In this document: piece by piece, positions 1 through 64,000 of the stretch | How the letters are laid out: every line of letters starts with the position of its first letter | How positions within the stretch are numbered: the stretch's first letter is position 1 | Virus record (IMG/VR): IMGVR_UViG_3300045988_122072 | Span: 32,001-96,000 of that record | DNA from: a virus | Direction: 5' to 3' (one strand) | Length of the DNA: 64,000 bases | Notes under the pieces: model-generated | What the model saw: only the letters and a program-made list of their open reading frames with translations | Told to the model about the DNA's origin: nothing | Databases searched by the model: none | Made by a program: the position numbers and the translations under genes

Positions 1-148
1 TAGATTGATTCTGAGTTAGATCAATTAACTGCAAAATATCTTTAACTGCAGCAAATCTCGCTCTGGCTTTTTCGTCTTTTTGGAGAGCCGCTATGCGCTC
101 TTGTTCTGTTAGCTCTTTCTTTTTCTGTTCAAAACTTTCCAAAGGCAT
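1..148 (-). CDS. hypothetical protein, N-terminal 49 codons only (ORF continues beyond window start)
   Basis: ATG at 146-148 (minus) directly after GAAAGGAGG; no stop down to position 1. It lies immediately downstream of the terminase gene, so it could begin a portal/structural gene (position only). Confidence 0.4.
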   Translation of the reverse strand, partial: MPLESFEQKKKELTEQERIAALQKDEKARARFAAVKDILQLIDLTQNQS

Positions 149-160
149 CGGCCTCCTTTC

Positions 161-2209
161 TTATCCAAATATTTTTTCAATTTGTTTGCGTGGAGTAACA
201 GGTAGCATGTCTATAAGTTTATAATTTGTTGTACGTTTTTTATTACGAATACGCTCTGCACGTTTTTCTGAAAGTGCCCATGCACATAACGCCGCACAAT
301 AGCTTCTATCGTCGTGCAACTTATTTGCTTTTTCTGGTATTAAGTCAAAAGAGTCTTTCCCAGAATCTCTTTTTTTACGAACCATATTCACCATTTCTTC
401 TTTCATTGCATCAATATTTTTCAGTGCAATTTCTTGATATGGATCAAGTTTTACAATTTTTGTTTTAATACAAGAAGATTTTTTCATTTCTTCTTCGACC
501 TTTTGAGCAAATTCTATTTCTGGAATGTTTTGCTTTTTCAGTTCTTCAGAAATGCGTTTCTTCTCTGAATTATATAATTTATCATCGACCTCAAATAACG
601 TTAAATAGCCCTTATTATCATAATCATTCGTGAAACTAATGCAATCAAGATTCATCATTTCAATAAGTGCTTCATATATAATCGACTTATATTGAGTAGG
701 GGAGACAAGCTTTAATTTATTAATAGCATTAGGATATTTACTAACATAATCAGCGCTATATTCCTTATCTATTAAGCCTCTATGTTTATTTCCCTTATCA
801 TCTACCCAATCTTCCATCAGATAGTCAGCAATATTTACGCCGCCACCACCAGAACCAGCATCTATTAAAATTGCTTCTATGTTTTCATAATCTGGAGCGT
901 TTCCATTATAATCCAATATAAGTTCTTTTAAATATTTAATCTGATCTGGTGTCTGCATTGGGCTTTTACGTTTTTTACCAACATCTAATAAATTAACACA
1001 ATTTACAATACGCCCTTTATAATTACCATGTTCGTCAACATAAAGTTCCATTATAAGAATAACGCTATTATCTCTGGAACGAGCAGGGTCATATGCAAAT
1101 ATAAATTTCTTTTTACCCGTATCATTATATAACAACGGGACACGAGTTTCGCTATTACGAGCAATAGTGCCGCGCTTAATAATAGCATTTAGCCCAGCAT
1201 CGGTAGTAAATTCACAATAATACTCACGACGTGCCTTTTCTGGGTTCGTTGCCATTTCGGTTTCAACTGTACTACGCATAAGCAAAGGAGCGATAACCTT
1301 ACCATGCATAGTCGGTTTAAAAGCAACCTCACAATCTATATGAGCAACAAAATAATCTTGGTCTCCCATAAGTTGTCGCTTAGCAAATTCTCTATATAAG
1401 CGATAAAATTCAGTATCAGTACTCGATGCTGAACTAATATAAAATTTTTGGTTTGGAATATTTGTAGGAAATGTACGAAGTCTAATTGGGTCAATAAGAT
1501 TGCCATCTCTGTCTTTACCAGTTTTAAAGCTTTTATTGACAATAGCAAATGCGCCATAAACCTTCATCATTTCTGCCGACAAGAAACCAGATTCATCAAA
1601 TATTACAGTTCCACGCATACCTCTCTTGGCGTCTATATTACTATTTAAAGTTTGAGTCATTGAACCATTATATAAAGAATACGTAAAACCATTGCTTGAA
1701 TGACTGAATCCATCTCCTGCAGCATTTTTAATTTCAACTTCGTGCTTAAAAATATATCCAGTTGAACCAACCATTTCATCAATATTGTCATTTGCCAGAC
1801 GTTCGAGCGTTGTAAATGTTTGTTCAGCCTGTCCGCCTGATCCTGACGCTATATAACTCCAAAAGTTATTGAATAACATACCTTTAGACATAAGAATTAA
1901 ATCAATTACCGTAGATTTTCCTAATCCACGAGTTGCCACAACAAGAACATTTGGGCAATTCCAAGACCTTTGAACTATCCATGCTTGTGCATCAATTAAT
2001 TCTATACCGAAAAAATCACTTATAAATCTAACAGGATTACATTGATAATATTTTTGTAATTCTGCAATTTTTATAAGTGATTCTATTTTACGAGTTGACA
2101 TTGCATATACACCGGGTTTTACATACACAGTGTTACTTTCATTCATTATATCCGAAAGATATCTGTCATTCATTTCATCAATTATTTTGATCTTCATCTG
2201 ACTGCTCAT
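161..2209 (-). CDS. terL: terminase large subunit
   Basis: 682-aa product with Walker A-like ATRGLGKST and Walker B VIFDESGF, followed by a long nuclease-type C-terminal half. GAGGAGG SD 9 nt before ATG 2209 (the track ORF extends to 2230). Confidence 0.85.
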   Translation of the reverse strand: MSSQMKIKIIDEMNDRYLSDIMNESNTVYVKPGVYAMSTRKIESLIKIAELQKYYQCNPVRFISDFFGIELIDAQAWIVQRSWNCPNVLVVATRGLGKSTVIDLILMSKGMLFNNFWSYIASGSGGQAEQTFTTLERLANDNIDEMVGSTGYIFKHEVEIKNAAGDGFSHSSNGFTYSLYNGSMTQTLNSNIDAKRGMRGTVIFDESGFLSAEMMKVYGAFAIVNKSFKTGKDRDGNLIDPIRLRTFPTNIPNQKFYISSASSTDTEFYRLYREFAKRQLMGDQDYFVAHIDCEVAFKPTMHGKVIAPLLMRSTVETEMATNPEKARREYYCEFTTDAGLNAIIKRGTIARNSETRVPLLYNDTGKKKFIFAYDPARSRDNSVILIMELYVDEHGNYKGRIVNCVNLLDVGKKRKSPMQTPDQIKYLKELILDYNGNAPDYENIEAILIDAGSGGGGVNIADYLMEDWVDDKGNKHRGLIDKEYSADYVSKYPNAINKLKLVSPTQYKSIIYEALIEMMNLDCISFTNDYDNKGYLTLFEVDDKLYNSEKKRISEELKKQNIPEIEFAQKVEEEMKKSSCIKTKIVKLDPYQEIALKNIDAMKEEMVNMVRKKRDSGKDSFDLIPEKANKLHDDRSYCAALCAWALSEKRAERIRNKKRTTNYKLIDMLPVTPRKQIEKIFG

Positions 2210-3449
2210 TTTCGGATACCTCCTCGTCAACAGGTTCTATTTCACTAAGAGGGGAGAAGAGTTCATTTAAATTGATAAGATTCTCTTGCGGCAATAAATC
2301 ATGCTCAGACAGCGTATCTTTCAAATCTAAATTTTCTCTCAATAAAATCCTACATATCTCTTTATAATTTTCTCTTTCGCTAGTAAGTTGAGTTACAAGT
2401 TTTCTTTGCTCTGCGACAATATCAGAATATTCAGATTCATCAAGAGCAAGTTGCTTTAAAATAGAAGCATTGCTCAAATCCATAACCTGTTGCATGCCTT
2501 TACATGTTGCAATGTCAAATCCGTTGACTTCTCCCTCACGGAGATTTAATTCTTTAATTTTCTTAATTTTACCAGTCCAAGTATTTTCGCCCTTACTCTG
2601 ATTTTTATTATGTTTTAAACTTAAACAAGATTGTTCTGCCAACAAAGAAACAGTAGAGGCTACATTTTTCTTAGAATCTAAATAAGATTTAATTTCACCA
2701 GATTTATTGGAAACATTTGGAGAAGACATAGCTTTAGCAATCATATCATCTAATTTTGCTTGTTGTAAAAAACCACGAACAATAGTAATTGCGGAAGAGG
2801 TTCTCATCATGTCATCATTTTCTCCACTTGCATCCAAATATCCAATCAACTGAGAGTAGAGTAGTGGTTTATCTTCTTCTTGTTCATGCTCAAAAGGATC
2901 ATATCCAAGTAATCTAACAACGTCTACACGGTTCTTTTCATACTCTTCATTGATTTCTTGATTTTTTGGGCGTTGGTCTTCTGATAATTCCTTACCAATA
3001 TCTTGTTTAGCTTGCTTAATTGCTTCCTCTTTATAATTTGCAAATAAATCTCCATCACGCCAACGCATTGTCTTATATTGTGGCATACTAATATTTTTAA
3101 TATATGCCGCCCATATATTGCTACGTTGCTTTGGATTTTTATCATTTATATACTCAAAATAACTAGAATTCCAAATATTTTCGAGGAAGGGTTTATCAAG
3201 ACGTTCAAGTGCTTCTTGGACGGACGCCTTCGTACAATCGCCATATGTCTTAGTCCTAGCGTTATAATTTCTTGCAATTTTTTCCGCACAGTCCTTACAC
3301 ATTACCGTTTTGCCAGTCATCACAAGTGGGTCAGAGCTCATATAAAAATCTCCAGCTTTTTTAATGGTATTACAATATGGGCATAAGTATTTTTCAATTT
3401 GACAAGCCTTAGAAGTTGCCTTTCTACCCGCACTTTTACCTGTTGCCAT
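2178..3449 (-). CDS. hypothetical zinc-ribbon protein; candidate small terminase/DNA-recognition subunit by position only
   Basis: 423 aa with an N-terminal CPYC-x24-CKDC ribbon and an acidic C-terminus, overlapping the terL start. GGGAGG SD 7 nt before ATG 3449 (the track starts at GTG 3452). Functional call is low confidence. Confidence 0.7.
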   Translation of the reverse strand: MATGKSAGRKATSKACQIEKYLCPYCNTIKKAGDFYMSSDPLVMTGKTVMCKDCAEKIARNYNARTKTYGDCTKASVQEALERLDKPFLENIWNSSYFEYINDKNPKQRSNIWAAYIKNISMPQYKTMRWRDGDLFANYKEEAIKQAKQDIGKELSEDQRPKNQEINEEYEKNRVDVVRLLGYDPFEHEQEEDKPLLYSQLIGYLDASGENDDMMRTSSAITIVRGFLQQAKLDDMIAKAMSSPNVSNKSGEIKSYLDSKKNVASTVSLLAEQSCLSLKHNKNQSKGENTWTGKIKKIKELNLREGEVNGFDIATCKGMQQVMDLSNASILKQLALDESEYSDIVAEQRKLVTQLTSERENYKEICRILLRENLDLKDTLSEHDLLPQENLINLNELFSPLSEIEPVDEEVSENEQSDEDQNN

Positions 3450-3495
3450 CACTCTTCCTCCCTTCTACTTAGCATTTTGTAACGAATATTATATA

Positions 3496-3723
3496 TTATT
3501 CCGTACAAATCTCAACGGATTCATCAGTTGCCTGTTTCTTAAGACTGTCATTCAGCTCTGCAAACGCAGCCTCGAAAGCCTCATCACGTTTAAAAACAAA
3601 AATAGTCTTATCTGGATTTTCTTTAGACTGCTTAATATCTGCAATGGTACATCCAGCGCGTAGTAAACGTCTGGCGCATCCGGGGTTAAAAACTAGCTTA
3701 AAATTCTTTTTAATATCTTCCAT
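3496..3723 (-). CDS. small protein resembling DUF5659-type phage proteins
   Basis: 75 aa starting MEDIKKNF, with AAAGGAGA SD. The segment ARRLLRAGCTIADIKQSKENPDKTIFVFKRD recalls DUF5659 from memory; not searched. Confidence 0.6.
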   Translation of the reverse strand: MEDIKKNFKLVFNPGCARRLLRAGCTIADIKQSKENPDKTIFVFKRDEAFEAAFAELNDSLKKQATDESVEICTE

Positions 3724-3762
3724 TTTATTATGTTCTCCTTTATTTTTTCTTGTTTTCAATAT

Positions 3763-3797
3763 AAAAGCGGCAGTAATTATATATTACTGCCGTTTTA
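3763..3797 (-). terminator. rho-independent terminator after the metallophosphoesterase gene
   Basis: GCGGCAGTAAT-tatat-ATTACTGCCGT stem flanked by A and T tracts (bidirectional shape). Confidence 0.75.
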
Positions 3798-4994
3798 TTA
3801 AAGTTTTATATTATATTCTACGACGTTTCCTTTGCCTTTCTCTAAAACGAATAGGGTAGCACCAGGATCAGACGCTTTATTTAAAGATAACGAATAATCA
3901 TCAACACCTATAATGCTAGGAACACTAATAATATCAGATTCAATTCCGACATTGCTACTTGACTTATGATGCTTGTGTCCACCAATTAAATAATCAATAT
4001 GTACCTTATAAATTCTAGAAAAGTCTTTAATCGCTTGTTCAAGGGACTTTCCTTCACCATGATACCCAAAAATATTATATCCGGCAATTTGATCAAATAC
4101 ATAGCCAGTAGGATTCTGAATGAATTCAAAATTAGGATTATCTCCAAGTCTATCCATAAGCTTATCTGTAATAATATATGATACATTTTCATCCTTGAAT
4201 GTATTTTTAGGTTGTCCCAACATCCTAAGTTGACAATGATTAGAATCTTTCACCATTTGATATCTAACTTTTACATACTTGGTTAATTCATTTAACCACT
4301 CTGTAATAAAACGTCCATATCTCGCGGTGCTTTCGATAACTCCATATCTTAATTTCATAAGTGCAGAGACTCTTAAACATCCCTCAATTTCGTCGCCAAG
4401 ATCATAAACATTTAGTATATCAAAGCCTTCTTTATTACAAATCTGAAGAACTTGATTAAGTAAATTCCACATTCTTTTTTCAAAAATTTCAGGAGAATAT
4501 TCATTTAAAATTTCCCCAAAAAGTCCTTGAATACATAAATCTTTCCCATAATGAGGATCTGCAAAAACTAAGTTTCCAAACCTTGTATTATATTTTGGCT
4601 CAATGACACGAGGAATATCTAGCTTTGGCATTTCTCTAATTGCCTCGGCAATATGTTCTGCGATAAGTTCTTCTCTTGCTTCTTCTCTAAGCCATCTATT
4701 ATATTCCACTTTTTCTGTCTGCAGCTTTTTACGTTCCTTTTCAATGCCTTTACGTTCAGAACGAATTTTTTCAAGATATTCATCTTCTGTAAAAAATGCA
4801 CCTTCATTTGCTTCCATCATTTTATTAAAACTCTGCACTTTTTTTCTATATGCACTCTCACCGTAGTTATATCCAAGAGATTCATTTAATATGTCTGCAA
4901 TATTTTGCCACGTCCATCCTTGTGACTCTTTCATGGAGCATATGCGCAGTATATATTGCTCTTCGTTTTCATTACTTAATTTATCATAACTCAT
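3798..4994 (-). CDS. calcineurin-like metallophosphoesterase with N-terminal helix-turn-helix-like region
   Basis: 398 aa with phosphoesterase motifs FADPHYG (DxH), DLGDEIEG (GD), GYHGEG and GGHKHH (GHxH). GGGGTGG SD. Confidence 0.7.
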   Translation of the reverse strand: MSYDKLSNENEEQYILRICSMKESQGWTWQNIADILNESLGYNYGESAYRKKVQSFNKMMEANEGAFFTEDEYLEKIRSERKGIEKERKKLQTEKVEYNRWLREEAREELIAEHIAEAIREMPKLDIPRVIEPKYNTRFGNLVFADPHYGKDLCIQGLFGEILNEYSPEIFEKRMWNLLNQVLQICNKEGFDILNVYDLGDEIEGCLRVSALMKLRYGVIESTARYGRFITEWLNELTKYVKVRYQMVKDSNHCQLRMLGQPKNTFKDENVSYIITDKLMDRLGDNPNFEFIQNPTGYVFDQIAGYNIFGYHGEGKSLEQAIKDFSRIYKVHIDYLIGGHKHHKSSSNVGIESDIISVPSIIGVDDYSLSLNKASDPGATLFVLEKGKGNVVEYNIKL

Positions 4995-5006
4995 AAAACC
5001 ACCCCA

Positions 5007-5312
5007 TTATTCACCATTAATTCTATATCTAAATGGCTGGCTAAATTTAGCATATGGGATGACTCTTTCTGGTGCCATCAAAGTTGTATTATCATGTGGG
5101 TTTCTTACTTCACGCGGAGCAACTCTACGAGCACCAATTGTAACACCGGGAATTAACTTCATCTCAGCATTTTCATCAAAGTTTGCTTCCTGCATAACGT
5201 CCGTAACTAGCGCCTCTAAAGCAGTCAGAAACTCTTCAATATTATACTTATAAAAGCCTGTACGGTCTGCGAGTTCATTAATTATATCTTGCTTTTTTAG
5301 TATTTTATTCAT
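5007..5312 (-). CDS. HU/IHF-family DNA-binding protein
   Basis: 101 aa. The N-terminus (KQDIINELADRTG...) and the beta-arm (IPGVTIGARRVAPREVRNP...ERVIPYAKFSQ) are typical of HU. AGGAGG SD. Confidence 0.8.
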   Translation of the reverse strand: MNKILKKQDIINELADRTGFYKYNIEEFLTALEALVTDVMQEANFDENAEMKLIPGVTIGARRVAPREVRNPHDNTTLMAPERVIPYAKFSQPFRYRINGE

Positions 5313-5336
5313 TTTTTGTTCCTCCTAATTTGTATT

Positions 5337-5525
5337 TTATTCATAATCCTCATCATACGAAATAGACATAGATACTGGCTTTTCTAGAAAATCTACAAAC
5401 AATCTAGATAATTCAATAAATTCACCAGTATCAGGGTTCTCAATACCAATAATGCCATCCTCGTCTAATCCAAGCACTCCCTTTGCAGAGAGTTTATAAT
5501 TCTTATTAATACTTGCCTTTGCCAT
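5337..5525 (-). CDS. hypothetical protein (62 aa)
   Basis: AGGAGG SD; tightly packed in the minus-strand operon. Confidence 0.65.
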   Translation of the reverse strand: MAKASINKNYKLSAKGVLGLDEDGIIGIENPDTGEFIELSRLFVDFLEKPVSMSISYDEDYE

Positions 5526-5541
5526 ATTATGTTCCTCCTAA

Positions 5542-6252
5542 TCATTCAAGTTCGTCGGCTTTTGTTGAAACAATACCTCTATGATTGGTCGTTAAATGAC
5601 AAATCTGTGCATATGGTTCATCTTTGAAATGTTCAATATATTTAACAAAACCACTATTTTCTGGATGGTGGTACAAATCACATTGTCCACTATGTCCGAT
5701 TACAATAGTTTTAGAAGTATCAGAAATTCTTGTTAAAACCTTTTTTAATTCATCTGTATACATATTTTGTGATTCTTCAATAATAACAACTTTATTTTCT
5801 AAATTGCATCCTCTTAGATAAACATGAGAAATGCAATCAATATATCCAGTTCCATTCTTTTGATTTTCTACTCCTTCTTGGATGACAGAAGTAAATGGAT
5901 TAATTCCAAGCTTCGCAAGTGCATCATATAATGGAGTAGTGTAAATAGATACTTTTTCATCAGCGCTACCCGGAAGAAATCCAAGTTTTTCTTCCTGAAC
6001 AGGGCTAACTATATACACGATGCCATCATACTCGCCATGTTGCACTAAAAGATTTGCAGCAGCTACAGCCATTAACGTCTTGCCTGTACCAGCTCTCGCG
6101 TTCGCAAATACGATTAATTTATCTGGATTCAAAATGGCATTTACAAATTCCTTTTGCTCGTTATCTAATTTAAGACCATAAAAAGGGTGCCCTTCAACAG
6201 TTTTTGGGGCGTCCCCGTACTCATTTGTAACAGTCTTTTTCTTTGTAGCCAT
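5542..6252 (-). CDS. phoH: PhoH-like ATPase
   Basis: 236 aa with Walker A ARAGTGKT and the PhoH-type Walker B/Q motif VVIIEESQN. GGAGGG SD. Confidence 0.8.
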   Translation of the reverse strand: MATKKKTVTNEYGDAPKTVEGHPFYGLKLDNEQKEFVNAILNPDKLIVFANARAGTGKTLMAVAAANLLVQHGEYDGIVYIVSPVQEEKLGFLPGSADEKVSIYTTPLYDALAKLGINPFTSVIQEGVENQKNGTGYIDCISHVYLRGCNLENKVVIIEESQNMYTDELKKVLTRISDTSKTIVIGHSGQCDLYHHPENSGFVKYIEHFKDEPYAQICHLTTNHRGIVSTKADELE

Positions 6253-6266
6253 ATAGTCCCTCCAAA

Positions 6267-6881
6267 TTATAGAATTTCATCAATATCTTTAATAATTCCA
6301 TCAACCATGCCAAGAGTAACAGCCTCTTCACATGTGATATACCATTCTGTACTCTTTTTTTTATTAAAAGTCTTAGAGTCAATGGATGTTTTATCTAAAA
6401 TATAATTTCTCATCTTGTCAACAAGGGCTTTATATTGTTTCATTTGCTCAGTTGTTTGCTCAAATGAACCACCACAGCCACCACTTCCGCTATGAAGCAA
6501 ATAATTAGTATTTGGCATAGCAAAACGCTTATGTCCAGATAATGCAATTAAACATGCTGCGGAATATGCCCATCCCATATTAACAGTTATAATTGGTGTC
6601 TTACTGGTTTCTACAAGTCCAACAAAAGACAATGTATCTTCTAATGTACCGCCAGGAGAATTAATAAATATCTTAATTGGCTTTCTATCCTCTGGTGGAG
6701 TACCTTTGTCTTCTCTGTTCCAATTCATAATCAGCTTTGATGCTTCAAATAGACTTTCATCAATTTCGCCCTCGATCCAAATACTACGATTTTCTACATC
6801 CTTATAGAACTGTAGGAGTTCTGGGTTTGGCAACGAAAGATTCTCAATTGAATTTGGAATTGCGATTGCTAATTGTTCCAT
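6267..6881 (-). CDS. clpP: ClpP-family serine protease
   Basis: 204 aa. INSPGG, GWAYSAACLI (Ser position) and LLHSGSGG (His position) align with the ClpP core. GGGAGG SD. Confidence 0.8.
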   Translation of the reverse strand: MEQLAIAIPNSIENLSLPNPELLQFYKDVENRSIWIEGEIDESLFEASKLIMNWNREDKGTPPEDRKPIKIFINSPGGTLEDTLSFVGLVETSKTPIITVNMGWAYSAACLIALSGHKRFAMPNTNYLLHSGSGGCGGSFEQTTEQMKQYKALVDKMRNYILDKTSIDSKTFNKKKSTEWYITCEEAVTLGMVDGIIKDIDEIL

Positions 6882-6978
6882 GTTTTGTACCTCCCTGTTG
6901 TGTGTTTTATTTAATAAAATATAAGCTTTTTTCTTATATCATTACTATTTTGTTCTAACTTTAGTTTACTGAAATGCC

Positions 6979-7007
6979 AAAAATGCAAGAGAATTCCTTG
7001 CATTTTT
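6979..7007. terminator. bidirectional AT-rich terminator hairpin after the GIY-YIG gene
   Basis: AAAAATGCAAG-agaattc-CTTGCATTTTT, a perfect 11-bp stem. Confidence 0.6.
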
Positions 7008-7038
7008 GACATTAATTTTGTGTTGTCAAATTAACAAA

Positions 7039-7758
7039 TCACTTCACATTTTTATTGTACCATCGCTTTTGCCTCTCTCTATTAATCAATTTGTTATGCT
7101 CTGTTTGACATTTTTCACATCTACAAATTGCTGTTGCCAATGGATTAATAACTACATCAATTCCACAATCAATACAAACAATCACTTTATTTTGAGCTGG
7201 CGCACGCTTTCTGCAATCTTCACATCTTTTAATTTTATTAGAATATGGGATCTTCTTAGTATGAGATTTGTTCCACTTTAATTTAATTTCAAATAATGCT
7301 CCGCATTGTGAACACTTTCTTATGGCAGGATCTCCATTGTTAAATCTTTCTTGATATTTTTCAAAAGACTGCTCTTTATGCCTTCTTCTTATTGTATTTT
7401 GCATAGAAGAAATTTGCTTTAATATAGAAGATTTAGAACGAATATGATTCTCTCCGCCAGATTTTAAATTATATCCCTTATCTGGATTTGTAGTTTCTAA
7501 TTTTTCTATTAATAATTCTTCAAAATGATTAGCTTCTTCCTGAGTTAAATTTGAAGCAATGACTTCATGCTCAAAATTATCCCAACCATATTTTTGAATA
7601 GCATGATAAAAATATGAAGATAATTCATACCCTAATCCATTGCGCCAACGTTTATTTGGATCGTCTCCATATTTCGTTTGTCCAACATATTTTTTTTCAT
7701 TTATCTTATTAATATGCATATAAACACAATAAGTATCATTGTAAATTTCCATTATCAC
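7039..7758 (-). CDS. GIY-YIG homing endonuclease-like protein with C-terminal zinc ribbons
   Basis: YCVYMH...KKYVGQT (GIY-YIG), RWRNG, YGWDNFEHEVI. C-terminal CSQC...CEDC...CIDC...CEKC. Start is GTG 7758 or ATG 7752. Confidence 0.8.
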   Translation of the reverse strand: MIMEIYNDTYCVYMHINKINEKKYVGQTKYGDDPNKRWRNGLGYELSSYFYHAIQKYGWDNFEHEVIASNLTQEEANHFEELLIEKLETTNPDKGYNLKSGGENHIRSKSSILKQISSMQNTIRRRHKEQSFEKYQERFNNGDPAIRKCSQCGALFEIKLKWNKSHTKKIPYSNKIKRCEDCRKRAPAQNKVIVCIDCGIDVVINPLATAICRCEKCQTEHNKLINRERQKRWYNKNVK

Positions 7759-8635
7759 TCATTGCAACCCTCCTATTTTTCATCATCGCATTTCTCTGAT
7801 ATTCTAACTGCTTTTGATGTTGGCATTCTTCACATCTACAACTTCTCTTATTAGAAGATGCTACAATAAAATGAGTTCCACATTCAATACATTCAATTTC
7901 TTTAGTACCCATTGGTTCATAATTTTCTCTATGAATACCGCAATATTGCATAGCATTATTTCTTACACGGAACCATCTTCCGCACGCCTTACATCTTTTA
8001 TATCCACCATTTTTATAATTCAAAAATGCATAAGCAAGTTCCAAATAATCATATTCATCAAGCGTAAGAATAACTTCGCCCTCATCATGATCTACAAAAG
8101 CGGCAGTCAAGGCATTATAACCTATGCTAAAATTCTGTTTGAGCAATCCTTCCTTATATGCAAACCCAAAATATAAATCTCTATCTTTAGCTGGAATAAC
8201 AACCCTTGCAAACTTAAATATTTCAGAAGTCTTTGCATAGAATGTATCATTATCTCTTTGACTTTCGGCATTTTGATATTTTGCTAATGCTAAAATGACA
8301 AATGCAATTTTTTCTTTCCTTATATCATTTAAAGACATAATTTTGTCCATTTCTCTTTTTGTAATATTAATAGTATTTACATCTTTAATTTTATATTTAT
8401 AAGCCTTATTAATATCCTTATTAATGGTATTTATATACCCCTGATACATAAAACCATTATAATTTTGAGCCATAAAGTCAACAATTTTCCAAAATACATC
8501 ATTCTTATCTGCAGGATTTAATTGTGTATAATAAATTGCTGCATTCCAAATTGCTTGAGTTATACTAACTCCATCAATATTTTTATCCTCTATAATGCTA
8601 TAAATCCTACTTTTTTCATTAAAATTAAATCTCAT
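7736..8635 (-). CDS. hypothetical protein with C-terminal zinc-ribbon module
   Basis: 299 aa with GGAGGTGA SD. The C-terminal CKACG...CIECG...CRCEECQHQKQLEYQR resembles the C-terminus of the neighbouring GIY-YIG protein. Confidence 0.75.
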   Translation of the reverse strand: MRFNFNEKSRIYSIIEDKNIDGVSITQAIWNAAIYYTQLNPADKNDVFWKIVDFMAQNYNGFMYQGYINTINKDINKAYKYKIKDVNTINITKREMDKIMSLNDIRKEKIAFVILALAKYQNAESQRDNDTFYAKTSEIFKFARVVIPAKDRDLYFGFAYKEGLLKQNFSIGYNALTAAFVDHDEGEVILTLDEYDYLELAYAFLNYKNGGYKRCKACGRWFRVRNNAMQYCGIHRENYEPMGTKEIECIECGTHFIVASSNKRSCRCEECQHQKQLEYQRNAMMKNRRVAMSDNGNLQ

Positions 8636-11471
8636 CTATAATTTCACCTCCAATTCTAATAGTTTTATTAGAAAATTTCGTACCACAACAACAAAAATCT
8701 GCATTTTCACTCTTTTCTGGATATGTAAGAGTATTATCATGTTTTTCTAACATATTTTTAATAATTTGAGTACCGCAAACATCCCAAACTATAGTTTTAC
8801 TCATTTTCCCAGTATAACAAATATCTAATAAAATATCACAAAGAGACTCTTCATTCGGGCAAATAGACGTCATATCTTCTATGAGAGTTTCGAGAAGTCT
8901 GTCTTTGTCCTCTAATAATATCTTTCTTTCTTCTTCATTATTAATTTTTCTACTATTTAAAGCCTTCAAATTCATTAAATAATGCTCGCACAAACCTTTT
9001 ATTTCTGCATAAGAGCTTCTTCTTACATTATTTTTTGATTTATAAATACTATAGTCAAATTCTAATTCTTCACAAGAAAAATTTCCGTCAAATTTCTCTT
9101 CTATTTTTCTACAAATACGATTCATAGTAGAAGGAGACATATCAATAGGGCATTTTGCAGAACAATATTGAACAAATTTAGCCTCATCTTCACTTAAATT
9201 ATCCATTTTTAGCATATCTTCAAACGAAATACCATATAGACCAATTGATTTTGAATTAACTTCTTCAATAAATTTTTGATAATTAATTCTTTCTGTATCG
9301 TAGTTATACATAAAGAAATACGGCTTTTTATTTGCACAAATTGTTTGATTAAATGCTTTTTTCTCTTGAATTTCCTCAGAATCATCAGGCTTTATGATAT
9401 TTGCGCCATATTGATACCATTCTTTTGGCATCGGAATAGGTAAAATCCCCTTTGCTTTATCAATTTCTCTTTGTTGCAGTGCTTGACCACATTGAGTTCT
9501 ATATCTTAATGTTTCATATTCTTTACTATTTGGGGCATAATTTGCCATCAAACTTGTCATTTGTGTAATTTTATTTGTTATGGAACCAATTTTACTGCCA
9601 AATCCAGCCTTATTTGAAGCAATTATATCCTCTTCTTTAACTACTTTTTTAGGAGCCTTTGTCTGTATACAATTCAATGCAGGAAGATTAGTTTGTCTTC
9701 TTATCAATGACACATTATTTGTTGTAAATAATAAATCACCATCAAAATCAAAGCCATTTAATGCAGCGGGCATTGTGTCCCACCCATTTACAACTATACA
9801 AGTATCAATATATTGAAACCAATCAAGAGCTTTTTTATCTTTACATATATTTTGAGCAACTATAGAATGAGCATTACTCATTGGAGCTCTAAAACAAAGA
9901 ACTCTATCTACGCCTTCATCATACCAATATTTACTATAAATTTCACCAGCCTTTAAAATTCCATGTGGTTCCAGCCCAAACATACTTTCACAAAGGGCAT
10001 ATAAATCCCCAGAAAGGATTTGGAAGTTCCCATGCAGATCCAAAACGCCAATTTTAGCATCTTTTATTCGTCTATTTATCATTTTTTTGATTTTTGAGCG
10101 AATATAAGGATCATTTATAGCAATTTTATCAATCATAAGCGCTTTTGCAATATTTTCAGCAAAGATTACATTTTTCTCATTTAATCCCTTGCCACATAAA
10201 TATGCAACGCTTTTTCTTGGATCTAACTCCATAATATCTTTAATTTCATTAACTGTTAGTGCAATAAGCTCATCTATATCATCATCTGTAAGGTCTAAAG
10301 ACTGTATAAATTGATAATTTAATTGCCTTATATCATCATTTTCTTCTTCAGATGTCTTTGTAACTCTTAAAGTATAATGATTCGCAATACATTTTTCATA
10401 ATAATCTTCCCATGAAGAATAACTGCCGCACAACTTAAGCTGGCTTTCAGTTAATATTAAATCAGCATCGCGTATATCTCTTTCTTTCCCCCAATAATCT
10501 TTAATTAAATACTTTTCTGGATGTTCTGCAGACGCACCAATAATTTCTTCTGCGAATCTAATAAAATCAAAAGTAAGAGCCATGCCTTTTGTAAAAGCAC
10601 AACGCATATTACATCCGCTCATTGTATGTTCTGAGTTTCCATTTAGCTCTCCATTCCACCTTTTAGACAAGTGGGGGAGCATCATTGAACATCCATCCGA
10701 CATATTATTTTCAAAATCTTCATTATGTTTTTCTGTTACTTTTGGTTCTACCGTTGGATCACTGTCATCTATTTCAATAAAATTCGTCTTAAAATGAACA
10801 ACACAGTCTTTTACAACAATAATGCCTCCGGGAATATTACTTTCACGAGATCTAGGCCAGCTAACTGGGATTGATGCACTAGCGGCAAGTGATTCATAGG
10901 CTCCATACTTAGCAGGAGAGAGCTTTACATCTGTATTTCTGCCATTTGCTATGCGTCTCTTTAACTCATCATGAATATTTACACTTTGCCCATTGTACTC
11001 AACGAATCTATCTGCGGCATATACAACACTGGATGTTTTTACTCCATTGGTAGTGCAAATCAATCTTTTATATGCAATTCCATTTACTTTAAACCCTTTA
11101 TTTGCTCTATCATAATCAGACTTTTTATCAAAAACCACACATAAATAGTCCTTTTTGAACTGTAAATCATATAATTCTGTATATTTTTCTGAAACTTTTT
11201 TCTTATTGTCATCACTATTTGGCTGTTTTTTAATTTCTTTTATGTCTTTTTTAATTTGTTTTGCTCTTGAATCATAATCCTCGGTTCCATTTAGCTCATT
11301 AATCCAAGTTAAAATTTGCGAATCAGCCAAAGAAACAACAACCCCAGGAATTTTTCTTGCGTCTGACAATGGTAATTCTAATTCCCAATTATTTTGCTTG
11401 AGCAGACTTGAATTAATTTTATATATATACTGTTGTGTTTTTTGCTGTTTTGCCAAACGCACCGCCTCCAA
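8625..11471 (-). CDS. YonO/cellular-RdRP-like single-subunit RNA polymerase (candidate)
   Basis: 948-aa ORF. RVLCFRAPMSNAHSIV is followed about 45 aa later by NGFDFDGDLLF, the DxDGD metal-binding signature of two-barrel RNA polymerases. GAT TTT GAT GGT GAT lies at 9735-9749 (minus). There is no ATG at the 5' end: candidates are TTG 11471, GTG 11462 and TTG 11456 (the last with GGAGG 7 nt upstream). Confidence 0.6.
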   Translation of the reverse strand: MEAVRLAKQQKTQQYIYKINSSLLKQNNWELELPLSDARKIPGVVVSLADSQILTWINELNGTEDYDSRAKQIKKDIKEIKKQPNSDDNKKKVSEKYTELYDLQFKKDYLCVVFDKKSDYDRANKGFKVNGIAYKRLICTTNGVKTSSVVYAADRFVEYNGQSVNIHDELKRRIANGRNTDVKLSPAKYGAYESLAASASIPVSWPRSRESNIPGGIIVVKDCVVHFKTNFIEIDDSDPTVEPKVTEKHNEDFENNMSDGCSMMLPHLSKRWNGELNGNSEHTMSGCNMRCAFTKGMALTFDFIRFAEEIIGASAEHPEKYLIKDYWGKERDIRDADLILTESQLKLCGSYSSWEDYYEKCIANHYTLRVTKTSEEENDDIRQLNYQFIQSLDLTDDDIDELIALTVNEIKDIMELDPRKSVAYLCGKGLNEKNVIFAENIAKALMIDKIAINDPYIRSKIKKMINRRIKDAKIGVLDLHGNFQILSGDLYALCESMFGLEPHGILKAGEIYSKYWYDEGVDRVLCFRAPMSNAHSIVAQNICKDKKALDWFQYIDTCIVVNGWDTMPAALNGFDFDGDLLFTTNNVSLIRRQTNLPALNCIQTKAPKKVVKEEDIIASNKAGFGSKIGSITNKITQMTSLMANYAPNSKEYETLRYRTQCGQALQQREIDKAKGILPIPMPKEWYQYGANIIKPDDSEEIQEKKAFNQTICANKKPYFFMYNYDTERINYQKFIEEVNSKSIGLYGISFEDMLKMDNLSEDEAKFVQYCSAKCPIDMSPSTMNRICRKIEEKFDGNFSCEELEFDYSIYKSKNNVRRSSYAEIKGLCEHYLMNLKALNSRKINNEEERKILLEDKDRLLETLIEDMTSICPNEESLCDILLDICYTGKMSKTIVWDVCGTQIIKNMLEKHDNTLTYPEKSENADFCCCGTKFSNKTIRIGGEIIDEI

Positions 11472-11480
11472 ACCACAAAA

Positions 11481-11720
11481 TTATTCGCCAACTTCTCTTA
11501 TTTCATAACAATTTTCACAATATTTATTACCATTTTCAACTTCTACATATGTTCCACAGAGCCAGTCATTACATCCATCACATTTATATGTTTCTGCATA
11601 GGCTCCACCACAAGATGGGCACCCATCCCATTCTTCATATGGAGGGGAGTCCAAACCGTGTGTTTCTATCCAATGTTTAGGCTCGTCAAAAACACATCCA
11701 CAATCCAAGCAAATAAACAT
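11481..11720 (-). CDS. small multi-CxxC zinc-ribbon protein
   Basis: 79 aa starting MFICLDCG, with CLDC, CPSC, CDGC and CENC pairs. GGTGGTGA SD before ATG 11720 (the track ORF starts at 11735). Confidence 0.65.
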   Translation of the reverse strand: MFICLDCGCVFDEPKHWIETHGLDSPPYEEWDGCPSCGGAYAETYKCDGCNDWLCGTYVEVENGNKYCENCYEIREVGE

Positions 11721-11741
11721 AATTATCACCACCATCCAAAA

Positions 11742-12086
11742 TTACTCAACCGTCATTGTCATAAGATTTCCATTTTGATCTGAAATGCCAATAAAACTTA
11801 TATTTGTCGTTAATGATTTATTAGATATATAACTTGCAACCTTACCATTATGAGAATAACAATCAACCGTATCTGTTGACATTTCAATTGTATTCAATAT
11901 TGGTTTTACTAATTGAGTAATATATACTTGTTGGCCATTCATATTTGTACGTATTTTCAAATAAAATAGTTCACCACTTTCAAAATCAACGGCACTCATA
12001 TCATAATAAGAAGTCCCACAATACGGGCATTTATTCTTATCAATATCATATGGAGCTCCGCAATTAGGGCAGTTTCTTCTTCGCAT
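11742..12086 (-). CDS. hypothetical protein with N-terminal zinc ribbon
   Basis: 114 aa with CPNCG...CPYCG. AAGGAG SD 7 nt before ATG 12086. Confidence 0.7.
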   Translation of the reverse strand: MRRRNCPNCGAPYDIDKNKCPYCGTSYYDMSAVDFESGELFYLKIRTNMNGQQVYITQLVKPILNTIEMSTDTVDCYSHNGKVASYISNKSLTTNISFIGISDQNGNLMTMTVE

Positions 12087-12097
12087 CAAACCACTCC

Positions 12098-12394
12098 TTA
12101 ATAGGCTGCTTCTTCTTTAATAAATTTTAAAATTTCTTTTGCGCAACCATCATCATCTGTATGGCACTCAAAGCATCTAAACGTAGTCGCACAATCATGA
12201 TATACGAGCTTAGAAAACCAAGATGCAAGCTCTTCATCAGACATAGAACGAAATTTATCACCATTCGTCATTGGAACTTCAATTTCACCAGTTCCATTAC
12301 ATTCAAAACATTTTTCACTCCAGATGGAGCAACTATTAAATTTTGAAATAAAACCATGCCCATCACAAGCAGGGCAATTAATTTTCTTTTTCAT
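12098..12394 (-). CDS. small protein with DnaJ-type CxxCxGxG zinc finger
   Basis: 98 aa with CPACDGHG and CFECNGTG. GAGGTGA SD. Confidence 0.7.
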   Translation of the reverse strand: MKKKINCPACDGHGFISKFNSCSIWSEKCFECNGTGEIEVPMTNGDKFRSMSDEELASWFSKLVYHDCATTFRCFECHTDDDGCAKEILKFIKEEAAY

Positions 12395-12402
12395 AATTCA
12401 CC

Positions 12403-12798
12403 TCAACCAAATTGATATTCTACATGACCGCATCTATCACAACAATATTCATATTTCGCAGGATAAGAAGTTAGCACTACCATTTCATTGCGACGCATAC
12501 CGCCTTTATGACATTTAGGGCAAATATACTTTGGTTCTGACCATTCTTGTGGATAGCACATAGAATCTTCAATAAATTTACGATATTCATCCGCAGTAGG
12601 GAGCCCTGTATTTAATTCACTCACAGATACATCACCGGTATTTTTACAATAAATAATTTGCAATGTCTTCATATCAGTGGTCGTAGTAGTGGTTACAGTC
12701 TTATTAATAGGAAAATCATTATTCTGACAATTCTCACAAGGGTTAATGATACTCCAATATGGCCCGTTATATGGACAATTCTCACATAATTTATTCAT
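12403..12798 (-). CDS. small multi-CxxC zinc-ribbon protein
   Basis: 131 aa with CENC, CENC, CPKC and CDRC. GGAGG SD. Confidence 0.7.
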   Translation of the reverse strand: MNKLCENCPYNGPYWSIINPCENCQNNDFPINKTVTTTTTTDMKTLQIIYCKNTGDVSVSELNTGLPTADEYRKFIEDSMCYPQEWSEPKYICPKCHKGGMRRNEMVVLTSYPAKYEYCCDRCGHVEYQFG

Positions 12799-12803
12799 AT
12801 ATT

Positions 12804-12902
12804 TTACCTCCGTATATTTTTTAAATTATTTTTATCAAAACGGTTAATAGCGAAAAGTCCTACAATAAATGCTAGAACAATCACGCATACTTCTAAAGAC
12901 AT
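12804..12902 (-). CDS. 32-aa putative membrane peptide
   Basis: MSLEVCVIVLAFIVGLFAINRF... GGAGG SD 7 nt upstream. Its stop overlaps the SD of the next gene. Below the ORF-track cutoff. Confidence 0.35.
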   Translation of the reverse strand: MSLEVCVIVLAFIVGLFAINRFDKNNLKNIRR

Positions 12903-13031
12903 AATAAAACCTCCAAAATTTAATCATTATACAATTGAAATACAATACTAATTTAAATATCAATACATGCACCCATGAGTTTATACTATTAAAATTTTCA
13001 TTTGAATTAATATTGTATTGTAATAAAAATA

Positions 13032-13304
13032 TTACTTATTTCTGCTTGCCTGTAGACGAGCGGCAATTGCAGCCCTTTGCTCATCTGATAGATTTACCTG
13101 CTTAGGAGGAGAAACCTTAATCCAAGACTTAGGCACCTCAAACTTCGACATTTCATCTGAACTACGAATAACATGAATATCCGGATTCACACCAACAAGT
13201 TTATTAAGCTTATTTTTCAAAGCTTTGTTGAAAGTATAAACAGAAGCAGTCTTTTCTTCTTCGTTAAAATTAATAATTGTTTCGCGTTCATAAGATGTTA
13301 ACAT
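13032..13304 (-). CDS. hypothetical protein (90 aa)
   Basis: GGAGG SD; co-oriented with its neighbours. Confidence 0.65.
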   Translation of the reverse strand: MLTSYERETIINFNEEEKTASVYTFNKALKNKLNKLVGVNPDIHVIRSSDEMSKFEVPKSWIKVSPPKQVNLSDEQRAAIAARLQASRNK

Positions 13305-13345
13305 AGATATACAACCTCCATTAATATCATATTATTCTTACTTCT

Positions 13346-13771
13346 TTAATCCCACAACGAAAAGAAGTATTCGCTAAAGAGTTTAAAAAACTCATTTTTA
13401 GCATTTGTCTGTGTTTCATATTCTGTTTTCCAATCCATATTGTCATAAATTTCATTATTTTCGTCCATTTTATCAAGAAGGTCAATCATTTTATCAAGGA
13501 TAGTATCATATGCCTTTTCATTTTCTTCACTCCATGTTTCGTAATCATTGAATTCAACAACACATGGACTACCGAGTCTATTATGACGATAATTTATTAA
13601 AATCTCTCGCATCATATCTATAAAATATGCAAAGGTTTCCCATTTGGCAACAGGAGAGTAGCCATGCTTGAGCGTAAAGAAAATGCGTTTAAAAAGAATA
13701 TGGATATCTCTGAAATTTTTCCAGAAATACTTACCACGGTACATAAAAAGGCCACAAGTAATTTTATTCAT
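13346..13771 (-). CDS. hypothetical protein (141 aa)
   Basis: GGAGGA SD 6 nt before ATG 13771 (the track starts at TTG 13777). Confidence 0.65.
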   Translation of the reverse strand: MNKITCGLFMYRGKYFWKNFRDIHILFKRIFFTLKHGYSPVAKWETFAYFIDMMREILINYRHNRLGSPCVVEFNDYETWSEENEKAYDTILDKMIDLLDKMDENNEIYDNMDWKTEYETQTNAKNEFFKLFSEYFFSLWD

Positions 13772-13773
13772 AG

Positions 13774-14094
13774 TCAATCCTCCATTTTACGCATATCATC
13801 ATTGAACCTCTTTTCTGTAGCTTCAACATCTGCCAAAACATCCTCTTTTGTCTTACCAAGCTTCTTGATGGTGCGTTCAATTGTATCTTTGGCCCAAACT
13901 GCTAGATTGTCCCAGCCAACGCACCAAACAATACCTACAATATCACTATAAGGCTCTAGACCTTCTTTCAAACATTCTTCACAATAAGCAGAACTGCAAG
14001 AACTTAGTGTAGATGCCGCAACGGCCACAGGAGCTTCCTTACCACATACTTCACAAGTGCCCATATGGGCAACATCATTAAATGTCTTTTTCAT
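13774..14094 (-). CDS. hypothetical protein with CxxC pairs (106 aa)
   Basis: CEVCG ... CEEC; co-oriented and tightly packed. Confidence 0.65.
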   Translation of the reverse strand: MKKTFNDVAHMGTCEVCGKEAPVAVAASTLSSCSSAYCEECLKEGLEPYSDIVGIVWCVGWDNLAVWAKDTIERTIKKLGKTKEDVLADVEATEKRFNDDMRKMED

Positions 14095-14185
14095 TATAAT
14101 TCAACCTTCCCTTATCAAATTTAATTTCTCCATGTATGTTTTTGTCTCTTAGATTCTTTAGTTCATCAGCATCAATTGGGCGCAT
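14078..14185 (-). CDS. 35-aa truncated member of the IDA-x-EL paralogue family
   Basis: MRPIDADELKNL... matches the N-termini of the next three genes. GGAGGG SD. Overlaps the next gene start. Confidence 0.35.
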   Translation of the reverse strand: MRPIDADELKNLRDKNIHGEIKFDKGRLNYNEKDI

Positions 14186-14188
14186 TAG

Positions 14189-14437
14189 TCAGCCCTCCAG
14201 TTCACCATACTTGCAGAAAAATTCTGAATCGTCTGGGCATTTCGTTTTGAGCACCCAGCAGTAGATATAATATTCTCCTTCATCATGATATTTGCAGTCC
14301 TTACACCGTACTACAGGTACAGCATCTACGGTAGGTGCTGTATCAATGCAATAAAATGTCGTTTCCTTATCATCATATTCACCGAAGTGTTCATTCTCAA
14401 TAGTGTCTCTTAGCTCATTAGCGTCAATCAGCCGCAT
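14189..14437 (-). CDS. small Cys-rich protein, IDA-x-EL paralogue family
   Basis: 82 aa starting MRLIDANELRD, with GGAGGTGA SD 5 nt before ATG 14437. C-terminal CKDCKY...C...C. Confidence 0.65.
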   Translation of the reverse strand: MRLIDANELRDTIENEHFGEYDDKETTFYCIDTAPTVDAVPVVRCKDCKYHDEGEYYIYCWVLKTKCPDDSEFFCKYGELEG

Positions 14438-14723
14438 CACCGTCACCTCCGTCCATCTTCGCGCCGCATCGCCAGCAATATCCGCCTATAATTGCCGTAT
14501 GCGGGTTTTCGTGTGCACCGCATTTTGAGCACTCAAAATATTTGCCCACAGGTACCGTTTTCTCAATCCACCGCCCATGTCTCACCGGGGCCACATCGGC
14601 AACGGGTGCATTTTTAATTCGCTGGATTGCGTCTTCTGTTCTATCTCTTTGATATGGATATTCGACAGATTTCAGCCATTCAAATTCTGCAAGCAACGCT
14701 TCCCGATCTATATATTCAGGCAT
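14424..14723 (-). CDS. small zinc-ribbon protein, paralogue family (DVAPVRHGRW)
   Basis: 99 aa starting MPEYIDREALL. Shares VAPVRHG(R/H)W and a C-terminal CxxCGAKMDG with 14716-14991. Confidence 0.65.
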   Translation of the reverse strand: MPEYIDREALLAEFEWLKSVEYPYQRDRTEDAIQRIKNAPVADVAPVRHGRWIEKTVPVGKYFECSKCGAHENPHTAIIGGYCWRCGAKMDGGDGDAAD

Positions 14724-14991
14724 TATATTCATCTCCATCCATTTTTGCGCCGCAATTGGGGCAGTATGACGACCTTACTTTATTTTTTCTATTACACCAA
14801 GCGTAATCTTCCTTGTATACTTTTTTATGACAAATTGAACAATATACCCCCGCATTCGAGCAATCGGTTAACGATATCCAATGTCCATGTCGTACCGGAG
14901 CAACATCAGTTATAAATGAATTCATACAAGAATAGCAGACTTGTATGCCTTCTGGAATAATTTCTCCGCAGCATACGCAACGATTCTCCAT
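14716..14991 (-). CDS. small zinc-ribbon protein, paralogue family (DVAPVRHGHW)
   Basis: 91 aa with CVCCG, DVAPVRHGHW and CPNCGAKMDGD. Confidence 0.65.
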   Translation of the reverse strand: MENRCVCCGEIIPEGIQVCYSCMNSFITDVAPVRHGHWISLTDCSNAGVYCSICHKKVYKEDYAWCNRKNKVRSSYCPNCGAKMDGDEYNA

Positions 14992-15004
14992 ATTTAAGCA
15001 CCTC

Positions 15005-15247
15005 CTATAATTTTGTATTGTTATTAAAATATTTTTCCCAAGTAGAAGTAGGGCAGTCTAGATAATTTAGATCAATGTCGTCATTCCATTCAACTTGTGG
15101 CCCAGTCTGTTCATCTGCAAAATGACAAACACAATTTACAGCAACACCATCTAATGCATCTTGCTTGATTAGAGTCTTAATTTCGTCCAGAGATAGGTCG
15201 TCTTCTAGGTCGCAGACATATAACGTCATTTTATAAAGTTGTGCCAT
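15005..15247 (-). CDS. hypothetical protein (80 aa)
   Basis: ATG 15247 with GGAGGT SD, preceded by a leader box and promoter. The longer track ORF (to 15289) would overlap the promoter. Confidence 0.65.
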   Translation of the reverse strand: MAQLYKMTLYVCDLEDDLSLDEIKTLIKQDALDGVAVNCVCHFADEQTGPQVEWNDDIDLNYLDCPTSTWEKYFNNNTKL

Positions 15248-15277
15248 TTTCTGTACCTCCATTAATTTTGTACTGTT

Positions 15278-15305
15278 ATTATAACACATTTTCCCAATTT
15301 GTCAA
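15278..15305 (-). promoter_or_regulatory. sigma-A type promoter (TTGACA-16-TATAAT, TG-extended)
   Basis: Minus strand reads TTGACAaattgggaaaatgtgtTATAAT, then acagtACAAAATTAAtGGAGG. Confidence 0.6.
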
Positions 15306-15309
15306 TAGG

Positions 15310-15672
15310 TTATAGCTCATCAAAATCATCTTCCTGTAGTGCTCTTTGTACAGTTCTTAGACTACAGCCAAGCGCATTTGCGATTTCTTGATTATCCATG
15401 CCCTGTTCATTTAGTTCTTTAATTTTGTCACTTGAGTATTTTGGCTGCCTTCCTTTTGCTTTAAGGGCAGAATTATATCTTTCCTTTGCTTTATTCATAC
15501 TGCACTCAATAGCTCCTTTAATAATTGCTTGAATCATTGGATCGTCTGTAGTAATTTCTCCAGATGTACCAAAAGACATAATTTGCCATAAAATTTCTTT
15601 TGCAGTAGTTTCATCAAAACCCTCTATCAATGTTCTCCATTTGCCATAGAATACAAAATTTTCATATTCCAT
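15310..15672 (-). CDS. helix-turn-helix DNA-binding protein, first gene of leftward arm
   Basis: 120 aa with a C-terminal HTH (DNQEIANALGCSLRTVQRAL). GAGGAGG SD. A consensus promoter lies just upstream. Confidence 0.7.
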   Translation of the reverse strand: MEYENFVFYGKWRTLIEGFDETTAKEILWQIMSFGTSGEITTDDPMIQAIIKGAIECSMNKAKERYNSALKAKGRQPKYSSDKIKELNEQGMDNQEIANALGCSLRTVQRALQEDDFDEL

Positions 15673-15710
15673 TTTTCACACCTCCTCATTAATTTTGTTT
15701 TGTTGAGTGG

Positions 15711-15739
15711 ATTATATCATAGGATGTAAAATTTGTCAA
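15711..15739 (-). promoter_or_regulatory. sigma-A type promoter of the leftward arm
   Basis: Minus strand reads cTTGACAaattttacatcctatgaTATAAT (17-nt spacer), followed by leader box 15689-15698. Confidence 0.7.
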
Positions 15740-15819
15740 GACATAAATGACAAAAACTTTTGTCGTTGTCGCGACATAAATGACAAAATAGCGACAGACA
15801 ACGACGACACGACATAAAG
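15740..15819. repeat. iteron-like direct repeats GACATAAATGACAAAA (two full copies plus one partial) with GAC-rich filler
   Basis: Copies at 15740-15755, 15773-15788 and partial 15811-15819. Palindrome GACAAAA-AC-TTTTGTC at 15749-15764. The array abuts the -35 of the leftward promoter. Confidence 0.6.
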
Positions 15820-15846
15820 TTAATATAAATAATAATAATAATATAA

Positions 15847-15880
15847 ATATTAATAAGAATAACAATATTAATAAGAATAA
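15847..15880. repeat. 18-bp-period tandem repeat ATATTAATAAGAATAA, two copies
   Basis: 15847-15862 and 15865-15880 are identical. Confidence 0.7.
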
Positions 15881-15883
15881 TAC

Positions 15884-15908
15884 GGATTTACTATGTAAAT
15901 CCTTTTTT
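15884..15908 (+). terminator. orphan rho-independent terminator-like hairpin
   Basis: GGATTTAC-tat-GTAAATCC followed by TTTTTT. No plus-strand CDS lies upstream. Confidence 0.5.
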
Positions 15909-15913
15909 ACATT

Positions 15914-15941
15914 TTGTCATTATATTTTGGCTAGGTATGAT
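15914..15941 (+). promoter_or_regulatory. possible plus-strand promoter inside control region
   Basis: TTGTCA-16 nt-TATGAT. Confidence 0.3.
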
Positions 15942-16068
15942 TCGCATTGATACATGTCTTTGGATGGTTAGAAGTAGCCCCATATATGGTACGTTTGTTT
16001 TATAATATATGTATGTGTATTATATCAACCCTCTAGCGAGTTTTTGCCGACTCGTTTCACTTCGTCTG

Positions 16069-16092
16069 CAAAAAGCGTCCCAGTCATGGGAC
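16069..16092 (-). terminator. minus-strand terminator-like hairpin in GC-rich island
   Basis: GTCCCA-gtca-TGGGAC (16077-16092). The minus strand continues GCTTTTTG. Confidence 0.45.
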
Positions 16093-16489
16093 TCTCGCTT
16101 TGTCTGGCTTGCTAAAGCAAACCATCCAAAATAAGATTTGAAACGGATTTGGGCAATGATTAGTTGGTGTGTAAATGTTTGTATAGTAATTGGACAGATA
16201 TTTTTGATGAATTTTATATATTCTGGATTGAATTATAAAGAAATTGTTGGTTAAATTAGCTGTTTTACAATTTTGATGCCGTAATAATTAAGAGAAAATT
16301 TATAGCAAAAGTTTAATATATAGGTAATTATATGTTGTTATTTTACGATTCATATTGTTAATTTAATCTGATAAATGATTTGTTTTATAATTTATATAAT
16401 GGATAATTTTGTATAAAGAGACGTGTAAAATGGGTTTGATGATAGAAGATTATTAGAAAAGAGTGCCGTTTTATGTGGTAGTGGTTAAC

Positions 16490-16520
16490 GATATTTAGAT
16501 GATATTTAGGTAATATTTGA
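16490..16520. repeat. three 11-bp-phased direct repeats (GATATTTAG, GATATTTAG, AATATTTGA)
   Basis: 16490-16498, 16501-16509 and 16512-16520. Confidence 0.55.
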
Positions 16521-16661
16521 CACAATGATAGTGAAAAAGTTTAGAGAAATTTTTCTGAGTTAGTGTATATGATAACCTCGTGTACCCAACATTGAAAAAA
16601 CCATTGCAAACGCTAGTTTTATGTACCCCGGATGCGTGATTACACGTCGAAAAAATCAATT

Positions 16662-16693
16662 TTCTCAAAATATCAATTTTGAGAAGTTTTTTG
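16662..16693 (+). terminator. terminator-like hairpin upstream of first rightward gene
   Basis: TTCTCAAAAT-atca-ATTTTGAGAA, then GTTTTTTGCTTTT. Confidence 0.45.
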
Positions 16694-16703
16694 CTTTTCT
16701 GGC

Positions 16704-16733
16704 TGTCAAAACACAAAAAAATTGTGCTATGTT
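16704..16733 (+). promoter_or_regulatory. possible extended -10 promoter for rightward early genes
   Basis: TGTCAA ... TGcTATGTT, with a weak -35. Confidence 0.3.
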
Positions 16734-16809
16734 GGTGGTGGGCAACGGCTCAGCGGTTGACTGAGTTTGTTAGCTTTAGCTACTTAACTGTAGCAGATTG
16801 GAGTTAATC

Positions 16810-17175
16810 ATGTTGAAAGTTACTTTGGCAAATGGTACTGTTATCGAGGCTTCTACCGTTGAAGAATTGGCTGCTGTTCAGTCTCTTCTTTCTTCTTCTG
16901 TTCCTAGTAAACCTACCAGGACTACTGGAATGAGTGCTGCTGAAAAGTGGGAAAAGAACAAAGCTGACAGAGCCGCTGAACGTGAGGCATTTTACAAGAC
17001 ACATAAATGTGTCAAGACAGCTGACGAAAATAGGGCTATGGTCTATGAAGCTATGGGCTATGTTCCTAAGTCTGGAATGTACTTTGACAAGGCACTTTAC
17101 AAGGCTACTGCAAAGAAACTTGGCGTTCTTGGTAAGTCCGGCAAGGTTGTCGGCACTTATGAAGAGATCAAGTAA
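16810..17175 (+). CDS. hypothetical protein (121 aa), first rightward gene
   Basis: ATG 16810 with TTGGAG SD. Followed by a strong terminator. Confidence 0.7.
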   Translation: MLKVTLANGTVIEASTVEELAAVQSLLSSSVPSKPTRTTGMSAAEKWEKNKADRAAEREAFYKTHKCVKTADENRAMVYEAMGYVPKSGMYFDKALYKATAKKLGVLGKSGKVVGTYEEIK

Positions 17176-17192
17176 CGCGACCTGATCCCTAT

Positions 17193-17229
17193 AGCCTCTC
17201 ACCCTTCGGGGTGAGGGGCTTATTTTTTT
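17193..17229 (+). terminator. rho-independent terminator
   Basis: 12-bp stem AGCCTCTCACCC / GGGTGAGGGGCT with a TTCG loop, then TATTTTTTT. Confidence 0.85.
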
Positions 17230-17231
17230 GT

Positions 17232-17270
17232 GTGAACGGTTTTGTATTTTTTCAAGCCGTTCACTTTTCT
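17232..17270 (+). terminator. second tandem terminator-like hairpin
   Basis: GTGAACGG-17 nt-CCGTTCAC, then TTTTCT. Confidence 0.45.
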
Positions 17271-17423
17271 TATGTTCTCGTGTCTATGTGTTTTTGCATA
17301 GATGCGTTTTTATATATTTCACCGGGCTATGAGGTGTGAGTCCCCATAGCTCAACAAACAAACACCCAGTGTGAAACAGACGAGCATTATATGCGAGTCA
17401 ATAATATTTAGGAGGTACAAATT

Positions 17424-17627
17424 ATGAAAAAGTCCATTATCATCTTCTCTGCTATCTGTCTCATGCTCATTGCCTATATCATTGGTGTCAAGGTTGGTCG
17501 CAACGAGGCTATTCATAATGCTTACTTGGTGAGTGACGACGGCGATACCTACGTCATTGGTTACGGCTACAATAATGACGACGAGCTTGACGATGAATAT
17601 CATGAGTACATTCGAGAGGAGGAATAA
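17424..17627 (+). CDS. small membrane protein (67 aa)
   Basis: AGGAGG SD. N-terminal hydrophobic helix IIIFSAICLMLIAYIIGV. Confidence 0.7.
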   Translation: MKKSIIIFSAICLMLIAYIIGVKVGRNEAIHNAYLVSDDGDTYVIGYGYNNDDELDDEYHEYIREEE

Positions 17628-17630
17628 CCT

Positions 17631-17834
17631 ATGAACAAACTAACCCTTATCCAATTGCTCAACGTAGCAAACATCCCTTTCTTATCTTACACTGACAAGG
17701 TTGTCTTTGTGGTTGAGGATGAACTTCACAAATGCTTTCTCGATGAGAATGACTGTGTAGCCGCAGAAGAAACATGGTCTGACGGATGCACACTTGATGA
17801 TTATGTCAAAGAAGCTGGGAGGAATGATTTATGA
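17631..17834 (+). CDS. hypothetical protein (67 aa)
   Basis: GAGGAGG SD. Confidence 0.65.
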   Translation: MNKLTLIQLLNVANIPFLSYTDKVVFVVEDELHKCFLDENDCVAAEETWSDGCTLDDYVKEAGRNDL

Positions 17835-17953
17835 AATGTATCGATTGTTGTTACTGTTGGAAGGACGAGGATGATAAATATCCTTGTTGTCATTGGGCAT
17901 CCAAATGTCCTGATGACATTCCACCATGTGAGGATGAGGAGGCTGATGAATAA
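17831..17953 (+). CDS. 40-aa Cys-rich acidic peptide
   Basis: MKCIDCCYCWKDEDDKYPCCHWASKCPDDIPPCEDEEADE. ATGA overlap with the upstream stop. Below the ORF-track cutoff. Confidence 0.45.
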   Translation: MKCIDCCYCWKDEDDKYPCCHWASKCPDDIPPCEDEEADE

Positions 17954-17955
17954 AT

Positions 17956-18171
17956 ATGAGCGTTGAATTCCTACTTAAAACTCTTGCACTCAAGTGCAAA
18001 AATATCATTTGCACCGACCTTAGCATTGTGTTTGAGGTCGGTAATGTTTTGCATGAAGCAATGTATGCACATGGTCATGTCTATCAGGAGTACATCTTGG
18101 ATGACATGACGCTCAACGACTACATTGCACTTTGCAAAACTTATCATGTTCACTATCAACAAATTGCTTAG
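17956..18171 (+). CDS. hypothetical protein (71 aa)
   Basis: GAGGAGG upstream; co-oriented. Confidence 0.6.
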   Translation: MSVEFLLKTLALKCKNIICTDLSIVFEVGNVLHEAMYAHGHVYQEYILDDMTLNDYIALCKTYHVHYQQIA

Positions 18172-18327
18172 TAGGAACACAAAATGACATTTACATTCAC
18201 TGACCTGAAGAATCTCTACTGAAGTGATAGTTATGACATCTACCAAAAAGGTATCCACTACACATTGAGTACCAAATCACTTAACTGTGATGGTATTTAT
18301 GCTCGACTCAAATTTGGAGGTAATGAT

Positions 18328-18459
18328 ATGAATGTCAACTGGGATGAGCAGTATGCTCAGCTTGAGATGGATGAGGCTTATGACAAGTATCTTGACAGGT
18401 GTGCCATACTCGGCATGCCTCCAATGCCTTTCGGTGTGTGGAAGAAGTACTACAAATAA
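18328..18459 (+). CDS. hypothetical protein (43 aa)
   Basis: GGAGG SD 7 nt before ATG 18328 (the track starts at TTG 18265). Confidence 0.5.
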   Translation: MNVNWDEQYAQLEMDEAYDKYLDRCAILGMPPMPFGVWKKYYK

Positions 18460-18470
18460 ACCTGTAGCAA

Positions 18471-18496
18471 AAGCCCTTGACTTATGTCGAGGGCTT
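18471..18496 (+). terminator. conserved hairpin element copy A
   Basis: AAGCCCTTGAC-ttat-GTCGAGGGCTT, then ctctatGGGCTTATTT. Confidence 0.5.
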
Positions 18497-18568
18497 CTCT
18501 ATGGGCTTATTTAATGACCACCCACTAGCAATAGGGGTTAAGGTCAAGCTCATAGGAAGGAGCAAACA

Positions 18569-18766
18569 ATGACTAAGTTTGAGCAAAGAGGTATCAATTT
18601 CCAGTATGATGCAACAACTAAGGAGCAAGCACAAAAATCTTTCCAATATTCTTGCGACTGCTGCTGCAACAAGGGTATGCGCATTGATTGCGACCACTGC
18701 GCAATCAGCTACACCCACAAAATGGTTGTGGCGTATTTTGAAACTAAGGAGGAAGAAGCCCACTAA
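18569..18766 (+). CDS. Cys-rich small protein (65 aa)
   Basis: GGAAGGAG SD; contains CDCCCNKGMRIDCDHC. Confidence 0.65.
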   Translation: MTKFEQRGINFQYDATTKEQAQKSFQYSCDCCCNKGMRIDCDHCAISYTHKMVVAYFETKEEEAH

Positions 18767-18818
18767 CAATTAAATGTCACTGGTCAAATCAACAAGTATA
18801 AAACAGGAGGATTGCAAT

Positions 18819-19013
18819 ATGACTAAACAGCAGCGAGACATCATTGACGCCAAGAAAGAAGTATTCCGTGGTTTCTGCCTCAAGTGGGACAAGGACATTG
18901 AGCGCCGCTTCCTTGATGAGTGCTCCCGGCGTCCTAATGCCGACCATCAAATCATCATGGACAGGCTGACTCATGACAAAATTCAGGAGCGTTTCGATGA
19001 GTTCTACGGATGA
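18819..19013 (+). CDS. hypothetical protein (64 aa)
   Basis: AGGAGG SD 8 nt before ATG 18819. Confidence 0.6.
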   Translation: MTKQQRDIIDAKKEVFRGFCLKWDKDIERRFLDECSRRPNADHQIIMDRLTHDKIQERFDEFYG

Positions 19014-19114
19014 CTAGTTACAACCCATGCTGGCTAAGCAACGAGGTGTGCAACGTCAATAAGTCACAATTTTTCCGATGAGCCGCGCCAGTTCCAACTG
19101 AATAAAACCTATAT

Positions 19115-19143
19115 GAAGCCCTTGACCTTGCGTCGAGGGTTTC
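19115..19143 (+). terminator. conserved hairpin element copy B
   Basis: GAAGCCCTTGAC-cttgc-GTCGAGGGTTTC, then cttatGGGCTTT. Related to 18471-18510. Confidence 0.45.
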
Positions 19144-19170
19144 CTTATGGGCTTTGCTCAGAGACTTGCA

Positions 19171-19212
19171 TAAAACACGAATCAAACAGACAAGTGTAAA
19201 ACACGAGTCAAA
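19171..19212. repeat. direct repeat TAAAACACGA(A/G)TCAAA, two copies
   Basis: 19171-19186 and 19197-19212, in the leader of the 19249 gene. Confidence 0.6.
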
Positions 19213-19248
19213 TTTAATAGCCGACGGGCTTAAAACGTGGAGGTTTTT

Positions 19249-19746
19249 ATGAATAAGCAGGAAGTTATGAAGGCTCTGGCTATCTGCGGTGGTATCAATC
19301 GTGTGGGCTGTGAGGAGTGTCCTTACTATGGTGTGGAGAGCTGTGATGCTCGTATGAACAACGATGCTATTGCTCTGCTCAATTCTGAGCCTGAGCATAA
19401 CTCCAAACCCGCTTATCACACCGCTTACATCTACACCAAGCACGACAACCTGAGCAAGTGGTTCAATGTGAATTGCAGCAAGTTCATTGTTGACGGCAAC
19501 ATGGAGTACTCCGCACACTTCGTAAGAGCCGAAGCACATTATGCTCAGGAGCGTATCGTTAAGCTCGTTATCCTTGTTCGTCATGAGGCTGGCAAGTGCA
19601 TTTGCCGCATCAAGTGTCCCATCAATCCTCTGCCCATTAAGGGCGAGTTTGAAACTACTGCTGCCGCTGATGTTGGCAGACTGATTATGTCCATGGGCTG
19701 GAACTTCAGCCACAAGATTGAACTCAACTCTCCGCTTTACAAATAA
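19249..19746 (+). CDS. hypothetical protein (165 aa)
   Basis: GGAGG SD before ATG 19249. Confidence 0.7.
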   Translation: MNKQEVMKALAICGGINRVGCEECPYYGVESCDARMNNDAIALLNSEPEHNSKPAYHTAYIYTKHDNLSKWFNVNCSKFIVDGNMEYSAHFVRAEAHYAQERIVKLVILVRHEAGKCICRIKCPINPLPIKGEFETTAAADVGRLIMSMGWNFSHKIELNSPLYK

Positions 19747-19822
19747 GGCGGAGCGCAAGAAAGGGGGTGATGCCAAAACAATTATATCCACGCAAATCAT
19801 TAAATTTTAGGAGGTAAATCAA

Positions 19823-20071
19823 ATGAAACTCAAAAGCGAAATTCCTTTCATCAAGGCAAACTTCAGTAAAATCCCCAACTTGCCCGAGTATGCCGAAAGA
19901 CTCAAGGCAAATGGGAACTACAAGGACTTCGGCACTCGTCTTGCTTGGGATTGCATCCACGCAACCATCCCAAGCGAAATTGTTTGCGGCTGGTACGACA
20001 AGTACAACTGCCATGACGACCATATCACAACCGCAGCAAAAGCTGCATTAAGGGAAATGGGGGTACTCTAA
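19823..20071 (+). CDS. hypothetical protein (82 aa)
   Basis: AGGAGG SD. Confidence 0.65.
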   Translation: MKLKSEIPFIKANFSKIPNLPEYAERLKANGNYKDFGTRLAWDCIHATIPSEIVCGWYDKYNCHDDHITTAAKAALREMGVL

Positions 20072-20244
20072 TGAAGGCAAATGAATATATGCGCCAGCTT
20101 AAAGCCGCGTTCCCAAAGGCAGATGCAATTTATGAGGACACAATCATTGATATCTGTGGCATGGAAGGGTTTCTTTCTTTAAGGGAAAGCCGCCTGATCG
20201 AACTGTGCGGTGTTCTCGAATGCAGACGACTTTATGCCATTTAA
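20071..20244 (+). CDS. hypothetical protein (57 aa)
   Basis: TAATG stop/start overlap with the upstream gene. Below the ORF-track cutoff. Confidence 0.45.
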   Translation: MKANEYMRQLKAAFPKADAIYEDTIIDICGMEGFLSLRESRLIELCGVLECRRLYAI

Positions 20245-20268
20245 GGCAAATGGAAAGGAGAATGTAAA

Positions 20269-20781
20269 ATGACTGAATATCAAGCTCAAGCGAAATCATT
20301 CCTTGCTAACTGCAAGGCAACAATGGAAATCAACTTTGTTGGAAGGGAAATTCCTTCCCACTGGTTGGGCGAAACCAAGCCGCACAACAAGTATCAGTTC
20401 ACCATCACAACTCCCAAAGGCAAATACACAAGTTACTTCTGGGACAGTCTGCACAACACCGAGGTAAGCGAAATGACTGCCGATAATCTTGCGTGTAAGA
20501 AATACAAGGCACACTATGATGTGCTCAGGATGCATGAAAGAACCAATGTGTTGCGTGAACTCAGAAAACTCAAGGCAAACGCAATTCCTACCGAATACGA
20601 CATCCTTGCAGCCGTAGAGAAGTACAGCTACGACAGCTTCAGCGACTTCTGCTCCGAGTCTGGCTACAGTACCGACAGTATCTCTGCAAGGGAAACATTC
20701 CTTGCTTGTGGTGAGGAATATGCAGGGCTTCGCCGTATCTTTACGGAGGAGCAAATGGAAATGTTAAGGGAAATTAATTAA
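20269..20781 (+). CDS. hypothetical protein (170 aa)
   Basis: AAAGGAGA SD. Confidence 0.7.
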   Translation: MTEYQAQAKSFLANCKATMEINFVGREIPSHWLGETKPHNKYQFTITTPKGKYTSYFWDSLHNTEVSEMTADNLACKKYKAHYDVLRMHERTNVLRELRKLKANAIPTEYDILAAVEKYSYDSFSDFCSESGYSTDSISARETFLACGEEYAGLRRIFTEEQMEMLREIN

Positions 20782-20794
20782 GGAGGTAAGGCAA

Positions 20795-21028
20795 ATGACA
20801 TTCAAGGAATTTATGCACACACCTAACTCGCACCTTGACAATCTTGCAAGGGAAGCAGAAGCTCAGAGAACTGCTGACGAGGAAGCCATCTTTGATGAAC
20901 GAATCAGCAAGGCAGAACAGTGTCTGATTGACAACGGAATTGAACCAGATGAAGCACCTGTTGTTCTTCAGGCATTGGGTTACATTCTGCTCGATGAAGA
21001 ACTTTATCCAGAGGAGGAATCAAAATGA
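20795..21028 (+). CDS. hypothetical acidic protein (77 aa)
   Basis: AAGGAGG SD. Confidence 0.65.
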   Translation: MTFKEFMHTPNSHLDNLAREAEAQRTADEEAIFDERISKAEQCLIDNGIEPDEAPVVLQALGYILLDEELYPEEESK

Positions 21029-21231
21029 CCATTCAAGATAAACTCGGCATTATTTATGCTATTTCTGATTGTTCGGGTAGGTCATGCAATAATTGTGTCG
21101 CAGGGAAAACATGTCGTGGCGGACAAAAAACCTTTGTCATTGACCTGGTAAACGAAGTTAAAGCTCTTATCAAAGAGCGAGATGAGGCAGTTGCTGAACT
21201 TGCCGCCCTCAAAGAAAAACCCGAAAATTAA
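21025..21231 (+). CDS. hypothetical protein (68 aa)
   Basis: GAGGAGG SD; ATGA overlap. Confidence 0.65.
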   Translation: MTIQDKLGIIYAISDCSGRSCNNCVAGKTCRGGQKTFVIDLVNEVKALIKERDEAVAELAALKEKPEN

Positions 21232-21266
21232 ACAATACAAAATTATTACTGAAAGGAAATAAAACC

Positions 21267-21686
21267 ATGAAAAAGATTCTTGCTATCGTTCTTGCCCTGC
21301 TCGTTATCCTGTCCATGACTGCTTGCGCCAACTCTACCATGAAGGCAACTGAGCCTACCGAAAAGGAAAGCGATATCATTGAAGATGCATTCGTAAGCGA
21401 AATTGATGCAGAGTTCAAGTTGATTTTCGGAGATGATATGCTCTTCTCCATGTACGAGGACGAATGCTACTCCATCGTAATTAGCTTTGAAGGAATTCAG
21501 GATATCTATGATTATTATCACAGAATCCCTGACGAAGTATCTGACTCCATCGCGGAAATGAGCAACGCAACTTGTGAAGCAGGTCTTGACAATATGTTTG
21601 TGGTGGTGAGTGACATTGACCAGACAGAGCTACTCATCATCTACAACGGGACTGATGTAACGGAGGAGGTGCTCAATGCAGACTGA
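21267..21686 (+). CDS. putative lipoprotein
   Basis: Signal peptide MKKILAIVLALLVILSMTAC with a lipobox-like MTAC. Confidence 0.65.
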   Translation: MKKILAIVLALLVILSMTACANSTMKATEPTEKESDIIEDAFVSEIDAEFKLIFGDDMLFSMYEDECYSIVISFEGIQDIYDYYHRIPDEVSDSIAEMSNATCEAGLDNMFVVVSDIDQTELLIIYNGTDVTEEVLNAD

Positions 21687-21789
21687 AATCAAATGTGAAC
21701 ATGGGCATTACGTTGTCTATGTGAATGGAAAATTCTATTGCAGCGCTGATACATACAGCGAGGCAGAAAGAGAAATTGAGGAGGATTAA
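21676..21789 (+). CDS. 37-aa peptide
   Basis: GGAGGAGG SD 6 nt upstream. Overlaps the lipoprotein gene end. Below the ORF-track cutoff. Confidence 0.45.
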   Translation: MQTEIKCEHGHYVVYVNGKFYCSADTYSEAEREIEED

Positions 21790-21792
21790 ATC

Positions 21793-23607
21793 ATGTTCAA
21801 TGTTGGTGACAAGGTAATTGGCGTTCCTTGTTCTCCATACAGCATCACAGGATGTGGATGGATTGGCGTTGTAACTAAAATTATAGGCGAACACACCATG
21901 AAGGTGTTCGATGAAACATCCGGCGAATTTATTGTTGAGAAAAAATATTTCAAACTGTTCAAGGCAGAAGAAAAGGAGGAAAATAAAATGGATGTAAAAG
22001 AAATTATCACTGAGGAAGAAAAGGAAATGCTTCTTGAGGACATGAAGCATCTGCTTGATGAGTATGACTACGACTACACCGAGGAAGCGCTCGACAGGAT
22101 CATTAACACATGGGCAGAAAACAAGGCAGACCTTATCACCGCTTTCAAGAAGCATCCGAACTATCTCAAAGGCAAATTCATGATTGTATTCAGCCACAAT
22201 TTTGCACGCGAGACAAGCACCAATGCGCTTAGAGACTTTGCCAAATGGCTTCTGGATTTGGACAATACACTTGCAGTAAGGGAATTCATGCCTGATGACA
22301 TGAAAGACTATTGCACGTCTTATGGTAAAAAACTTCCTGAAGCTATCTTCAATTTCGTTATCAATCTGTACCAATTTTCTGACCAGTACATTGACGAGGC
22401 AACCGCAGGTAAATTTAATGAAATGTTGCCTGACATTCACGCTCACAACGGACAGAAGATGAGCCGCGTTATGAGCAAGCTGCTCACATACATTGGCTAC
22501 AATAAGCTGCCCGACTACAATAGGGAATTTGCAAAGTATGCTGATGCAATCAATCCGCTTCAGATTGTAAGGCATACCGTTCTTTCTGTGAACCCGCTTG
22601 ATTATCTCACCATGTCGTTTGGTAATTCGTGGGCAAGCTGCCATACCATCGACAAGACCAATAAGAGAAATATGCCGAACAGTTATGAGGGGATGTATTC
22701 CTCTGGCACTGTAAGCTACATGTTGGATAAGCCTTCCATGGTATTCTATACTGTGGACGCAGCCTACGGAGGGAAAGATTTCTGGCATGAGCCTAAGATT
22801 AACCGTCAGATGTTCCATTGGGCAGAAGACAAACTCGTACAGGGCAGACTGTACCCGCAAGACAATGACGGAAACGGTGGTGCATATGCTCCTTACAGAG
22901 AAATTGTCCAAAAGATTATGTCCGAAATCTTTGAGTTTCCGAATCTGTGGACTGTCTCAAAGGGAACTGATGCGGCAAGCAAATATGTGGTATCCGAAGG
23001 CACTCACTATAGAGACTATGAGAGCTACAGTAATTGCACACTTTCTCGTCCGAAGGGAAGCGAGAATGAAGAATACTTCACCGTTGGTCATGCACCGATT
23101 TGTATCAAGTGCGGCTATGAACATGACAAACAGGGAAATATTTCTTGCTGCGCTAGTAAAGTAACTTGCGCAAATTGCGGTTGTCTCATTGAAAGTGATA
23201 GCGAAGAAGTCGTTTGGATTAACGGAGAACCGTATTGCAGCGATTGTGTAAGCTGGTGCGACTGCTGTGATAGCTACGTTGTTGGCGGTGTAACAGAAGT
23301 AGATGGTGGCAATTTTGTGTGTGACGATTGTTTGGAAGATTACTACAGACAGTGTCACGATTGTGGAGAGTACCATAGGGAAATCCGCATGGTATATGTA
23401 GATTCCATTGAAGATTATGTTTGCCGCGATTGTCTTGAAGAGAATTATTGTTTCTGCGATGACTGTGGAGAATACTTCAGAAGCGGAGACTTGACAGAGC
23501 ATAACGGACGTTGGCTATGTGATAGTTGTCTTGAAGGAGCGGAAGCACAGGAAGAAGACGATGAAGAAGAAAACTCCGAGGCAAACGCCGAAGAACAGGC
23601 TATTTAA
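21793..23607 (+). CDS. large protein of unknown function, paralogue A; C-terminal LIM-like CxxC repeat array and acidic tail
   Basis: 604 aa with GAGGAGG SD. The conserved core NPLDYLTMSFGNSWASCHTIDK...GMYSSGTVSYMLD...LVQGRLYPQDNDGN is shared with 26943-28484. Confidence 0.8.
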   Translation: MFNVGDKVIGVPCSPYSITGCGWIGVVTKIIGEHTMKVFDETSGEFIVEKKYFKLFKAEEKEENKMDVKEIITEEEKEMLLEDMKHLLDEYDYDYTEEALDRIINTWAENKADLITAFKKHPNYLKGKFMIVFSHNFARETSTNALRDFAKWLLDLDNTLAVREFMPDDMKDYCTSYGKKLPEAIFNFVINLYQFSDQYIDEATAGKFNEMLPDIHAHNGQKMSRVMSKLLTYIGYNKLPDYNREFAKYADAINPLQIVRHTVLSVNPLDYLTMSFGNSWASCHTIDKTNKRNMPNSYEGMYSSGTVSYMLDKPSMVFYTVDAAYGGKDFWHEPKINRQMFHWAEDKLVQGRLYPQDNDGNGGAYAPYREIVQKIMSEIFEFPNLWTVSKGTDAASKYVVSEGTHYRDYESYSNCTLSRPKGSENEEYFTVGHAPICIKCGYEHDKQGNISCCASKVTCANCGCLIESDSEEVVWINGEPYCSDCVSWCDCCDSYVVGGVTEVDGGNFVCDDCLEDYYRQCHDCGEYHREIRMVYVDSIEDYVCRDCLEENYCFCDDCGEYFRSGDLTEHNGRWLCDSCLEGAEAQEEDDEEENSEANAEEQAI

Positions 23608-23622
23608 GGGAGGTAAATGAAT

Positions 23623-24534
23623 ATGAATAAAGAGTTTGAAAAAATCTGCCGCATGTCTCAGAAATCACTAAAGAATCATGTGAAACAGAAACTGGTAAAA
23701 ACACACGGCGAAATTGTCAGCGGGGATGGTTTTGTGTTTGCACAAGGCAAATTCCCCGTGCTCTTGATGGCACATCTTGACACAGTGCACAAAAGCTTGC
23801 CGACCATGGTTGAATATGATACAGAACAGAACATTATTTCTTCTCCTAATGGAATTGGAGGGGATGATCGATGTGGTGTATACATGATTTTTAAGATTCT
23901 CAAAAAATATAACTGCTCAGTCCTTTTCTGCGAGGATGAGGAGATTGGATGTGTTGGCGCAGGGAAATTCATTAAAACAGAACTTGCAAAGGAACTTGAT
24001 TTTAATTACATCATTGAGTTCGACCGTGCCAACGCAAACGACGCAGTATTTTATCAGTGCGCAAATGATGAGTTCGAAAAATTCATCACAAAGGAATTCT
24101 ATAAGACAGCATTCGGTTCGTTCTCTGATATTTGCGAGGTTGCGCCATTCATTGGGTGTGCGGCAGTGAATCTCAGCTGTGGATATTACAGAGCGCATAC
24201 CACAAGCGAATATGTGGTGATTTCTGAAATGGAAAGGAGTATTCAGGAAGCATGCAAGATTCTTGAAAGGACAACGGAAAACGACAAATTCAATTATGTG
24301 GAAAGCTATTGCAGTGCCGCAGCAGATTGGATTGATGATATGTATGATGACTATTATGGCAGCAAGTATTATGTTGTCGAATATGTAGACAAAAATAATA
24401 TTATGTGCTGGTATGATACGATTGCACATTCCAAGGCAGAGGCAGTCGGCAAATTCGTTATGGAATGCCCCGACATTCCTTTCGAAAACGTAATTGACGT
24501 CATGGTTGACAGTAACGTATATAACTATATCTAA
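23623..24534 (+). CDS. M20/M28/M42-like metallopeptidase
   Basis: MAHLDTVH, GGDDRCGV and CEDEEIGCVGA. GGGAGG SD 9 nt before ATG 23623 (alternative ATG 23617). Confidence 0.6.
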   Translation: MNKEFEKICRMSQKSLKNHVKQKLVKTHGEIVSGDGFVFAQGKFPVLLMAHLDTVHKSLPTMVEYDTEQNIISSPNGIGGDDRCGVYMIFKILKKYNCSVLFCEDEEIGCVGAGKFIKTELAKELDFNYIIEFDRANANDAVFYQCANDEFEKFITKEFYKTAFGSFSDICEVAPFIGCAAVNLSCGYYRAHTTSEYVVISEMERSIQEACKILERTTENDKFNYVESYCSAAADWIDDMYDDYYGSKYYVVEYVDKNNIMCWYDTIAHSKAEAVGKFVMECPDIPFENVIDVMVDSNVYNYI

Positions 24535-24581
24535 TAACAAAAACAAAATTATTGCCAACTGGCAGAAAGGGAATTGACATT

Positions 24582-24941
24582 ATGAAAAACATCACCATCA
24601 TCAAGGCTAAGTACATTGTGGAGAGCGACCGTCGTAAAGGTAAGGCAGTCATGTGTCTTGACACTGGTGAGGTATTCACTAGTGCAAAGGAATGTGCAGA
24701 TAAAAAGCATATGCCGTATGATAATTTTGCATATAAACTGCGCGATGGCAAGATTGCCGTGGATGGCAAACTGTATTGCTATGTCGAAGACATGAGCTAC
24801 TATGCAAACGCTATTCAGTCCAGAATCTATGCAAAGGCAAAGATGGAGTATGATGCGGCGGTGCTCCAGTTGGCAGAGATTGAGCGCAAAAAGACAGTTG
24901 CAAAGGCAAAGGTTGATAAGCTGAAAATGATTGTTGAATGA
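24582..24941 (+). CDS. hypothetical protein (119 aa)
   Basis: GAAAGGGA SD before ATG 24582 (the track starts at TTG 24552). Confidence 0.6.
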   Translation: MKNITIIKAKYIVESDRRKGKAVMCLDTGEVFTSAKECADKKHMPYDNFAYKLRDGKIAVDGKLYCYVEDMSYYANAIQSRIYAKAKMEYDAAVLQLAEIERKKTVAKAKVDKLKMIVE

Positions 24942-24955
24942 GGAGGTAAAGTAAA

Positions 24956-25150
24956 ATGAAAAAATTTCGCAAATGGTTCTTCAAACTGCTCACGGGCTAT
25001 GATCTGGTTGAATATGAAGATATATTGAATGAATGGGGCAAAACACTCAAGATTGCAAAGGAAGTACAACAAACTAATGAAGCAGTTTGCAAACATTCTG
25101 GTGAAGTTATAGATCTACTGAAGCGTTATGTTAATGAGGTGGCAAAGTAA
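24956..25150 (+). CDS. hypothetical protein (64 aa)
   Basis: GAGGAGG SD. Confidence 0.6.
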   Translation: MKKFRKWFFKLLTGYDLVEYEDILNEWGKTLKIAKEVQQTNEAVCKHSGEVIDLLKRYVNEVAK

Positions 25151-25231
25151 AGCAAGTTGACACAGCAGTATAATAAGGGTAAAATAATTACGAATAATGT
25201 ATAGGTCTTGTTAATAAAGGGAGGTAAACAA

Positions 25232-25378
25232 ATGGTTGTTATTTTACTTATTATCATTGCTTGTGTACTACTATTCGGAAAGGACGAAACAAAAGACGGG
25301 ATTATTGCTCTCATTGGAACTATCGTAGTCTTTGCAATTATTGCAATGATTGCAAATGCATGTGGATTTTTAGACTAA
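25232..25378 (+). CDS. 48-aa two-helix membrane peptide
   Basis: MVVILLIIIACVLLFGKDETKDGIIALIGTIVVFAIIAMIANACGFLD, with GGGAGG SD. Below the ORF-track cutoff. Confidence 0.5.
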   Translation: MVVILLIIIACVLLFGKDETKDGIIALIGTIVVFAIIAMIANACGFLD

Positions 25379-25455
25379 ACAAAATAGTTTGTCCTATAAT
25401 AGGGCAAACTAACACGAAACGAAAATACAATACGAAATTAAAGGGAGGAATAAAT

Positions 25456-25878
25456 ATGAACGTATCAAAAGAAATCAAAAAGGCAGAGGCAATTAACCGC
25501 ATGAAAGAGCTTGGGCTGTTTGCTCCGTGTATCAAGGCATTCAAGAGAGGCGAGGTGCAGCTTTCTGAACAGACTGGAGGTTTGTATGAGTTCAGCAGCG
25601 ACAAGGAACTTACTGCAAAGGTGCAGGAGTTTGAAAAGGAAAACAATGCGCTTGTGTATCATGTAATTCATACTCCTGTAATGATTGACGGTGAAGTAAT
25701 GGATATGTACAATTTCTTGTATGTATCGGATTATCAAGAGGAATACGAAATGGACAATGCCGACATTAAGGAGGGATATGTGCTTGCATATGTATGGAAC
25801 AAAACTATTGACTACTTCAGCGAGTTTGGCAGCATTGCTGTCAAGGAAAGGTTCGGTGGGCTTGTGCGAATCGGCTAA
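25456..25878 (+). CDS. hypothetical protein (140 aa)
   Basis: AAGGGAGGA SD before ATG 25456, with a leader-box variant just upstream. Confidence 0.7.
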   Translation: MNVSKEIKKAEAINRMKELGLFAPCIKAFKRGEVQLSEQTGGLYEFSSDKELTAKVQEFEKENNALVYHVIHTPVMIDGEVMDMYNFLYVSDYQEEYEMDNADIKEGYVLAYVWNKTIDYFSEFGSIAVKERFGGLVRIG

Positions 25879-25901
25879 GAAAATTTGTTGAATATGACAT
25901 A

Positions 25902-25929
25902 TTGAATTTTGAGAAAGAGGTGATATAAT
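25902..25929 (+). promoter_or_regulatory. sigma-A type promoter
   Basis: TTGAAT-16 nt-(TGa)TATAAT. Confidence 0.5.
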
Positions 25930-25952
25930 AAAGGCAAAAGGGGCTGATGCGA

Positions 25953-26084
25953 ATGGAAAACAAAGAGTTACAAGAAGTGGTTGATGTAATACTTCAGGCG
26001 CTACTTGAAATGGAAGAAAGATTAAATAAGAAGTTCGATGAAATAGACAAGTGGTTCGACAAGTTTGAAGAAAAGTCAAAGTAA
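25953..26084 (+). CDS. 43-aa coiled-coil peptide
   Basis: Lies between promoter 25902-25929 and hairpin 26086-26105. Below the ORF-track cutoff. Confidence 0.4.
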   Translation: MENKELQEVVDVILQALLEMEERLNKKFDEIDKWFDKFEEKSK

Positions 26085-26085
26085 G

Positions 26086-26105
26086 CGAGGGGCATTTGCC
26101 CCTTG
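26086..26105 (+). terminator. terminator-like hairpin
   Basis: CGAGGGGC-attt-GCCCCTTG, with a weak T tract. Confidence 0.45.
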
Positions 26106-26138
26106 TCTTACGCAATACAAAATTAACGGAGGCATCTT

Positions 26139-26927
26139 ATGAAACTTTTACTTAGACAGTTTGGAGACGAATGCTACGTATGGAAAAATGCAGAAATGAA
26201 TGATGAAAAAACATTTATTGTAAATGGGAGAACTGTAAATCAGGGAAACGTCGTATCTATTTATAGAGACAATAGAAATAAATTCGTCAAATGTTCGCAT
26301 TGTGGCACTATTCTCAAGAACGCGGATGTGGAAATCAAGGAACATAGACTTAAAAGTACAACTTCTACAACATGTTTTGGATGCCCGAACTTAAGAACAT
26401 GTGAAGAAATTACAAAGTCGATTAAATATGTGTTGCAAGATGACGGTAAGTATATTGCAACGGTCAAAAGTGAAATGCAGCTCAAGTGCCGTCAGGGATG
26501 GGGCAGATTGTACGACATTAACTCCGAAGATGCAAGAACTGGTTGTAAATATAGGGGATGTATTGATGCAACGATGAAAAGCATTCAGGATATTTTCACA
26601 GAGTACCCCGGTATTTTTGATGACATTATTACCATTGACTGTATTCTGGATACAAATTTCGAAGACAGAACTTCACATAGAAACGGCATGACATATAAAC
26701 TCAAGGGAAGAGACAACATTGTGGCGGTTGTAAACAAGATTGGTATTGTTGACCATTTTAATATCAGTCGTTATTCGCACTGCTGGGATGTTGTATATTC
26801 AAAAAAGTATAATGAATTTTATAAAATTTGGAACGGTTTATATATTAAATGGAATCCAGATGACGAGGATATGCCGCACGGAACCTTGCAAAGAATCAAA
26901 GACAGAATTGCAAAGCTGTATGCTTAA
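26139..26927 (+). CDS. hypothetical protein (262 aa)
   Basis: CGGAGG SD directly after the leader box. Confidence 0.75.
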   Translation: MKLLLRQFGDECYVWKNAEMNDEKTFIVNGRTVNQGNVVSIYRDNRNKFVKCSHCGTILKNADVEIKEHRLKSTTSTTCFGCPNLRTCEEITKSIKYVLQDDGKYIATVKSEMQLKCRQGWGRLYDINSEDARTGCKYRGCIDATMKSIQDIFTEYPGIFDDIITIDCILDTNFEDRTSHRNGMTYKLKGRDNIVAVVNKIGIVDHFNISRYSHCWDVVYSKKYNEFYKIWNGLYIKWNPDDEDMPHGTLQRIKDRIAKLYA

Positions 26928-26942
26928 AGGAGGACATAAATT

Positions 26943-28484
26943 ATGGCAAGATACAATGTTGGTGATCGCGTAGTTGTAAGAGAAGGCCTGGGGACTCGTT
27001 CCAGTAATTATGCATATGGATATGGCGACGGGATGGAGCAATATAATGGGCGGACTGTTACGATTGCAAGTTCCAGTGGAAATCAATACCGTATTGAAGA
27101 AGACAACCGTCGGTATTTTTGGGGTGATTCTGATTTTGTTGGTTTAGCAGATGGCTCTAGTGTTCCAGTAGCTCAGCACGCCACTTTCACAAAGGCAAAT
27201 CTGAAAGAAGCATGGGGTCAGTATTGTGACACCGACAAACTCGTTGATGATGTGATGACATTGCTCACTAAGTATAATCACAGAAATAGTGAGCACGGCG
27301 TTTGCACTATGCTTAATGAATACTTCACCAACAAGAAAGACTTGATTGAGCTGTTACAGAAATCTGAGCATTACATGGGAGATATGCGCATGATGATTGA
27401 CATTGAACTTGCAAGAGAAAATAATGCAAGGGACATTTGTGATTTCTGTGATAATTTCTATGTCAATGTAGGTGCAAGTAAACTGTTACTAAAGTACGAA
27501 GATGAGAACGGAAAGAAACTTGAGGATTATCTTAGAACTGGAGTAAAGTACATTACGGCAAAAGATTTGATGAAGCGCGAAGTAGTTTCCAAGTTGAAGA
27601 AAATAACGGATGTACAAAGTAAGTTCGCAGATGATGGGGCAACGATTGCATCTCATGCAAATGAAGATGAATGCTACAATGTGGTACGTAAATTTAGAGG
27701 GGTAAGTCTTTCTACTATTAGCAAAGAATTTTCTGATAGCATGGACGAGAAATATAAAGTAAGAGAAGGTATGAAAACCAGCCGCGCCTTTAACCGCGTG
27801 TGTGGCTTTTATGGAGTAGATAAATTACCTGAATATAACAAACTCTTTGCTCAGTATGCAGACATGGTGAGCAGTCTTAAGCGAAAGCTAAAGTTCTTCA
27901 TCAGTGTGAATCCTATTGACTACTTAACTATGAGTTTTGGCGTAAACTGGGCGAGTTGTCATACGATTGATAAAGAGAATCGTAGACATATAGAAAATAG
28001 TTATCATGGTATGTACTGCGCAGGTACTGTGAGCTATATGCTTGATGCAACATCGATTATCACATTTGTCCATGACCATGTACCCACTGACTGGGAAGAC
28101 GGTAAGATTTATCGCTGCATGTTCCATTATGGACAAAACATTCTTGTGCAAGGACGTGTCTATCCACAAGGGAATGATGGTAATACAGATTTGTACAAAG
28201 TATTCCGTAATTATGTTCAGAATGAGATTACGCCGCTGATTGGGATTACTGATACTACGTGGACGAAAAAGACAAGTGGAGATGTTGCATGTAATGTTAG
28301 CTCTTGCGGGTTGCATTATAAAGATTATGTTCAATTTAGTTATTGTAATGTGTCTTATCCAAGAGAAAGAAGTTTGGCAAAAGACAACGTGATTATGATT
28401 GGTCATACTGGCATCTGTCCTTATTGTGGAAGGGAATTTAGTGCAGATAAGGGAGCAATTAGCCATGCAAATTGTGTAATTTGA
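26943..28484 (+). CDS. large protein of unknown function, paralogue B
   Basis: 513 aa. NPIDYLTMSFGVNWASCHTIDK...GMYCAGTVSYMLD...LVQGRVYPQGNDGN align with the 21793-23607 product. Confidence 0.8.
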   Translation: MARYNVGDRVVVREGLGTRSSNYAYGYGDGMEQYNGRTVTIASSSGNQYRIEEDNRRYFWGDSDFVGLADGSSVPVAQHATFTKANLKEAWGQYCDTDKLVDDVMTLLTKYNHRNSEHGVCTMLNEYFTNKKDLIELLQKSEHYMGDMRMMIDIELARENNARDICDFCDNFYVNVGASKLLLKYEDENGKKLEDYLRTGVKYITAKDLMKREVVSKLKKITDVQSKFADDGATIASHANEDECYNVVRKFRGVSLSTISKEFSDSMDEKYKVREGMKTSRAFNRVCGFYGVDKLPEYNKLFAQYADMVSSLKRKLKFFISVNPIDYLTMSFGVNWASCHTIDKENRRHIENSYHGMYCAGTVSYMLDATSIITFVHDHVPTDWEDGKIYRCMFHYGQNILVQGRVYPQGNDGNTDLYKVFRNYVQNEITPLIGITDTTWTKKTSGDVACNVSSCGLHYKDYVQFSYCNVSYPRERSLAKDNVIMIGHTGICPYCGREFSADKGAISHANCVI

Positions 28485-28499
28485 AAGGAGAAAGAATAA

Positions 28500-28655
28500 A
28501 TGTCATACAACATGCTGGATATGGAACTTGATTATAAGGATCAGATTAAGTATCTTGAGTCCGAAGTCAAAAGGCTGAAAGCAAAGTGCGATAGGCTTAT
28601 CCGAGAGAATAGAGAATTGAAAGGAGATAACAATGAGAGATCCAAAGAGAATTGA
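28500..28655 (+). CDS. 51-aa coiled-coil peptide
   Basis: AAAGGAGA SD 7 nt upstream. Below the ORF-track cutoff. Confidence 0.45.
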   Translation: MSYNMLDMELDYKDQIKYLESEVKRLKAKCDRLIRENRELKGDNNERSKEN

Positions 28656-28815
28656 CAAGTTTTGTAATATGCTCAAGGCATACTTGTATACGGGTGACGA
28701 CCGGAGGGCTATGCAGTTAGTGTGTAATCTTCAGGCACAGATTGAAAGTGATGGATTCTATCTGGAAGACGATAAGGCAATGGAACTGATTGGGCAGATG
28801 TTAAAAGGAGAATAA
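28633..28815 (+). CDS. hypothetical protein (60 aa)
   Basis: AAAGGAGA SD. Confidence 0.55.
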   Translation: MRDPKRIDKFCNMLKAYLYTGDDRRAMQLVCNLQAQIESDGFYLEDDKAMELIGQMLKGE

Positions 28816-28816
28816 A

Positions 28817-29149
28817 ATGCTGATTAATTATAACAATAATGAAACTAATCATGTAAAGTTTGTTTCTTATACTGGGAAATATCCAAATCTTTGCACTGGA
28901 GATTTAACACTTGAAATTGATGGAGAGATTGCAACGTTTGGCTATGGCTTTGAGTCTAAAGAGAAACCGAAATACCATCGGTTTTGGAGTAGCGGCGGTG
29001 GTCTAAATCCCAATTATGAGGGAGCGTGGCAAGGCGAATGGAAAATTGATATTAATGATATTCCCGAACAGTTCCGTAAATATGCAACGGAAATTAATGA
29101 AGTGTTCAATGATAACGTTGAGTGGGGATGTTGTGGAGGATGTATCTAA
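28817..29149 (+). CDS. hypothetical protein (110 aa)
   Basis: AAAGGAGA SD. Confidence 0.7.
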   Translation: MLINYNNNETNHVKFVSYTGKYPNLCTGDLTLEIDGEIATFGYGFESKEKPKYHRFWSSGGGLNPNYEGAWQGEWKIDINDIPEQFRKYATEINEVFNDNVEWGCCGGCI

Positions 29150-29179
29150 AACGATACAAAATTAAAGGAGGATTTCATT

Positions 29180-29608
29180 ATGGGTAACAGAGCTGTAATC
29201 ACTACGAGGGAGAACTTTAATAACGATGGAGTAGGTGTATACCTGCACTGGAACGGAGGTCGAGATAGTGTACAAGCATTCTTAACCTATTGCAAAATGA
29301 AAGGATATAGAGAGCCGACAAGTGATAATTATGGGTGGGCAAGACTCTGCCAGGTGATTGGAAACTTCTTTGGCGGGGAACTTTCTATTGGGATTGATAA
29401 GTGTAGTCATCTTGACTATGATAACTACGATAACGGAACTTATATCATTGATGGGTGGGACATTGTAGACAGAGAATATTTTAATGAAAACGAGCAGTAT
29501 AATTACGACTTGTATGGAATGCTTTGCGACATTGATGATGCACAGCCAACAAGAGAACAGCTTGGCGCAAATAAAATTAAAGAGATGATTAATAAAGGAG
29601 GATTTTAA
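29180..29608 (+). CDS. hypothetical protein (142 aa)
   Basis: Leader box fused to AAAGGAGGA SD. Confidence 0.7.
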   Translation: MGNRAVITTRENFNNDGVGVYLHWNGGRDSVQAFLTYCKMKGYREPTSDNYGWARLCQVIGNFFGGELSIGIDKCSHLDYDNYDNGTYIIDGWDIVDREYFNENEQYNYDLYGMLCDIDDAQPTREQLGANKIKEMINKGGF

Positions 29609-29609
29609 T

Positions 29610-30203
29610 ATGGGACAGAGGCTTGTAGTAACAGTAAAAAGTACAGGAGAAGATTTATGTAAAATGTATTTTCATTGGAGTGCATACACAATCTCAGCTC
29701 TAATTGAAGTGAGAGATATGATGGCTGAGTTTCAAATGGAAACAAATAGTAAAGAAGATGCAATTCTTTACTTCATCAGATATTGTGAAGAGTATGGTGG
29801 AGGTATTGATGGTGGTATGGACGGCAAGGAATGGAATTATATCACCAATAAGTATCCGCATTATAAGTTCAAAAGCGAAAACATTAACAGAAATAGAGGG
29901 TTGATTGCAATTTCTGAAGATGGGATGGATGAAATGCAAAGTTGGAGCGAGGGAGATATTTATATCAATCTTGATGAAATGACTGTGCATAATGAACTTT
30001 TCTGGTATTATGACGATATTGATGAATATAATCGAGAGCTGGCAGACCGAGAAGATGAATCTATTACGCTGGACAAAATTCCAGAAGTAGGAGAGATTTG
30101 TGATTTTGATCTTGAAGATATTGACGATGTAATTGCAAATCTTGAAGATATTCCAGGTCATGTTTGTCGTAATGGAAATGAAATTTATGAACTGATTGCT
30201 TAA
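29610..30203 (+). CDS. hypothetical protein (197 aa), possibly distant paralogue of 29180-29608
   Basis: AAAGGAGGA SD. The N-termini MG-R-V-T...(Y/F)HW are similar. Confidence 0.7.
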   Translation: MGQRLVVTVKSTGEDLCKMYFHWSAYTISALIEVRDMMAEFQMETNSKEDAILYFIRYCEEYGGGIDGGMDGKEWNYITNKYPHYKFKSENINRNRGLIAISEDGMDEMQSWSEGDIYINLDEMTVHNELFWYYDDIDEYNRELADREDESITLDKIPEVGEICDFDLEDIDDVIANLEDIPGHVCRNGNEIYELIA

Positions 30204-30216
30204 GGAGGATTTAAAA

Positions 30217-30690
30217 ATGAATAATCAATATGAAGTAACTGCTACTGCTATCAAACAGGCAGAAGAAGCATTAGAAACATTAAAAGATTTTTCAGAAAGT
30301 CAATATAAGGCAAAAGGCAAAACAATGATGGAACAAATTATTGATTATATCACTCGTACGCTATCCAACGCAGATTATATGTTTTGTGGTTGTAAGCATT
30401 ATCATCTTGCATTAAGCAATACTAGAAAACAATTCACTTTTTATATTTATGATAATAGTGCGATTGGTTCTGGTTATCCAGTCTTTTCAATTACGACTAA
30501 TGGAGAGGTAAAAAATGTTTGCACCTTAAGCGAATGGATGATACTTACTCTTGTAAAAGAATGGGGAGAATTCAAAAAAGAACTCGACTTTTCAATTAAG
30601 ACAACAATGAAAATGCGTACAAAAAGTATTAATGATCGACTTGCTCATATTGGATATGTAAATGAGCAGTTATCAAAATGGCATGTATAA
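30217..30690 (+). CDS. hypothetical protein (157 aa)
   Basis: AAGGAGGA SD 8 nt before ATG 30217. Confidence 0.7.
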   Translation: MNNQYEVTATAIKQAEEALETLKDFSESQYKAKGKTMMEQIIDYITRTLSNADYMFCGCKHYHLALSNTRKQFTFYIYDNSAIGSGYPVFSITTNGEVKNVCTLSEWMILTLVKEWGEFKKELDFSIKTTMKMRTKSINDRLAHIGYVNEQLSKWHV

Positions 30691-30712
30691 ATAATTAAAG
30701 GAGGATTTTATT

Positions 30713-31099
30713 ATGAAAGAAATTAAAAAGGAAACTATTGTATATCAAGCATGTGATGGGAAAGAGTTTGTGAATAAAAATGATTGTATGGAATATGAAG
30801 CAAAAGTATTTAAGGATATTAATTTAAAACATTTTGATATTAATATTCCATATGGAGATGATGGATTATATAGCTGGATTGTTTACAAGGTAAATTCTGA
30901 AAATGAGTTTAATATGTTACACGCATATCTTGATTATAACTATGATGATATCTATGGCATTGATGGATATGAAGGAAATGGTTGGTACATTGTACAGGAA
31001 TCTGAATTTGCATGGGCAGATTTACGTCTTATGAATGATGTTGTAAGAGATTTTACAAATATGCTTGCAGAAATTGCAGAAAACACTTTGAAATTTTAA
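30713..31099 (+). CDS. hypothetical protein (128 aa)
   Basis: AAAGGAGGA SD. Confidence 0.7.
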   Translation: MKEIKKETIVYQACDGKEFVNKNDCMEYEAKVFKDINLKHFDINIPYGDDGLYSWIVYKVNSENEFNMLHAYLDYNYDDIYGIDGYEGNGWYIVQESEFAWADLRLMNDVVRDFTNMLAEIAENTLKF

Positions 31100-31111
31100 G
31101 GAGGAAATCAA

Positions 31112-31378
31112 ATGGATAAGATTAAAATTGACCTTGGATTTGCAACATTAGTTGCCGAAAAGGGAATTGATAATAACTATCGTGAAATATATCTCAGTCT
31201 TGAAGATAAAAACGGTGTATGGCTGCAAGACCTTGCGATTGTTGGACAGCAATATCATTATGACGCAAATGATGGTATTGTACATGACAAGGGAATTGAC
31301 GTAAAAGTATATACGGACTGTGGCAATGAAGATTTCACAGAGGAATTTGAAATTGATGTCTATGAGGAGGAAAATTAA
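31112..31378 (+). CDS. hypothetical protein (88 aa)
   Basis: AAGGAGGA SD. Confidence 0.7.
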   Translation: MDKIKIDLGFATLVAEKGIDNNYREIYLSLEDKNGVWLQDLAIVGQQYHYDANDGIVHDKGIDVKVYTDCGNEDFTEEFEIDVYEEEN

Positions 31379-31723
31379 ATGACTCGTAAAAAGTATTACA
31401 AACTCGTTAATGAATTTTTCCGCATTAAAAATTGGGAGGAAACTTTGGACAAGTATCCAAAAATGTTTAATGCAATTTGCATTTATTGCTTTAAGCTTCC
31501 AAAGAGAGTTCGCAAAGACCTGTTCACAAATCTTGTACAGGGAAATTGGATTCATCTTTGGGAAACGGATGAAGAAAAAGAAATGAACATTGTAGAATTG
31601 TGTAATGACCTTAGAACAGAAGTATTTTATTGCAGCGACAGAATGTCTTGGGACAGACTTTGCCGGATTCATTGGTATTGGCAGAGAATCCAAGATAGAT
31701 TGCGAATGCAGAACAAGGCGTAG
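31379..31723 (+). CDS. hypothetical protein (114 aa)
   Basis: GAGGAGG SD. Confidence 0.65.
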   Translation: MTRKKYYKLVNEFFRIKNWEETLDKYPKMFNAICIYCFKLPKRVRKDLFTNLVQGNWIHLWETDEEKEMNIVELCNDLRTEVFYCSDRMSWDRLCRIHWYWQRIQDRLRMQNKA

Positions 31724-31743
31724 AGAAATCTGCGTCTTTTCTA

Positions 31744-31771
31744 TTGACAGAATACAAAATTAATGTATAAT
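31744..31771 (+). promoter_or_regulatory. sigma-A type promoter with leader box in the spacer
   Basis: TTGACAgaatACAAAATTAAtgTATAAT. Confidence 0.6.
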
Positions 31772-31788
31772 TAGAAAGGAAGAAAATT

Positions 31789-32484
31789 ATGGAAAAGAAA
31801 ACAAGAGAAGAATTAAAGGCATTAAGTTATGCTGAAAAGATTGATTATTATGCGCACATTAACGATTTGATTTCTGTTAACAATGGAAATCACAAAACAG
31901 GTATTGGTTGCTTAACAATGTCTATGCCAGTACTTACCTGTAGACCTGACGCTCCATGTCGCAACAACGGAATTTGTTATTGTATGCGTGGACATCAAGC
32001 ATATCCAAGTGTGTGTGGGGCATATCATAGGAACTGGAGATTGTGGACTGAGAATCCAGATAAATTTGAAGAACAGCTAAATGCAATTTTGACTTTTTCT
32101 GGAGTTGGAATGTTTCGATACAATGATGCAGGAGAAATTCCAGATTCAAGATTCCTTGCAATGATGTGTCGTGTTGCAGAAAAACATCCAGAAGTTATTT
32201 TTCTTGCATATACGAAGAAATATGAAATGATTAATAGTTTTCTTGATAATGGAAATGAGATTCCAAAGAATTTAACAATTAGATTTTCTGCATGGGATAA
32301 AAGCTGGAATGTTCCAAATCCGTATAATCTTCCTATGGCGTATGTCGATTTTAAGAAAAATGAAAATAATCCAGATATTCCAAACAACACATTTATGTGT
32401 CCTGGTAATGGAAAAACTACTTGTTCGGCATGTAAAGTATGTTGGCGCAAGAACGTAAAATCAGTAGTATTTAAACAACATTAA
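31789..32484 (+). CDS. Cys-rich protein, possibly GP88-like
   Basis: 231 aa. KTGIGCLTMSMPVLTCRPDAPCRNNGICYC recalls the phage GP88 family from memory; not searched. Confidence 0.7.
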   Translation: MEKKTREELKALSYAEKIDYYAHINDLISVNNGNHKTGIGCLTMSMPVLTCRPDAPCRNNGICYCMRGHQAYPSVCGAYHRNWRLWTENPDKFEEQLNAILTFSGVGMFRYNDAGEIPDSRFLAMMCRVAEKHPEVIFLAYTKKYEMINSFLDNGNEIPKNLTIRFSAWDKSWNVPNPYNLPMAYVDFKKNENNPDIPNNTFMCPGNGKTTCSACKVCWRKNVKSVVFKQH

Positions 32485-32595
32485 ACAATACAAAATTAAT
32501 ATAAGGATGTGATATTTATGATTATTTGTAAACAATGTTTTAAAGGAGATGAACCGCGCAAGAAGGAAACAACACAAAATTAAGGAGGAACGAAA

Positions 32596-33348
32596 ATGAA
32601 AATATTTGCAGTATCAGATATTCATTCGTTTTATACGCCTATGAAAGAAGCGCTTGATAAAGCTGGATTTGAGTCTGGGAATGAGCAACAGTTGCTAGTG
32701 ATTTGTGGAGATTGCTTTGATAGGGGCAATGAAAGTCAACAGGTTTTAGACTATTTAATGAATGTACCAAATAAGGTACTTGTCAAAGGCAATCACGAGA
32801 GCCTTTTCGAAGAGTTTTGTCAGCGCCGCTATCCTATGTCTCATGACTGGTCAAATGGTACGGCAAAAACTATTATGGATTTGGCTCCAGAAGCAAAAAA
32901 CTGGGATGTCGCTTGCATGGTTGCAATTGAAAAGATGAAGCCGCTGCTAGATCAAATGGTTGATTACTATGAAACAGAAAACTATATATTCGTGCATAGC
33001 TTCGTTGCCCTAAAGTGCAATGATAATTATCCTGTATATTATACAAGAAATAGAAAGTTTGAGTATGATCCAGATTGGAGAACGGCTCACGCTTCTGCTT
33101 GGGAAACTGCCAGATGGGGAAATCCACTTGATCTTGCAATGAAAGGGCTAAACAAAACAGGGAAAACAATCATAGCGGGTCACTGGCACTGTTCGACTGG
33201 CTGGGCAATGGAAGCTGGTATCCCTGAGTTTGGATATGGTTCATGTTTTGAACCGTATTATTACAAGGATGAGCTAATTATGATTGATGCTTGTACAGCT
33301 TACACGCACAAAGTAAATATACTTGTGATTGAAGATAATTTAATTTGA
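32596..33348 (+). CDS. PPP-family metallophosphatase (lambda phosphatase/ApaH-like)
   Basis: VSDIH, GDCFDRG, GNHE and GHWH motifs in canonical order. Confidence 0.8.
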   Translation: MKIFAVSDIHSFYTPMKEALDKAGFESGNEQQLLVICGDCFDRGNESQQVLDYLMNVPNKVLVKGNHESLFEEFCQRRYPMSHDWSNGTAKTIMDLAPEAKNWDVACMVAIEKMKPLLDQMVDYYETENYIFVHSFVALKCNDNYPVYYTRNRKFEYDPDWRTAHASAWETARWGNPLDLAMKGLNKTGKTIIAGHWHCSTGWAMEAGIPEFGYGSCFEPYYYKDELIMIDACTAYTHKVNILVIEDNLI

Positions 33349-33361
33349 AAGGAAATTAATT

Positions 33362-33736
33362 ATGAAAAACTGGTGGAAGAATCCTGTACTACAGGGAGAA
33401 GACAATGATTATGGTCAGTATGATTATCTTATTGAAGAGCTTCCACATGACGAAGCCAATTGGGAATGGTATTACAGAAAGTGTGATGCTTGCGGGAAAT
33501 ATCATAGGTTGAATTTTTATTCTAACCATTACTTTTACACGTATGACGGTTGGGATTCGTTTGATTATACTGATTGTTGGAAGTGCAGATTTGAGAATAA
33601 GGTTTGGGGAATCAAGAATAAAATTAAAAAGGAAATTAAAGCTCATAAGCTGGCGTTTTCTCTGCTAAATAGAAAACATTCTGTTAAGAGAAATCTTGAG
33701 TATTATAAACTTGGGCTTAAAATTGGTAGAAATTGA
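33362..33736 (+). CDS. hypothetical protein (124 aa)
   Basis: GAAAGGAA SD. Confidence 0.65.
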   Translation: MKNWWKNPVLQGEDNDYGQYDYLIEELPHDEANWEWYYRKCDACGKYHRLNFYSNHYFYTYDGWDSFDYTDCWKCRFENKVWGIKNKIKKEIKAHKLAFSLLNRKHSVKRNLEYYKLGLKIGRN

Positions 33737-33762
33737 GACTCGTGAATAACGGGTCTCTTTTT
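33735..33762 (+). terminator. rho-independent terminator
   Basis: GAGACTCG-tgaataa-CGGGTCTC, then TTTTT. Confidence 0.8.
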
Positions 33763-33781
33763 AATTGAAAGGAGATTAATT

Positions 33782-34303
33782 ATGCAACATATTATCAAAA
33801 AAGGATATAAGTTATTTGAAATGAGGGATGACAATAAGTTATTCCCTCTTTTTATTTCTAAGACTACAGAAACACCAATGCATGAATGGGTTATGGCGGA
33901 AATAGTTGAATATCACCCTCAGTTTGCACATCGTCCGGGGTGGCATTTGGGTGCGGTAATTCCCTCTGCTCCATGGCTTATGTCTGCAAATGGAACTTAT
34001 AAAAGCCAAAGAGGAAAACGCTTCAAGAGAGTTTGGTGCGAAGTAGAATATGTGGCAGATATTGATTATACAGAAATTGTAGAAAAGCTTCCTAAGAAAT
34101 GTTTTACAGATAGATTACCTGATAATGGATTTTATAAATTCAGAGAATCTGGAAATAGACTCTGGGTTATTGCTGATAGAATCAGGATTACAAGAATTAT
34201 TAGTGAAGATGAAAGACAGAACATTTTGGTATCTATGAATTATAACGAAGCAGAAGCATTTGAACCTTATCGTAAGGCAATGAAAAAGAGGATGGCGAGT
34301 TGA
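33782..34303 (+). CDS. hypothetical protein (173 aa)
   Basis: AAAGGAGA SD. Confidence 0.7.
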   Translation: MQHIIKKGYKLFEMRDDNKLFPLFISKTTETPMHEWVMAEIVEYHPQFAHRPGWHLGAVIPSAPWLMSANGTYKSQRGKRFKRVWCEVEYVADIDYTEIVEKLPKKCFTDRLPDNGFYKFRESGNRLWVIADRIRITRIISEDERQNILVSMNYNEAEAFEPYRKAMKKRMAS

Positions 34304-34322
34304 CAAAATATTCTCAAAATTC

Positions 34323-34351
34323 TTGACAAAACAAAATTAATGTGGTAAGAT
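34323..34351 (+). promoter_or_regulatory. sigma-A type promoter with leader box in the spacer
   Basis: TTGACAaaACAAAATTAAtgTGgTAAGAT (17-nt spacer). A second TTGACA lies at 34299. Confidence 0.5.
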
Positions 34352-34378
34352 TATCATAGAAAGGAAAGGATGGTTTGG

Positions 34379-34603
34379 ATGAAAACGTTATACGGATGTG
34401 AATCTGAAAACTGTGCAGCTTATTGTAAATTGCATGGGTGTTGTATGACGGTAAAGCAAATTAGGACAAAGAATTGTTTACAAAAGCAGTGTCATTATTT
34501 AGAAAAGATTGAAACACATGATTGGTGGAGGCAGAGAGCGGTCACAAAGCAAAGACGCATTGATAGAAAAGAAAAATTATATGGAGGTATCAAAAATGTA
34601 TAA
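34379..34603 (+). CDS. Cys-rich small protein (74 aa)
   Basis: ATG 34379 (alternative 34370) after GAAAGGAAAGG. Confidence 0.6.
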   Translation: MKTLYGCESENCAAYCKLHGCCMTVKQIRTKNCLQKQCHYLEKIETHDWWRQRAVTKQRRIDRKEKLYGGIKNV

Positions 34604-35018
34604 AAAGGTAAAGTATAATGGAGAACCTGCATTTGTATACTATAACGCAAATCCAAAAGAAAAAAATACTGATGATTGTGTAATTAGAGCAATCGCAGCA
34701 GCAGAGGGAAGAGAATGGGTGGACGTGTTAAAGCAACTGACTGATTATGCAATTAAAACTGGGTATATGACAACAGCTGTAGAAAATTATACCATATATT
34801 TTAAGGAAAACGGCTGGACAGAAAAATCACAGCCAAAGAAAGCGAATGGTAAAAAATATAAGGCATATGAATTTGCAAAAATTTATAACGGGAGATGTCT
34901 TGCTCATGTTGGAGTGCACCACATGAGCTATTTGTGTGATCATAGCTGGTACGATTCTTGGAACTGTACGGAAGGCGTCGTAGGGAAATATTGGGTTTAT
35001 GAAGGAGAGATTAAATGA
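34596..35018 (+). CDS. hypothetical protein (140 aa), possible papain-like Cys/His fold
   Basis: GGAGG SD 8 nt before ATG 34596. DDCVIRAIA ... AHVGVHHMSY suggests a Cys/His pair (weak). Confidence 0.65.
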   Translation: MYKKVKYNGEPAFVYYNANPKEKNTDDCVIRAIAAAEGREWVDVLKQLTDYAIKTGYMTTAVENYTIYFKENGWTEKSQPKKANGKKYKAYEFAKIYNGRCLAHVGVHHMSYLCDHSWYDSWNCTEGVVGKYWVYEGEIK

Positions 35019-35446
35019 GCTATGCTAATCAGAATTTTAATGAATGGCTTGCAGATAAGCAATTGAGCGGAAGATACAAGACAAAATTATATCTTGATGG
35101 TGATATAGAATGTCAAGCAGATCATAAAATCTATCATCTGAAAGGAATATATTATGTTGATTCAATGTATAATAATGGCGTTTACAGCTGCGTTAATGAA
35201 GATGGGATTGGAATAAGTGCAAAGCATAAAGATTTGGTTAGAATTGTTAAGCAAGTATATAACCAAAAGGATGTAGACAATTGGGTTAAATCTTCACGAG
35301 ATAAAAATCAGTATGTAGATACTTTCAACGGAACGCTTTGGTATATCGTATTGATGATTTTAGTAAGCTTATTTACTGGAAGGATTGTAGGCTGGATATT
35401 CATTACGATTGTATATTTTATATGGAAATATCAAAAACATAATTAA
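35015..35446 (+). CDS. hypothetical membrane-anchored protein (143 aa)
   Basis: C-terminal TM segment WYIVLMILVSLFTGRIVGWIFITIVYFIW. Confidence 0.7.
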   Translation: MSYANQNFNEWLADKQLSGRYKTKLYLDGDIECQADHKIYHLKGIYYVDSMYNNGVYSCVNEDGIGISAKHKDLVRIVKQVYNQKDVDNWVKSSRDKNQYVDTFNGTLWYIVLMILVSLFTGRIVGWIFITIVYFIWKYQKHN

Positions 35447-35463
35447 TATTAAGGAGGTAAATT

Positions 35464-36444
35464 ATGAACGGAAGACTTGAAGCTGAATTAAATAAACAAA
35501 AGTTAATTAAAGACAAACTTAAATATTTGCCTAAAGTTTTCGAAGAATTTTATTATTACATGGATGAAGATGATAGATCATATAATACTATTGAGCATTA
35601 TATTGATTATAATGTAGAATTTATGAACTATATTACAAACGGAAATAAAGATGAATATTATTATAAAAATGTAAATTCAACGCACATCAAACAATTTATT
35701 AGTTCACAACGTACTAAAGAAATTAATGGAGAGCTGGTTAGAATCGGTGATAGCATTTTGGCTACAAAATTTTCAGCTATTAAAAAATTCTTTTCATTTT
35801 TAATTGATTCAAATTATATTGATGAAAATCCGGTAGAAGGAGTTCGAAGACCAAAAGTTAAAACAGATCATACGGTTACATTTCTTGAAGAAAACGAAAT
35901 CAATAAGTTGTTTTCAAATATTAAAACAATGGCAAATGAAAGATTATTAAATAGAGATTTGTGTATGTTCTCTTTATTTATTTCTACTGGTCTTAGAAAA
36001 TCTGCGTTAGTGCAGATCAATGTGGAAGATGTTAATTTTAAGACAAATACAATTAAGGTAATTGAAAAAGGAAGAAAGGAAAGGTTGATTAGTTTTGGCG
36101 GAAATATGAGACAGCTTTTATTAAACTGGATTCAAGATAGAAGAGATTATTTTAAAGTAGAAGAAAGTGGGCCATTATTTGTTTCTCAATGGAATAATAG
36201 AATGTCTACAAAAAATGTAGAAATGTTGTTAGCGAAGTATCTAGATGGCGTGAGCGATAAACATATCACAGTTCATAAACTTAGGGCGACCGCTGCAACC
36301 CAAATGGCAGCACATGATGTCCCGGTTCAGGTTATAAAGGAAATGTTGAATCATGAAAATGTTTCTACAACAATGAGATATGTTGCTGCAATTGACAGCC
36401 AGAAGCAAGAAGCAGTCAATATTCTTGATAGCATCGTGAAATAA
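35464..36444 (+). CDS. tyrosine recombinase/integrase (XerC/D-like)
   Basis: 326 aa with GLRKSAL, HKLRATAATQM and LNHENVSTTMRYV (R-H-R-Y catalytic pattern). Confidence 0.85.
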   Translation: MNGRLEAELNKQKLIKDKLKYLPKVFEEFYYYMDEDDRSYNTIEHYIDYNVEFMNYITNGNKDEYYYKNVNSTHIKQFISSQRTKEINGELVRIGDSILATKFSAIKKFFSFLIDSNYIDENPVEGVRRPKVKTDHTVTFLEENEINKLFSNIKTMANERLLNRDLCMFSLFISTGLRKSALVQINVEDVNFKTNTIKVIEKGRKERLISFGGNMRQLLLNWIQDRRDYFKVEESGPLFVSQWNNRMSTKNVEMLLAKYLDGVSDKHITVHKLRATAATQMAAHDVPVQVIKEMLNHENVSTTMRYVAAIDSQKQEAVNILDSIVK

Positions 36445-36446
36445 TC

Positions 36447-36475
36447 TTGACTAAATTAATATTGTATTGTATAAT
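36447..36475 (+). promoter_or_regulatory. sigma-A type promoter
   Basis: TTGACT-17 nt-TATAAT. The spacer carries the 18-nt repeat AATTAATATTGTATTGTA. Confidence 0.55.
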
Positions 36476-36501
36476 GTAAACCATAGGGGAGTGAAAAGGA
36501 G

Positions 36502-37389
36502 ATGTTTGACAAAGAACAAAAAGAGGCATTTATAAAGGAATATTTAAAAAGTAAGGTAGTTGCAAAGACTAGCCTTTATGCGGTTTTCAGAAAGACGGAA
36601 CCATTTGAAGAGAAATTAAATAAAGATGTATCACAATTTACAAGAGAAGAAATATTGGATATGTTTGCGCAATTCAGAGCGAAATCTGTAAATTCATTAT
36701 TAAATTACGCCATCATATTGAAGCATTATTCACGTTTAATGCGTGGAGAAAATGAATATGAATCAATTACAAAGGCAGATGTTGTGGATCTCATTGATAA
36801 AAGCGGAAATATATTATTAAGTAGAGAAGAACTTGATGATATTGAAGCGCAACTTTTAAACTGGTCAGATAAAGCCATAGTTGAACTACTTTGGGAGGGT
36901 ATATCTGGCAAAAATATGATTGATATATATTCGGTCTCAGAAGAATGTATACAAGGTGATATGCTGTGCGTTAATGGAAAAGAATTTTATATGACTAACA
37001 GATTAAAAGAATTGTTACTAAAGGCTTTTGCCGAAACAGAGATCATGAGCTATGGCAATACAATGCGAATAGTTGAAGTAGAAGGCAAAGGAAGACTTTA
37101 CAAGGAAAGAGCAAATACTAGAGGCGTCGATTCTGACGATCAAAAATTCCGTTATTTCTATCGTCGTATTCAAATATTCAGAGAGTATTTAGATATACCA
37201 GGACTAACCATGAAGAATCTTAGCGCATCTGGAATGTTTTACTATATTCAACTTGGTATAAAGGAAACAGGTCTAGCGCTTAGAGAGTTTTTAAAAACTT
37301 CAAAAGGAAAAGAATTAGCAATTCAATATGGATTTGCAGAAGACTATTATGTTGATACGATAGCACAGAAATACGAGCAATATATTTAA
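36502..37389 (+). CDS. hypothetical protein (295 aa)
   Basis: Lies downstream of the promoter and adjacent to the recombinase. No motif recognised. Confidence 0.75.
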   Translation: MFDKEQKEAFIKEYLKSKVVAKTSLYAVFRKTEPFEEKLNKDVSQFTREEILDMFAQFRAKSVNSLLNYAIILKHYSRLMRGENEYESITKADVVDLIDKSGNILLSREELDDIEAQLLNWSDKAIVELLWEGISGKNMIDIYSVSEECIQGDMLCVNGKEFYMTNRLKELLLKAFAETEIMSYGNTMRIVEVEGKGRLYKERANTRGVDSDDQKFRYFYRRIQIFREYLDIPGLTMKNLSASGMFYYIQLGIKETGLALREFLKTSKGKELAIQYGFAEDYYVDTIAQKYEQYI

Positions 37390-37463
37390 TTATGTTGCTC
37401 ATTATTCAAATGCTTACAGTACAAAATTAATTAGGATATTGCAGGAAATATACGAACTAATGT

Positions 37464-37492
37464 TTGCATGTTATGGAAAAGTATAGTATAAT
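37464..37492 (+). promoter_or_regulatory. possible promoter
   Basis: TTGCAT-17 nt-TATAAT. Confidence 0.45.
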
Positions 37493-37529
37493 AGTAGTAC
37501 AAACTTTAGACGAAAAGGGGAGAAAAAAC

Positions 37530-37781
37530 ATGAGACAATTAATCAAAGCATTAAAAGAAATAGAGGGGGCAAATGTGGACATCCATACTGAGCATAAGCT
37601 CTTTGGTAAACAACATATTCAAATGAAGTTTGTACCTGAAACGGAAGCAGGATGGGGGTTCTGTGTGCGTGGACAGGCAATTTATATTGATAAAGATGAT
37701 ATTGTTTCATATGATATTGACAACGAAAAGGTGGAAATTAACGGAAAAATGATGCATATTAAAATTATTCCAAGGGCTTGA
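37530..37781 (+). CDS. hypothetical protein (83 aa)
   Basis: AAGGGGAGA SD before ATG 37530. Confidence 0.65.
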   Translation: MRQLIKALKEIEGANVDIHTEHKLFGKQHIQMKFVPETEAGWGFCVRGQAIYIDKDDIVSYDIDNEKVEINGKMMHIKIIPRA

Positions 37782-37805
37782 CAAATTGGAAATATGTGGT
37801 ATAAT
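37778..37805 (+). promoter_or_regulatory. sigma-A type promoter followed by operator-like palindrome
   Basis: cTTGACAAATtggaaatatgTGgTATAAT, then AAGGGCAC-N14-GTGCCCTT (37806-37835). Confidence 0.65.
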
Positions 37806-37883
37806 AAGGGCACAAGATAGGGGTCTGGTGCCCTTGTAACTAACATATTTGCAGAAAGGGGGAAGCTGGATGTCGGTTTGGAC

Positions 37884-38102
37884 ATGAGCGTAAGTATGAG
37901 CGAGAAATATTATTGGCAGTGTCAACGATGCGGGGATATACATGAGACACGTTTTGAATATAAAACAGAAAATATGTTTGTAGATTTATATTGTGGGCAA
38001 TGTGAAACGGAAACCCCGCAATTGTATGTTGGAACGGATTTATTAGAAAAATATTTGTATATGAACCCAAATTTCGATGAGCGATTTTTTATTTATGATT
38101 AA
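37884..38102 (+). CDS. small zinc-ribbon protein
   Basis: CQRCG...CGQC. Start uncertain (TTG 37878, ATG 37884 or ATG 37896). Confidence 0.6.
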   Translation: MSVSMSEKYYWQCQRCGDIHETRFEYKTENMFVDLYCGQCETETPQLYVGTDLLEKYLYMNPNFDERFFIYD

Positions 38103-38141
38103 CACAATACAAAATTAATTTAAAAGGAGATATAAAGGCAT

Positions 38142-39281
38142 ATGAATAATTTCAGTTTTGTAGGCTATCTACGTAAGGTAAAGGACAAGGAAAATTTTAA
38201 AGGATTCGAATCGAAAACTTACGACAGCGGGTGGATGTCAGAAAGAACAAGATTCAATATTGTATGTGGCGATTCAAGCCATCTGGTAGAAGTTAATGCA
38301 GGACGTTGGATTGACGAGTCGAAGAACGTTATCTACGGATTTACCAAGGGAGATGCCAATAAGAAGGGTGAAACTTTCCAAGTTCCTTGGAATCAGAGAA
38401 ATAATCCAGATATCATTGAAAAAATGGCAGGTTTCAAGATCATGACGATAGATCTCGACACATATCAGCACCGTAAGGACGTAGAAGATAGCGGTGATGC
38501 TGAGGCTATTGCTAAGTCTAATAGTAAGAGAAAGCATTTTCTTGCTGGCACTGAATTCTGTGAGTATGTAAATAAGCTAGTCAATAGTGACAAGATTGCA
38601 AATGTAAAATTTAGAGTTAACGGTAACGTAACCTATACATATAGCGAAAAGAATGATAGATATTATTCAACTTTTGAAGTGAATAAGATTTACAGAGTAG
38701 ATGATTCTGTTGAATCTTCAAGTGAAGTCAACATTGATTTTTATTTTGGCAATGATTGCGTTGATGCAGATGATTATGACGAAACAGGACACGCAATTGT
38801 TAATGGTTGGACTCCGTTCTACGATGGAAATACAAAGAAGAATTGGTATTGCCCAATCACTCTTGCAATGAGATTCGGAACAGACGATAAGGGAAAGAAG
38901 CAGCTAAAGGGATGGAAGAAAATTTTTGATAAGTTTGAAGATGAAGAAATTCGTAGAATCGTACTAACATGCGACCAGATTAATGGGGCACAAAAAGTAG
39001 ATATTTCTTATGATGACCTCGATGAAGATACACGAGATAATATTGATTTTGGAATTATCTCTCTAGAAGACGTTATTAGGGATCTTGGTGGTCAGATGTA
39101 TGGCGATAGAATTCAGGAAATTAGAATCAACAAGCCGGGTCGTGGCTTCACTAAGGGATCTGAAACTACTATGTATACAATTGATGATATGAACCAGAAG
39201 CCTGTAAGAGAGATTGCGGCGAAGGTTGAAGATAATGACGAAGAGGACGAGGATATCGATCTTTTTGATGACGAACTTTGA
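38142..39281 (+). CDS. putative single-stranded DNA-binding protein
   Basis: 379 aa at the head of the replication module. The acidic tail EDNDEEDEDIDLFDDEL is typical of SSB C-termini. The fold was not verified. Confidence 0.45.
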   Translation: MNNFSFVGYLRKVKDKENFKGFESKTYDSGWMSERTRFNIVCGDSSHLVEVNAGRWIDESKNVIYGFTKGDANKKGETFQVPWNQRNNPDIIEKMAGFKIMTIDLDTYQHRKDVEDSGDAEAIAKSNSKRKHFLAGTEFCEYVNKLVNSDKIANVKFRVNGNVTYTYSEKNDRYYSTFEVNKIYRVDDSVESSSEVNIDFYFGNDCVDADDYDETGHAIVNGWTPFYDGNTKKNWYCPITLAMRFGTDDKGKKQLKGWKKIFDKFEDEEIRRIVLTCDQINGAQKVDISYDDLDEDTRDNIDFGIISLEDVIRDLGGQMYGDRIQEIRINKPGRGFTKGSETTMYTIDDMNQKPVREIAAKVEDNDEEDEDIDLFDDEL

Positions 39282-39284
39282 TAA

Positions 39285-39307
39285 GTAGGGGGATTAATTC
39301 TCCCTAC
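39285..39307 (+). other. 9-bp hairpin after SSB-like gene (no T tract)
   Basis: GTAGGGGGA-ttaat-TCTCCCTAC. Confidence 0.4.
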
Positions 39308-39341
39308 AACACAAAATTAATTGATAAAAGGAGATAAGAAC

Positions 39342-40529
39342 ATGGCAAGAAAGTATGGACGTACATATAAACTAAGTAAGAATTTTGAAGATTATTCGTA
39401 TATCATTAACGGAATTGGTGGTATTGGTAAGACTACAATGGTTTATGAAATCGGTAAGCTAATCACTGGCAGTAATGAGGGCACATTTATTATCACTTGT
39501 GGCGTAGAAAATAAGCCAAAGCATATTGATGATGCATTCGGTGATGTTGCACCTGATTTTAAGACTTTTACTGACATTGTAAAGGAGCTTTGTGAAAACA
39601 AAGCAGATTATCCAGCAACCAAGTTCGTAGCTATTGATTCCATGGACGAATATGCAAGAATTACGGAGAATTATGTTGTGGCAGAGTGGAATAAGACTTG
39701 TGACATCAATGATAGAGCGAAGTCAATTTCTCAGGCTTACAAGGGATTCCAAAAGGGCGAGAACAGAGCTTGCGATTTGATGCTAAACCAGATCATGAAG
39801 CTACAAAATGCGGGTTATTCGCTACTACTCGTAGGCCACACAAAGACAAAACTCAAGGAAGACGTTATTACGAAGGTTCAATTTGAGCAACTTACATGTA
39901 ATCTTGATAACAAATATTATAACGCATTAAAGGACAAAGTGAATTTGGTCGTAATGTGTTATAACGAAAACGTTGTTGATAACATTGAGGAGAAGAAGAA
40001 TGCTTTTACTAAGAAGATGGAGAAGATTGGTCAGCTTACTGATCGTAAGAGAGTGATGGTCTTTGCAGATACGGAAAACGCCGTTGATTGTAAGAGCCAT
40101 TTCCCGTACATTGTAGCAAAAGCCGATTTTGGAGCCGCCAATTTTATTAAGGCAGTTAGAGATGCGCTTGAAGAACAGAGCAAGCATCCAAATTGCGAAG
40201 CCGATATTTCAAAAGTCAAGAAGCTAAACGCAAATGAAGAATCGCTTGAAGACCACGTAACCGTCACAAAGGAAGAAGCACAGGAGCTTCACGATATGGG
40301 AGCAGTTCTTCTAGACGATGAAGATGAGGATCTAGACTCTCCGCCTTTTGATGCAGATGATGATGAAGAGCCATTTGATGTAGAATCTGCCAAGGCAAAT
40401 TTACGCAGCCTTTTTAAAACTGGCACAGCAGAGCAGAAGAAGGCAGTAAAGGAAATCCGTGGCGATAAGACTTTAGCTCAGATTAGCGATCAAGAGACCA
40501 TTGAGAAGATGTTGGCGGTATTTGAATAA
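39342..40529 (+). CDS. AAA_24/Sak4-like ATPase
   Basis: Walker A GIGGIGKTT, Walker B FVAIDSMDE, and LLLVGHTK. Acidic C-terminal region. Confidence 0.65.
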   Translation: MARKYGRTYKLSKNFEDYSYIINGIGGIGKTTMVYEIGKLITGSNEGTFIITCGVENKPKHIDDAFGDVAPDFKTFTDIVKELCENKADYPATKFVAIDSMDEYARITENYVVAEWNKTCDINDRAKSISQAYKGFQKGENRACDLMLNQIMKLQNAGYSLLLVGHTKTKLKEDVITKVQFEQLTCNLDNKYYNALKDKVNLVVMCYNENVVDNIEEKKNAFTKKMEKIGQLTDRKRVMVFADTENAVDCKSHFPYIVAKADFGAANFIKAVRDALEEQSKHPNCEADISKVKKLNANEESLEDHVTVTKEEAQELHDMGAVLLDDEDEDLDSPPFDADDDEEPFDVESAKANLRSLFKTGTAEQKKAVKEIRGDKTLAQISDQETIEKMLAVFE

Positions 40530-40538
40530 ACAATTTAT

Positions 40539-40565
40539 GGAGGAGGTGGAGGTTCTGCCTCCTCC
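40539..40565 (+). other. hairpin GGAGGAGG-11 nt-CCTCCTCC
   Basis: Perfect 8-bp stem made of an SD-like sequence and its complement. Confidence 0.5.
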
Positions 40566-40593
40566 AATGTTTAGAAATATGAGTGAAAGGAGA

Positions 40594-41106
40594 ATGGAAA
40601 TGAGGCAAGTTAAATGCCGTAACTGTGGCACATTTATCAATAGAGACTCTGCCATTAGCGTCCAAAATGGAAAGGCAAAACTATGGTATTGCAATTCTTC
40701 GTGTTTAGAGCAAGCAACAAAAAATGCGTTAGAAACTGCAAAGAAAAAAGAAGAATATGACTCTATTTTTGAAGAGACGAAAGTTATATTTGGATATGAT
40801 TTTCAGGGATATAGTCTTCTAAAAAAAGAAGTTCAAAACTGGGAAAAACTCGCGAATAGAAATAAGATATTAAATTATCTTAAAGAAAACGAAAATTATT
40901 TATCTTCTATCTTGGCAAAAAAAGAATTTGCAAATGACTATAATAGAATAAGATATTATAGCGTTATTGTATCTTCAAAATTGCACGATTATCAAGGTAA
41001 AACAGAAGAGAAAGTTGTCCCGAAGGTTGATATGATTTTTTACGAACCAAGCCAAACGAGCAACAACAAACGTAGATCATTGGAGGACTTGGAGGATGAA
41101 TTTTAA
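40594..41106 (+). CDS. zinc-ribbon protein upstream of helicase (possible loader/organizer by position)
   Basis: 170 aa with GAAAGGAGA SD and CRNCG...CNSSC. Its stop overlaps the helicase ATG. Confidence 0.6.
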   Translation: MEMRQVKCRNCGTFINRDSAISVQNGKAKLWYCNSSCLEQATKNALETAKKKEEYDSIFEETKVIFGYDFQGYSLLKKEVQNWEKLANRNKILNYLKENENYLSSILAKKEFANDYNRIRYYSVIVSSKLHDYQGKTEEKVVPKVDMIFYEPSQTSNNKRRSLEDLEDEF

Positions 41107-42686
41107 TGAACAAAACAGATTTTATTAATGGAGTTTTTGAATTGTATGACGAGAGACTTTTAGAATCTAGATTAACAGAAGAAGGTAATGTTTGTGGATG
41201 TCTACTCAAATCATTACCTTTGTATGATGATTGTGGATTATCCTCTAAAGATTTCGTCACAAAATCAGGTCGGCTTTTATTTATAATTGGCAAACAAATT
41301 CGAGATAAAAAATATAGTGAGTTTGATGAAATAAGTTTTATTTCTAATACTAGTGAAGATGTTCGTAATAAAATTAATGATGAGTTTGGCGGGTTTAAGG
41401 CAATTCAAAATGTTATGGATGTTGTATCTATTAAAAACTACGATTCTTTTCTAGATGATTTGAATAAAAGCAATATTATTCTGTCGCTGTATAGGAAAAA
41501 TTTTAATGTTTTAGAAGAAATGACTTTAGATAACGGTAAAAGGGTAGTTCCATTTAATGTGTTTAAAAAACTAACTGCATCTGAGGTTATTGATTTTTAC
41601 GAAGGCACTTTAGCAACGCTTGATACAAAAATTAATTCTTCGAAAATTGTTGAAGAAGGTTATATTAGTTTCGGAGAAGATTTTGTAAACAGGCTAGTGA
41701 ATAAAGAGGAAATGGGTGTTAGTTTCGGATCTGCTGGGTTAGATATTTCTGGAAATGAAATTAGAACGTTCCCATTTATGTCAAACGATATTCTAGGATT
41801 AAAACATGGTACTTTATCATGCTGGTCGGCGCATTCCGGTGCAGGAAAATCAACCTATATGGTAACGGTGTGTATGTCATTAATTTCTCAGGGAGAACGT
41901 GTTACTGTAATTACTAATGAAAGCTCAAAGTCGGATGTAGAGGTACAGTTTTTAATTTGGCTTCTAACAAGATGTCTTGGCTATTGGAAAATTAATAAAA
42001 AGAAACTTGTATCTGGGAATTTAACAGACGAAGACCGTATTAAAATAAAAGAGGCACAGCAATGGTGGAATGAACATTATGCAAAATCTATTAAAGTGAC
42101 AAGTCTAAGTGATGCAGATGCAAGACTTACATGTCAAATTATTAAAAAGGATATTACTCGTGGCGGCTTTTCAACGTTTCTGGTAGATACTTTTAAGCTT
42201 ACTATTGATAATGGAAGCAACGATGCGGCGTGGATGAGTTTGATTAAAGATACAAGAAGTTTAACGGAGATTGCAATGAAATATAATGTTATTGGTCTTA
42301 TGACAGTCCAGCTTGCACTTAGTTCTTTAAATAGATGTTGGATTTCTTCAGACTGTCTCGCGGGGAGTAAAGCTATTAAGGAAACCCTGTCAAACTTGGT
42401 AATGTTCAAAAAAGTAACAGACATGGAACTTGACCCATCTTCTCCAGTTTTTATCCATCCATTTAGACATAAGCAAAAAGAAGATGGAACGTGGTATGAA
42501 GAAGAATTTTTCCCAGATAGGAGTAAAGTATGGAGATTATTTTTTATAGATAAATGTAGACGAGGCGCAGACTCTGGTGATACTGGAATTGCTTATTTGG
42601 TTAGATATGATGGGGACTTTTGTTGTTTTTATGAAACCGCGAAAGCAAGACCTACACATAAACTGATTAATACAGATGGTAGGTAA
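41106..42686 (+). CDS. dnaB: DnaB-like replicative DNA helicase
   Basis: 526 aa with Walker A SAHSGAGKST, Walker B FLVDTF, and RecA-like C-terminal domain organisation. Confidence 0.75.
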   Translation: MNKTDFINGVFELYDERLLESRLTEEGNVCGCLLKSLPLYDDCGLSSKDFVTKSGRLLFIIGKQIRDKKYSEFDEISFISNTSEDVRNKINDEFGGFKAIQNVMDVVSIKNYDSFLDDLNKSNIILSLYRKNFNVLEEMTLDNGKRVVPFNVFKKLTASEVIDFYEGTLATLDTKINSSKIVEEGYISFGEDFVNRLVNKEEMGVSFGSAGLDISGNEIRTFPFMSNDILGLKHGTLSCWSAHSGAGKSTYMVTVCMSLISQGERVTVITNESSKSDVEVQFLIWLLTRCLGYWKINKKKLVSGNLTDEDRIKIKEAQQWWNEHYAKSIKVTSLSDADARLTCQIIKKDITRGGFSTFLVDTFKLTIDNGSNDAAWMSLIKDTRSLTEIAMKYNVIGLMTVQLALSSLNRCWISSDCLAGSKAIKETLSNLVMFKKVTDMELDPSSPVFIHPFRHKQKEDGTWYEEEFFPDRSKVWRLFFIDKCRRGADSGDTGIAYLVRYDGDFCCFYETAKARPTHKLINTDGR

Positions 42687-42761
42687 AATAAATAAGAAAG
42701 GAGTATATTGTGATTATTAAAAAGAAACAATAAGAAAATAATTTATATATGGTAAAACATT

Positions 42762-44207
42762 ATGTCTAAGAAGAAAACACATGAAGAATATATATCAGAG
42801 GTACAAAAGAAAAATCCTAATGTAGAAGTAGTAGAGGAGTATCGAGGGAAAAGGGAAAAAATTTTACACAGATGTAAAGTTTGTGGACATCAATGGCCAG
42901 TATATCCAGGAAGTATTCTACAAGGATATGGATGCCCAAAATGTGGTAGAATTAAACAGGCAAACTCTAAGAAAATGTCACACGAAAAATACCTATCTAA
43001 ACTATCTAAACTAAATTCAAACATAGAAGTATTAGAAAAATATAATGGCATGTCTGTGCCTATACGGCATAGATGTAAAGTTTGCGGATATGGTAAGAAT
43101 GGGGAATGGAACCCTAAACCTTGTAATATTTTGCACGGAGATGGCTGCCCAGTGTGCTGTTTTCCCCCTAAAAAAATCGGCCAACCTCCAGAGTATAAAA
43201 ATAGTATATGGGCGAGTGAATATAAAAAATTAGCGGAGTATTATGGTATGGCAGAGGAGCAAATGAAAGAAATTATGCCCATGAGTCATAAAAATATAGA
43301 TATAAAATGCCCAAATTGTGGTAATATTAAATTAATAACTCCAATGCAGTTATTTAAAACAGGACTTAGTTTCTCAAAATGTTCAGACGGAATTAGTTAT
43401 CCTGAAAAATTTATGATATCATTATTAGATCAACTTCATTTTAAATATCAATTACAATATTCTCCTAATTGGGCAGATGATAAAAAATATGATTTTTATA
43501 TTCCAAATTATAATTGTATTGTCGAAACACATGGAGGGCAACATTATAAAGACCAAAAAAGAGGAAGGTCTCTAAAAGAAGAGCAAGAAAATGATCTATT
43601 AAAGGAGAATGTTGCGAGATTAAATGGCATTATAAAATATATTGTTCTTGATTGTAGAGAGTCAGTAGAAGAATGGATTAAAAATAGCATTATGAATAGC
43701 GATATACCAAATTTATTACATTTTACAGACAATGATATTAATTGGAGTAAATGTAATATAGACGCTTTAAGTAGTAAAGTTAAATATGCGGCAGTTTTAT
43801 GGAGCAATGGATTATCAATTGGTAAAATTGCAAAGAATATAAATGTAAATGCATGTACGGTAACAAGGTGGCTTAAAAAAGCGGCTAATTGTGGGATGTG
43901 TGATTATACGCCAGAAAAAAGTAAAAAAAGGCAAGGAGAATTAATGAGAGGAAGGACTGTCTCAGAAGAATCTAAGAGAAAAAATAGTGAATCACATAAA
44001 GGAGTTCAAACTGGTGAAAACGAGACAAAAGCACGCAAGGTAATTCGTTTAGTTGATTTTAAAATTTATGGCTGTCTTAATTATGCAGCACAAAATAACA
44101 ACATAAGCAATGTCACAATGCGAAATCGTTGTAAAGCTCACAAAGATTTTATGTACTACGATGAATGGTTGGCAGAACAAGAGAATTTGAAAGGAGAGGT
44201 ACTATGA
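42762..44207 (+). CDS. free-standing homing endonuclease-like protein
   Basis: Duplicated HRCKVCG...GCP(K/V)CG ribbons. Vsr/PD-(D/E)xK-like YDFYIPNYNCIVETHGGQHY. NUMOD3-like GRTVSEESKRKNSESHKG. Weak SD. Confidence 0.65.
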   Translation: MSKKKTHEEYISEVQKKNPNVEVVEEYRGKREKILHRCKVCGHQWPVYPGSILQGYGCPKCGRIKQANSKKMSHEKYLSKLSKLNSNIEVLEKYNGMSVPIRHRCKVCGYGKNGEWNPKPCNILHGDGCPVCCFPPKKIGQPPEYKNSIWASEYKKLAEYYGMAEEQMKEIMPMSHKNIDIKCPNCGNIKLITPMQLFKTGLSFSKCSDGISYPEKFMISLLDQLHFKYQLQYSPNWADDKKYDFYIPNYNCIVETHGGQHYKDQKRGRSLKEEQENDLLKENVARLNGIIKYIVLDCRESVEEWIKNSIMNSDIPNLLHFTDNDINWSKCNIDALSSKVKYAAVLWSNGLSIGKIAKNINVNACTVTRWLKKAANCGMCDYTPEKSKKRQGELMRGRTVSEESKRKNSESHKGVQTGENETKARKVIRLVDFKIYGCLNYAAQNNNISNVTMRNRCKAHKDFMYYDEWLAEQENLKGEVL

Positions 44208-44536
44208 ATGAAGTATATTTAAGTAAACAGACTGTAAAAGTACTAAAAGATTTATTAAAGAAAGAAAATAATGAATTTGGAGGGAAAGACATTCCAGAAA
44301 ATGAATATGAAAATATAGAAGAAGAAATAAAAGAATTAAAAGATGTTTCTTTTGTTAAAATTACTTGGTTGCCACAGATTAATGAAGTAGAAGATAGAAT
44401 ATATCGTATTCAGATAACACAAGATGGAAAGAGTTATTTTAAGAAACAAAGAGAAAATAAATTTAGATTTTGGTTCCCAACTATTATTTCTATCGGAGCA
44501 TTTATAATGTCTATCTTTAGTTTTATTTGTGCTTAA
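44204..44536 (+). CDS. hypothetical C-terminally membrane-anchored protein (110 aa)
   Basis: AAAGGAGAGG SD; ATGA overlap. Confidence 0.6.
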   Translation: MNEVYLSKQTVKVLKDLLKKENNEFGGKDIPENEYENIEEEIKELKDVSFVKITWLPQINEVEDRIYRIQITQDGKSYFKKQRENKFRFWFPTIISIGAFIMSIFSFICA

Positions 44537-44544
44537 TTCTCCTC

Positions 44545-44572
44545 TTGACAAACCGAAAATCTATGATATAAT
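44545..44572 (+). promoter_or_regulatory. sigma-A type promoter (family member)
   Basis: ctcTTGACAAACcgaaaatctaTGaTATAAT, then the leader box 6 nt downstream. Confidence 0.7.
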
Positions 44573-44605
44573 CATAGTACAAAATTAATTGGAAGGTGAT
44601 AATAA

Positions 44606-45031
44606 ATGAGTAACTACACCGCTTACAATGCCGACATTAAGATTATCAACTCAGAACTCACAGTAGATAAAAACAGAAACCTGACTAGCTTCGATGCACT
44701 ATGTGAATGCAACGGCAACCAGCTTGTGCTTACATATGTTGCTGATTCTGGCAACACTCCAGAAGATTGGTGCTTTGCAGTTTTGGACAATATGTACAAC
44801 AAAGCACTAGAATACCTATCTGACGCTCTAACAAATGAGGAAGATGTATTTGTTAATGCGTTTAGATATAAGGATTCGCCAACCGCATATGATATCTATT
44901 ATGGTTGCGAAGACCAGTTTGAAACTCCAGCAGATGCAGCAAGATGGGTTCTTGCGCATGGAGGCATCGAAAACATCGGGCATTATTATACTGAAACTAG
45001 AGACGGAAAGAAGACCGCAATTGAATTTTAA
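44606..45031 (+). CDS. hypothetical protein (141 aa)
   Basis: GGAAGGTGA SD. Confidence 0.7.
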   Translation: MSNYTAYNADIKIINSELTVDKNRNLTSFDALCECNGNQLVLTYVADSGNTPEDWCFAVLDNMYNKALEYLSDALTNEEDVFVNAFRYKDSPTAYDIYYGCEDQFETPADAARWVLAHGGIENIGHYYTETRDGKKTAIEF

Positions 45032-45068
45032 TATAAAGTAAATAATACAGAAAGGAGCTTGACAATGA

Positions 45069-46082
45069 GTGCTTAATGAAATCTTGCAAAAACTAAATGA
45101 AAATTCAGATGCAATTGTCGAGCTCCTTGACTATTATGAGTGCGGCAAAATAAAAGTAAATACACGCGAGGTAAGATTCGCTAGAGATGATAGATCAGAG
45201 AGTGGTCTTAATATATCAATTAGGCTTGAAAATAATGATGCGTGTCTTGTGAAAGACTTTGCACGTAGTGAAGTAAATAATATTATTTCATGGTTATGTA
45301 AAGAAAAGAATGCTGACTTCAAATCAGTTTTACTGACAGTTAAACGTATTCTTAATTTGTCTGATGATTGGAGACCACGAAGAAATACACCTAAACTTTT
45401 TGGAGGAGTTTACGACTGTATTATTAATAAAACTCAGCCTGAACCTAAAACATACCCAGAAGAAATCTTGAAGCAGTATGTTCAAATTGGAAATGAACTT
45501 TGGCTGAAAGACGGAATAAGTCTTGAAGTGCAGAGAGAATTTGATGTGTGTTTTTCTCCAGAAGATAATGCAATAATTTTTCCATGGAAAGATGCAAAAG
45601 ACGATATTATTGCAATTAAATCAAGATATAATGGTACGCCACCAGAAGGTATGAGCAAATATTTTTATCCTGTAGGCGGCAATATATCAAGCAGCCTATA
45701 TGGATATAGTCACAATTATCAATATTTATATGGAAATGATGTTGTTATTGTAGAAGCAGAAAAAAGCTGTCTACAAGGATGTACATTTGGATATAGAAAT
45801 ATTGTTGCAATTGGCTCAAACAATCTTAGTGAAGCGCAATCAAAGCTAATATTGCAATTGCAACCAAAAAGAATTATTATGGCACTTGATGAGGGTCTTG
45901 AATTTGAGCAGATAAAAAAGAATTTGGATTTATTAAAATCACTTGCTACAATGAGGCAAGTGGAGCTTTACTATTGGGATAGCACATTAGATTTAGACAT
46001 TCCATCTAAAGCATCTCCTACGGATATGGGAGCAAAAAAATTCAATGAAATAATGCAGGAACAGCTTGTAGAATATACTTGA
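45069..46082 (+). CDS. Toprim-domain DNA primase-like protein
   Basis: VVIVEAEKSCLQ (Toprim Glu) and IIMALDEGLE (acidic cluster). GTG start, so the start is uncertain. Confidence 0.6.
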   Translation: MLNEILQKLNENSDAIVELLDYYECGKIKVNTREVRFARDDRSESGLNISIRLENNDACLVKDFARSEVNNIISWLCKEKNADFKSVLLTVKRILNLSDDWRPRRNTPKLFGGVYDCIINKTQPEPKTYPEEILKQYVQIGNELWLKDGISLEVQREFDVCFSPEDNAIIFPWKDAKDDIIAIKSRYNGTPPEGMSKYFYPVGGNISSSLYGYSHNYQYLYGNDVVIVEAEKSCLQGCTFGYRNIVAIGSNNLSEAQSKLILQLQPKRIIMALDEGLEFEQIKKNLDLLKSLATMRQVELYYWDSTLDLDIPSKASPTDMGAKKFNEIMQEQLVEYT

Positions 46083-46106
46083 CAGATTAGTATTTTATGT
46101 TATAAT
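46079..46106 (+). promoter_or_regulatory. sigma-A type promoter (family member)
   Basis: TTGACAGATtagtattttaTGtTATAAT, then gacaatACAAAATTAAAGGAGA. Confidence 0.65.
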
Positions 46107-46135
46107 GACAATACAAAATTAAAGGAGAAATAATT

Positions 46136-46312
46136 ATGACACCTGAAGAATTCGCTAAAAAGGCGCAGAAAATTTATGACAAGCATGAAGGTTACGCAGG
46201 AGAAGATGGTCATATTGATATAGATCGTCTTATGACTGAATGCCTTGAAAGCTTAGGTTATCAAGATGGATGTGATATTTTGTGGAGTATGTCTAGTATT
46301 TGGTATGCATAA
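46136..46312 (+). CDS. hypothetical protein (58 aa)
   Basis: Leader box fused to AAAGGAGA SD. Below the ORF-track cutoff. Confidence 0.55.
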   Translation: MTPEEFAKKAQKIYDKHEGYAGEDGHIDIDRLMTECLESLGYQDGCDILWSMSSIWYA

Positions 46313-46331
46313 AAATAAGGGAGAATTAATT

Positions 46332-46487
46332 ATGAGAAAGTTATGGCAAAAGATTTATTCGTTTTTCGGCTTTTGGCACTATTATGAGCTTATTTCAAAT
46401 AGGGTATACAAAGTAACATATTGGCGTTGCTTACCATGGGGAAAGTTTTTCCGAAAGTTTAATTTGTTTAGAAAGAGGGTATGGTGA
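46332..46487 (+). CDS. hypothetical basic aromatic-rich peptide (51 aa)
   Basis: AAGGGAGA SD before ATG 46332. Confidence 0.5.
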   Translation: MRKLWQKIYSFFGFWHYYELISNRVYKVTYWRCLPWGKFFRKFNLFRKRVW

Positions 46488-46756
46488 CAATTATGCTAAC
46501 ACCGGAACAATACCAAGTATACGTAGATGTTGTTGATAAGTTTGACAAATATATTCGAGAACATCCAGAAGTTATAGAAGAGGCTGCGCGTAAGTATGCA
46601 GAGCAGTTTGTTGACGTTAAGGACGTTGCACTTGGAGACAAAGTTCCATTCACAAGAGATTATCACAAATGTGTCTACGAAGTTGGCTGTCATGGCAATC
46701 CAGTAGGTTGCAAGGACTATAAGAGAGATGCACCAGATGGAGGTTATTATGGATAA
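46481..46756 (+). CDS. hypothetical protein (91 aa)
   Basis: Start is ATG 46481 or 46493. Confidence 0.6.
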   Translation: MVTIMLTPEQYQVYVDVVDKFDKYIREHPEVIEEAARKYAEQFVDVKDVALGDKVPFTRDYHKCVYEVGCHGNPVGCKDYKRDAPDGGYYG

Positions 46757-46777
46757 TATCACCAAGGAGAATGAATT

Positions 46778-47047
46778 ATGTTGATGAAAATTGCACACCA
46801 CAATGATGGTAAAGAAAAATGGCAATCACATACCTGTTATTTGTTTAATGATGCTGACGAACATCATAATTTTGATATAACAAACGTTTACGGACATGGT
46901 GAAACAAAAGAAGAAGCAATAGAAAATCTCAAGAAAGAACTTGAATATTATTTTAATGAACTTAATGCATTGGAAAAGATGCTTTACGAAACAGATGCAC
47001 TTGATAATGATATTGTTGAAGTTGATTGCCTAGGGAGGAAAATTTAA
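46778..47047 (+). CDS. hypothetical protein (89 aa)
   Basis: AAGGAGA SD. Confidence 0.65.
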   Translation: MLMKIAHHNDGKEKWQSHTCYLFNDADEHHNFDITNVYGHGETKEEAIENLKKELEYYFNELNALEKMLYETDALDNDIVEVDCLGRKI

Positions 47048-47241
47048 TGAGCGATATTAAAAATTTAAAGTGCTATTGTTGCAAATGCTATGATAGTTTT
47101 GATGGGTGTACAGCATGGTCATGCAAAGATGACTTTGAGATTAGTATTGATAAAATCAAGCAGGTGTCGAAGGAGTATGGGATAAGTATTTCGGACATTA
47201 CCGCGTTGATTGACTTTGAACGAAGAGGTGGTAGCAGATGA
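47047..47241 (+). CDS. hypothetical protein (64 aa)
   Basis: GGGAGGA SD; TAATG overlap. Confidence 0.6.
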   Translation: MSDIKNLKCYCCKCYDSFDGCTAWSCKDDFEISIDKIKQVSKEYGISISDITALIDFERRGGSR

Positions 47242-47633
47242 ATTATATTATTGCGGCACTTATTGGTATTGTTGTATGGCAGATAATTTGTTTTATTGCA
47301 TATGAAGTCAGTAAAGAAAGTTGGGAAATCCTAGAATACTGGGCACTAGGATTTGTTGTTGTTACTGTAGGATTTGTTGGACTAGTATACAGAACGCTTC
47401 GTTTTAGATGGTGTAAAAAGCATCTAAATGGTTATAGATTTTACAATAAAGGAACTAGCCTTTACATGTACTATATGACAGATAAACAAGCACAGAAGTT
47501 GTATAGTGAAGGTGAAAATGAATGCTATATTATAAAGTGTTCAGAAGGATGTAATTGGAAATCTGCTCCACACAAAGGAGAAATTTACAAGGGGCAAGAA
47601 GTATTTCATGGTGGTGATATGAAAAAGTATTAG
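47238..47633 (+). CDS. membrane protein (131 aa, two N-terminal TM helices)
   Basis: IIAALIGIVVWQIICFIAY and WALGFVVVTVGFVGLVY. Confidence 0.7.
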   Translation: MNYIIAALIGIVVWQIICFIAYEVSKESWEILEYWALGFVVVTVGFVGLVYRTLRFRWCKKHLNGYRFYNKGTSLYMYYMTDKQAQKLYSEGENECYIIKCSEGCNWKSAPHKGEIYKGQEVFHGGDMKKY

Positions 47634-47647
47634 AAGGAGCAACCAGT

Positions 47648-47971
47648 ATGACGAACGAAGAAATTATTGCAAAGATTGCTGAACTGGGCGACCTTAAAGA
47701 TAATCCAGTAACATGGGGAGATTTATTTGAAGTCTTGTATGATATGAGCACTGAGATTATGCAAACAATACAAACTGCAGATGAGTGCCAAGACAAGGTT
47801 GTTGACAGCTTAGGACAACACGTATTGGAATTGTACAATGAAGCTGAGTATCGTCGTATGCGTAGTATGGCATTTGTTCTCGCTATTACTGGGCATACAG
47901 ACCCAACTAAATGGTATCCTATTTATGAAGAGTTTTGCAAGGAGTATGATAAGTTAAATAGAAAGGAATGA
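47648..47971 (+). CDS. hypothetical protein (107 aa)
   Basis: GAAGGAG SD. Confidence 0.65.
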   Translation: MTNEEIIAKIAELGDLKDNPVTWGDLFEVLYDMSTEIMQTIQTADECQDKVVDSLGQHVLELYNEAEYRRMRSMAFVLAITGHTDPTKWYPIYEEFCKEYDKLNRKE

Positions 47972-47977
47972 CATGTA

Positions 47978-48379
47978 ATGGGGTTAGACAATGGTGTTAT
48001 GTTAAAAGTCAAAAATGAAAAGGATTATGAAAAGGCACACTGCCTATTTAATCATGAATCATGGTATGAACCATGTGAATGTGAAGTGGCATACTGGAGA
48101 AAATGCTATGGCATCAGAAATGCAATTCTACGAGTGGTAGATCCAAGTGTAACAAATGAATATAGATTTCCTGTGACACTTGATAATATTGATGATATCA
48201 TCAAGACATTTAAGTACTTTCTACATAAGAAAGAATGGGAAGAGGAAGCGGATACAATCTGGGAGTGGGACGAAAATACGAGACGTAATCAAGCAAGGAA
48301 TTTAAGAGGATTGCGATGTTTGCGGCGTTGGCTCAGGAGACACCCAGATGATACTGCGTATTTTTATGACAGTTATTAA
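47978..48379 (+). CDS. hypothetical protein (133 aa)
   Basis: AAAGGAA SD. Confidence 0.65.
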   Translation: MGLDNGVMLKVKNEKDYEKAHCLFNHESWYEPCECEVAYWRKCYGIRNAILRVVDPSVTNEYRFPVTLDNIDDIIKTFKYFLHKKEWEEEADTIWEWDENTRRNQARNLRGLRCLRRWLRRHPDDTAYFYDSY

Positions 48380-48389
48380 GGAGGGCAAT

Positions 48390-48638
48390 ATGGCAGAAAA
48401 AGATCAATTGTTGCAGAATATTTTATCACGTGTGGGACAATTTGAATATAATTTCGGATATGATTCTGTTAAGGCAATTTTTGTAAATGATTATGCATGG
48501 AAGCTGATTACAACGTACCGCATATATGAAATGCAATATTTCAATGGTGGTTATGGATGTGTCGGTAGGCTTTATGGATATTTAACGTACAGATATCATG
48601 ACGATAAGAATGCGCCAGATTTTTATATTGGCGTATAA
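48390..48638 (+). CDS. hypothetical protein (82 aa)
   Basis: AAGGAGGG SD before ATG 48390. Confidence 0.65.
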   Translation: MAEKDQLLQNILSRVGQFEYNFGYDSVKAIFVNDYAWKLITTYRIYEMQYFNGGYGCVGRLYGYLTYRYHDDKNAPDFYIGV

Positions 48639-48664
48639 CAGCACGAAATTAATGAGGTGATATT

Positions 48665-48886
48665 ATGAAAAATGAAAAGCCTACGCGTTGTATTGATCCT
48701 GTCATAAAGTATTGTCAGAGCTGCGAATATGGTTGGATGTCGTATCCAGATTGGGTTGAAACGGTAGGAGACCTTGATGGATGTTGCTTCGATTCTGGTT
48801 GCATATATGGGCTAGAAAATACTCAACCTACGGAGGAAGAGCTTGCAGAGTTTAATAAGTGGTGGAATGAATGGAATGAGGTGTAA
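48665..48886 (+). CDS. hypothetical Cys-containing protein (73 aa)
   Basis: Leader-box variant followed by GAGGTGA SD. Confidence 0.65.
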   Translation: MKNEKPTRCIDPVIKYCQSCEYGWMSYPDWVETVGDLDGCCFDSGCIYGLENTQPTEEELAEFNKWWNEWNEV

Positions 48887-48888
48887 AT

Positions 48889-49053
48889 ATGAAACAAACA
48901 ATTCAGTTAAATGCAAAAGATATTCAACAGCTAATTGCAAAAGAGTTTGGTGTTAAAGAAGAACAGGTACTTGTCTCGCTCAGCAAAGTATATAGTGGAT
49001 ATGGAATGGGAGAACATAAGGATTATGAAATCTATGCTACGGTAAATAAGTGA
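48889..49053 (+). CDS. hypothetical protein (54 aa)
   Basis: Starts 2 nt after the upstream stop. Below the ORF-track cutoff. Confidence 0.45.
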   Translation: MKQTIQLNAKDIQQLIAKEFGVKEEQVLVSLSKVYSGYGMGEHKDYEIYATVNK

Positions 49054-49064
49054 TGGTGATGTGA

Positions 49065-50672
49065 ATGAAGAAAAAATGGAATATAAAGATTGACGGTAGA
49101 GGACTAGAGCAGGACGAGATTATAGACTCCCTGCTCTCTAGTCGCAATATAGATAATGTTGGCGAATTTTTACATCCTAGTGAAGAAGATATATTACCGC
49201 TTGAAAAGCTACATAATATTGATAAGGCAGCCCAGATGATTCTTGATGGAGTAGAAAATTTAGAATCATTTTATGTTTACTATGACGTGGACGTGGACGG
49301 ATGCGGAAGCGGTAGTATTGCGACAAGATATTTAAATCATTTGGGTGCAGATGTAACAATTGGAATTAATAATTGGAAAGAGCATGGCATCAAGAATACA
49401 AATATTGATGATTTTGACGGCATTGATATTTTGTGGATTGTAGATAGCATTCAGGATTCAATTGAACCTTATAAAAAGTTTTTAGACAAAGATATTAAAA
49501 TTGTAATAAGTGATCACCACATTGTGTCAAATAAACTTGCAAAAGAGATGGAAGAAGTGGGAATCATTCTTGTATCTTCCGCTTATCACTATGAGAATCC
49601 TGACTTGAGTGGATCTTGCGTAACATGGAAAGTGTGCAAGATGATTGATGAACTATGTCTTGATGATTATGCAGACAGTTTAATTGACTTAGCAGCTACA
49701 GGGCTGATTGCAGATATGTGCAATATGATGTCGCCAGAGAATAGAGCAATTTGTGATAAGGCTTTTAAGAATTTACGCAATCCTGGTATTAAAAAGATTA
49801 ATGGTAGTTATGCTTTTGTAGCTAGAAATGTAAGCTTTGGAGTCTCGCCTAAAATTAATGCGGCCAACAGGGTTAATCATAACGACTTAGCAATGAAAGT
49901 GTTTCTGTCGGATGATGAAGATGAAATTGCAGAAATTGTTAAAGGTCTTAACCAATGTAGAGAAGAACAAAATAAAATTGTTGATGAAATTATGCCTAAT
50001 TTAGAAGAACAAGCACAAAGCCAATTGGATAAGAAATGTATGTTTTTCTTTATTCCAGATAATATTAAAGCTGCAGTTAGTGGGCTCGTCGCCAACCGCC
50101 TCCTGGAGCGATATAGCCGCCCTTTATGCGTGCTGAAGAAGTGTGAAGATGAATATAGCGGATCGATGCGAGCAACAGGCGTGAAGTCATTTAAGAAGTA
50201 TTGCGATAATACTGGTATTGGTTGGTGCTCAGGACATGAGAATGCCGCTGGTATTGGTATTCCAATTGCACAGCTTGATGAATTTAAGAAAAAGATTGAA
50301 GAAGAACTGGCAGATATTGAATTTGTATGTGAAACTTCGGCAGATATTCAACTTGATGCAGAGCAAGTAACGGACAACCTAATTAAGAGCTTAAACGCAT
50401 TAAATAGAATCAGTGGAACTGGGTTTGAACCGATTACTGTTATGGTTGAAACAGATAATTATTCTGTTAGCAGTATGTCTGGTGGGAAACATGTAAAGAT
50501 TATAGACAATGAGACAGAAATGATATTCGTAAAATGGAACTATAATGGTGATTGGGATTTTGATGGTACATTTAAGGCTATTGGAACGTTAGAGAATGCT
50601 CATTATGGTAGGAACAATTATAAGCAATTGACTATCCAAGATTTCAAGCTTGACAAATCGGAAAAATTGTGA
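49065..50672 (+). CDS. recJ: RecJ-like DHH/DHHA1 phosphoesterase (ssDNA exonuclease)
   Basis: YDVDVDGCGSG, VISDHH, GLIADM and GHENAAG motifs in DHH-family order. Confidence 0.8.
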   Translation: MKKKWNIKIDGRGLEQDEIIDSLLSSRNIDNVGEFLHPSEEDILPLEKLHNIDKAAQMILDGVENLESFYVYYDVDVDGCGSGSIATRYLNHLGADVTIGINNWKEHGIKNTNIDDFDGIDILWIVDSIQDSIEPYKKFLDKDIKIVISDHHIVSNKLAKEMEEVGIILVSSAYHYENPDLSGSCVTWKVCKMIDELCLDDYADSLIDLAATGLIADMCNMMSPENRAICDKAFKNLRNPGIKKINGSYAFVARNVSFGVSPKINAANRVNHNDLAMKVFLSDDEDEIAEIVKGLNQCREEQNKIVDEIMPNLEEQAQSQLDKKCMFFFIPDNIKAAVSGLVANRLLERYSRPLCVLKKCEDEYSGSMRATGVKSFKKYCDNTGIGWCSGHENAAGIGIPIAQLDEFKKKIEEELADIEFVCETSADIQLDAEQVTDNLIKSLNALNRISGTGFEPITVMVETDNYSVSSMSGGKHVKIIDNETEMIFVKWNYNGDWDFDGTFKAIGTLENAHYGRNNYKQLTIQDFKLDKSEKL

Positions 50673-50678
50673 TATAAA
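50650..50678 (+). promoter_or_regulatory. sigma-A type promoter overlapping recJ 3' end
   Basis: cTTGACAAATcggaaaaattgTGaTATAAA (17-nt spacer), then leader-box variant 50685-50694. Confidence 0.55.
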
Positions 50679-50706
50679 TACAATACGAAATTAATGGAGG
50701 ACAACA

Positions 50707-51210
50707 ATGCAGATTAATCGTGTGTGGGCTATGCCGAATAGCAAGACATTTCAAATTAAACCAATTAGAGAATTAATCAACAAATATGCATATGGGGTTA
50801 TTGTAGATCCATTCGCTAATGATAGTAAAATTGGAACCATTACCAATGATTTGGATGAACAATATGATACTGATTACCACATGGATGCTTTGGATTTTTT
50901 GAAGATGCTTGGAGACAATTCTGTTGATACTGTTCTGTATGATCCGCCATACTCACCACGTCAAGTGTCAGAATGTTACACATCACTTGGCAAAACAGTA
51001 AATATGCAAACAACACAAGCATCTTACTGGAGCAAACAAAAGGAGCAAATTGGCAGAATCGTCAAGAAAGATGGTATTGTAATTACTTGCTGCTGGAACA
51101 GCGGCGGCATTGGTAAGAAATATGGATTTGAAATTGAAGAAATTCTGCTTGTTCCGCATGGCGGTTGGCATAATGACACAATTGTAACAGTTGAAAGAAA
51201 AGTAGTGTAA
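50707..51210 (+). CDS. small DNA methyltransferase (N6-adenine/N4-cytosine type)
   Basis: 167 aa with IVDPFAN and LYDPPYSP (DPPY catalytic motif). Confidence 0.7.
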   Translation: MQINRVWAMPNSKTFQIKPIRELINKYAYGVIVDPFANDSKIGTITNDLDEQYDTDYHMDALDFLKMLGDNSVDTVLYDPPYSPRQVSECYTSLGKTVNMQTTQASYWSKQKEQIGRIVKKDGIVITCCWNSGGIGKKYGFEIEEILLVPHGGWHNDTIVTVERKVV

Positions 51211-51226
51211 AAGTAGGAGGAACGTT

Positions 51227-51613
51227 ATGACCTGTATCGAAAAGTACAACGAACAAAAAAATATAACAACCAAGATTATTAGCAATCTTAATAAGGCTAA
51301 GGGTCTTACTGCTATTGGAGAGAAAGACCCTCGCAATGATAAATATGGATTTAATTTTTACGACCATAGTATTTGGGGTGATGATATCCCTGTATATTTT
51401 CATGCGTCATATGGGTATTATGGGGATTCCGGTGGTTATAATGCTTGCTGCCCAGAGATGCAGAAGTATCTTTTAAGAGCACTTAATTATTATAAGGATG
51501 ATATTGTAAATTATATTATGGAACAAGCAGAAAAGGATAAGAATGATGCTCTGTTAGCTTGCAAGCAAGAAGCCGAGAGTATTTTAAAGCAAATTGAAGA
51601 GAAGACGTTTTGA
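51227..51613 (+). CDS. hypothetical protein (128 aa)
   Basis: AGGAGG SD. Confidence 0.7.
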   Translation: MTCIEKYNEQKNITTKIISNLNKAKGLTAIGEKDPRNDKYGFNFYDHSIWGDDIPVYFHASYGYYGDSGGYNACCPEMQKYLLRALNYYKDDIVNYIMEQAEKDKNDALLACKQEAESILKQIEEKTF

Positions 51614-51645
51614 GAATATGAAATTAATGGAGGAGGTGTGAGAGA

Positions 51646-52692
51646 ATGTCTGCTTTAAAAGATTTAACTGGGCAAACAAAAGGGGATTGGACAGTAAAAA
51701 GAAGAGTAGATCCTCCAGAAAATGCTAAGGTTAAAAATAGACCATGGTATCTTCTTGAATGCAATAGGGGACATAATAGAATATGCATGGGGCAAAATTT
51801 TTCAAATGGGAAAGTAACTCAATGTCATGAATGTGCGGCTATTATAAGAGAGGAAAAGAAACAAAAGAAAAGAGAAGAAGCTCTAACAATAGAGCAAGTT
51901 CGCAAACTCACAATTGATAAACATAGACAAATTAAATTAGGTGAAGAACGATTAAATAATGATGGAGATTTAATGAAACTAGTTGAATATAATGGAAGTA
52001 CATCTGTCACAATTGAGTTTCAAGACGAGTTTAAGCATAGAACCACTACATGGTATGCCAATTTTAAAAAGGGGACAATGAAAAACCCATATCATAAATT
52101 GTTATATGGCAGAGGTTATATAGGCGTTGGGCCATACGAGCAAACTATTAATCGTAAATCGACTAGAGAATATGATATGTGGAGAAGAATGTTTGATAGG
52201 TGTTATAGTGGAAAACAACCAGCATATGACGATTGTGAAGTTTGTGAAGAATGGTGGAATTTCCAAAATTTTGCAAAATGGTACAGAGAACATTATTATG
52301 AAATTCCAGGGCAAAACATGCAAGTCGATAAGGATTGGCTACGTGTCGGGAATAGAATTTATTGTCCTGAAAATTGTTGCATAGTCCCTCAAATAATCAA
52401 TACATGTCTATTGACTCATACAAAACATAATGAATCAAATATTCCAAATGGTGTTAGCATTACTACGTCAAATAGATACAAAGCTAGATGCTCAGTAGAG
52501 GGGAAAAGAAAAGATTTAGGAACATACAGTACTATAGAAGAAGCATTTAATGTTTATAAAGAATTTAAAATTGAATATATAAGAAATTTAGCAGAAAAAT
52601 ATAAAGATTATTTACCAGAAAATTTATATCAAGCAATGTTAAATTATAGAAATACTTTTGAAGTAAGGAGTAAATATTCTTTAATGGATTAA
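51646..52692 (+). CDS. free-standing homing endonuclease-like protein with AP2-type DNA-binding domain
   Basis: NGVSITTSNRYKARCSVEGKRKDLGTYSTIEEAFNVYKEFK fits the AP2 pattern. Lies immediately upstream of the polymerase gene. Confidence 0.55.
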   Translation: MSALKDLTGQTKGDWTVKRRVDPPENAKVKNRPWYLLECNRGHNRICMGQNFSNGKVTQCHECAAIIREEKKQKKREEALTIEQVRKLTIDKHRQIKLGEERLNNDGDLMKLVEYNGSTSVTIEFQDEFKHRTTTWYANFKKGTMKNPYHKLLYGRGYIGVGPYEQTINRKSTREYDMWRRMFDRCYSGKQPAYDDCEVCEEWWNFQNFAKWYREHYYEIPGQNMQVDKDWLRVGNRIYCPENCCIVPQIINTCLLTHTKHNESNIPNGVSITTSNRYKARCSVEGKRKDLGTYSTIEEAFNVYKEFKIEYIRNLAEKYKDYLPENLYQAMLNYRNTFEVRSKYSLMD

Positions 52693-52705
52693 AGGAGGTG
52701 ACATA

Positions 52706-55700
52706 ATGCAAAATTACCATCGTCATACAAGTTATAGCGAAGGTGATAGCGCTGCAATGCCTGAAGAATATGCGAAAAGAGCAGTAGAACTTGGGCACAA
52801 AGTCATTAGTTCTGTAGAGCATGGATGGCAAGGCTATTATCACAAAGCATTTGAATTGGCAAAAGAATATAATTTGAAATTTATTTTTGGTACAGAAGCA
52901 TATTGGGTCAAGGATCGTCAGAAAGAATATGAAGAATATGATAAAGAAACTGGTGAAGTTAAGAAAAATAAAGATGGAACAATTCGTACCAATAAAGATA
53001 AGTCAAATAACCATATAATTATTCTTGCTAAAAATGAGAATGGAAGACGATCCATAAATCGTATTTTGTCTGATGCCAACGAAACGGGATATTATTACAA
53101 GCCCAGAATTGACCTTGATTTAATTTTTTCACTTCCTGCAGATGATGTGTTTATTACAACTGCGTGTGTTGCGTTTTGGAAATATGAAGATAGTGATGAT
53201 ATTGTAAAGCACATGCATGATTATTTCAAAGATAATTTTATGCTAGAGATTCAGAATCATAATACTGCAAGACAGATTGCATTGAACAAGCATATTAAAG
53301 AATTGTCCGAGAAATATAACATTCCAATGATAGTTGGTCTTGACAGCCACTATATTTATCCAGAACAATCTGTAGAAAGAGATGATATTCTCGCTGGGCG
53401 CAATATCCAATTCGACGACAATGAAGTTGGTTGGTATATGGATTATCCAGATGACGACACTGTACATAAGAGATTTGCAGAACAGGGAGTGTTCGATGCA
53501 GAAACCGTGCAGAAAGCTATGGACAATACTGACATTCTGCTAACTTTTGATGACTATGATAATGTACCAGTATTTACTACTGATATTAAATTGCCTACAT
53601 TGTATCCAGACAAGACACAAGAGGCACGAAATAAAATATATAGCCAGCTTATTTCTAGACTTTTTAAAGACTACGTAAAACATGTTCCAAAGGACAAGTA
53701 TAAAGAATATTTTGATGGAGTTAAGCAAGAAGTATCTGTGTATAAAGAAACAGGGATGGTAGATTATCCATTAATGGACTACGCTATTATCAAACGTGGT
53801 ATTGAAAAGGGTGGACTAATTACAACTACTGGTCGTGGTAGTGCGGTTGGTTACTTTACAAATACTCTATGCGGATTTTCTAAGGTGGATAGATTTACAT
53901 CTCCTATTAAATTATATCCAGAGCGTTTCATTAGTAAGACAAGAATTCTTGAGACCCATAGCCTCCCAGATTTGGACATGAATCTCGGAACAGTAGAACC
54001 TTTTGCGGAAGCTCAGAAAGAGATTCTTGGAGAGGATCATGCATATCCAATGATTGCTTTCGGTACATTGAAGAAGAAGTCTGCGTTTAAACTTTATGCA
54101 AGAGCAACTAACTTGGATTATGAAATTGCTAATGAGATTTCTAAACAGCTTGATAAATATGAAGAAGCTGTTAAATATGCAGACGATGATGAAAAAGATG
54201 AAATTAATATTTACGATTTCATTGACGAGAAGTATAAGAAGTATATTGATCAGAGCAAAAAGTATTGGGGCGTAATTGACCATAAGAATAAAGCTCCTTG
54301 TGCATATCTTCTATATCAAGGAAGTATCAGAGAAGAAATTGGACTTATAAAGTGCAAAAGTGAGAGTACAAAGCGTGAATATATTACTGCTGTTATTGAT
54401 GGCGCAATTGCAGAAAAATATAAGTTCCTTAAAAATGATCTACTTAAAGTAGATGTCGTTCTGCTTATTGATATGATTTATAAGCGTATTGGAATCCCAG
54501 TACATACCGCTAGTGAAATTAGTGATCTTGTTGATGGAGATAAAAAAGTGTGGGATATTTATGCCAATGGATATACCATTGGTGTCAATCAGTGCGAAAA
54601 AGAATCTGCAATGAGGAAACTTAGAAAGTATAAACCTCAGAATATTTCAGAATTAGCTGCTTGGATTGCAGCAATTCGTCCTGCTTTTAAATCAATGTAT
54701 TCTAAGTTTGAATCACGAGAACATTTTGAATATGGAATTAAGGCTTTTGATAAGATTCTTCAAACACCACAATTCCCATATTCTTATATTCTTTATCAAG
54801 AGCAGAGTATGAATACACTAAACTATGCTGGGTTCCCTCTTGATGAGTGCTATGGCATCATTAAAGCTATTGCAAAGAAGCATCCAGAAAAGGTTCGTCC
54901 TTTGAAATCTAGATTCATTGAAGGATTCAAGAAGCGTATTATGGAAGACGATCATATTCCAGATGCAGAAGCAGAAGAAATGAGTGCAAAGGTGTGGCAG
55001 ATTATTGACGACTCCTGCGGTTACGGATTTAATAGTGCCCATGCTTATTGTATGGCTCTTGATAGCCTGTATTGTGCATGGCTAAAAGCTCATTATCCAT
55101 ATGAATTTTATGAAGTTCTTCTGCAGGTATTTTCTGATAAGGGCAAAAAGGATAAAGTTCAAGCGCTTAAACAGGAAATGCAAGGAGCTTTTGGAATTAA
55201 AGAGGGAGCATATAAATTTGGAGTAGATAATAGAAAATTTGTAGCAGATAAAGAAAATCATACAATCAATCCTTCATTATTATCAATCAAGGGTCTGAGC
55301 CAAGCTTGTGCCGATGATTTATATGAACTTTCACAAAGCAGACAGTTTAATAATTTTGTAGAACTTCTTCAAGCCATGACCAAAATTCCTAGTCTGAATT
55401 CTGCAAAAATAGACACGCTTATAAAGATTGGTTATTTCTCTCAATTTGGAAGCATAGGTACTTTACTACGTATAGTGGATCTCTATAATCTCTATGCAGG
55501 AAAGAAACTTCTCAAGAAAGATAAGTGCTCATTGCCTCCAGAAATTCTATCTAAGTATTGTACAGAAACCGCAAAGCAGTACAAAATTACCGATTCAGAC
55601 GGACTACTACAGGAACTATGTGGTATGATACCAAAGGACTGTCATGTACCATTGATGAGCGAGATTCAGTGGCAACAGGAATATCTCGGTTATTGTTCTA

Positions 55701-55975
55701 TTATTATGCCAGAGCAGAAAGATGTAGGTTATGTAATGAACGTGGATTGCAAGTATTCTCCGAAGATCACTATGTACCTCTTAAACAAAGGGGCCACAGT
55801 CACATATAAACTTTCTAAAGCAGCTTATCAGAAGCAGCCATTTGATACAGGGGATTTTATTCAAATGCGCACAGAACAACGTAATAAGTCTAGAAAGACG
55901 GAGAATGGTTGGGAGAAGGTACCGAACGAGTACGATACTTGGATTACGGCATATATCATAAAAAATAATTTCTAG
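52706..55975 (+). CDS. dnaE: DNA polymerase III alpha subunit-like (DnaE/PolC family) with N-terminal PHP domain
   Basis: 1089 aa with PHP motifs YHRHTSYS and GLDSHY. Pol III alpha palm motifs TGRGSAVGY and LPDLDMNL. Confidence 0.85.
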   Translation: MQNYHRHTSYSEGDSAAMPEEYAKRAVELGHKVISSVEHGWQGYYHKAFELAKEYNLKFIFGTEAYWVKDRQKEYEEYDKETGEVKKNKDGTIRTNKDKSNNHIIILAKNENGRRSINRILSDANETGYYYKPRIDLDLIFSLPADDVFITTACVAFWKYEDSDDIVKHMHDYFKDNFMLEIQNHNTARQIALNKHIKELSEKYNIPMIVGLDSHYIYPEQSVERDDILAGRNIQFDDNEVGWYMDYPDDDTVHKRFAEQGVFDAETVQKAMDNTDILLTFDDYDNVPVFTTDIKLPTLYPDKTQEARNKIYSQLISRLFKDYVKHVPKDKYKEYFDGVKQEVSVYKETGMVDYPLMDYAIIKRGIEKGGLITTTGRGSAVGYFTNTLCGFSKVDRFTSPIKLYPERFISKTRILETHSLPDLDMNLGTVEPFAEAQKEILGEDHAYPMIAFGTLKKKSAFKLYARATNLDYEIANEISKQLDKYEEAVKYADDDEKDEINIYDFIDEKYKKYIDQSKKYWGVIDHKNKAPCAYLLYQGSIREEIGLIKCKSESTKREYITAVIDGAIAEKYKFLKNDLLKVDVVLLIDMIYKRIGIPVHTASEISDLVDGDKKVWDIYANGYTIGVNQCEKESAMRKLRKYKPQNISELAAWIAAIRPAFKSMYSKFESREHFEYGIKAFDKILQTPQFPYSYILYQEQSMNTLNYAGFPLDECYGIIKAIAKKHPEKVRPLKSRFIEGFKKRIMEDDHIPDAEAEEMSAKVWQIIDDSCGYGFNSAHAYCMALDSLYCAWLKAHYPYEFYEVLLQVFSDKGKKDKVQALKQEMQGAFGIKEGAYKFGVDNRKFVADKENHTINPSLLSIKGLSQACADDLYELSQSRQFNNFVELLQAMTKIPSLNSAKIDTLIKIGYFSQFGSIGTLLRIVDLYNLYAGKKLLKKDKCSLPPEILSKYCTETAKQYKITDSDGLLQELCGMIPKDCHVPLMSEIQWQQEYLGYCSIIMPEQKDVGYVMNVDCKYSPKITMYLLNKGATVTYKLSKAAYQKQPFDTGDFIQMRTEQRNKSRKTENGWEKVPNEYDTWITAYIIKNNF

Positions 55976-55980
55976 ACCTC

Positions 55981-56008
55981 TTGACAAATCCAAAATCTAT
56001 GCTATAAT
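55981..56008 (+). promoter_or_regulatory. sigma-A type promoter (AGACAG subclass), first of a tandem pair
   Basis: ctcTTGACAAATccaaaatctaTGcTATAATacAGACAcAGT. Confidence 0.7.
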
Positions 56009-56060
56009 ACAGACACAGTCAAGGGGCGATTCAAAACTTACACATACTGCGAATTGCCTC

Positions 56061-56088
56061 TTGACAAATTAAAATTTTGTGTTATAAT
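56061..56088 (+). promoter_or_regulatory. sigma-A type promoter, second of a tandem pair
   Basis: ctcTTGACAAATtaaaattttgTGtTATAATcacaatACAAAATTAAtGAAGGAGA. Confidence 0.7.
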
Positions 56089-56120
56089 CACAATACAAAA
56101 TTAATGAAGGAGAATTTAAA

Positions 56121-56315
56121 ATGAAGATGATCCCTGAAAAAGACAGAGACTTTCGGAAGTGTTACTTCTGCGGTGGTTTTCACACCAAAGAAAATCCTGT
56201 GGCTTTTGAACTGGATGTAGATGAGACAACTATTCCAGAGAGTGAAGCAAAGTTTCTTGGCGGTTCAGTTTATTGTTGTAAAAAGTGCTTAGAGAAGGAG
56301 TGGATGGCAACATAA
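56121..56315 (+). CDS. small zinc-ribbon protein (64 aa)
   Basis: CYFCGG...CCKKC; GAAGGAGA SD. Confidence 0.7.
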   Translation: MKMIPEKDRDFRKCYFCGGFHTKENPVAFELDVDETTIPESEAKFLGGSVYCCKKCLEKEWMAT

Positions 56316-56431
56316 TGGAACTTCTGATTTTGGCAGTTATTGCTTTTGTTTTTGGTGGCATCTGGTGCGCTATCTTTGGAAGGAATTGGAGGAAGACAGA
56401 TGACGATTCTGAATCAATACGAGATTCTTAA
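56315..56431 (+). CDS. 38-aa putative membrane peptide
   Basis: TAATG overlap. MELLILAVIAFVFGGIWCAIFG. Overlaps the next gene by 32 nt. Confidence 0.35.
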   Translation: MELLILAVIAFVFGGIWCAIFGRNWRKTDDDSESIRDS

Positions 56432-56741
56432 AAATGTAACCCCAACTTGGTGGATTATTACCCTTATGGCATTGATTGTATTTATTTTTATCATGACTAT
56501 TATTGCAACCGAAAGCACATCAAGGTCTGCACTGGCAGTCTTATCCTTTGCTATTATTTTCACCATTGTATGGGGATGGGTAGTGAGGCCCATTGTGACT
56601 AAAGAGGACATTCCAACAGGTCGTTATCGTTACGAATGCACAATTGATGATGATGCGTCATTCATTGATATTTATGAGAAGTACATTGTAGTTGAGCAGC
56701 GTGGAGATTTGTGGGTTTTGGAGGATAAAGATGACACTTGA
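56400..56741 (+). CDS. two-TM membrane protein, paralogue of 57543-57872
   Basis: MTILNQYEILKNVTPTWWI... ends VEQRGDLWVLEDKDD. GGAGG SD 7 nt upstream. Confidence 0.7.
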   Translation: MTILNQYEILKNVTPTWWIITLMALIVFIFIMTIIATESTSRSALAVLSFAIIFTIVWGWVVRPIVTKEDIPTGRYRYECTIDDDASFIDIYEKYIVVEQRGDLWVLEDKDDT

Positions 56742-56913
56742 TAGCTTATTCCTTTGTCCAAAGTGCCAGAGTAATGACCACGAAGAGATTAGTAAGGAAT
56801 TTTGTGTTGATGACGGCAAGTTTTATGTGAAATGTCTTTGTAGTAATTGTGGATACCTCTATAAATATCGTTTTTGGTTTGACTTTTATTTGAATGAAGA
56901 AGAGGAGAATTGA
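56731..56913 (+). CDS. small zinc-ribbon protein (60 aa)
   Basis: CPKC...CSNCG; GGAGGA SD. Confidence 0.6.
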   Translation: MTLDSLFLCPKCQSNDHEEISKEFCVDDGKFYVKCLCSNCGYLYKYRFWFDFYLNEEEEN

Positions 56914-56914
56914 A

Positions 56915-57349
56915 ATGACTTATACTTTTGGCAGACAGGTTCCCACTGGCTATTATGCGTATCTCAATCGAAAGGGCACTCTCATCATTGGGAGGCAGAC
57001 TTTTGATGGAAGATGTAATATCTTTTCAGGTAGCTATAGCGAAGCGAAAGAGCGTGGTCTTATCAATCGTCTTGCTTTTGATGCTCCACGCATTCATCGA
57101 AATATCGCAGAACATTATGAAGATTGGTCGGAAATTAGTCGTCCGAAGGTTGAAGACAGAGTAGTAAGACACGAAGACTTCTATGAAGGCGACGAAGAAG
57201 CGAATAGAATGGGTTGGCAGGTAATGTCGGTGTCTTCGTATTATGTCAATGATCCGTGGAATAATAAGGAATATGTGGGTTATACAAGACTTCTGCGTCG
57301 TGTTCCGCGCGACATCAATACGGATAAAGTTATTTATGAGGAGGGCTAA
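56915..57349 (+). CDS. hypothetical protein (144 aa)
   Basis: AGAGGAGA SD 6 nt before ATG 56915. Confidence 0.7.
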   Translation: MTYTFGRQVPTGYYAYLNRKGTLIIGRQTFDGRCNIFSGSYSEAKERGLINRLAFDAPRIHRNIAEHYEDWSEISRPKVEDRVVRHEDFYEGDEEANRMGWQVMSVSSYYVNDPWNNKEYVGYTRLLRRVPRDINTDKVIYEEG

Positions 57350-57354
57350 TTATA

Positions 57355-57543
57355 ATGAGTATCAATATTTGGCAACTTGAAATTCTTGATAACGAGACAC
57401 ATGAGAATGTCCACTCGATGTATTTCCTTACTCGCAGAGGTGCTCGTCATTATGGTGCGAAGCGAGAGAAGGAGTGGAAGGAGTACGGCTGGACTTGGAC
57501 TTATGGTGGTGAACCGTTGTATTTCGGGAGGGTTAGAGACTAA
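57355..57543 (+). CDS. hypothetical protein (62 aa)
   Basis: GAGGAGGG SD. Confidence 0.65.
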   Translation: MSINIWQLEILDNETHENVHSMYFLTRRGARHYGAKREKEWKEYGWTWTYGGEPLYFGRVRD

Positions 57544-57872
57544 TGACAATTGTAAATCAGTATCCTATTATGGAGCTTATGACACCTGTTTGGGTAATCC
57601 TTCTTCTTTGTATTGTTACTTGTGTTTTTGCTTTTCTCGCAACAAAGACTCTTATAGAAGAAGATTGGAGAATAGCGAGTGTTCTATTTGGAGTTACTTT
57701 AGTCTTTGGAATAGCTTTATGTCTTGCCGCAAATATAAAACAAGAGGGTAAGCGAAATCGTTATGAATGTCTGATTAATAATACAATATCTTTTGTAGAA
57801 GTGGCTGAAAATTATGATATTGTCGAACAACGCGGAGATCTGTGGATTCTGGAGGATAAAATAGATGAGTAA
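57543..57872 (+). CDS. two-TM membrane protein, paralogue of 56400-56741
   Basis: MTIVNQYPIMELMTPVWVI... ends VEQRGDLWILEDKIDE. Confidence 0.7.
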   Translation: MTIVNQYPIMELMTPVWVILLLCIVTCVFAFLATKTLIEEDWRIASVLFGVTLVFGIALCLAANIKQEGKRNRYECLINNTISFVEVAENYDIVEQRGDLWILEDKIDE

Positions 57873-58107
57873 TGTTCGCTGTGATTTTTATGTACAGATG
57901 TCAAAGGATAGAAAACTCTCTATCAAAGAAGGTATTACTTTGGATGAGCTTGCTTATGTCCTTTCTTCTTTCTTCGAACGCGAAGAAAATTGGCATAAGA
58001 TGAAGGAGTGTTGGCTTGAAAATGGGAAGTCTAAGGACTTTCAGCATTTGATGAAAGAAGCACTGCTTGGGGCTTATGACACTTTCTGTACAGATGAATT
58101 CGGTTGA
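57865..58107 (+). CDS. hypothetical protein (80 aa)
   Basis: GGAGGA SD. Confidence 0.65.
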   Translation: MSNVRCDFYVQMSKDRKLSIKEGITLDELAYVLSSFFEREENWHKMKECWLENGKSKDFQHLMKEALLGAYDTFCTDEFG

Positions 58108-58121
58108 AAGGAGATTTGAAA

Positions 58122-58403
58122 ATGAATATCTATAGGATTTGGGTTGACGAGTGGCTTGGTTATGATACCTATGATAGTGCGATTGTCGTGGCTAAGGACG
58201 AAGAGTCTGCGCGACATATTCATCCGCGAGGCGCTGCGCGTGGGTGGAATGAAAAAACTCGCCGTTATGATAAATTGTGGTATGAGAGTGATGAGCCTCT
58301 TGACAGTTGGGTAATGCCAGAAAGAGTAAATGTTAGACTGGTTGGAACAACAGAGATTTTCCACGAAGGGACGGTTCTGTGCTCGAGCTATAATGCGGGG
58401 TAA
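58122..58403 (+). CDS. hypothetical protein (93 aa)
   Basis: AAAGGAGA SD before ATG 58122. Confidence 0.65.
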   Translation: MNIYRIWVDEWLGYDTYDSAIVVAKDEESARHIHPRGAARGWNEKTRRYDKLWYESDEPLDSWVMPERVNVRLVGTTEIFHEGTVLCSSYNAG

Positions 58404-58409
58404 ACGGGT

Positions 58410-58559
58410 ATGAGATGTGTCGAAGTAAAACTCTGTGAGGGCATCAATGAATTGAGAAGGTTTATTGAGGAAGCTAATAGAAAAAGCTATGAAATTATTG
58501 CTATGACAGAAGTAGTGCGTGGCTATACTTCTTATTATACAATTCTCTATAGGACGTGA
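58410..58559 (+). CDS. hypothetical protein (49 aa)
   Basis: Fills the gap between neighbours, with a weak SD. Below the ORF-track cutoff. Confidence 0.35.
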   Translation: MRCVEVKLCEGINELRRFIEEANRKSYEIIAMTEVVRGYTSYYTILYRT

Positions 58560-58563
58560 TGAA

Positions 58564-58773
58564 ATGAAAATGATTTATTGCCCAAAATGCGGTGCCAAGC
58601 TCTATTCAAATACAGCCGGATATTACTGCACTAATCTTACTTGTCTCCTTCATATTCGTCCTAACGGAATTTGGGATGAAAATCCGTGGTGGTATTATAT
58701 GCCATCAGAAGATTATCATCGCACTTATTATGAAGTGGATGAAAATCCAAAGGAGGTTCGTCAGTGGATGTAG
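58564..58773 (+). CDS. small zinc-ribbon protein (69 aa)
   Basis: MKMIYCPKCGAKL...YYCTNLTC. Confidence 0.6.
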   Translation: MKMIYCPKCGAKLYSNTAGYYCTNLTCLLHIRPNGIWDENPWWYYMPSEDYHRTYYEVDENPKEVRQWM

Positions 58774-58916
58774 AAGAAGTAAAGACTAAGGAAAACCCCG
58801 AAGTGAAAATTGCTGAAGTTGTTGAGGATATTAGTGATACGAGAGAAGATCCGGCAGAGCTTGTGCGTCTAATACATGATCTATTTTATAACGGTGAAGG
58901 GCCATGGTATAGATGA
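58764..58916 (+). CDS. 50-aa acidic peptide with GTG start
   Basis: AAAGGAGG SD 7 nt before GTG 58764. Its stop overlaps the next ATG (ATGA). Confidence 0.4.
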   Translation: MDVEEVKTKENPEVKIAEVVEDISDTREDPAELVRLIHDLFYNGEGPWYR

Positions 58917-59116
58917 TACTGTGCGGAGAAGGTTGTATTCCCTGCTGTGACTTTTGTATTTACTCAATTCGTGATATTTGGGTTGATGAAAATGGCTGGG
59001 AAAATGACCAAGGGCCAAAAGGATGCGCGAAATATAATGATGAAGCGCACCAAGATATAGCATTTGATAATGGTTTTTGTGAAGATTTTCATTGTTTTAG
59101 AGCTAAAAATAATTAA
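58913..59116 (+). CDS. Cys-rich small protein (67 aa)
   Basis: CGEGCIPCCDFC ... CEDFHC. Confidence 0.6.
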   Translation: MILCGEGCIPCCDFCIYSIRDIWVDENGWENDQGPKGCAKYNDEAHQDIAFDNGFCEDFHCFRAKNN

Positions 59117-59124
59117 AATATCTC

Positions 59125-59152
59125 TTGACAAATAAGAAAAACGTGTTATAAT
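59125..59152 (+). promoter_or_regulatory. sigma-A type promoter (AGACAG subclass)
   Basis: ctcTTGACAAATaagaaaaacgTGtTATAATctAGACAGT, with the leader box 21 nt downstream of the -10. Confidence 0.7.
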
Positions 59153-59210
59153 CTAGACAGTAAGAAACACAAAACAAAATTAAAGTAAAATCAAAAAGGA
59201 GAATTGAGTT

Positions 59211-59795
59211 ATGACAAATGTGTTCAATGGTATGTTCGGAAAGATTGCTCCCGGTATGTGCCGACTTTCTATGAGCGGAGGAATCGCTGTTAAGACTTCC
59301 AATGGCTATAAGAGCTATAATGTGAAGAATGGGCGTCTTACAAATTGTGACAGCTTTGTTTTTGACATTGGCGAAGAGTTCTTCTTCGTTATGCCAACCA
59401 ACAAGGTTGAAGTTGGAGACATTATTCTAGTGTCTGGCAAGCCAAAGTGTGTTATTAAGGCTGAGAAGGAGACCATTACGGTTATTAATTATGAGGATTC
59501 TACTGTAGAAACCGTCCTCCCTGAGCGTCATGTATTTATGGGAAGTACTTATTTCTATGGTAAGATCGTATCTATGTTCGGTAACAATTTTATGAAGGGC
59601 AAGAAGGGTGTGGACAAGATGATGTCTTATATGGTCATGTCCGAGATGATGAAGGGTGGTAATGGTTCAAGCAACGGAATGAATTCTATGCTTCCTATGA
59701 TGATGCTTATGAATGGCGGTAATATGTCGGATATGTTTAGCGGAATGTTTAATTTTGATATTGATGCAATCGACGATGAAAGTGAGGCTGAGTAA
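59211..59795 (+). CDS. hypothetical protein with Met/Gly/Asn-rich low-complexity C-terminal region
   Basis: 194 aa with AAAGGAGA SD. C-terminal MMSYMVMSEMMKGGNGSSNGMNSMLPMMMLMNGGNMSDMFSGMF. Confidence 0.75.
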   Translation: MTNVFNGMFGKIAPGMCRLSMSGGIAVKTSNGYKSYNVKNGRLTNCDSFVFDIGEEFFFVMPTNKVEVGDIILVSGKPKCVIKAEKETITVINYEDSTVETVLPERHVFMGSTYFYGKIVSMFGNNFMKGKKGVDKMMSYMVMSEMMKGGNGSSNGMNSMLPMMMLMNGGNMSDMFSGMFNFDIDAIDDESEAE

Positions 59796-59797
59796 TT

Positions 59798-60661
59798 ATG
59801 GGTGGCGGTTCTTGGACGAGAGATAACTTTACTAGCTATGTAACTACTGCAAAGTGTGCAATGGTAGACGATTTTGGTGTTGTCAGAGGACTAAATAGTG
59901 TTCAGGATAATTTTAAATCGAGATGCCTAGTGGCGGAGCTTAATCCTAAAAATGTTGTTCGCGAGTGTGTAGATTCCGCAGAGCATCCCAATACAAAGCC
60001 TGTTATTCTAGCACTCGATGTCACTGGTAGTATGGGCAGTGCAGCCATGGAAGTTGCAAAGCAGATCAATGTTGTTATGACAAGCCTATATGAGAAGATG
60101 ACAGATGTTGAATTTATGATTATGGGCATTGGAGATCTTGCTTATGATAACGCTCCAATTCAGGCATCTCAGTTTGAATCAGATATCAGAATCGCAGAAC
60201 AGCTTGATAAAATTTATTTTGAGGGCGGTGGCGGCGGCAATTCTTATGAGTCCTATACTGCCGCATGGTATTTTGGGCTTAATCATACCAAACTAGATTG
60301 TTGGAATCGTGGGCAGAAGGGTGTTATTATTACAATGGGTGATGAACCTTTGAATCCGTATCTGCCTAAGAATACTCTATCTGTTGCGACTGGTGATAAC
60401 CTACAGGATGATGTTGAGACAGCTCAGCTTTACAAGGATGCTTCTGAGAAGTTTGATATCTACCATTTGTATGTAAAGCATGGGTATGGTCGTTATGAAG
60501 AAGCCGTTAAGGATACTTTCGGCAAGTTTCTTGATACGAATCATCTCAAGACTACATCTGTAAATAAGATTGCAGATGACATTATTGAGATTGTAACAAA
60601 TGCATTTACTGGAAGCGATACAAGTACATTTGTAAATACTAGCGAAGGAATTTCTTGGTAA
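59798..60661 (+). CDS. von Willebrand factor A (vWA) domain protein
   Basis: MIDAS-type ILALDVTGSMGS, followed by alternating beta/alpha-like segments (IITMGDEP). Confidence 0.7.
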   Translation: MGGGSWTRDNFTSYVTTAKCAMVDDFGVVRGLNSVQDNFKSRCLVAELNPKNVVRECVDSAEHPNTKPVILALDVTGSMGSAAMEVAKQINVVMTSLYEKMTDVEFMIMGIGDLAYDNAPIQASQFESDIRIAEQLDKIYFEGGGGGNSYESYTAAWYFGLNHTKLDCWNRGQKGVIITMGDEPLNPYLPKNTLSVATGDNLQDDVETAQLYKDASEKFDIYHLYVKHGYGRYEEAVKDTFGKFLDTNHLKTTSVNKIADDIIEIVTNAFTGSDTSTFVNTSEGISW

Positions 60662-60675
60662 GAGGAGATAAACAC

Positions 60676-61824
60676 ATGTCTAATGTTAAAGTAGTAATCG
60701 GTAGCAATTTTGGGGACGAAGGAAAAGGATTGATGACTGATTATTTCTGCGCAGAAGCAAAAAAGCGGAATGAATCCTGTATTGTTGTTTTATCTAATGG
60801 CGGAGCGCAGAGAGGGCACACTGTGGTTACGCCAGATGGCATTAGACATGTGTTTCATCATTTTGGTTCTGGCACTTTTGCAGAAGCCCCTACATATTTT
60901 AGTGAGCAATATATTTTGAATCCTATGACTTTCAGAAAAGAGCATGAAGAATTGGATTCTTTAGGCTTTAAGCCACTCGTTTGTGCTCATTGGAATTGCA
61001 GATGGTCAACGCCGTATGACGTGATCGTAAATCAAATTCTTGAAGATAGTCGTGGAGAAAATCGACATGGATCTTGCGGCATGGGAATCTGGGAAACTAT
61101 CTGCAGATATACAAGTACTGGAGCACCATCATTGCGGCACTTTAATATGATGAGTGAAGAATATAAAGTTCAATTTCTAAAAAATATTAGAGATAAATAT
61201 ATGCCGCAGAGATTAGCGTCTGCGAATCCAGATGTAGTAAAACAGTGGGAAGAAATTCTATATTCTGATAATCTAATTTATAATTTTATTGCGGACATTC
61301 AGTTCATGTGTTCGCATATGGTTTTTGATTATGGACGCATATTGAGACGATATGACAATGTTGTATTTGAAAATGGGCAAGGTCTGCTACTAGATCAGAA
61401 CCAGACAAGATACGGAGACAATACAACTCCTAGCAATACTGGAATTCAGAACCCGCATGTGATTATTGAAAAGTATTTATTTGGCGCTAACGTTGAAGTG
61501 TGTTATGTTACAAGAACATACCTAACAAGACATGGTGCTGGGGCTTTTGATGGTGAATGTGATAAATCTGAAATCAATGGTTCTATGAAAGATAAGACCA
61601 ATGTGCCAAATCCGTATCAGGGCAGTATTCGATATGGTAAGCTGGATGTTAATGAACTTGTAAACAGAATCAAAAAGGATATTGGGGAGCATTCTTATAA
61701 TGTATCTTTGGCAGTGACACATTTGAACGAGTTTGAAAACAAAGAGTTATTGGCACTAAAGGAACTAAATGTTAAGTATTTGTCTTATAATGAGACTAGA
61801 AAATTAACAGAAAAAATTTCCTGA
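60676..61824 (+). CDS. adenylosuccinate synthetase (PurA)/PurZ-family enzyme, divergent
   Basis: 382 aa. GSNFGDEGKGLMTDY (PurA P-loop GDEGKGK), GGAQRGHT (GGHNAGHT), FENGQGLLLD (FEGAQGTLLD) and TRHGAGAF (TRVGAGPF). The TKLD guanine box is replaced by THLN. Confidence 0.75.
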   Translation: MSNVKVVIGSNFGDEGKGLMTDYFCAEAKKRNESCIVVLSNGGAQRGHTVVTPDGIRHVFHHFGSGTFAEAPTYFSEQYILNPMTFRKEHEELDSLGFKPLVCAHWNCRWSTPYDVIVNQILEDSRGENRHGSCGMGIWETICRYTSTGAPSLRHFNMMSEEYKVQFLKNIRDKYMPQRLASANPDVVKQWEEILYSDNLIYNFIADIQFMCSHMVFDYGRILRRYDNVVFENGQGLLLDQNQTRYGDNTTPSNTGIQNPHVIIEKYLFGANVEVCYVTRTYLTRHGAGAFDGECDKSEINGSMKDKTNVPNPYQGSIRYGKLDVNELVNRIKKDIGEHSYNVSLAVTHLNEFENKELLALKELNVKYLSYNETRKLTEKIS

Positions 61825-61830
61825 AAGTAC

Positions 61831-61858
61831 TTGACAAATAAAAAATATATGATATAAT
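61831..61858 (+). promoter_or_regulatory. sigma-A type promoter (AGACAG subclass)
   Basis: acTTGACAAATaaaaaatataTGaTATAATatGGACAGT, with the leader box at 61881. Confidence 0.7.
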
Positions 61859-61910
61859 ATGGACAGTTGAAAGAAACAAAACAAAATTAATTGAAAAGGA
61901 GCAAGAAAAA

Positions 61911-62240
61911 ATGATTAAGTATTATCACCTGAGCGATGGCACGACGATTGGCGAGCTGCGGGGTACAAAGTATGACTGTATTAACCGGATTGCAAAGGCA
62001 ATGGGTATGACAAAGAGCCTGTGCTTCGATCCTAGTAAGTATCTTATGAATGATGTCTTCAAGGCTGCGTCTAAGCCCTATGGCGGCGACGAGTACGACA
62101 AGGAATATGGCGAACAGGAAGTAAAGCGCAAGGTCATGCGGAAGTATTATAAGCAGCTTGATAGACTGTCTTCTGCGTTCGTAGAGGATCTCAATAAGGC
62201 GATGTTCGAAGCATCTTGGCGGCTTACAAAAAATTCTTAA
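61911..62240 (+). CDS. hypothetical protein (109 aa)
   Basis: AAAGGAG SD. Confidence 0.7.
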   Translation: MIKYYHLSDGTTIGELRGTKYDCINRIAKAMGMTKSLCFDPSKYLMNDVFKAASKPYGGDEYDKEYGEQEVKRKVMRKYYKQLDRLSSAFVEDLNKAMFEASWRLTKNS

Positions 62241-62247
62241 AAACCTC

Positions 62248-62275
62248 TTGACAAATAAAAAATTTATGATATAAT
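62248..62275 (+). promoter_or_regulatory. sigma-A type promoter (AGACAG subclass) driving the structured-RNA array
   Basis: ctcTTGACAAATaaaaaatttaTGaTATAATacAGAtAGT, with the leader box at 62295. No SD or CDS follows for about 540 nt. Confidence 0.7.
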
Positions 62276-62340
62276 ACAGATAGTTCAAGACAATACAAAA
62301 TTAAAGTTCCTGAGCACGAACTGAAAAGGCTCAACTATAT

Positions 62341-62464
62341 GCGATGATAGTCAAATGGTTAAGACGGCAGCGATTATTTTGAAGTGTCTAGCTAGACATG
62401 AACAGCAAGTTTGCAAAATTAATGCTCCAAGCTGCAATTGTGGGTTCGATTCCTACTCATCGCA
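62341..62464 (+). tRNA. tRNA-like gene 1 (Trp-like features) with 59-nt segment in place of the 7-nt anticodon loop
   Basis: Acceptor GCGATGA (62341-47) / TCATCGC (62457-63). D arm TA-GTCA..GAC. Anticodon-stem strands GCAGC (62367-71) / GCTGC (62431-35). T arm GTGGG-TTCGATT-CCTAC (62440-56). The last loop nt read CTCCAA. Confidence 0.55.
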
Positions 62465-62472
62465 ATCATATG

Positions 62473-62590
62473 TCTCCTGTAGCTCAGTCGGGTAGAGCGC
62501 TTAATAACGAGACTTGTAAAAGCCTTAAACAGCAAGTTTCTAACTGGTCTGTTAAACCAGAGGTCACAGGTTCGAGCCCTGTCAGGAGAC
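62473..62590 (+). tRNA. tRNA-Asn(GUU)-like gene 2 with 44-nt insertion between D arm and anticodon arm
   Basis: Acceptor TCTCCTG / CAGGAGA. D arm GCTC-AGTCGGGTA-GAGC. Anticodon arm CTGGT-CTGTTAA-ACCAG (62544-60). Variable AGGTC. T arm ACAGG-TTCGAGC-CCTGT. The insertion at 62500-62543 forms its own 8-bp hairpin. Confidence 0.6.
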
Positions 62591-62596
62591 TTTAAA

Positions 62597-62651
62597 AAGG
62601 CACTAGCAGCAACTTTAAACAATATGCTGGATATTATATTGATGGTGCCTT
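62597..62651 (+). ncRNA. minihelix unit 3 (7-bp closing stem plus CAGCAA box)
   Basis: AAGGCAC (62597-603) / GTGCCTT (62645-51). The box TAGCAGCAACTTT follows the stem directly. Inner stem CAGCA/TGCTG. Confidence 0.4.
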
Positions 62652-62661
62652 GCCTTACATA

Positions 62662-62729
62662 GAGACGCTTACAGCAATTTAAAAAAGATGAAAATGATAT
62701 TTTTACTAATGATTTTATTTTGGCGTCTC
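62662..62729 (+). ncRNA. minihelix unit 4
   Basis: GAGACGC (62662-68) / GCGTCTC (62723-29). The box TTACAGCAATTT follows the stem directly. Confidence 0.4.
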
Positions 62730-62744
62730 GTTGAATAAACTCCA

Positions 62745-62798
62745 AAGACACTAACAGCAAATTTTTAATGTTGGAGATTGTACATAAGAATGTGTCTT
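62745..62798 (+). ncRNA. minihelix unit 5
   Basis: AAGACAC (62745-51) / GTGTCTT (62792-98). The box TAACAGCAAATTT follows the stem directly. Confidence 0.4.
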
Positions 62799-62835
62799 GG
62801 GATTTAGAAATAAATCAAAAATGGAGGAAAGAAAA

Positions 62836-64000
62836 ATGTCTTTTATGAATGCAGTAAAGAATACTCTGAACGAGGATTTCAACTATTCGGTGACTGAGAA
62901 TGGTGCTCTTGGGTATCGTACTTCTGGCAAAGAACTGACTGACCTAAACTTTGCCGTTGCTTCTATGCGCGGTATGAACGAGAAGACCATCTATGATAAG
63001 TTCACGAAGGCTTATTTCGAAGACAAGATGATGGCTTTACGTTGGTTATTTTTCGCAAGAGATGTTCGTGGCGGTCTTGGCGAGAGACGTTTGTTCAGAA
63101 CGGTTCTTAAAAATATGGTAAAGGACGACCCCAATACTGTTAAACGTCTTGCCTGTCTGGTGAGCGAGTATGGCCGTTATGATGACCTGTGGTGTCTGTT
63201 TGGAACGGATGTGGATGGTGTTGTTTTCGATATCATTAAGAAGCAGCTTTCTGATGACATCGCAAATATGGCAGAGAATAAACCCGTATCTCTTCTTGCT
63301 AAGTGGCTCCCTTCCGTAAATGCTTCTTCTACAAGAACTAAGATGAATGCAAGATATATTTGCAAGAATCTTAGTATGACTGAGCGTGAGTATCGTAAGA
63401 CACTTTCTTCTCTTCGTTCTTACATTGATATTGTAGAGAGCAAGATGTCTGCAAAGAAGTGGGAAGACATTAAGTATGAAACGGTTCCTTCTCGTGCAAA
63501 TCTCATTTATAACAGAGCTTTCCTTCGTAATGATGAGGAGCGTCGCAGAGAGTATCTGAGTAAGCTCGAAAATGGTGAAGCTAAGATTAATGCGGGAACT
63601 TTGTTTCCTCACGACATTGTGCATAAGTATTCTAGCACAACTGGATGGGGCTGCCGCGTCAACGAGTACGATGCAACTCTTGAATCTCTTTGGAAGGCTT
63701 TGCCTGACACAGTAAATGGGTGTGGAAACACCATTGTAGTCGCAGACAGTTCTGGCTCTATGTGTTGCAATATTGGTGGAAATACTCATATTGCAGCACT
63801 TGAAGTTGCGAATGCACTTGCAATTTACTTTGCAGAACATTCTTCTGGTGACTTTAAGGATAAGTACATTACTTTCTCTAGCAGACCTCAATTGGTTGAT
63901 TTTAGTCAGTGCAATTCTCTAAGAGATAAGCTTCGTGTTGCATATAGTCATAGTGAGTGTTCAAATACGAACATTGAAAAGGTGTTTGATTTGATTCTTA
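62836..64000 (+). CDS. DUF2828-type protein (helical N-domain plus C-terminal vWA/MIDAS), 3' end outside window
   Basis: Not in the ORF track because there is no stop before the window end. GGAGG SD. TENGALGYRTSG, LAKWLPS, YETVPSRANLIYNRAFLRNDEERRREYL, KINAGTLFPHDIV and MIDAS VVADSSGSM match my memory of the DUF2828/UCP015417 vWA family. Confidence 0.8.
   Translation, partial: MSFMNAVKNTLNEDFNYSVTENGALGYRTSGKELTDLNFAVASMRGMNEKTIYDKFTKAYFEDKMMALRWLFFARDVRGGLGERRLFRTVLKNMVKDDPNTVKRLACLVSEYGRYDDLWCLFGTDVDGVVFDIIKKQLSDDIANMAENKPVSLLAKWLPSVNASSTRTKMNARYICKNLSMTEREYRKTLSSLRSYIDIVESKMSAKKWEDIKYETVPSRANLIYNRAFLRNDEERRREYLSKLENGEAKINAGTLFPHDIVHKYSSTTGWGCRVNEYDATLESLWKALPDTVNGCGNTIVVADSSGSMCCNIGGNTHIAALEVANALAIYFAEHSSGDFKDKYITFSSRPQLVDFSQCNSLRDKLRVAYSHSECSNTNIEKVFDLIL

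What the first reader, a model, noticed from the sequence alone, without database searches (positions are those of the whole stretch)
60676..61824. Divergent PurA-family enzyme lacking the guanine-specificity box: PurZ-like or a new ligase?
The fold-defining PurA motifs are present: GDEGKG at 60712-60729, GGAQRGHT, FENGQGLLLD and TRHGAGAF. However, the (N/T)KxD box that reads guanine in GTP-dependent PurA (TKLD) is THLN here (61717-61728). By my manual alignment, the GATTGRRRR loop that holds IMP and aspartate reads NPYQGSIRYG. The protein is also about 50 aa shorter than bacterial PurA. PurZ enzymes of 2-aminoadenine (Z-genome) phages are exactly such PurA homologues, with ATP/dATP as phosphate donor and dGMP as substrate. 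I see no DatZ-like HD hydrolase or MazZ-like MazG in this window, so either they lie elsewhere or this enzyme makes a different product.
Basis: partly seen in the sequence, partly recalled or inferred. Interest (0 to 1): 0.65.

Follow-up and report, generated by a model that had tools for sequence, protein, structure and literature searches.

The report
vWA-partnered PurA-like ligase, not PurZ
The gene is a real but unusual relative of the purine-synthesis enzyme PurA: it is not the PurZ enzyme of 2-aminoadenine phages, and it belongs to an unstudied branch that in phages and bacteria always sits beside a vWA-domain partner gene and probably joins a purine nucleotide to something other than aspartate.

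Summary
It has the PurA fold (Pfam PF00709, E 1e-29; AF2 pLDDT 85.6).

It is not PurZ:
- It keeps catalytic Asp13 (GDEGKG). All known phage PurZ/PurZ0 have Ser there.
- It scores 27.8 bits against the PurZ model (cut-off 300).
- It groups apart from PurZ and PurA in 100/100 bootstraps.
- No DatZ, MazZ or DpoZ homologue lies in the window or in the 21 kb of a sister contig that I could read.

It is not a housekeeping PurA either. In 92 non-redundant relatives, D13, K16, H41 and Q224 are invariant, but the aspartate loop is rebuilt: V273→H, T301→Q, R303 deleted, R305→L/I. R143 is lost, and TKLD has become T[H/C]x[D/N].

New here: the gene ends a three-gene operon (Met-rich protein, vWA/MIDAS protein, PurA-like) bracketed by two perfect σ70 promoters.
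- The vWA gene lies directly upstream in 83/83 phage loci.
- Searching from the vWA side, a PurA-like gene follows in 78/80 bacterial/MAG loci.
- In most chromosomal bacterial loci (36/53) and in cluster C mycobacteriophages, a J-domain pseudokinase replaces the Met-rich protein.
- An NrtR-like Nudix regulator is often adjacent.

I found no literature on this module. Its function is inferred, not shown.

The parts
59125..59152 (+). Perfect extended -10 sigma70-type promoter (TTGACA-16-TATAAT, TG) upstream of the three-gene unit
   Evidence: 12/12 match. One of only four such sites in 56000-64000. Sequence shown.
59211..59795 (+). Gene 1: 194-aa protein with a beta-rich N-terminal domain, a Met/Gly/Asn-rich low-complexity C-terminal region and an acidic tail. 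It is the variable 'third partner'.
   Evidence: No Pfam or PHROG family. A homologue lies directly upstream of the vWA gene in 76/83 phage loci and in most gut/rumen MAG contigs. Not homologous to the J-domain pseudokinase that replaces it elsewhere (hhalign probability 0.3%).
59798..60661 (+). Gene 2: 287-aa vWA-fold protein with a MIDAS motif (DVTGSMG 60017-60037; GDE 60338-60346), conserved N-terminus MGxGxW (59798-59815), QFESDIRI and GGGGN motifs. It starts 2 nt after gene 1.
   Evidence: phrog_2971, unknown function, E 9e-63; no Pfam hit. AF2 pLDDT 78.8, pTM 0.81. Foldseek PDB top hits are integrin I-domains and the TFIIH Ssl1/p44 and Rpn10 vWA domains, probability 1.0. Invariant columns; N-terminal conservation. 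About 1022 clusters (50% identity) at E<=1e-30 in 1.84 billion proteins.
60676..61824 (+). Gene 3 (the finding): 382-aa PurA-superfamily enzyme of the vWA-linked clade
60712..60729 (+). P-loop GDEGKG, with Asp14 (= E. coli Asp13) and Lys17 (= Lys16) retained
   Evidence: D13 and K16 are present in 92/92 clade members; PurZ has Ser.
60799..60822 (+). GGAQRGHT: catalytic His48 (= His41) retained; Asn38 replaced by Gln
   Evidence: H41 in 92/92; N38→Q in 91/92.
61366..61395 (+). FENGQGLLLD: Gln235 (= Gln224, purine O6 contact) retained
   Evidence: Q224 in 92/92.
61525..61548 (+). TRHGAGAF: His286 in place of E. coli Val273
   Evidence: V273→H in 92/92.
61600..61638 (+). NVPNPYQGSIRYG: rebuilt loop in place of the aspartate loop NEFGATTGRRRRTG
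   Evidence: G298→N 91/92; T300→aromatic or His (F/Y/H/W) 85/92; T301→Q 92/92; R303 deleted 92/92; R304→mostly small or polar residues (T/S 53/92); R305→L/I/F/M 91/92. Only the R306 equivalent is kept.
61717..61728 (+). THLN: homologue of the guanine box TKLD
   Evidence: Clade motif is [ST][HC]x[DN]: TCLD in most bacterial members, THxN in most gut-phage members.
61777..61800 (+). YLSYNETR: probable counterpart of E. coli IISTGPDR (Ser414 region). The ~55-residue insertion that precedes it in bacterial PurA is absent.
   Evidence: Ser at the S414 column in 63/92. The alignment in this region is less certain.
61831..61858 (+). Next perfect sigma70-type promoter, 7 nt after the PurA-like stop codon; marks the end of the unit

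Best explanation
The gene encodes a member of a distinct, monophyletic and so far uncharacterised branch of the PurA (adenylosuccinate synthetase) superfamily. It is neither PurZ nor a housekeeping PurA.

Shown:
- It is the last gene of a three-gene operon driven by a host-type promoter: Met-rich protein, vWA/MIDAS protein, PurA-like enzyme.
- The vWA-PurA-like pair is an essentially obligate unit in large phages of Firmicutes, Vibrio, Rhizobium and Mycobacterium, and in chromosomes of many bacteria.
- A third, interchangeable partner accompanies the pair: either the Met-rich protein or a J-domain (HPD) pseudokinase.
- An NrtR-like Nudix-wHTH gene is often adjacent.
- The residues that in PurA transfer the NTP gamma-phosphate to the purine 6-oxo group are invariant in the clade.
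- The positions that in E. coli PurA recognise L-aspartate, and the Arg143 that binds the IMP 5'-phosphate across the dimer, are all replaced in a clade-specific, conserved way.

Inferred:
- The enzyme still activates a 6-oxopurine nucleotide by phosphorylation.
- It then couples the activated nucleotide to an amine other than free L-aspartate, or binds aspartate in an unprecedented way.
- The vWA protein, together with the J-domain or Met-rich partner, acts as a peptide-binding adaptor or chaperone that presents or receives the second substrate.
- The setting is probably phage-host conflict or nucleotide/ADP-ribose-linked stress, rather than bulk AMP synthesis or DNA base replacement.
For: Fold and family:
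- PF00709, E 1e-29.
- AF2 model with pLDDT 85.6; Foldseek top hits are PurA structures at E 3e-18, with PurZ and PurZ0 at ranks 16-19.

Separate clade:
- NJ tree of 68 clade sequences, 3 PurA and 2 PurZ: clade monophyletic in 100/100 bootstraps.
- All NCBIfam PurA equivalogs fall far below cut-off (81 against 402 bits).

Residue pattern in 92 non-redundant members:
- D13, K16, H41, Q224, G12, G15, G17: 100%.
- N38→Q 99%; T129→C 93%; V273→H 100%; G298→N 99%; T301→Q 100%.
- R303 deleted 100%; R305→hydrophobic 99%; R143 not conserved.

Operon:
- Perfect promoters at 59125 and 61831.
- Intergenic gaps of 2 nt and 14 nt.

Linkage:
- The vWA gene lies immediately upstream on the same strand in 83/83 phage loci.
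- Starting from the vWA protein, 78/80 bacterial/MAG loci have the PurA-like gene immediately downstream. The 2 exceptions are contig ends.
- In cultured phages the two genes hit the same groups: Mycobacterium 201, Rhizobium 10, Vibrio 6.

Partners:
- vWA fold with MIDAS motif.
- J-domain with invariant HPD, fused to a kinase fold lacking the HRD Asp. Found in 36/53 bacterial loci, in Sebata gp260 and in 5 phage contigs that lack the Met-rich gene.
- NrtR-like Nudix+wHTH gene adjacent in 25/53 bacterial and 18/27 gut/rumen phage-like contigs.
- Bacterial flanks are housekeeping genes, not prophage.
- Nudix-HTH regulators as ADPr sensors, and vWA domains as Mg-dependent peptide-binding chaperones in conflict systems, are described in PMC9503650.

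Canonical purA hits in the phage collection are bacterial DNA and have no vWA neighbour.
Against: - No biochemical data exist for any member, so substrate and product are unknown.
- One Arg of the loop (the R306 equivalent) and Asn/Gln residues remain, so aspartate binding in a new geometry cannot be excluded.
- The roles I assign to V273, T300, T301, R303 and R143 in E. coli PurA come from my recollection of the Honzatko/Fromm structural and mutagenesis work.
- Loop alignments at ~20% identity may be off by a residue.
- No vWA-PurA-like fusion protein was seen among the best 150 vWA relatives. A physical complex is therefore inferred from gene linkage only.
- No NrtR-like gene is detectable in this window or in the 80 IMG/VR loci.
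- No defence-system model matches.
Confidence: 0.5

Rival explanations
1. Ordinary adenylosuccinate synthetase carried as an auxiliary metabolic gene. It makes adenylosuccinate from IMP, aspartate and GTP to boost AMP/ATP supply (with host PurB) during infection, perhaps insensitive to host regulation.
For: - PF00709 match, PurA fold and invariant catalytic residues.
- Half the clade keeps the guanine-specific Asp of the TKLD box.
- Databases annotate it as adenylosuccinate synthetase.
Against: - Every NCBIfam PurA equivalog scores far below cut-off.
- The aspartate loop and R143 are replaced in 100% of members.
- The gene is obligately linked to a vWA protein and a J-domain pseudokinase or Met-rich protein, which a metabolic PurA does not need.
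- Free-living bacteria carry the module as a separate operon in variable chromosomal contexts; I did not check that these genomes also hold a canonical purA.
Confidence: 0.2
2. PurZ-like enzyme. It condenses dGMP and aspartate using ATP/dATP to start dZTP synthesis for a 2-aminoadenine genome.
For: - It is a PurA homologue shorter than bacterial PurA with a degenerate guanine box.
- It falls in PHROG 1211, whose label is the PurZ name.
Against: - Asp13 is retained, whereas 100% of phage PurZ/PurZ0 have Ser.
- The PurZ model gives 27.8 bits against 300.
- Only 9-11 bits to PurZ proteins.
- The clade is separate from PurZ in 100/100 bootstraps.
- No DatZ/MazZ/DpoZ in the window or sister contig; the polymerase is PolIII-alpha type.
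- DatZ is absent from the phage groups that carry this gene.
- Homologues also sit in bacterial chromosomes.
Confidence: 0.02
3. A non-metabolic NTPase: a SIMIBI-class nucleotide switch or chaperone that works with the vWA protein in the way MoxR AAA+ ATPases work with vWA partners, remodelling or loading a target protein without making a purine adduct.
For: - vWA proteins typically pair with an NTPase chaperone.
- The J-domain partner points to Hsp70-linked protein handling.
- The next-best structural neighbours after PurA are the SRP GTPases Ffh/FtsY.
- The IMP 5'-phosphate contacts (N38, T129, R143) are altered.
Against: D13, H41 and Q224 serve purine activation rather than NTP hydrolysis as such, yet they are invariant across about 60% sequence divergence. 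This argues that chemistry on a 6-oxopurine-like acceptor is maintained.
Confidence: 0.12
4. An enzyme of NAD+/ADP-ribose-linked metabolism. It acts on a purine moiety inside a larger molecule (a hypoxanthine-containing dinucleotide or an ADPr-derived compound), induced by ADPr through the NrtR-like regulator, and helps restore or detoxify nucleotide pools after NAD+-depleting immunity.
For: - An NrtR-like Nudix-wHTH gene is adjacent in 43 of 80 vWA-seeded loci. NrtR-type factors sense ADPr (PMC9503650).
- A NADAR gene lies two genes upstream in Vibrio phage pv27.
- NMNAT/Nudix and PRTase genes are nearby in the Rhizobium phages.
- Loss of the dianion-binding R143 would suit an esterified 5'-phosphate.
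Against: - The association is contextual only.
- No NAD-related gene lies near the module in this window or in the 80 IMG/VR loci.
- Nothing explains the vWA and J-domain partners.
- The known NARP1-3 pathways use unrelated enzymes.
Confidence: 0.1

Closest known systems
Canonical adenylosuccinate synthetase PurA (e.g. E. coli, PDB 1ADE/1CG0 series)
   Same: - Same fold (Foldseek E 3e-18 to 1e-15, TM about 0.65-0.68).
- Same P-loop GDEGKG, and the catalytic Asp13/Lys16/His41/Gln224.
- Closest relative by sequence (57 bits, E 1e-14).
   Different: - 50 aa shorter and lacks the C-terminal insertion.
- Aspartate loop rebuilt: V273H, T300→aromatic, T301Q, R303 deleted, R305→hydrophobic.
- R143 lost; N38Q; T129C; Lys331→His/Cys.
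- Far below every PurA equivalog cut-off.
- Always encoded with a vWA partner.
PurZ / PurZ0 (succino-amino-deoxyadenylate synthase of Z-genome phages; PDB 6FM1, 7ODX, 7VF6)
   Same: - Phage-encoded PurA homologue of reduced size.
- Altered NTP-base recognition.
- Shares PHROG 1211 and the RefSeq label derived from it.
   Different: - Asp, not Ser, at the diagnostic position.
- 14-15% identity in structural alignments.
- Separate clade.
- No DatZ/MazZ/DUF550/DutZ/DpoZ companions.
- Also occurs in bacterial chromosomes.
vWA 'peptide-binding chaperone' partners of enzymes in conflict systems regulated by Nudix-HTH (NrtR-like) factors (Iyer et al. 2022, PMC9503650), and vWA-MoxR or TerY-kinase-phosphatase modules
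   Same: An enzyme gene tightly coupled to a MIDAS-type vWA protein, with a kinase-fold protein and a Nudix-wHTH one-component regulator in the neighbourhood.
   Different: - The enzyme here is a PurA-family ligase, not an ADP-ribosylglycohydrolase, AAA+ ATPase or phosphatase.
- The kinase-fold protein is a pseudokinase fused to a J-domain.
- That paper does not mention PurA.
Base-amination enzymes that phosphorylate a ring oxo group and displace it with an amine (PurA itself; TiaS agmatidine synthetase; CTP synthase). This comparison is from memory and is a lead, not a test.
   Same: The chemistry I infer is the same: NTP-dependent O-phosphorylation of a nucleobase carbonyl followed by attack of an amine.
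   Different: TiaS and CTP synthase are not homologous to PurA. The acceptor and the amine are unknown here.

Membership tests
PurZ/PurZ0 | [quoted passage not shown] | tested here: not met
   The window has GDEGKG. Asp is present in 92/92 clade members, while the phiVC8 and S-2L PurZ have Ser. The rule is stated in PMC12884076 and in bioRxiv 2025.10.22.683976.
PurZ/PurZ0 | Sequence membership: reaches the NCBIfam PurZ model cut-off and clusters with PurZ and archaeal PurA | tested here: not met
   NF038379 gives 27.8 bits against cut-off 300, over residues 4-92 only. No PurZ chain at E<=1 in the PDB sequence search. 9-11 bits by phmmer. Clade separate in 100/100 NJ bootstraps (only 2 PurZ, and no archaeal PurA or PurZ0, in the tree).
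PurZ/PurZ0 | Genomic companions that clear dATP and supply dGMP (DatZ, MazZ/DUF550, or DutZ/DmtZ) and a Z-selective DpoZ | tested here: not met
   None in the 64-kb window nor in 21 kb of a 99%-identical sister contig. The polymerase is PolIII-alpha type. DatZ tblastn hits none of the Mycobacterium or Rhizobium phage groups carrying the gene. The remaining ~100 kb of this phage genome could not be read.
PurZ/PurZ0 | 2-aminoadenine replaces adenine in virion DNA | not testable with these tools
   Needs LC-MS or restriction analysis of virion DNA.
Canonical PurA (adenylosuccinate synthetase, EC 6.3.4.4) | Fold and Pfam PF00709 match above the gathering score | tested here: met
   103.6 bits against 27, but only profile positions 1-287 of 416. 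PurA fold by AF2 and Foldseek.
Canonical PurA (adenylosuccinate synthetase, EC 6.3.4.4) | Reaches an equivalog-level model cut-off (TIGR00184, NF002223 and others) | tested here: not met
   81.4 against 402 bits; 72.7 against 395.6; the others are lower.
Canonical PurA (adenylosuccinate synthetase, EC 6.3.4.4) | Catalytic Asp13, Lys16, His41, Gln224 | tested here: met
   All four are present in the window protein and in 92/92 clade members.
Canonical PurA (adenylosuccinate synthetase, EC 6.3.4.4) | L-aspartate recognition elements (Val273, Thr300, Thr301, Arg303, Arg305; loop GATTGRRRR) | tested here: not met
   His, aromatic, Gln, deletion and Leu/Ile respectively; each change is conserved across the clade. 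The functional assignment of these E. coli residues is from established literature as I recall it.
Canonical PurA (adenylosuccinate synthetase, EC 6.3.4.4) | Guanine recognition: (N/T)KxD box and Ser414 | tested here: inconclusive
   The window has THLN. Clade motif is [ST][HC]x[DN], with D 53% and N 46%; Lys331 is never kept; Ser at the 414 column in 68%. From memory, the E. coli D333N mutant switches from GTP to XTP, so the donor cannot be read from sequence.
Canonical PurA (adenylosuccinate synthetase, EC 6.3.4.4) | Arg143 from the partner subunit binding the IMP 5'-phosphate (homodimer active site) | tested here: not met
   The column is G/P/T/S/E in the clade. The alignment is approximate in this helix.
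vWA (von Willebrand A) domain, MIDAS type (partner gene 59798-60661) | Rossmann-like vWA fold with a DxSxS...T...D metal-ion-dependent adhesion site | tested here: met
   Foldseek probability 1.0 to integrin I-domains and to Ssl1 and Rpn10 vWA domains. D74-x-T76-x-S78 and G181-D182-E183 are invariant. No Pfam vWA model reaches threshold.
Known anti-phage defence systems (PADLOC-DB v2) | Match of any module protein to a defence-system model | tested here: not met
   No hit for the PurA-like, vWA, Met-rich or J-domain proteins. Only the generic kinase domain of Sebata gp260 hits kinase-containing models.

The most novel reading that the evidence does not exclude
The PurA-like enzyme may be a protein-directed ligase. 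After phosphorylating the 6-oxo group of IMP or GMP (or a deoxy form), it would accept a peptide amine in place of aspartate. The amine could be the invariant N-terminal Gly of its vWA partner (MGxGxW, exposed after Met removal) or a lysine of a target protein held by the vWA MIDAS site and the J-domain or Met-rich adaptor. The result would be a C6-N-linked 'purinylated' protein. That would be a new kind of protein nucleotidylation, used by large phages early in infection and by bacteria under an ADPr-sensing regulator.

The evidence does not exclude this:
- The carboxylate-binding arginines of the aspartate site are gone.
- The partners are peptide-binding modules.
- The extreme N-terminus of the vWA protein is conserved from mycobacteriophages to Acidobacteria.
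Probability: 0.1. Interest if true: 0.9.

Novelty: new variant of a known kind. Interest (0 to 1): 0.6.

Why it matters
- Annotation. More than 200 cultured phages and hundreds of metagenomic phages carry this gene. RefSeq records copy the PHROG 1211 label ('2-aminooxy adenylosuccinate synthetase', the PurZ name). Read literally, that label would predict Z-DNA in cluster C mycobacteriophages and in Rhizobium and Vibrio phages. The Asp13 test shows the prediction is wrong.
- Biology. PurA is a textbook single-function enzyme, and PurZ showed that one active-site change can rewrite a genome's chemistry. This is a third branch. Its catalytic core is frozen, its second-substrate pocket is new, and it has obligate protein partners (vWA, plus a J-domain pseudokinase or a Met-rich protein). 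It is spread across phages and at least six bacterial phyla.
- Testability. The gene set is small and well defined, and the mycobacteriophage and Vibrio phage hosts are tractable. It could reveal a new nucleotide derivative or protein modification in phage-host conflict.

Tried and rejected
- Megablast of 19 kb of the window against cultured phages: no match, so there is no close cultured relative.
- PADLOC defence models: nothing for the module.
- Nine literature searches (PurA-like, vWA, J domain, NrtR, anti-phage, counter-defence, mycobacteriophage): no paper treats this clade or module. NARP3 is PnuC plus NadR and is unrelated. The mycobacteriophage structural re-annotation paper does not mention the gene.
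- A Band_7/SPFH gene sits next to the operon in the 99%-identical sister contigs. I rejected it as a fourth component: its position varies, it occurs in only 22 loci, and it is absent from the window.
- Homology between the Met-rich protein and the J-domain pseudokinase: none (hhalign probability 0.3%).
- A relationship between the vWA partner and the vWA-like part of the neighbouring DUF2828/DUF7788 protein: only the MIDAS motif aligns.
- Rosetta-stone fusions: none with PurA-like among the best 150 vWA relatives. The one long member (P0290) is a vWA-U-box fusion on a 2.5-kb contig, and no PurA-like gene follows it.
- NAD-related neighbours (NADAR, NMNAT/Nudix, PRTase) in the 80 IMG/VR loci and the window: essentially absent.
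- Weak 'phage' purA hits (Acinetobacter, Enterococcus, Listeria, E. coli records): these are bacterial chromosomal DNA with canonical purA.
- ARAGORN found no tRNA in the window, although Rfam did.
Full report
**1. What is there.** The finding is a real gene: 60676..61824 on the + strand, 382 aa, with an ATG preceded by AGGAG. The protein matches Pfam Adenylsucc_synt (PF00709) at E 1.3e-29. The match stops at profile position 287 of 416, so the C-terminal third is divergent. An AlphaFold2 model (pLDDT 85.6, pTM 0.88) has the PurA fold. The best Foldseek hits are bacterial and eukaryotic PurA structures (E 3e-18 to 1e-15, TM about 0.65-0.68, 19-24% identity). PurZ of S-2L (7ODX) ranks 16, PurZ0 (7VF6) ranks 19 and archaeal PurA ranks 25, each at 14-17% identity. 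The window is part of a large virulent-type phage genome. It carries a terminase, exonucleases, a DnaB-like helicase, a RecJ-like nuclease and a PolIII-alpha-type DNA polymerase. Near-identical contigs of 162-166 kb come from gut metagenomes. No cultured phage is similar at the DNA level.

**2. It is not PurZ.** Two papers give the defining active-site feature of PurZ/PurZ0: Ser replaces the catalytic Asp13 of PurA (S14 in phiVC8). This holds in 100% of 147 phage PurZ/PurZ0 sequences, and mutating the Ser back to Asp abolishes substrate selectivity (PMC12884076; bioRxiv 2025.10.22.683976).
- The window protein has GDEGKG. Asp is present in 92 of 92 non-redundant relatives, whereas the phiVC8 and S-2L PurZ sequences I aligned have GSTGKG.
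- The NCBIfam PurZ model scores 27.8 bits against a cut-off of 300.
- phmmer gives 54 bits to E. coli PurA but only 11 and 9 bits to the two PurZ proteins.
- No PurZ chain appears in a PDB sequence search at E<=1.
- No homologue of DatZ, MazZ or DpoZ is detectable in the window, and none is annotated in 21 kb of a 99%-identical sister contig.
- DatZ homologues in the phage collection belong to phiVC8-like and other small phages. They do not occur in the 201 mycobacteriophage or 10 Rhizobium phage records that carry this gene.

The PHROG that holds the protein (phrog_1211, E 4e-65) carries the PurZ-derived label '2-aminooxy adenylosuccinate synthetase'. RefSeq has copied that label onto cluster C mycobacteriophage, Rhizobium phage and Vibrio phage genes. 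It is an over-annotation.

**3. It is not a housekeeping PurA either.** All NCBIfam PurA equivalogs fall far below their cut-offs (best 81 against 402 bits). I collected the homologues from 83 phage loci and 78 bacterial/MAG loci, reduced them to 92 sequences below 80% identity, and aligned them with E. coli PurA.
- Retained: the residues that carry out phosphoryl transfer and purine activation are invariant (G12, D13, G15, K16, G17, H41 and Q224 at 100%).
- Replaced, in a clade-specific and conserved way:
  - N38→Q (99%) and T129→C (93%).
  - V273→H (100%) and G298→N (99%).
  - T300→aromatic or His (85/92) and T301→Q (100%).
  - R303 deleted (100%), R304→mostly small or polar residues, R305→L/I/F/M (99%).
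  - R143 is not conserved.
  - Lys331 of the TKLD box becomes His or Cys in all but two of the 92.
- The Asp of the TKLD box survives in 53% of members (TCLD in most bacterial members) and is Asn in 46% (THxN in the gut-phage subclade, including this gene).

As I recall the E. coli literature, V273, T300, T301 and R303 are the determinants of L-aspartate recognition, and R143 reaches across the dimer to the IMP 5'-phosphate. The only support for this inside the session is that R143L, R303L and K16Q mutant structures exist (1CG3, 1CG4, 1CG1). A neighbour-joining tree (68 clade members, 3 canonical PurA, 2 PurZ, 378 columns) recovers the clade in 100/100 bootstraps. The outgroup sample is small. 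PMC12884076 found 481 PF00709 homologues in viruses. Only 151 sequences in its tree fell in the PurZ group and 251 in the PurA group, which leaves several hundred undiscussed. This clade is presumably among them.

**4. The gene is one part of a conserved module.** Four perfect extended -10 σ70-type promoters (12/12 match, with TG) occur in 56-64 kb. Two of them bracket exactly three genes, which are separated by 2 nt and 14 nt:

| Feature | Coordinates |
|---|---|
| Promoter | 59125-59152 |
| Gene 1, Met-rich protein (194 aa) | 59211-59795 |
| Gene 2, vWA protein (287 aa) | 59798-60661 |
| Gene 3, PurA-like (382 aa) | 60676-61824 |
| Next promoter | 61831-61858 |

- **Gene 2.** It has no Pfam family and belongs to phrog_2971, 'unknown function'. 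Its AF2 model (pLDDT 78.8) is a vWA domain: Foldseek gives probability 1.0 to integrin I-domains and to the TFIIH Ssl1/p44 and Rpn10 vWA domains. It has an invariant MIDAS motif (D74-x-T76-x-S78, G181-D182-E183) and a conserved N-terminus MGxGxW....Y.
- **Gene 1.** It has a beta-rich N-terminal domain and a Met/Gly/Asn-rich tail, and no family assignment.

**5. Linkage is essentially obligate.**
- The homologous vWA gene lies immediately upstream of the PurA-like gene in Rhizobium phage RHph_TM2_3B, Vibrio phage pv27 and mycobacteriophage Sebata.
- The same holds in all 80 IMG/VR loci retrieved with the PurA-like profile: 83/83 in total, on the same strand, with gaps mostly between -19 and +21 nt.
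- In the converse search, 80 loci in GTDB species genomes were retrieved with the vWA profile. Of these, 78 have a PurA-like gene immediately downstream, and the two exceptions end at a contig edge.
- In the cultured-phage collection the two proteins hit the same groups in the same numbers: Mycobacterium 201, Rhizobium 10, Vibrio 6.
- The weak extra purA hits (Acinetobacter, Enterococcus, Listeria and others) are bacterial chromosomal DNA with canonical purA and no vWA neighbour.
- The vWA family comprises about 1000 clusters at 50% identity with E<=1e-30 among 1.84 billion representatives.

**6. A third, interchangeable partner and a frequent regulator.**
- The Met-rich gene precedes the vWA gene in 76/83 phage loci.
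- In 36/53 bacterial chromosomal loci, in the 5 phage contigs that lack the Met-rich gene, and in mycobacteriophages (Sebata gp260, annotated Ser/Thr kinase), that position is held by a ~357-aa protein. It has an N-terminal J-domain with invariant HPD and a kinase fold. The fold lacks the HRD catalytic Asp, and in the bacterial members also the DFG Asp, so it is a pseudokinase. The two alternatives are not homologous.
- An NrtR-like Nudix plus winged-helix gene adjoins the module in 25/53 bacterial loci. There it is usually divergent and its Nudix box is degenerate.
- The same kind of gene adjoins the module in 18/27 gut/rumen phage-like contigs. There it is on the same strand and some copies have an intact Nudix box.
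- Bacterial flanks are ordinary housekeeping genes of many kinds, not prophage genes.
- Hosts span Acidobacteria, Melainabacteria, Alpha-, Beta- and Gammaproteobacteria, Clostridia and Bdellovibrionales.
- No module protein matches a PADLOC model.
- Nine literature searches found no paper on the module.
- The nearest described logic comes from Iyer et al. 2022: Nudix-HTH factors as ADPr sensors, and vWA domains as Mg-dependent peptide-binding chaperones, in conflict systems built around other enzymes.

**7. How it most likely works.** The shown facts are those of sections 1-6: family and fold, catalytic residues kept, the aspartate and R143 positions replaced, the operon, the obligate vWA partner, the alternative J-domain or Met-rich partner, and the presence of the module in both phages and bacteria. 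What follows is inference.
- The enzyme still phosphorylates the 6-oxo group of a purine nucleotide with an NTP.
- The donor cannot be read from sequence. It was probably GTP ancestrally, given TCLD. The Asn variant here may relax or change that preference.
- The amine that displaces the phosphate is probably not free L-aspartate.
- The vWA protein and the third partner probably deliver or receive the second substrate, or tether the enzyme to a target. Both are peptide-binding types of module, and one of them is wired to Hsp70.

I put about 0.5 on this overall picture. The rivals are:

| Rival | Confidence |
|---|---|
| Plain metabolic PurA | 0.2 |
| Non-catalytic NTPase chaperone | about 0.12 |
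| Enzyme of NAD/ADPr-linked metabolism | about 0.1 |
| PurZ | 0.02 |

The most novel reading not excluded is that the amine is a protein amine (the conserved Gly2 of the vWA partner or a target lysine), which would give a C6-N-linked protein-nucleotide adduct (about 0.1).

**8. Verdict.** The PurZ interpretation is refuted on its defining features. The alternative, 'a new ligase with a different product', is supported as the best current reading but remains unproven. The extra result from this stage is the conserved module: vWA plus PurA-like, with a J-domain pseudokinase or a Met-rich protein, and often an NrtR-like gene. That makes this a new variant of a known enzyme kind, with moderate to high interest and a clear experimental path.

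Noticed in passing
window 62341-62464 and 62473-62590 (+); ORF from 62836 to beyond 64000 (+): Two tRNA-like RNAs of 124 and 118 nt (Rfam tRNA, 48.7 and 42.6 bits). They have a normal acceptor stem, D-arm and T-arm, but a 57-59-nt insertion where the anticodon loop should be. ARAGORN calls no tRNA in the window. A weak YrlA (Y RNA-like) hit (26 bits, E 0.0025) spans the junction. The insertions share AACAGCAAGTTT. Immediately downstream is a DUF2828+DUF7788 (TROVE/Ro60-like) gene. Together these look like a phage-encoded Ro-like protein with Y-RNA-like partners.
   Followed up: partly
P0123 (595 aa), mycobacteriophage homologue of window 59798-60661: The vWA partner of some cluster C mycobacteriophages carries a ~250-aa intein-like insertion (weak Hint/Intein_splicing hits; Cys after the insertion). 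It lies just before the invariant GDE MIDAS motif. Inteins usually sit in functionally critical sites.
   Followed up: partly
L171 258-1487 (protein P0290, 409 aa): One member of the vWA-partner family is fused to a C-terminal U-box (E3 ligase-type) domain (Pfam E 2.7e-14). It sits on a 2.5-kb, 34% GC contig and is followed by a helical protein, not a PurA-like gene. This is the only exception to the pairing that I saw.
   Followed up: partly
RefSeq/GenBank phage records listed (e.g. NC_041993, NC_070967, OR413349): The PurZ-derived product name '2-aminooxy adenylosuccinate synthetase' (from PHROG 1211) has been applied to more than 200 phage genes that keep Asp13 and lack DatZ. The label wrongly implies Z-genomes.
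   Followed up: yes
window 56061-56088, 59125-59152, 61831-61858, 62248-62275 (+): Four perfect TTGACA-16-TATAAT promoters with a TG extension and similar flanks (CTTGACAAATAA.AAA). They divide this region into short transcription units, which looks like a set of host-RNA-polymerase early promoters.
   Followed up: partly
L167/L168 8388-9305 (sister contigs); absent from window 58100-59120: The 99%-related contigs carry a Band_7/SPFH membrane protein gene just upstream of the operon, where the window has four small ORFs instead. This is a local replacement between near-identical phages.
   Followed up: partly
window 1-20000 versus 20000-64000: Genes run on the - strand up to about 19.8 kb (terminase, exonuclease, a 948-aa protein) and on the + strand afterwards. 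GC skew changes sign at 16-20 kb, and GC is higher (0.41-0.43) at 16-24 kb than elsewhere (about 0.33-0.35).
   Followed up: no
window 42762-44207 (+): A 481-aa HNH/homing-endonuclease-like ORF lies directly after the DnaB-like helicase gene (41106-42686). In sister contig L168 a NUMOD3-containing ORF sits before the polymerase gene. Mobile endonucleases appear to populate the replication module.
   Followed up: no
CAKLQF020000006.1 (L169) and OR846603.1 (L170) in the phage collection: Records named as phages ('Acinetobacter phage MD-2021a', 'Enterococcus phage Efs 1-1-1'). The first clearly holds bacterial chromosomal DNA (alaS, epd, hisZ, purA); the second is flagged UNVERIFIED_ORG and holds a canonical purA. 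Their purA hits are not phage genes.
   Followed up: yes

What the first reader, a model, noticed from the sequence alone, without database searches (positions are those of the whole stretch)
62248..64000. Structured tRNA-like RNA array sits directly upstream of a DUF2828 (helical + vWA) gene, reminiscent of Ro/Rsr with Y RNA
The promoter at 62248 drives about 540 nt of tRNA-like RNA and then, without a recognisable terminator, the DUF2828 gene (62836 onward). That protein has an alpha-helical N-region followed by a MIDAS-containing vWA domain (VVADSSGSM). This is the same two-part architecture as Ro60/Rsr TROVE proteins. Ro60/Rsr proteins bind Y RNAs, and bacterial and phage Y RNAs are known to contain tRNA-mimicking modules and to be encoded next to rsr. 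I infer that the RNA array could be the ligand or cofactor of the DUF2828 protein, i.e. an undescribed phage RNP. Homology between DUF2828 and TROVE was not verified here.
Basis: inference. Interest (0 to 1): 0.8.

Follow-up and report, generated by a model that had tools for sequence, protein, structure and literature searches.

The report
Phage Ro60-like protein with Y-like RNAs
A gut phage gene for a Ro60-like RNA-binding protein (DUF2828) is preceded by five small structured RNAs, two built into tRNA bodies, that share a motif found beside this gene family in phages of very different bacteria; they are probably the protein's previously undescribed RNA partners.

Summary
A perfect sigma-70 promoter (62248-62275) is followed by five RNA units and then the DUF2828/DUF7788 gene (ATG 62836), with no terminator between.

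Only two units are tRNA-like. Unit 2 is a complete tRNA-Asn(GUU) with a 44-nt insert between the D arm and the anticodon stem. Units 3-5 are plain hairpins.

- **Protein fold:** an AlphaFold model matches only Ro60/TROVE structures over its full length (Foldseek E 1e-10 to 1e-6). There is no Pfam TROVE match.
- **RNA motif:** CAGCAA units lie beside DUF2828 genes, always on the gene strand, in metagenomic phages and in cultured E. coli, Listeria, Bacillus and Mycobacterium phages. The helix covaries. Sister phages that lack the gene also lack the array. Rfam holds no such family.
- **tRNA link:** 51 of 80 diverse DUF2828 loci have a tRNA within 3 kb.

The protein is already annotated as "Ro-like RNA-binding protein". 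The RNA family appears to be new. Binding and function are inferred, not shown. I rate it a new variant of the Ro60-Y RNA kind, interest 0.74.

The parts
62248..62275 (+). Sigma-70-type promoter (TTGACA, 16 nt, TG-TATAAT) driving the RNA array and probably the gene
   Evidence: 12/12 consensus match. It is invariant in eight near-identical contigs. The same cassette occurs at 59125 and 61831.
62341..62464 (+). Unit 1: tRNA-like scaffold (acceptor, D and T arms) whose anticodon loop is replaced by a 59-nt arm. The arm holds hairpin 62384-62399 (GUGUCU-AGCU-AGACAU), linker GAA and CAGCAA at 62403-62408.
   Evidence: Rfam tRNA 48.7 bits. No ARAGORN call. Motif located. Relatives carry a different tRNA-like scaffold with an analogous insert at this position (L014/L015/L017).
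62473..62590 (+). Unit 2: complete tRNA-Asn(GUU) body carrying a 44-nt extra arm (62500-62543) between position 26 and the anticodon stem. CAGCAA lies at 62530-62535. The hairpin 5' of the motif is degenerate (GAGAC/GCCUU).
   Evidence: Rfam tRNA 42.6 bits. Deleting 62500-62543 gives an ARAGORN tRNA-Asn(gtt) of 74 nt. The unit is conserved in L011-L025. L026 has a perfect hairpin at the same place.
62597..62652 (+). Unit 3: stand-alone hairpin, AAGGCAC-UAG-CAGCAA...GUGCCUUG
   Evidence: Model R1, 18.1 bits, E 0.0046 with filters off. MFE stem. Conserved in relatives.
62658..62733 (+). Unit 4: stand-alone hairpin, GAGACGC-UUA-CAGCAA...GCGUCUCG
   Evidence: R1 38.4 bits, E 1.1e-6. A near-identical copy was in the training set. 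Fold z-score -2.6.
62741..62802 (+). Unit 5: gene-proximal stand-alone hairpin, AAGACAC-UAA-CAGCAA...GUGUCUUG. It ends 33 nt before the start codon.
   Evidence: R1 36.7 bits, E 2.8e-6. In relatives a unit sits at about -60 to -100 from the ATG.
62823..62827 (+). Shine-Dalgarno sequence GGAGG of the DUF2828 gene
   Evidence: Read directly from the sequence.
62836..64000 (+). 5' 1165 nt of the DUF2828/DUF7788 gene (helical ring domain plus vWA with MIDAS DSSGS), cut by the window end. The full length is 516 aa in L001 10926-12476.
   Evidence: Pfam. Full-length relative P0001 at 99% identity. Ro60-like fold. PHROG 850 'RNA-binding protein'.

Best explanation
The locus encodes a Ro60-type ribonucleoprotein of a divergent branch. 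The DUF2828+DUF7788 protein has the Ro60 architecture: an alpha-helical repeat ring plus a vWA/MIDAS domain. The five upstream units are its cognate small RNAs, functional analogues of Y RNAs.

Each RNA carries one protein-binding module. This is a 7-bp helix (5'-AAGRCRC / GYGYCUU-3', closed by a conserved A..G) followed directly by single-stranded NNA-CAGCAA-N-UUU. The module is joined to a variable second part:
- a whole tRNA body (units 1 and 2 here);
- an anticodon-stem-loop mimic (many relatives, mostly Lys-UUU-like);
- a plain AU-rich loop (units 3-5 here).

The array is transcribed from the 62248 promoter, probably as one precursor with the mRNA. RNase P and RNase Z would cut out the tRNA-shaped units and so free the hairpins. 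The gene-proximal unit may also let the protein regulate its own mRNA.

By analogy with Ro60/Rsr-Y RNA, and from the constant placement in phage tRNA clusters, the particle most likely acts on tRNAs or other structured RNAs during infection. Candidate roles are surveillance or repair, tethering a host nuclease, or displaying tRNA/anticodon decoys to tRNA-cleaving defences.

Shown: the fold similarity, the RNA motif and its covariation, the co-location, the strand bias and the co-loss. Inferred: binding, processing and biological role.
For: Protein:
- Foldseek's top 7 hits are all Ro60/TROVE over the full length.
- The family profile finds only Ro60/TROVE chains among 177,635 PDB sequences.
- MIDAS motif D-x-S-x-S (D304, S306, S308) is invariant in the family.

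RNA motif beside the gene:
- CAGCAA occurs at 3.09 per kb in the 700 nt upstream of 80 diverse DUF2828 genes. The opposite strand has 0.07 per kb, the gene 0.30 per kb and the far flanks 0.65 per kb.
- 50 of 80 loci have at least 2 copies.
- Model R1 gives 103 hits at E<=0.01 in 721 kb, all on the gene strand, in 55 of 80 loci. These include loci not used for training (L093-L104, L107, L109).

Helix:
- 59% of units have a perfect 7-bp partner within 130 nt, against 15% at random positions.
- With the 3' strand anchored only on invariant bases, the two free positions pair in 89/95 and 90/95 units. Permutation means are 54.9 and 68.6, maxima 65 and 78.
- All 7 pairs show compensatory changes.
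- The G after the 3' strand is at least 90% conserved although it was not selected for.

Breadth: units flank the gene in E. coli phage VpaE1, Mycobacterium phage Samty, Listeria phage LMSP-25 and Bacillus phage vB_BcoS-136.

Co-loss: sister contigs L007-L009 lack both the array and the gene. Homology to L001 breaks at 10399-10433 and resumes at 12483. They have no R1 hit.

Reverse direction: of 59 exact-pattern sites with a helix in IMG/VR, 31 have DUF2828 in the held stretch. Counting all sites with the gene, 33 of 33 are on its strand, the median distance is 360 nt and 32 lie upstream.

Precedent: the canonical phage Ro60 of Thermus phage phiLo binds two Y-like RNAs encoded just upstream of its gene (PMC12135203). 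Bacterial YrlA RNAs contain tRNA-like domains (PMC4201824).
Against: - No binding, expression or processing data exist.
- There is no Pfam TROVE match even at E<=10. Whole-chain TM-scores to Ro60 are moderate (0.35-0.54).
- The RNAs lack the GNCGAA/GGUCCGA Ro-binding motif.
- About half of the well-formed units found by pattern search (28 of 59) lie in tRNA clusters with no DUF2828 gene in the held stretch, in some cases with more than 5 kb on each side. The motif could therefore belong to tRNA arrays rather than to the protein.
- The unit 2 hairpin is imperfect. Its MFE fold pairs part of CAGCAA.
- Helix statistics from A5 and A7 are partly circular, because units were chosen for a 7/7 helix.
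- No conserved protein-coding neighbour gives a functional hint.
Confidence: 0.6

Rival explanations
1. The CAGCAA hairpins are a feature of phage tRNA arrays as such: processing or spacer signals, stabilisers, or independent small RNAs or decoys. DUF2828 is another gene that tends to sit in tRNA arrays, and the two are linked only through the array, not by binding.
For: 28 of 59 well-formed units found by pattern search lie among 2-11 tRNAs with no DUF2828 gene in the held stretch. Units are scattered between tRNAs in Bacillus phage vB_BcoS-136 and E. coli phage VpaE1. 51 of 80 DUF2828 loci have tRNAs within 3 kb.
Against: Unit density peaks just upstream of the gene: 3.09 per kb against 0.65 per kb in the equally tRNA-rich far flanks. 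A unit sits at a fixed -60 to -100 from the ATG. Loci with no detectable tRNA in 3 kb still carry 3-5 units (for example L032, L033, L045, L051, L077, L093). The Listeria phage has three units directly upstream, separated from the tRNAs by a CDS. The array and the gene are lost together in L007-L009 while the tRNAs remain. Held stretches are short, so a DUF2828 gene elsewhere on those contigs is not excluded.
Confidence: 0.17
2. The hairpins are cis-acting leader elements of the DUF2828 mRNA only (translational operator, stability or processing sites), not separate RNAs.
For: They lie on the same strand with no terminator between the promoter and the gene. The proximal unit is at a constant distance from the ATG.
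Against: There are 2-7 copies per locus. In many phages the units lie downstream of the gene or between tRNAs (VpaE1 and Samty; L062, L078 and L085). Units are embedded in tRNA bodies that RNase P and RNase Z would excise.
Confidence: 0.12
3. Units 1 and 2 are ordinary phage tRNA genes with introns that are spliced out. Their position next to DUF2828 is incidental, at the start of the phage tRNA cluster.
For: Rfam tRNA scores exceed the gathering score. Unit 2 becomes a perfect tRNA-Asn after deletion of the insert. A tRNA with a group I intron lies just downstream of the gene in L001.
Against: The inserts are 44-59 nt with no group I core. They sit at different places: the 26/27 junction in unit 2 and the anticodon loop in unit 1. 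They carry the same module as the non-tRNA hairpins. No canonical 7-nt anticodon loop can be restored for unit 1. The phage has a normal tRNA-Asn(gtt) as well.
Confidence: 0.06
4. The repeats are remnants or targets of mobile elements (homing endonucleases, recombination hot spots) in a plastic region.
For: L007 has a LAGLIDADG gene preceded by half a unit. L023 and L025 have units 4 and 5 fused exactly at the motif. Homing endonuclease genes and IS605 elements are frequent neighbours.
Against: The helix shows compensatory covariation. Strand bias is strict. The motif is conserved across phages of Proteobacteria, Firmicutes and Actinobacteria.
Confidence: 0.04

Closest known systems
Ro60/Rsr (TROVE + vWA) with Y RNAs: bacterial YrlA/YrlB (Rfam RF02553) and Thermus phage phiLo Ro60 with Yrl1/Yrl2
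   Same: The protein has a helical-repeat ring plus a C-terminal vWA/MIDAS domain. Several small structured RNAs are encoded next to the gene on the same strand. The RNAs are modular: a protein-binding stem with a conserved single-stranded motif on the 5' strand, plus a variable module that can mimic tRNA (PMC4201824, PMC12135203).
   Different: There is no TROVE Pfam match. The RNA motif is helix + ACAGCAA rather than GNCGAA(N)G or GGUCCGA. The tRNA topology is not permuted: here the RNA ends form the acceptor stem and the module is an added or substituted arm, whereas in YrlA the ends form the Ro-binding stem. Arrays hold up to 5-7 units. The locus is embedded in phage tRNA gene clusters.
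Phage 'Ro-like RNA-binding protein' / PHROG 850 / Pfam DUF2828 as annotated in cultured phages (Felixounavirus, Listeria P100-like phages, cluster L mycobacteriophages such as LeBron gp53)
   Same: It is the same protein family: PHROG 850 at 1.1e-141, and 710 phage records by tblastn.
   Different: Those annotations name no RNA partner. The only functional datum found is moderate cytotoxicity of LeBron gp53 on overexpression (PMC13148394).
tRNA (RF00005), including intron-bearing and class II long-arm tRNAs
   Same: Units 1 and 2 have acceptor, D and T arms. Unit 2 also has an Asn anticodon arm.
   Different: There is a 44-nt extra arm at position 26/27, or the anticodon loop is replaced. The inserts are conserved and share the module with non-tRNA hairpins.

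Membership tests
Pfam DUF2828 (PF11443) + DUF7788 (PF25043) | HMM matches above the gathering scores | tested here: met
   124.2 and 45.9 bits for the window fragment. 122.7 and 156.9 bits for full-length P0001.
Ro60/TROVE | Sequence match to the TROVE domain (PF05731) | tested here: not met
   No TROVE hit at E<=10. phmmer against PDB finds nothing. The family profile gives only marginal vWA-region hits to Ro60, at E 0.035-0.42.
Ro60/TROVE | Fold: helical-repeat ring followed by a vWA domain with MIDAS | tested here: met
   The AF2 model (pLDDT 79.9) has Ro60/TROVE structures as its top 7 Foldseek hits, aligned over 505-571 columns at E 1.8e-10 to 1.7e-6. Ring closure itself could not be inspected.
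Ro60/TROVE | Cognate small RNAs encoded beside the gene on the same strand | tested here: met
Ro60/TROVE | Binds Y RNA or misfolded RNA | not testable with these tools
   Needs RIP, EMSA or a structure.
Y RNA / YrlA (RF02553) | Covariance-model score at or above the gathering score (69 bits), and the GNCGAA(N)G motif in the terminal stem | tested here: not met
   The only hit scores 26 bits at 62418-62526. It spans the T arm of unit 1 and the D arm of unit 2, which is the tandem-tRNA artefact. The units carry CAGCAA, not GNCGAA.
tRNA (RF00005) | Cloverleaf score at or above the gathering score (29 bits) | tested here: met
   48.7 and 42.6 bits for units 1 and 2. Units 3-5 give no hit.
tRNA (RF00005) | Canonical length with a 7-nt anticodon loop | tested here: not met
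   ARAGORN finds no tRNA. Unit 1 has 59 nt instead of the loop. Unit 2 needs a 44-nt deletion at position 26/27 to be called.
Group I intron-containing tRNA | Group I catalytic core inside the insert | tested here: not met
   There is no Intron_gpI hit in 61700-63000 at E<=10. A separate downstream tRNA in L001 does have one.

The most novel reading that the evidence does not exclude
DUF2828 proteins and CAGCAA RNAs form a widespread, unrecognised phage RNP. Its RNA subunits include chimeric tRNAs with a fifth, protein-binding arm and anticodon-stem-loop mimics (chiefly Lys-UUU and Asn-GUU). The particle displays these as decoys or sensors for host tRNA-cleaving defences (PrrC, RloC or PARIS-type anticodon nucleases), or recruits repair enzymes or nucleases to damaged tRNAs. 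That would make it a counter-defence organelle of phage tRNA islands.
Probability: 0.3. Interest if true: 0.88.

Novelty: new variant of a known kind. Interest (0 to 1): 0.74.

Why it matters
DUF2828 proteins are common. The search found 6932 clusters at 50% identity, 710 cultured-phage records, and members in model and therapeutic phage groups such as Felixounavirus, Listeria P100-like and staphylococcal phages. No partner or role is known for them.

A defined RNA motif with a covariance model gives an immediate handle. It predicts the ligands and marks unannotated small RNA genes in many phage genomes, where gene callers now place spurious ORFs. It also extends the Ro60-Y RNA principle (a protein ring plus a modular, tRNA-mimicking RNA) to a second, much larger viral branch.

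The link to tRNA islands and anticodon-loop mimics makes the role of phage tRNA clusters in the tRNA-cleavage arms race directly testable. tRNAs with an added arm at position 26 are also unusual as RNA architecture.

Tried and rejected
- ARAGORN on the window found no tRNA. The units are seen only by the Rfam model.
- Megablast of 59000-64000 against cultured phages found no match.
- phmmer of the protein against PDB sequences found nothing.
- The weak YrlA hit (26 bits) was rejected as a tandem-tRNA artefact.
- I tested whether the inserts are group I introns, or whether the DUF2828 ORF sits inside an intron. The trigger was a LAGLIDADG gene at the same place in L007 and a group I hit downstream. 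I rejected this: the group I core belongs to a separate tRNA after the gene, with exons at L001 about 12527-12560 and 12810-12852. L008 has an intact tRNA-Leu there.
- I read the U.G pair at the helix top as a possible P1-like splice site and dropped it. It is not general, and the helix is simply conserved.
- The search for conserved protein neighbours (62 flanking ORFs against Pfam) found no recurrent partner. There were only scattered RNA ligases, homing endonucleases and IS605 elements.
- Systematic in-silico deletion to assign tRNA identities to all embedded units was too noisy to use.
- Single-sequence MFE folds of the units are not significantly stable, except unit 4. The evidence for structure is comparative.
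- Literature searches for DUF2828, Ro-like protein and phage Y-like RNAs found no description of this RNA.
Full report
**1. What is in the window**

A consensus sigma-70 promoter lies at 62248-62275: TTGACA, 16 nt, TATAAT, with a TG extension and 12/12 matches. It is one of three identical cassettes; the others are at 59125 and 61831. About 520 nt of non-coding sequence follows. Then come GGAGG (62823-62827) and the ATG at 62836 of an ORF that runs off the window end. No terminator-like site lies on the + strand in between.

The ORF matches Pfam DUF2828 (PF11443) and DUF7788 (PF25043). It contains VVADSSGSM, a MIDAS-type D-x-S-x-S.

ARAGORN finds no tRNA in the 64 kb. The Rfam tRNA model scores 48.7 bits at 62341-62464 and 42.6 bits at 62473-62590, each with a long insert. 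Three further hairpins follow at 62597-62652, 62658-62733 and 62741-62802.

**2. Anatomy of the units**

All five units contain CAGCAA, mostly as ACAGCAA-N-UUU, at 62403, 62530, 62607, 62672 and 62755. In units 3-5 the motif follows the 5' strand of the closing stem after a 3-nt linker:
- unit 3: AAGGCAC-UAG-CAGCAA...GUGCCUUG
- unit 4: GAGACGC-UUA-CAGCAA...GCGUCUCG
- unit 5: AAGACAC-UAA-CAGCAA...GUGUCUUG

In unit 1 the same strand (AGACAU) pairs with an upstream GUGUCU to form a local hairpin (62384-62399). That hairpin sits inside a long arm that replaces the anticodon loop.

Unit 2 is a complete tRNA-Asn(GUU). Removing 62500-62543 lets ARAGORN call a perfect 74-nt tRNA. The 44-nt insert therefore sits between position 26 and the anticodon stem as a fifth arm. 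Its hairpin is imperfect here but perfect in the relative L026.

The weak YrlA hit (26 bits against a gathering score of 69) spans the T arm of unit 1 and the D arm of unit 2. This is the tandem-tRNA artefact that the YrlA authors themselves warned about (PMC4201824).

**3. The genome**

The upstream 109-aa protein is found on many contigs of about 130-165 kb, 23 of which were read. These give the full gene (516 aa, L001 10926-12476) and its surroundings. Downstream of the gene lies a tRNA island with Asp, Asn, Ile, Gln, Gly and Lys. The island includes:
- a tRNA split by a group I intron (Rfam 41.9 bits, below the gathering score of 50);
- an HDV-like ribozyme hit abutting tRNA-Ile.

The RNA array is 99% identical in eight of these contigs. 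Three sister contigs (L007-L009) lack the DUF2828 gene and also lack the array. Homology with L001 stops at 10399-10433, just after the promoter, and resumes at 12483. They give no hit with the motif model. Array and gene thus behave as one cassette.

**4. The protein**

The family is large: 6932 representatives at E<=0.001 in the 50%-identity library.

phmmer against PDB sequences finds nothing. A profile of 40 diverse members finds only Ro60 and 'TROVE domain-containing protein' chains, at marginal E-values (0.035-0.42) over the MIDAS region.

I built an AlphaFold2 model of the full-length protein from 38 homologues (pLDDT 79.9, pTM 0.77) and searched it against the PDB. The seven best hits are all Ro60/TROVE proteins aligned over 505-571 columns:

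| Entry | Protein | E-value |
|---|---|---|
| 9kop | Trove domain | 1.8e-10 |
| 9l5y | Thermus phage phiLo Ro60 | 2e-7 |
| 2nvo | D. radiodurans Rsr | 7.5e-7 |
| 1yvp / 1yvr | Xenopus Ro | 1.1e-6 to 1.7e-6 |
| 9nen | human Ro60 | 1.5e-6 |

Generic vWA domains follow at E about 1e-3 over about 230 columns. TM-scores are moderate (0.35-0.54), and Pfam TROVE is not matched even at E<=10. The protein is best described as a divergent structural relative of Ro60, not a sequence-level TROVE member.

This is not new knowledge:
- PHROG 850 is named 'RNA-binding protein'.
- tblastn finds the family in 710 cultured-phage records.
- Cluster L mycobacteriophages annotate it as 'Ro-like RNA binding protein'.
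- LeBron gp53 was reported as moderately cytotoxic on overexpression (PMC13148394).

**5. The RNA motif is general and tied to the gene**

I fetched 80 diverse viral loci with 40-73% protein identity.

| Region | CAGCAA per kb |
|---|---|
| 700 nt upstream of the gene, gene strand | 3.09 |
| Same region, opposite strand | 0.07 |
| Inside the gene | 0.30 |
| 700 nt downstream | 1.54 |
| Far flanks | 0.65 |

Fifty loci have at least two copies and 36 have at least three.

The consensus around 206 distinct units is aAAGRCRC-NN-A-CAGCAA-N-UUU. A perfect 7-bp partner lies within 130 nt downstream in 59% of units, against 15% at random positions.

A non-circular test anchored the 3' strand only on the complement of the invariant bases (G.G.CUU). 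The two unconstrained positions then pair in 89/95 and 90/95 units, with A-U, G-C, U-A, C-G and G-U all represented. Permutation means are 54.9 and 68.6, and the maxima are 65 and 78.

On 110 trimmed units all seven pairs show double-sided changes. The G after the 3' strand is at least 90% conserved although it was not selected for. RNAalifold on 34 natural full-length units predicts exactly this helix and nothing else. The units in these two sets were pre-chosen for a 7/7 helix, so the percentage paired is by construction.

A covariance model (R1) finds only units 4 and 5 in the whole window on both strands. Unit 3 appears with filters off. In 721 kb of loci it gives 103 hits at E<=0.01, all on the gene strand, in 55 of the 80 loci. 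These include loci that did not contribute to the model.

**6. Breadth**

The same module flanks the gene in cultured phages of three bacterial phyla:
- E. coli phage VpaE1: four units downstream, among tRNAs, with helix AGACC:GGUCU.
- Mycobacterium phage Samty: three units downstream, one followed by a T arm.
- Listeria phage LMSP-25: a promoter plus three units directly upstream. An RtcB-type ligase gene lies 1.3 kb downstream.
- Bacillus phage vB_BcoS-136: seven units across 17 tRNAs and the upstream gap.

Rfam at gathering thresholds reports only tRNAs in these loci. At E<=10 nothing credible covers units 3-5 of the window. Full-text searches found no description of the RNA.

**7. tRNA association**

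ARAGORN finds a tRNA within 3 kb of the gene in 51 of 80 diverse loci, within 1 kb in 35 and within 500 nt in 24. All 15 closer relatives sit at the edge of clusters of up to 17 tRNAs. No matched control was run. For scale, the whole 64-kb window has no ARAGORN tRNA.

I also tested the reverse direction. An exact 16-base pattern of the module found 81 sites in IMG/VR.
- 59 sites have the expected 3' strand.
- 31 of those 59 have a DUF2828 gene in the held stretch. Counting all sites with the gene, 33 of 33 are on its strand, the median distance is 360 nt and 32 lie upstream.
- The other 28 all lie among 2-11 tRNAs without the gene in the held stretch, in some cases with more than 5 kb on each side.

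This is the main caveat. The motif also belongs to tRNA islands, and without whole contigs I cannot say whether those phages encode the protein elsewhere.

**8. Second modules**

23% of motif sites are followed by a T-arm-like GGUUCRA, against 9% at random positions. By eye, several embedded units are Asn(GUU) or Thr(UGU) tRNAs with the module at the D-arm/anticodon-stem junction.

Among 176 stand-alone units, 64 contain an inner hairpin shaped like an anticodon stem-loop, against 13.1 expected from shuffled loops. The loop CUUUUAA (Lys-UUU-like) occurs 14 times against 0.5 expected. Units 3-5 of this window lack such mimics. Here the tRNA-shaped modules are units 1 and 2.

**9. Interpretation**

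The best-supported reading is a Ro60-type RNP of a divergent branch. The helix + ACAGCAA module is the protein handle and the second module is variable. This parallels Y RNAs, which have a Ro-binding stem with a conserved 5'-strand motif plus an effector module, tRNA-like in YrlA (PMC4201824). It also parallels phiLo Ro60, whose two Y-like RNAs are encoded just upstream of its gene (PMC12135203).

Differences from the Ro60-Y RNA systems:
- The sequence motif is different.
- The tRNA topology is non-permuted.
- The arrays are larger.
- The locus is integrated into tRNA islands.

Processing by RNase P and RNase Z, autoregulation through the proximal unit, and a role in tRNA surveillance, repair or decoying of anticodon nucleases are all inferences. 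No conserved protein neighbour supports a specific pathway. RNA ligase genes do occur in the same genomes (PMC13148394).

Rival readings are listed with their weights in the Rival explanations section. They are elements of tRNA arrays independent of the protein, pure cis-regulatory leaders, intron-bearing tRNAs, and mobile-element debris.

**10. Verdict**

It is refined in one respect: the shared module, not tRNA-likeness, defines the RNAs. It is deflated in another: the Ro-like nature of the protein is already annotated.

The new elements are:
- the RNA family;
- its two topologies, including tRNAs with an added arm;
- its tight, cross-phylum coupling to DUF2828 genes and tRNA islands.

I rate it a new variant of a known kind.

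Noticed in passing
window 60655-61824 (+): PurA-like adenylosuccinate synthetase. It matches PHROG 1211 '2-aminooxy adenylosuccinate synthetase', and only weakly the PurZ model (27.7 bits against a cutoff of 300). This hints at a modified-purine pathway in this phage.
   Followed up: no
window 59798-60661 (+): A second vWA-like protein (287 aa) with a MIDAS-like DVTGSMG, 2 kb upstream of the DUF2828 gene. It matches PHROG 2971 of unknown function and no Pfam family. It is present in L007 and L009, which lack DUF2828, so there is no strict link.
   Followed up: partly
window 59125-59152, 61831-61858, 62248-62275 (+): Three copies of the same perfect promoter cassette, TTGACAAATAAAAAAT.TATGATATAAT, each heading a short transcription unit.
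   Followed up: no
L001 12527-12852 (just beyond the window end): A tRNA (acceptor GCAGGTG/CACCTGC, CCA encoded) interrupted by a group I intron (Rfam 41.9 bits, below the gathering score of 50). Sister contig L008 carries an intact tRNA-Leu(taa) at this place.
   Followed up: partly
L001 13496-13646: tRNA-Ile(tat) is 96 nt long, with an insert that has no CAGCAA. An HDV-like ribozyme hit (HDV-F-prausnitzii, 33.5 bits against a gathering score of 44) follows it directly. A weak 'drum' RNA hit follows tRNA-Gln.
   Followed up: no
L001 14982-15130 compared with L002 14574-14649: tRNA-Lys(ttt) is intact in L002. In L001 it is interrupted in the anticodon loop by a tRNA-like insert of about 75 nt, so inserts in tRNA genes are polymorphic in this phage population.
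   Followed up: no
L007 10434-11328: A LAGLIDADG_3 homing endonuclease gene, preceded by the 5' half of a CAGCAA unit (AGACGCUUACAGCAAU), replaces the array and the DUF2828 gene.
   Followed up: partly
L023 and L025, about 3850-3970: Units 4 and 5 are fused exactly at the CAGCAA motif. The hybrid stem still pairs through a G-U.
   Followed up: no
window 62398-62595 (+): Public gene calls place a 65-aa ORF over the two tRNA-like units (L001 10488-10685). It is almost certainly spurious.
   Followed up: no
Related loci L026-L105 (for example L026 about 2915-2960): Many stand-alone units in relatives carry an inner hairpin that mimics the tRNA-Lys(UUU) anticodon stem-loop (loop CUUUUAA). It occurs 14 times against 0.5 expected.
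   Followed up: partly
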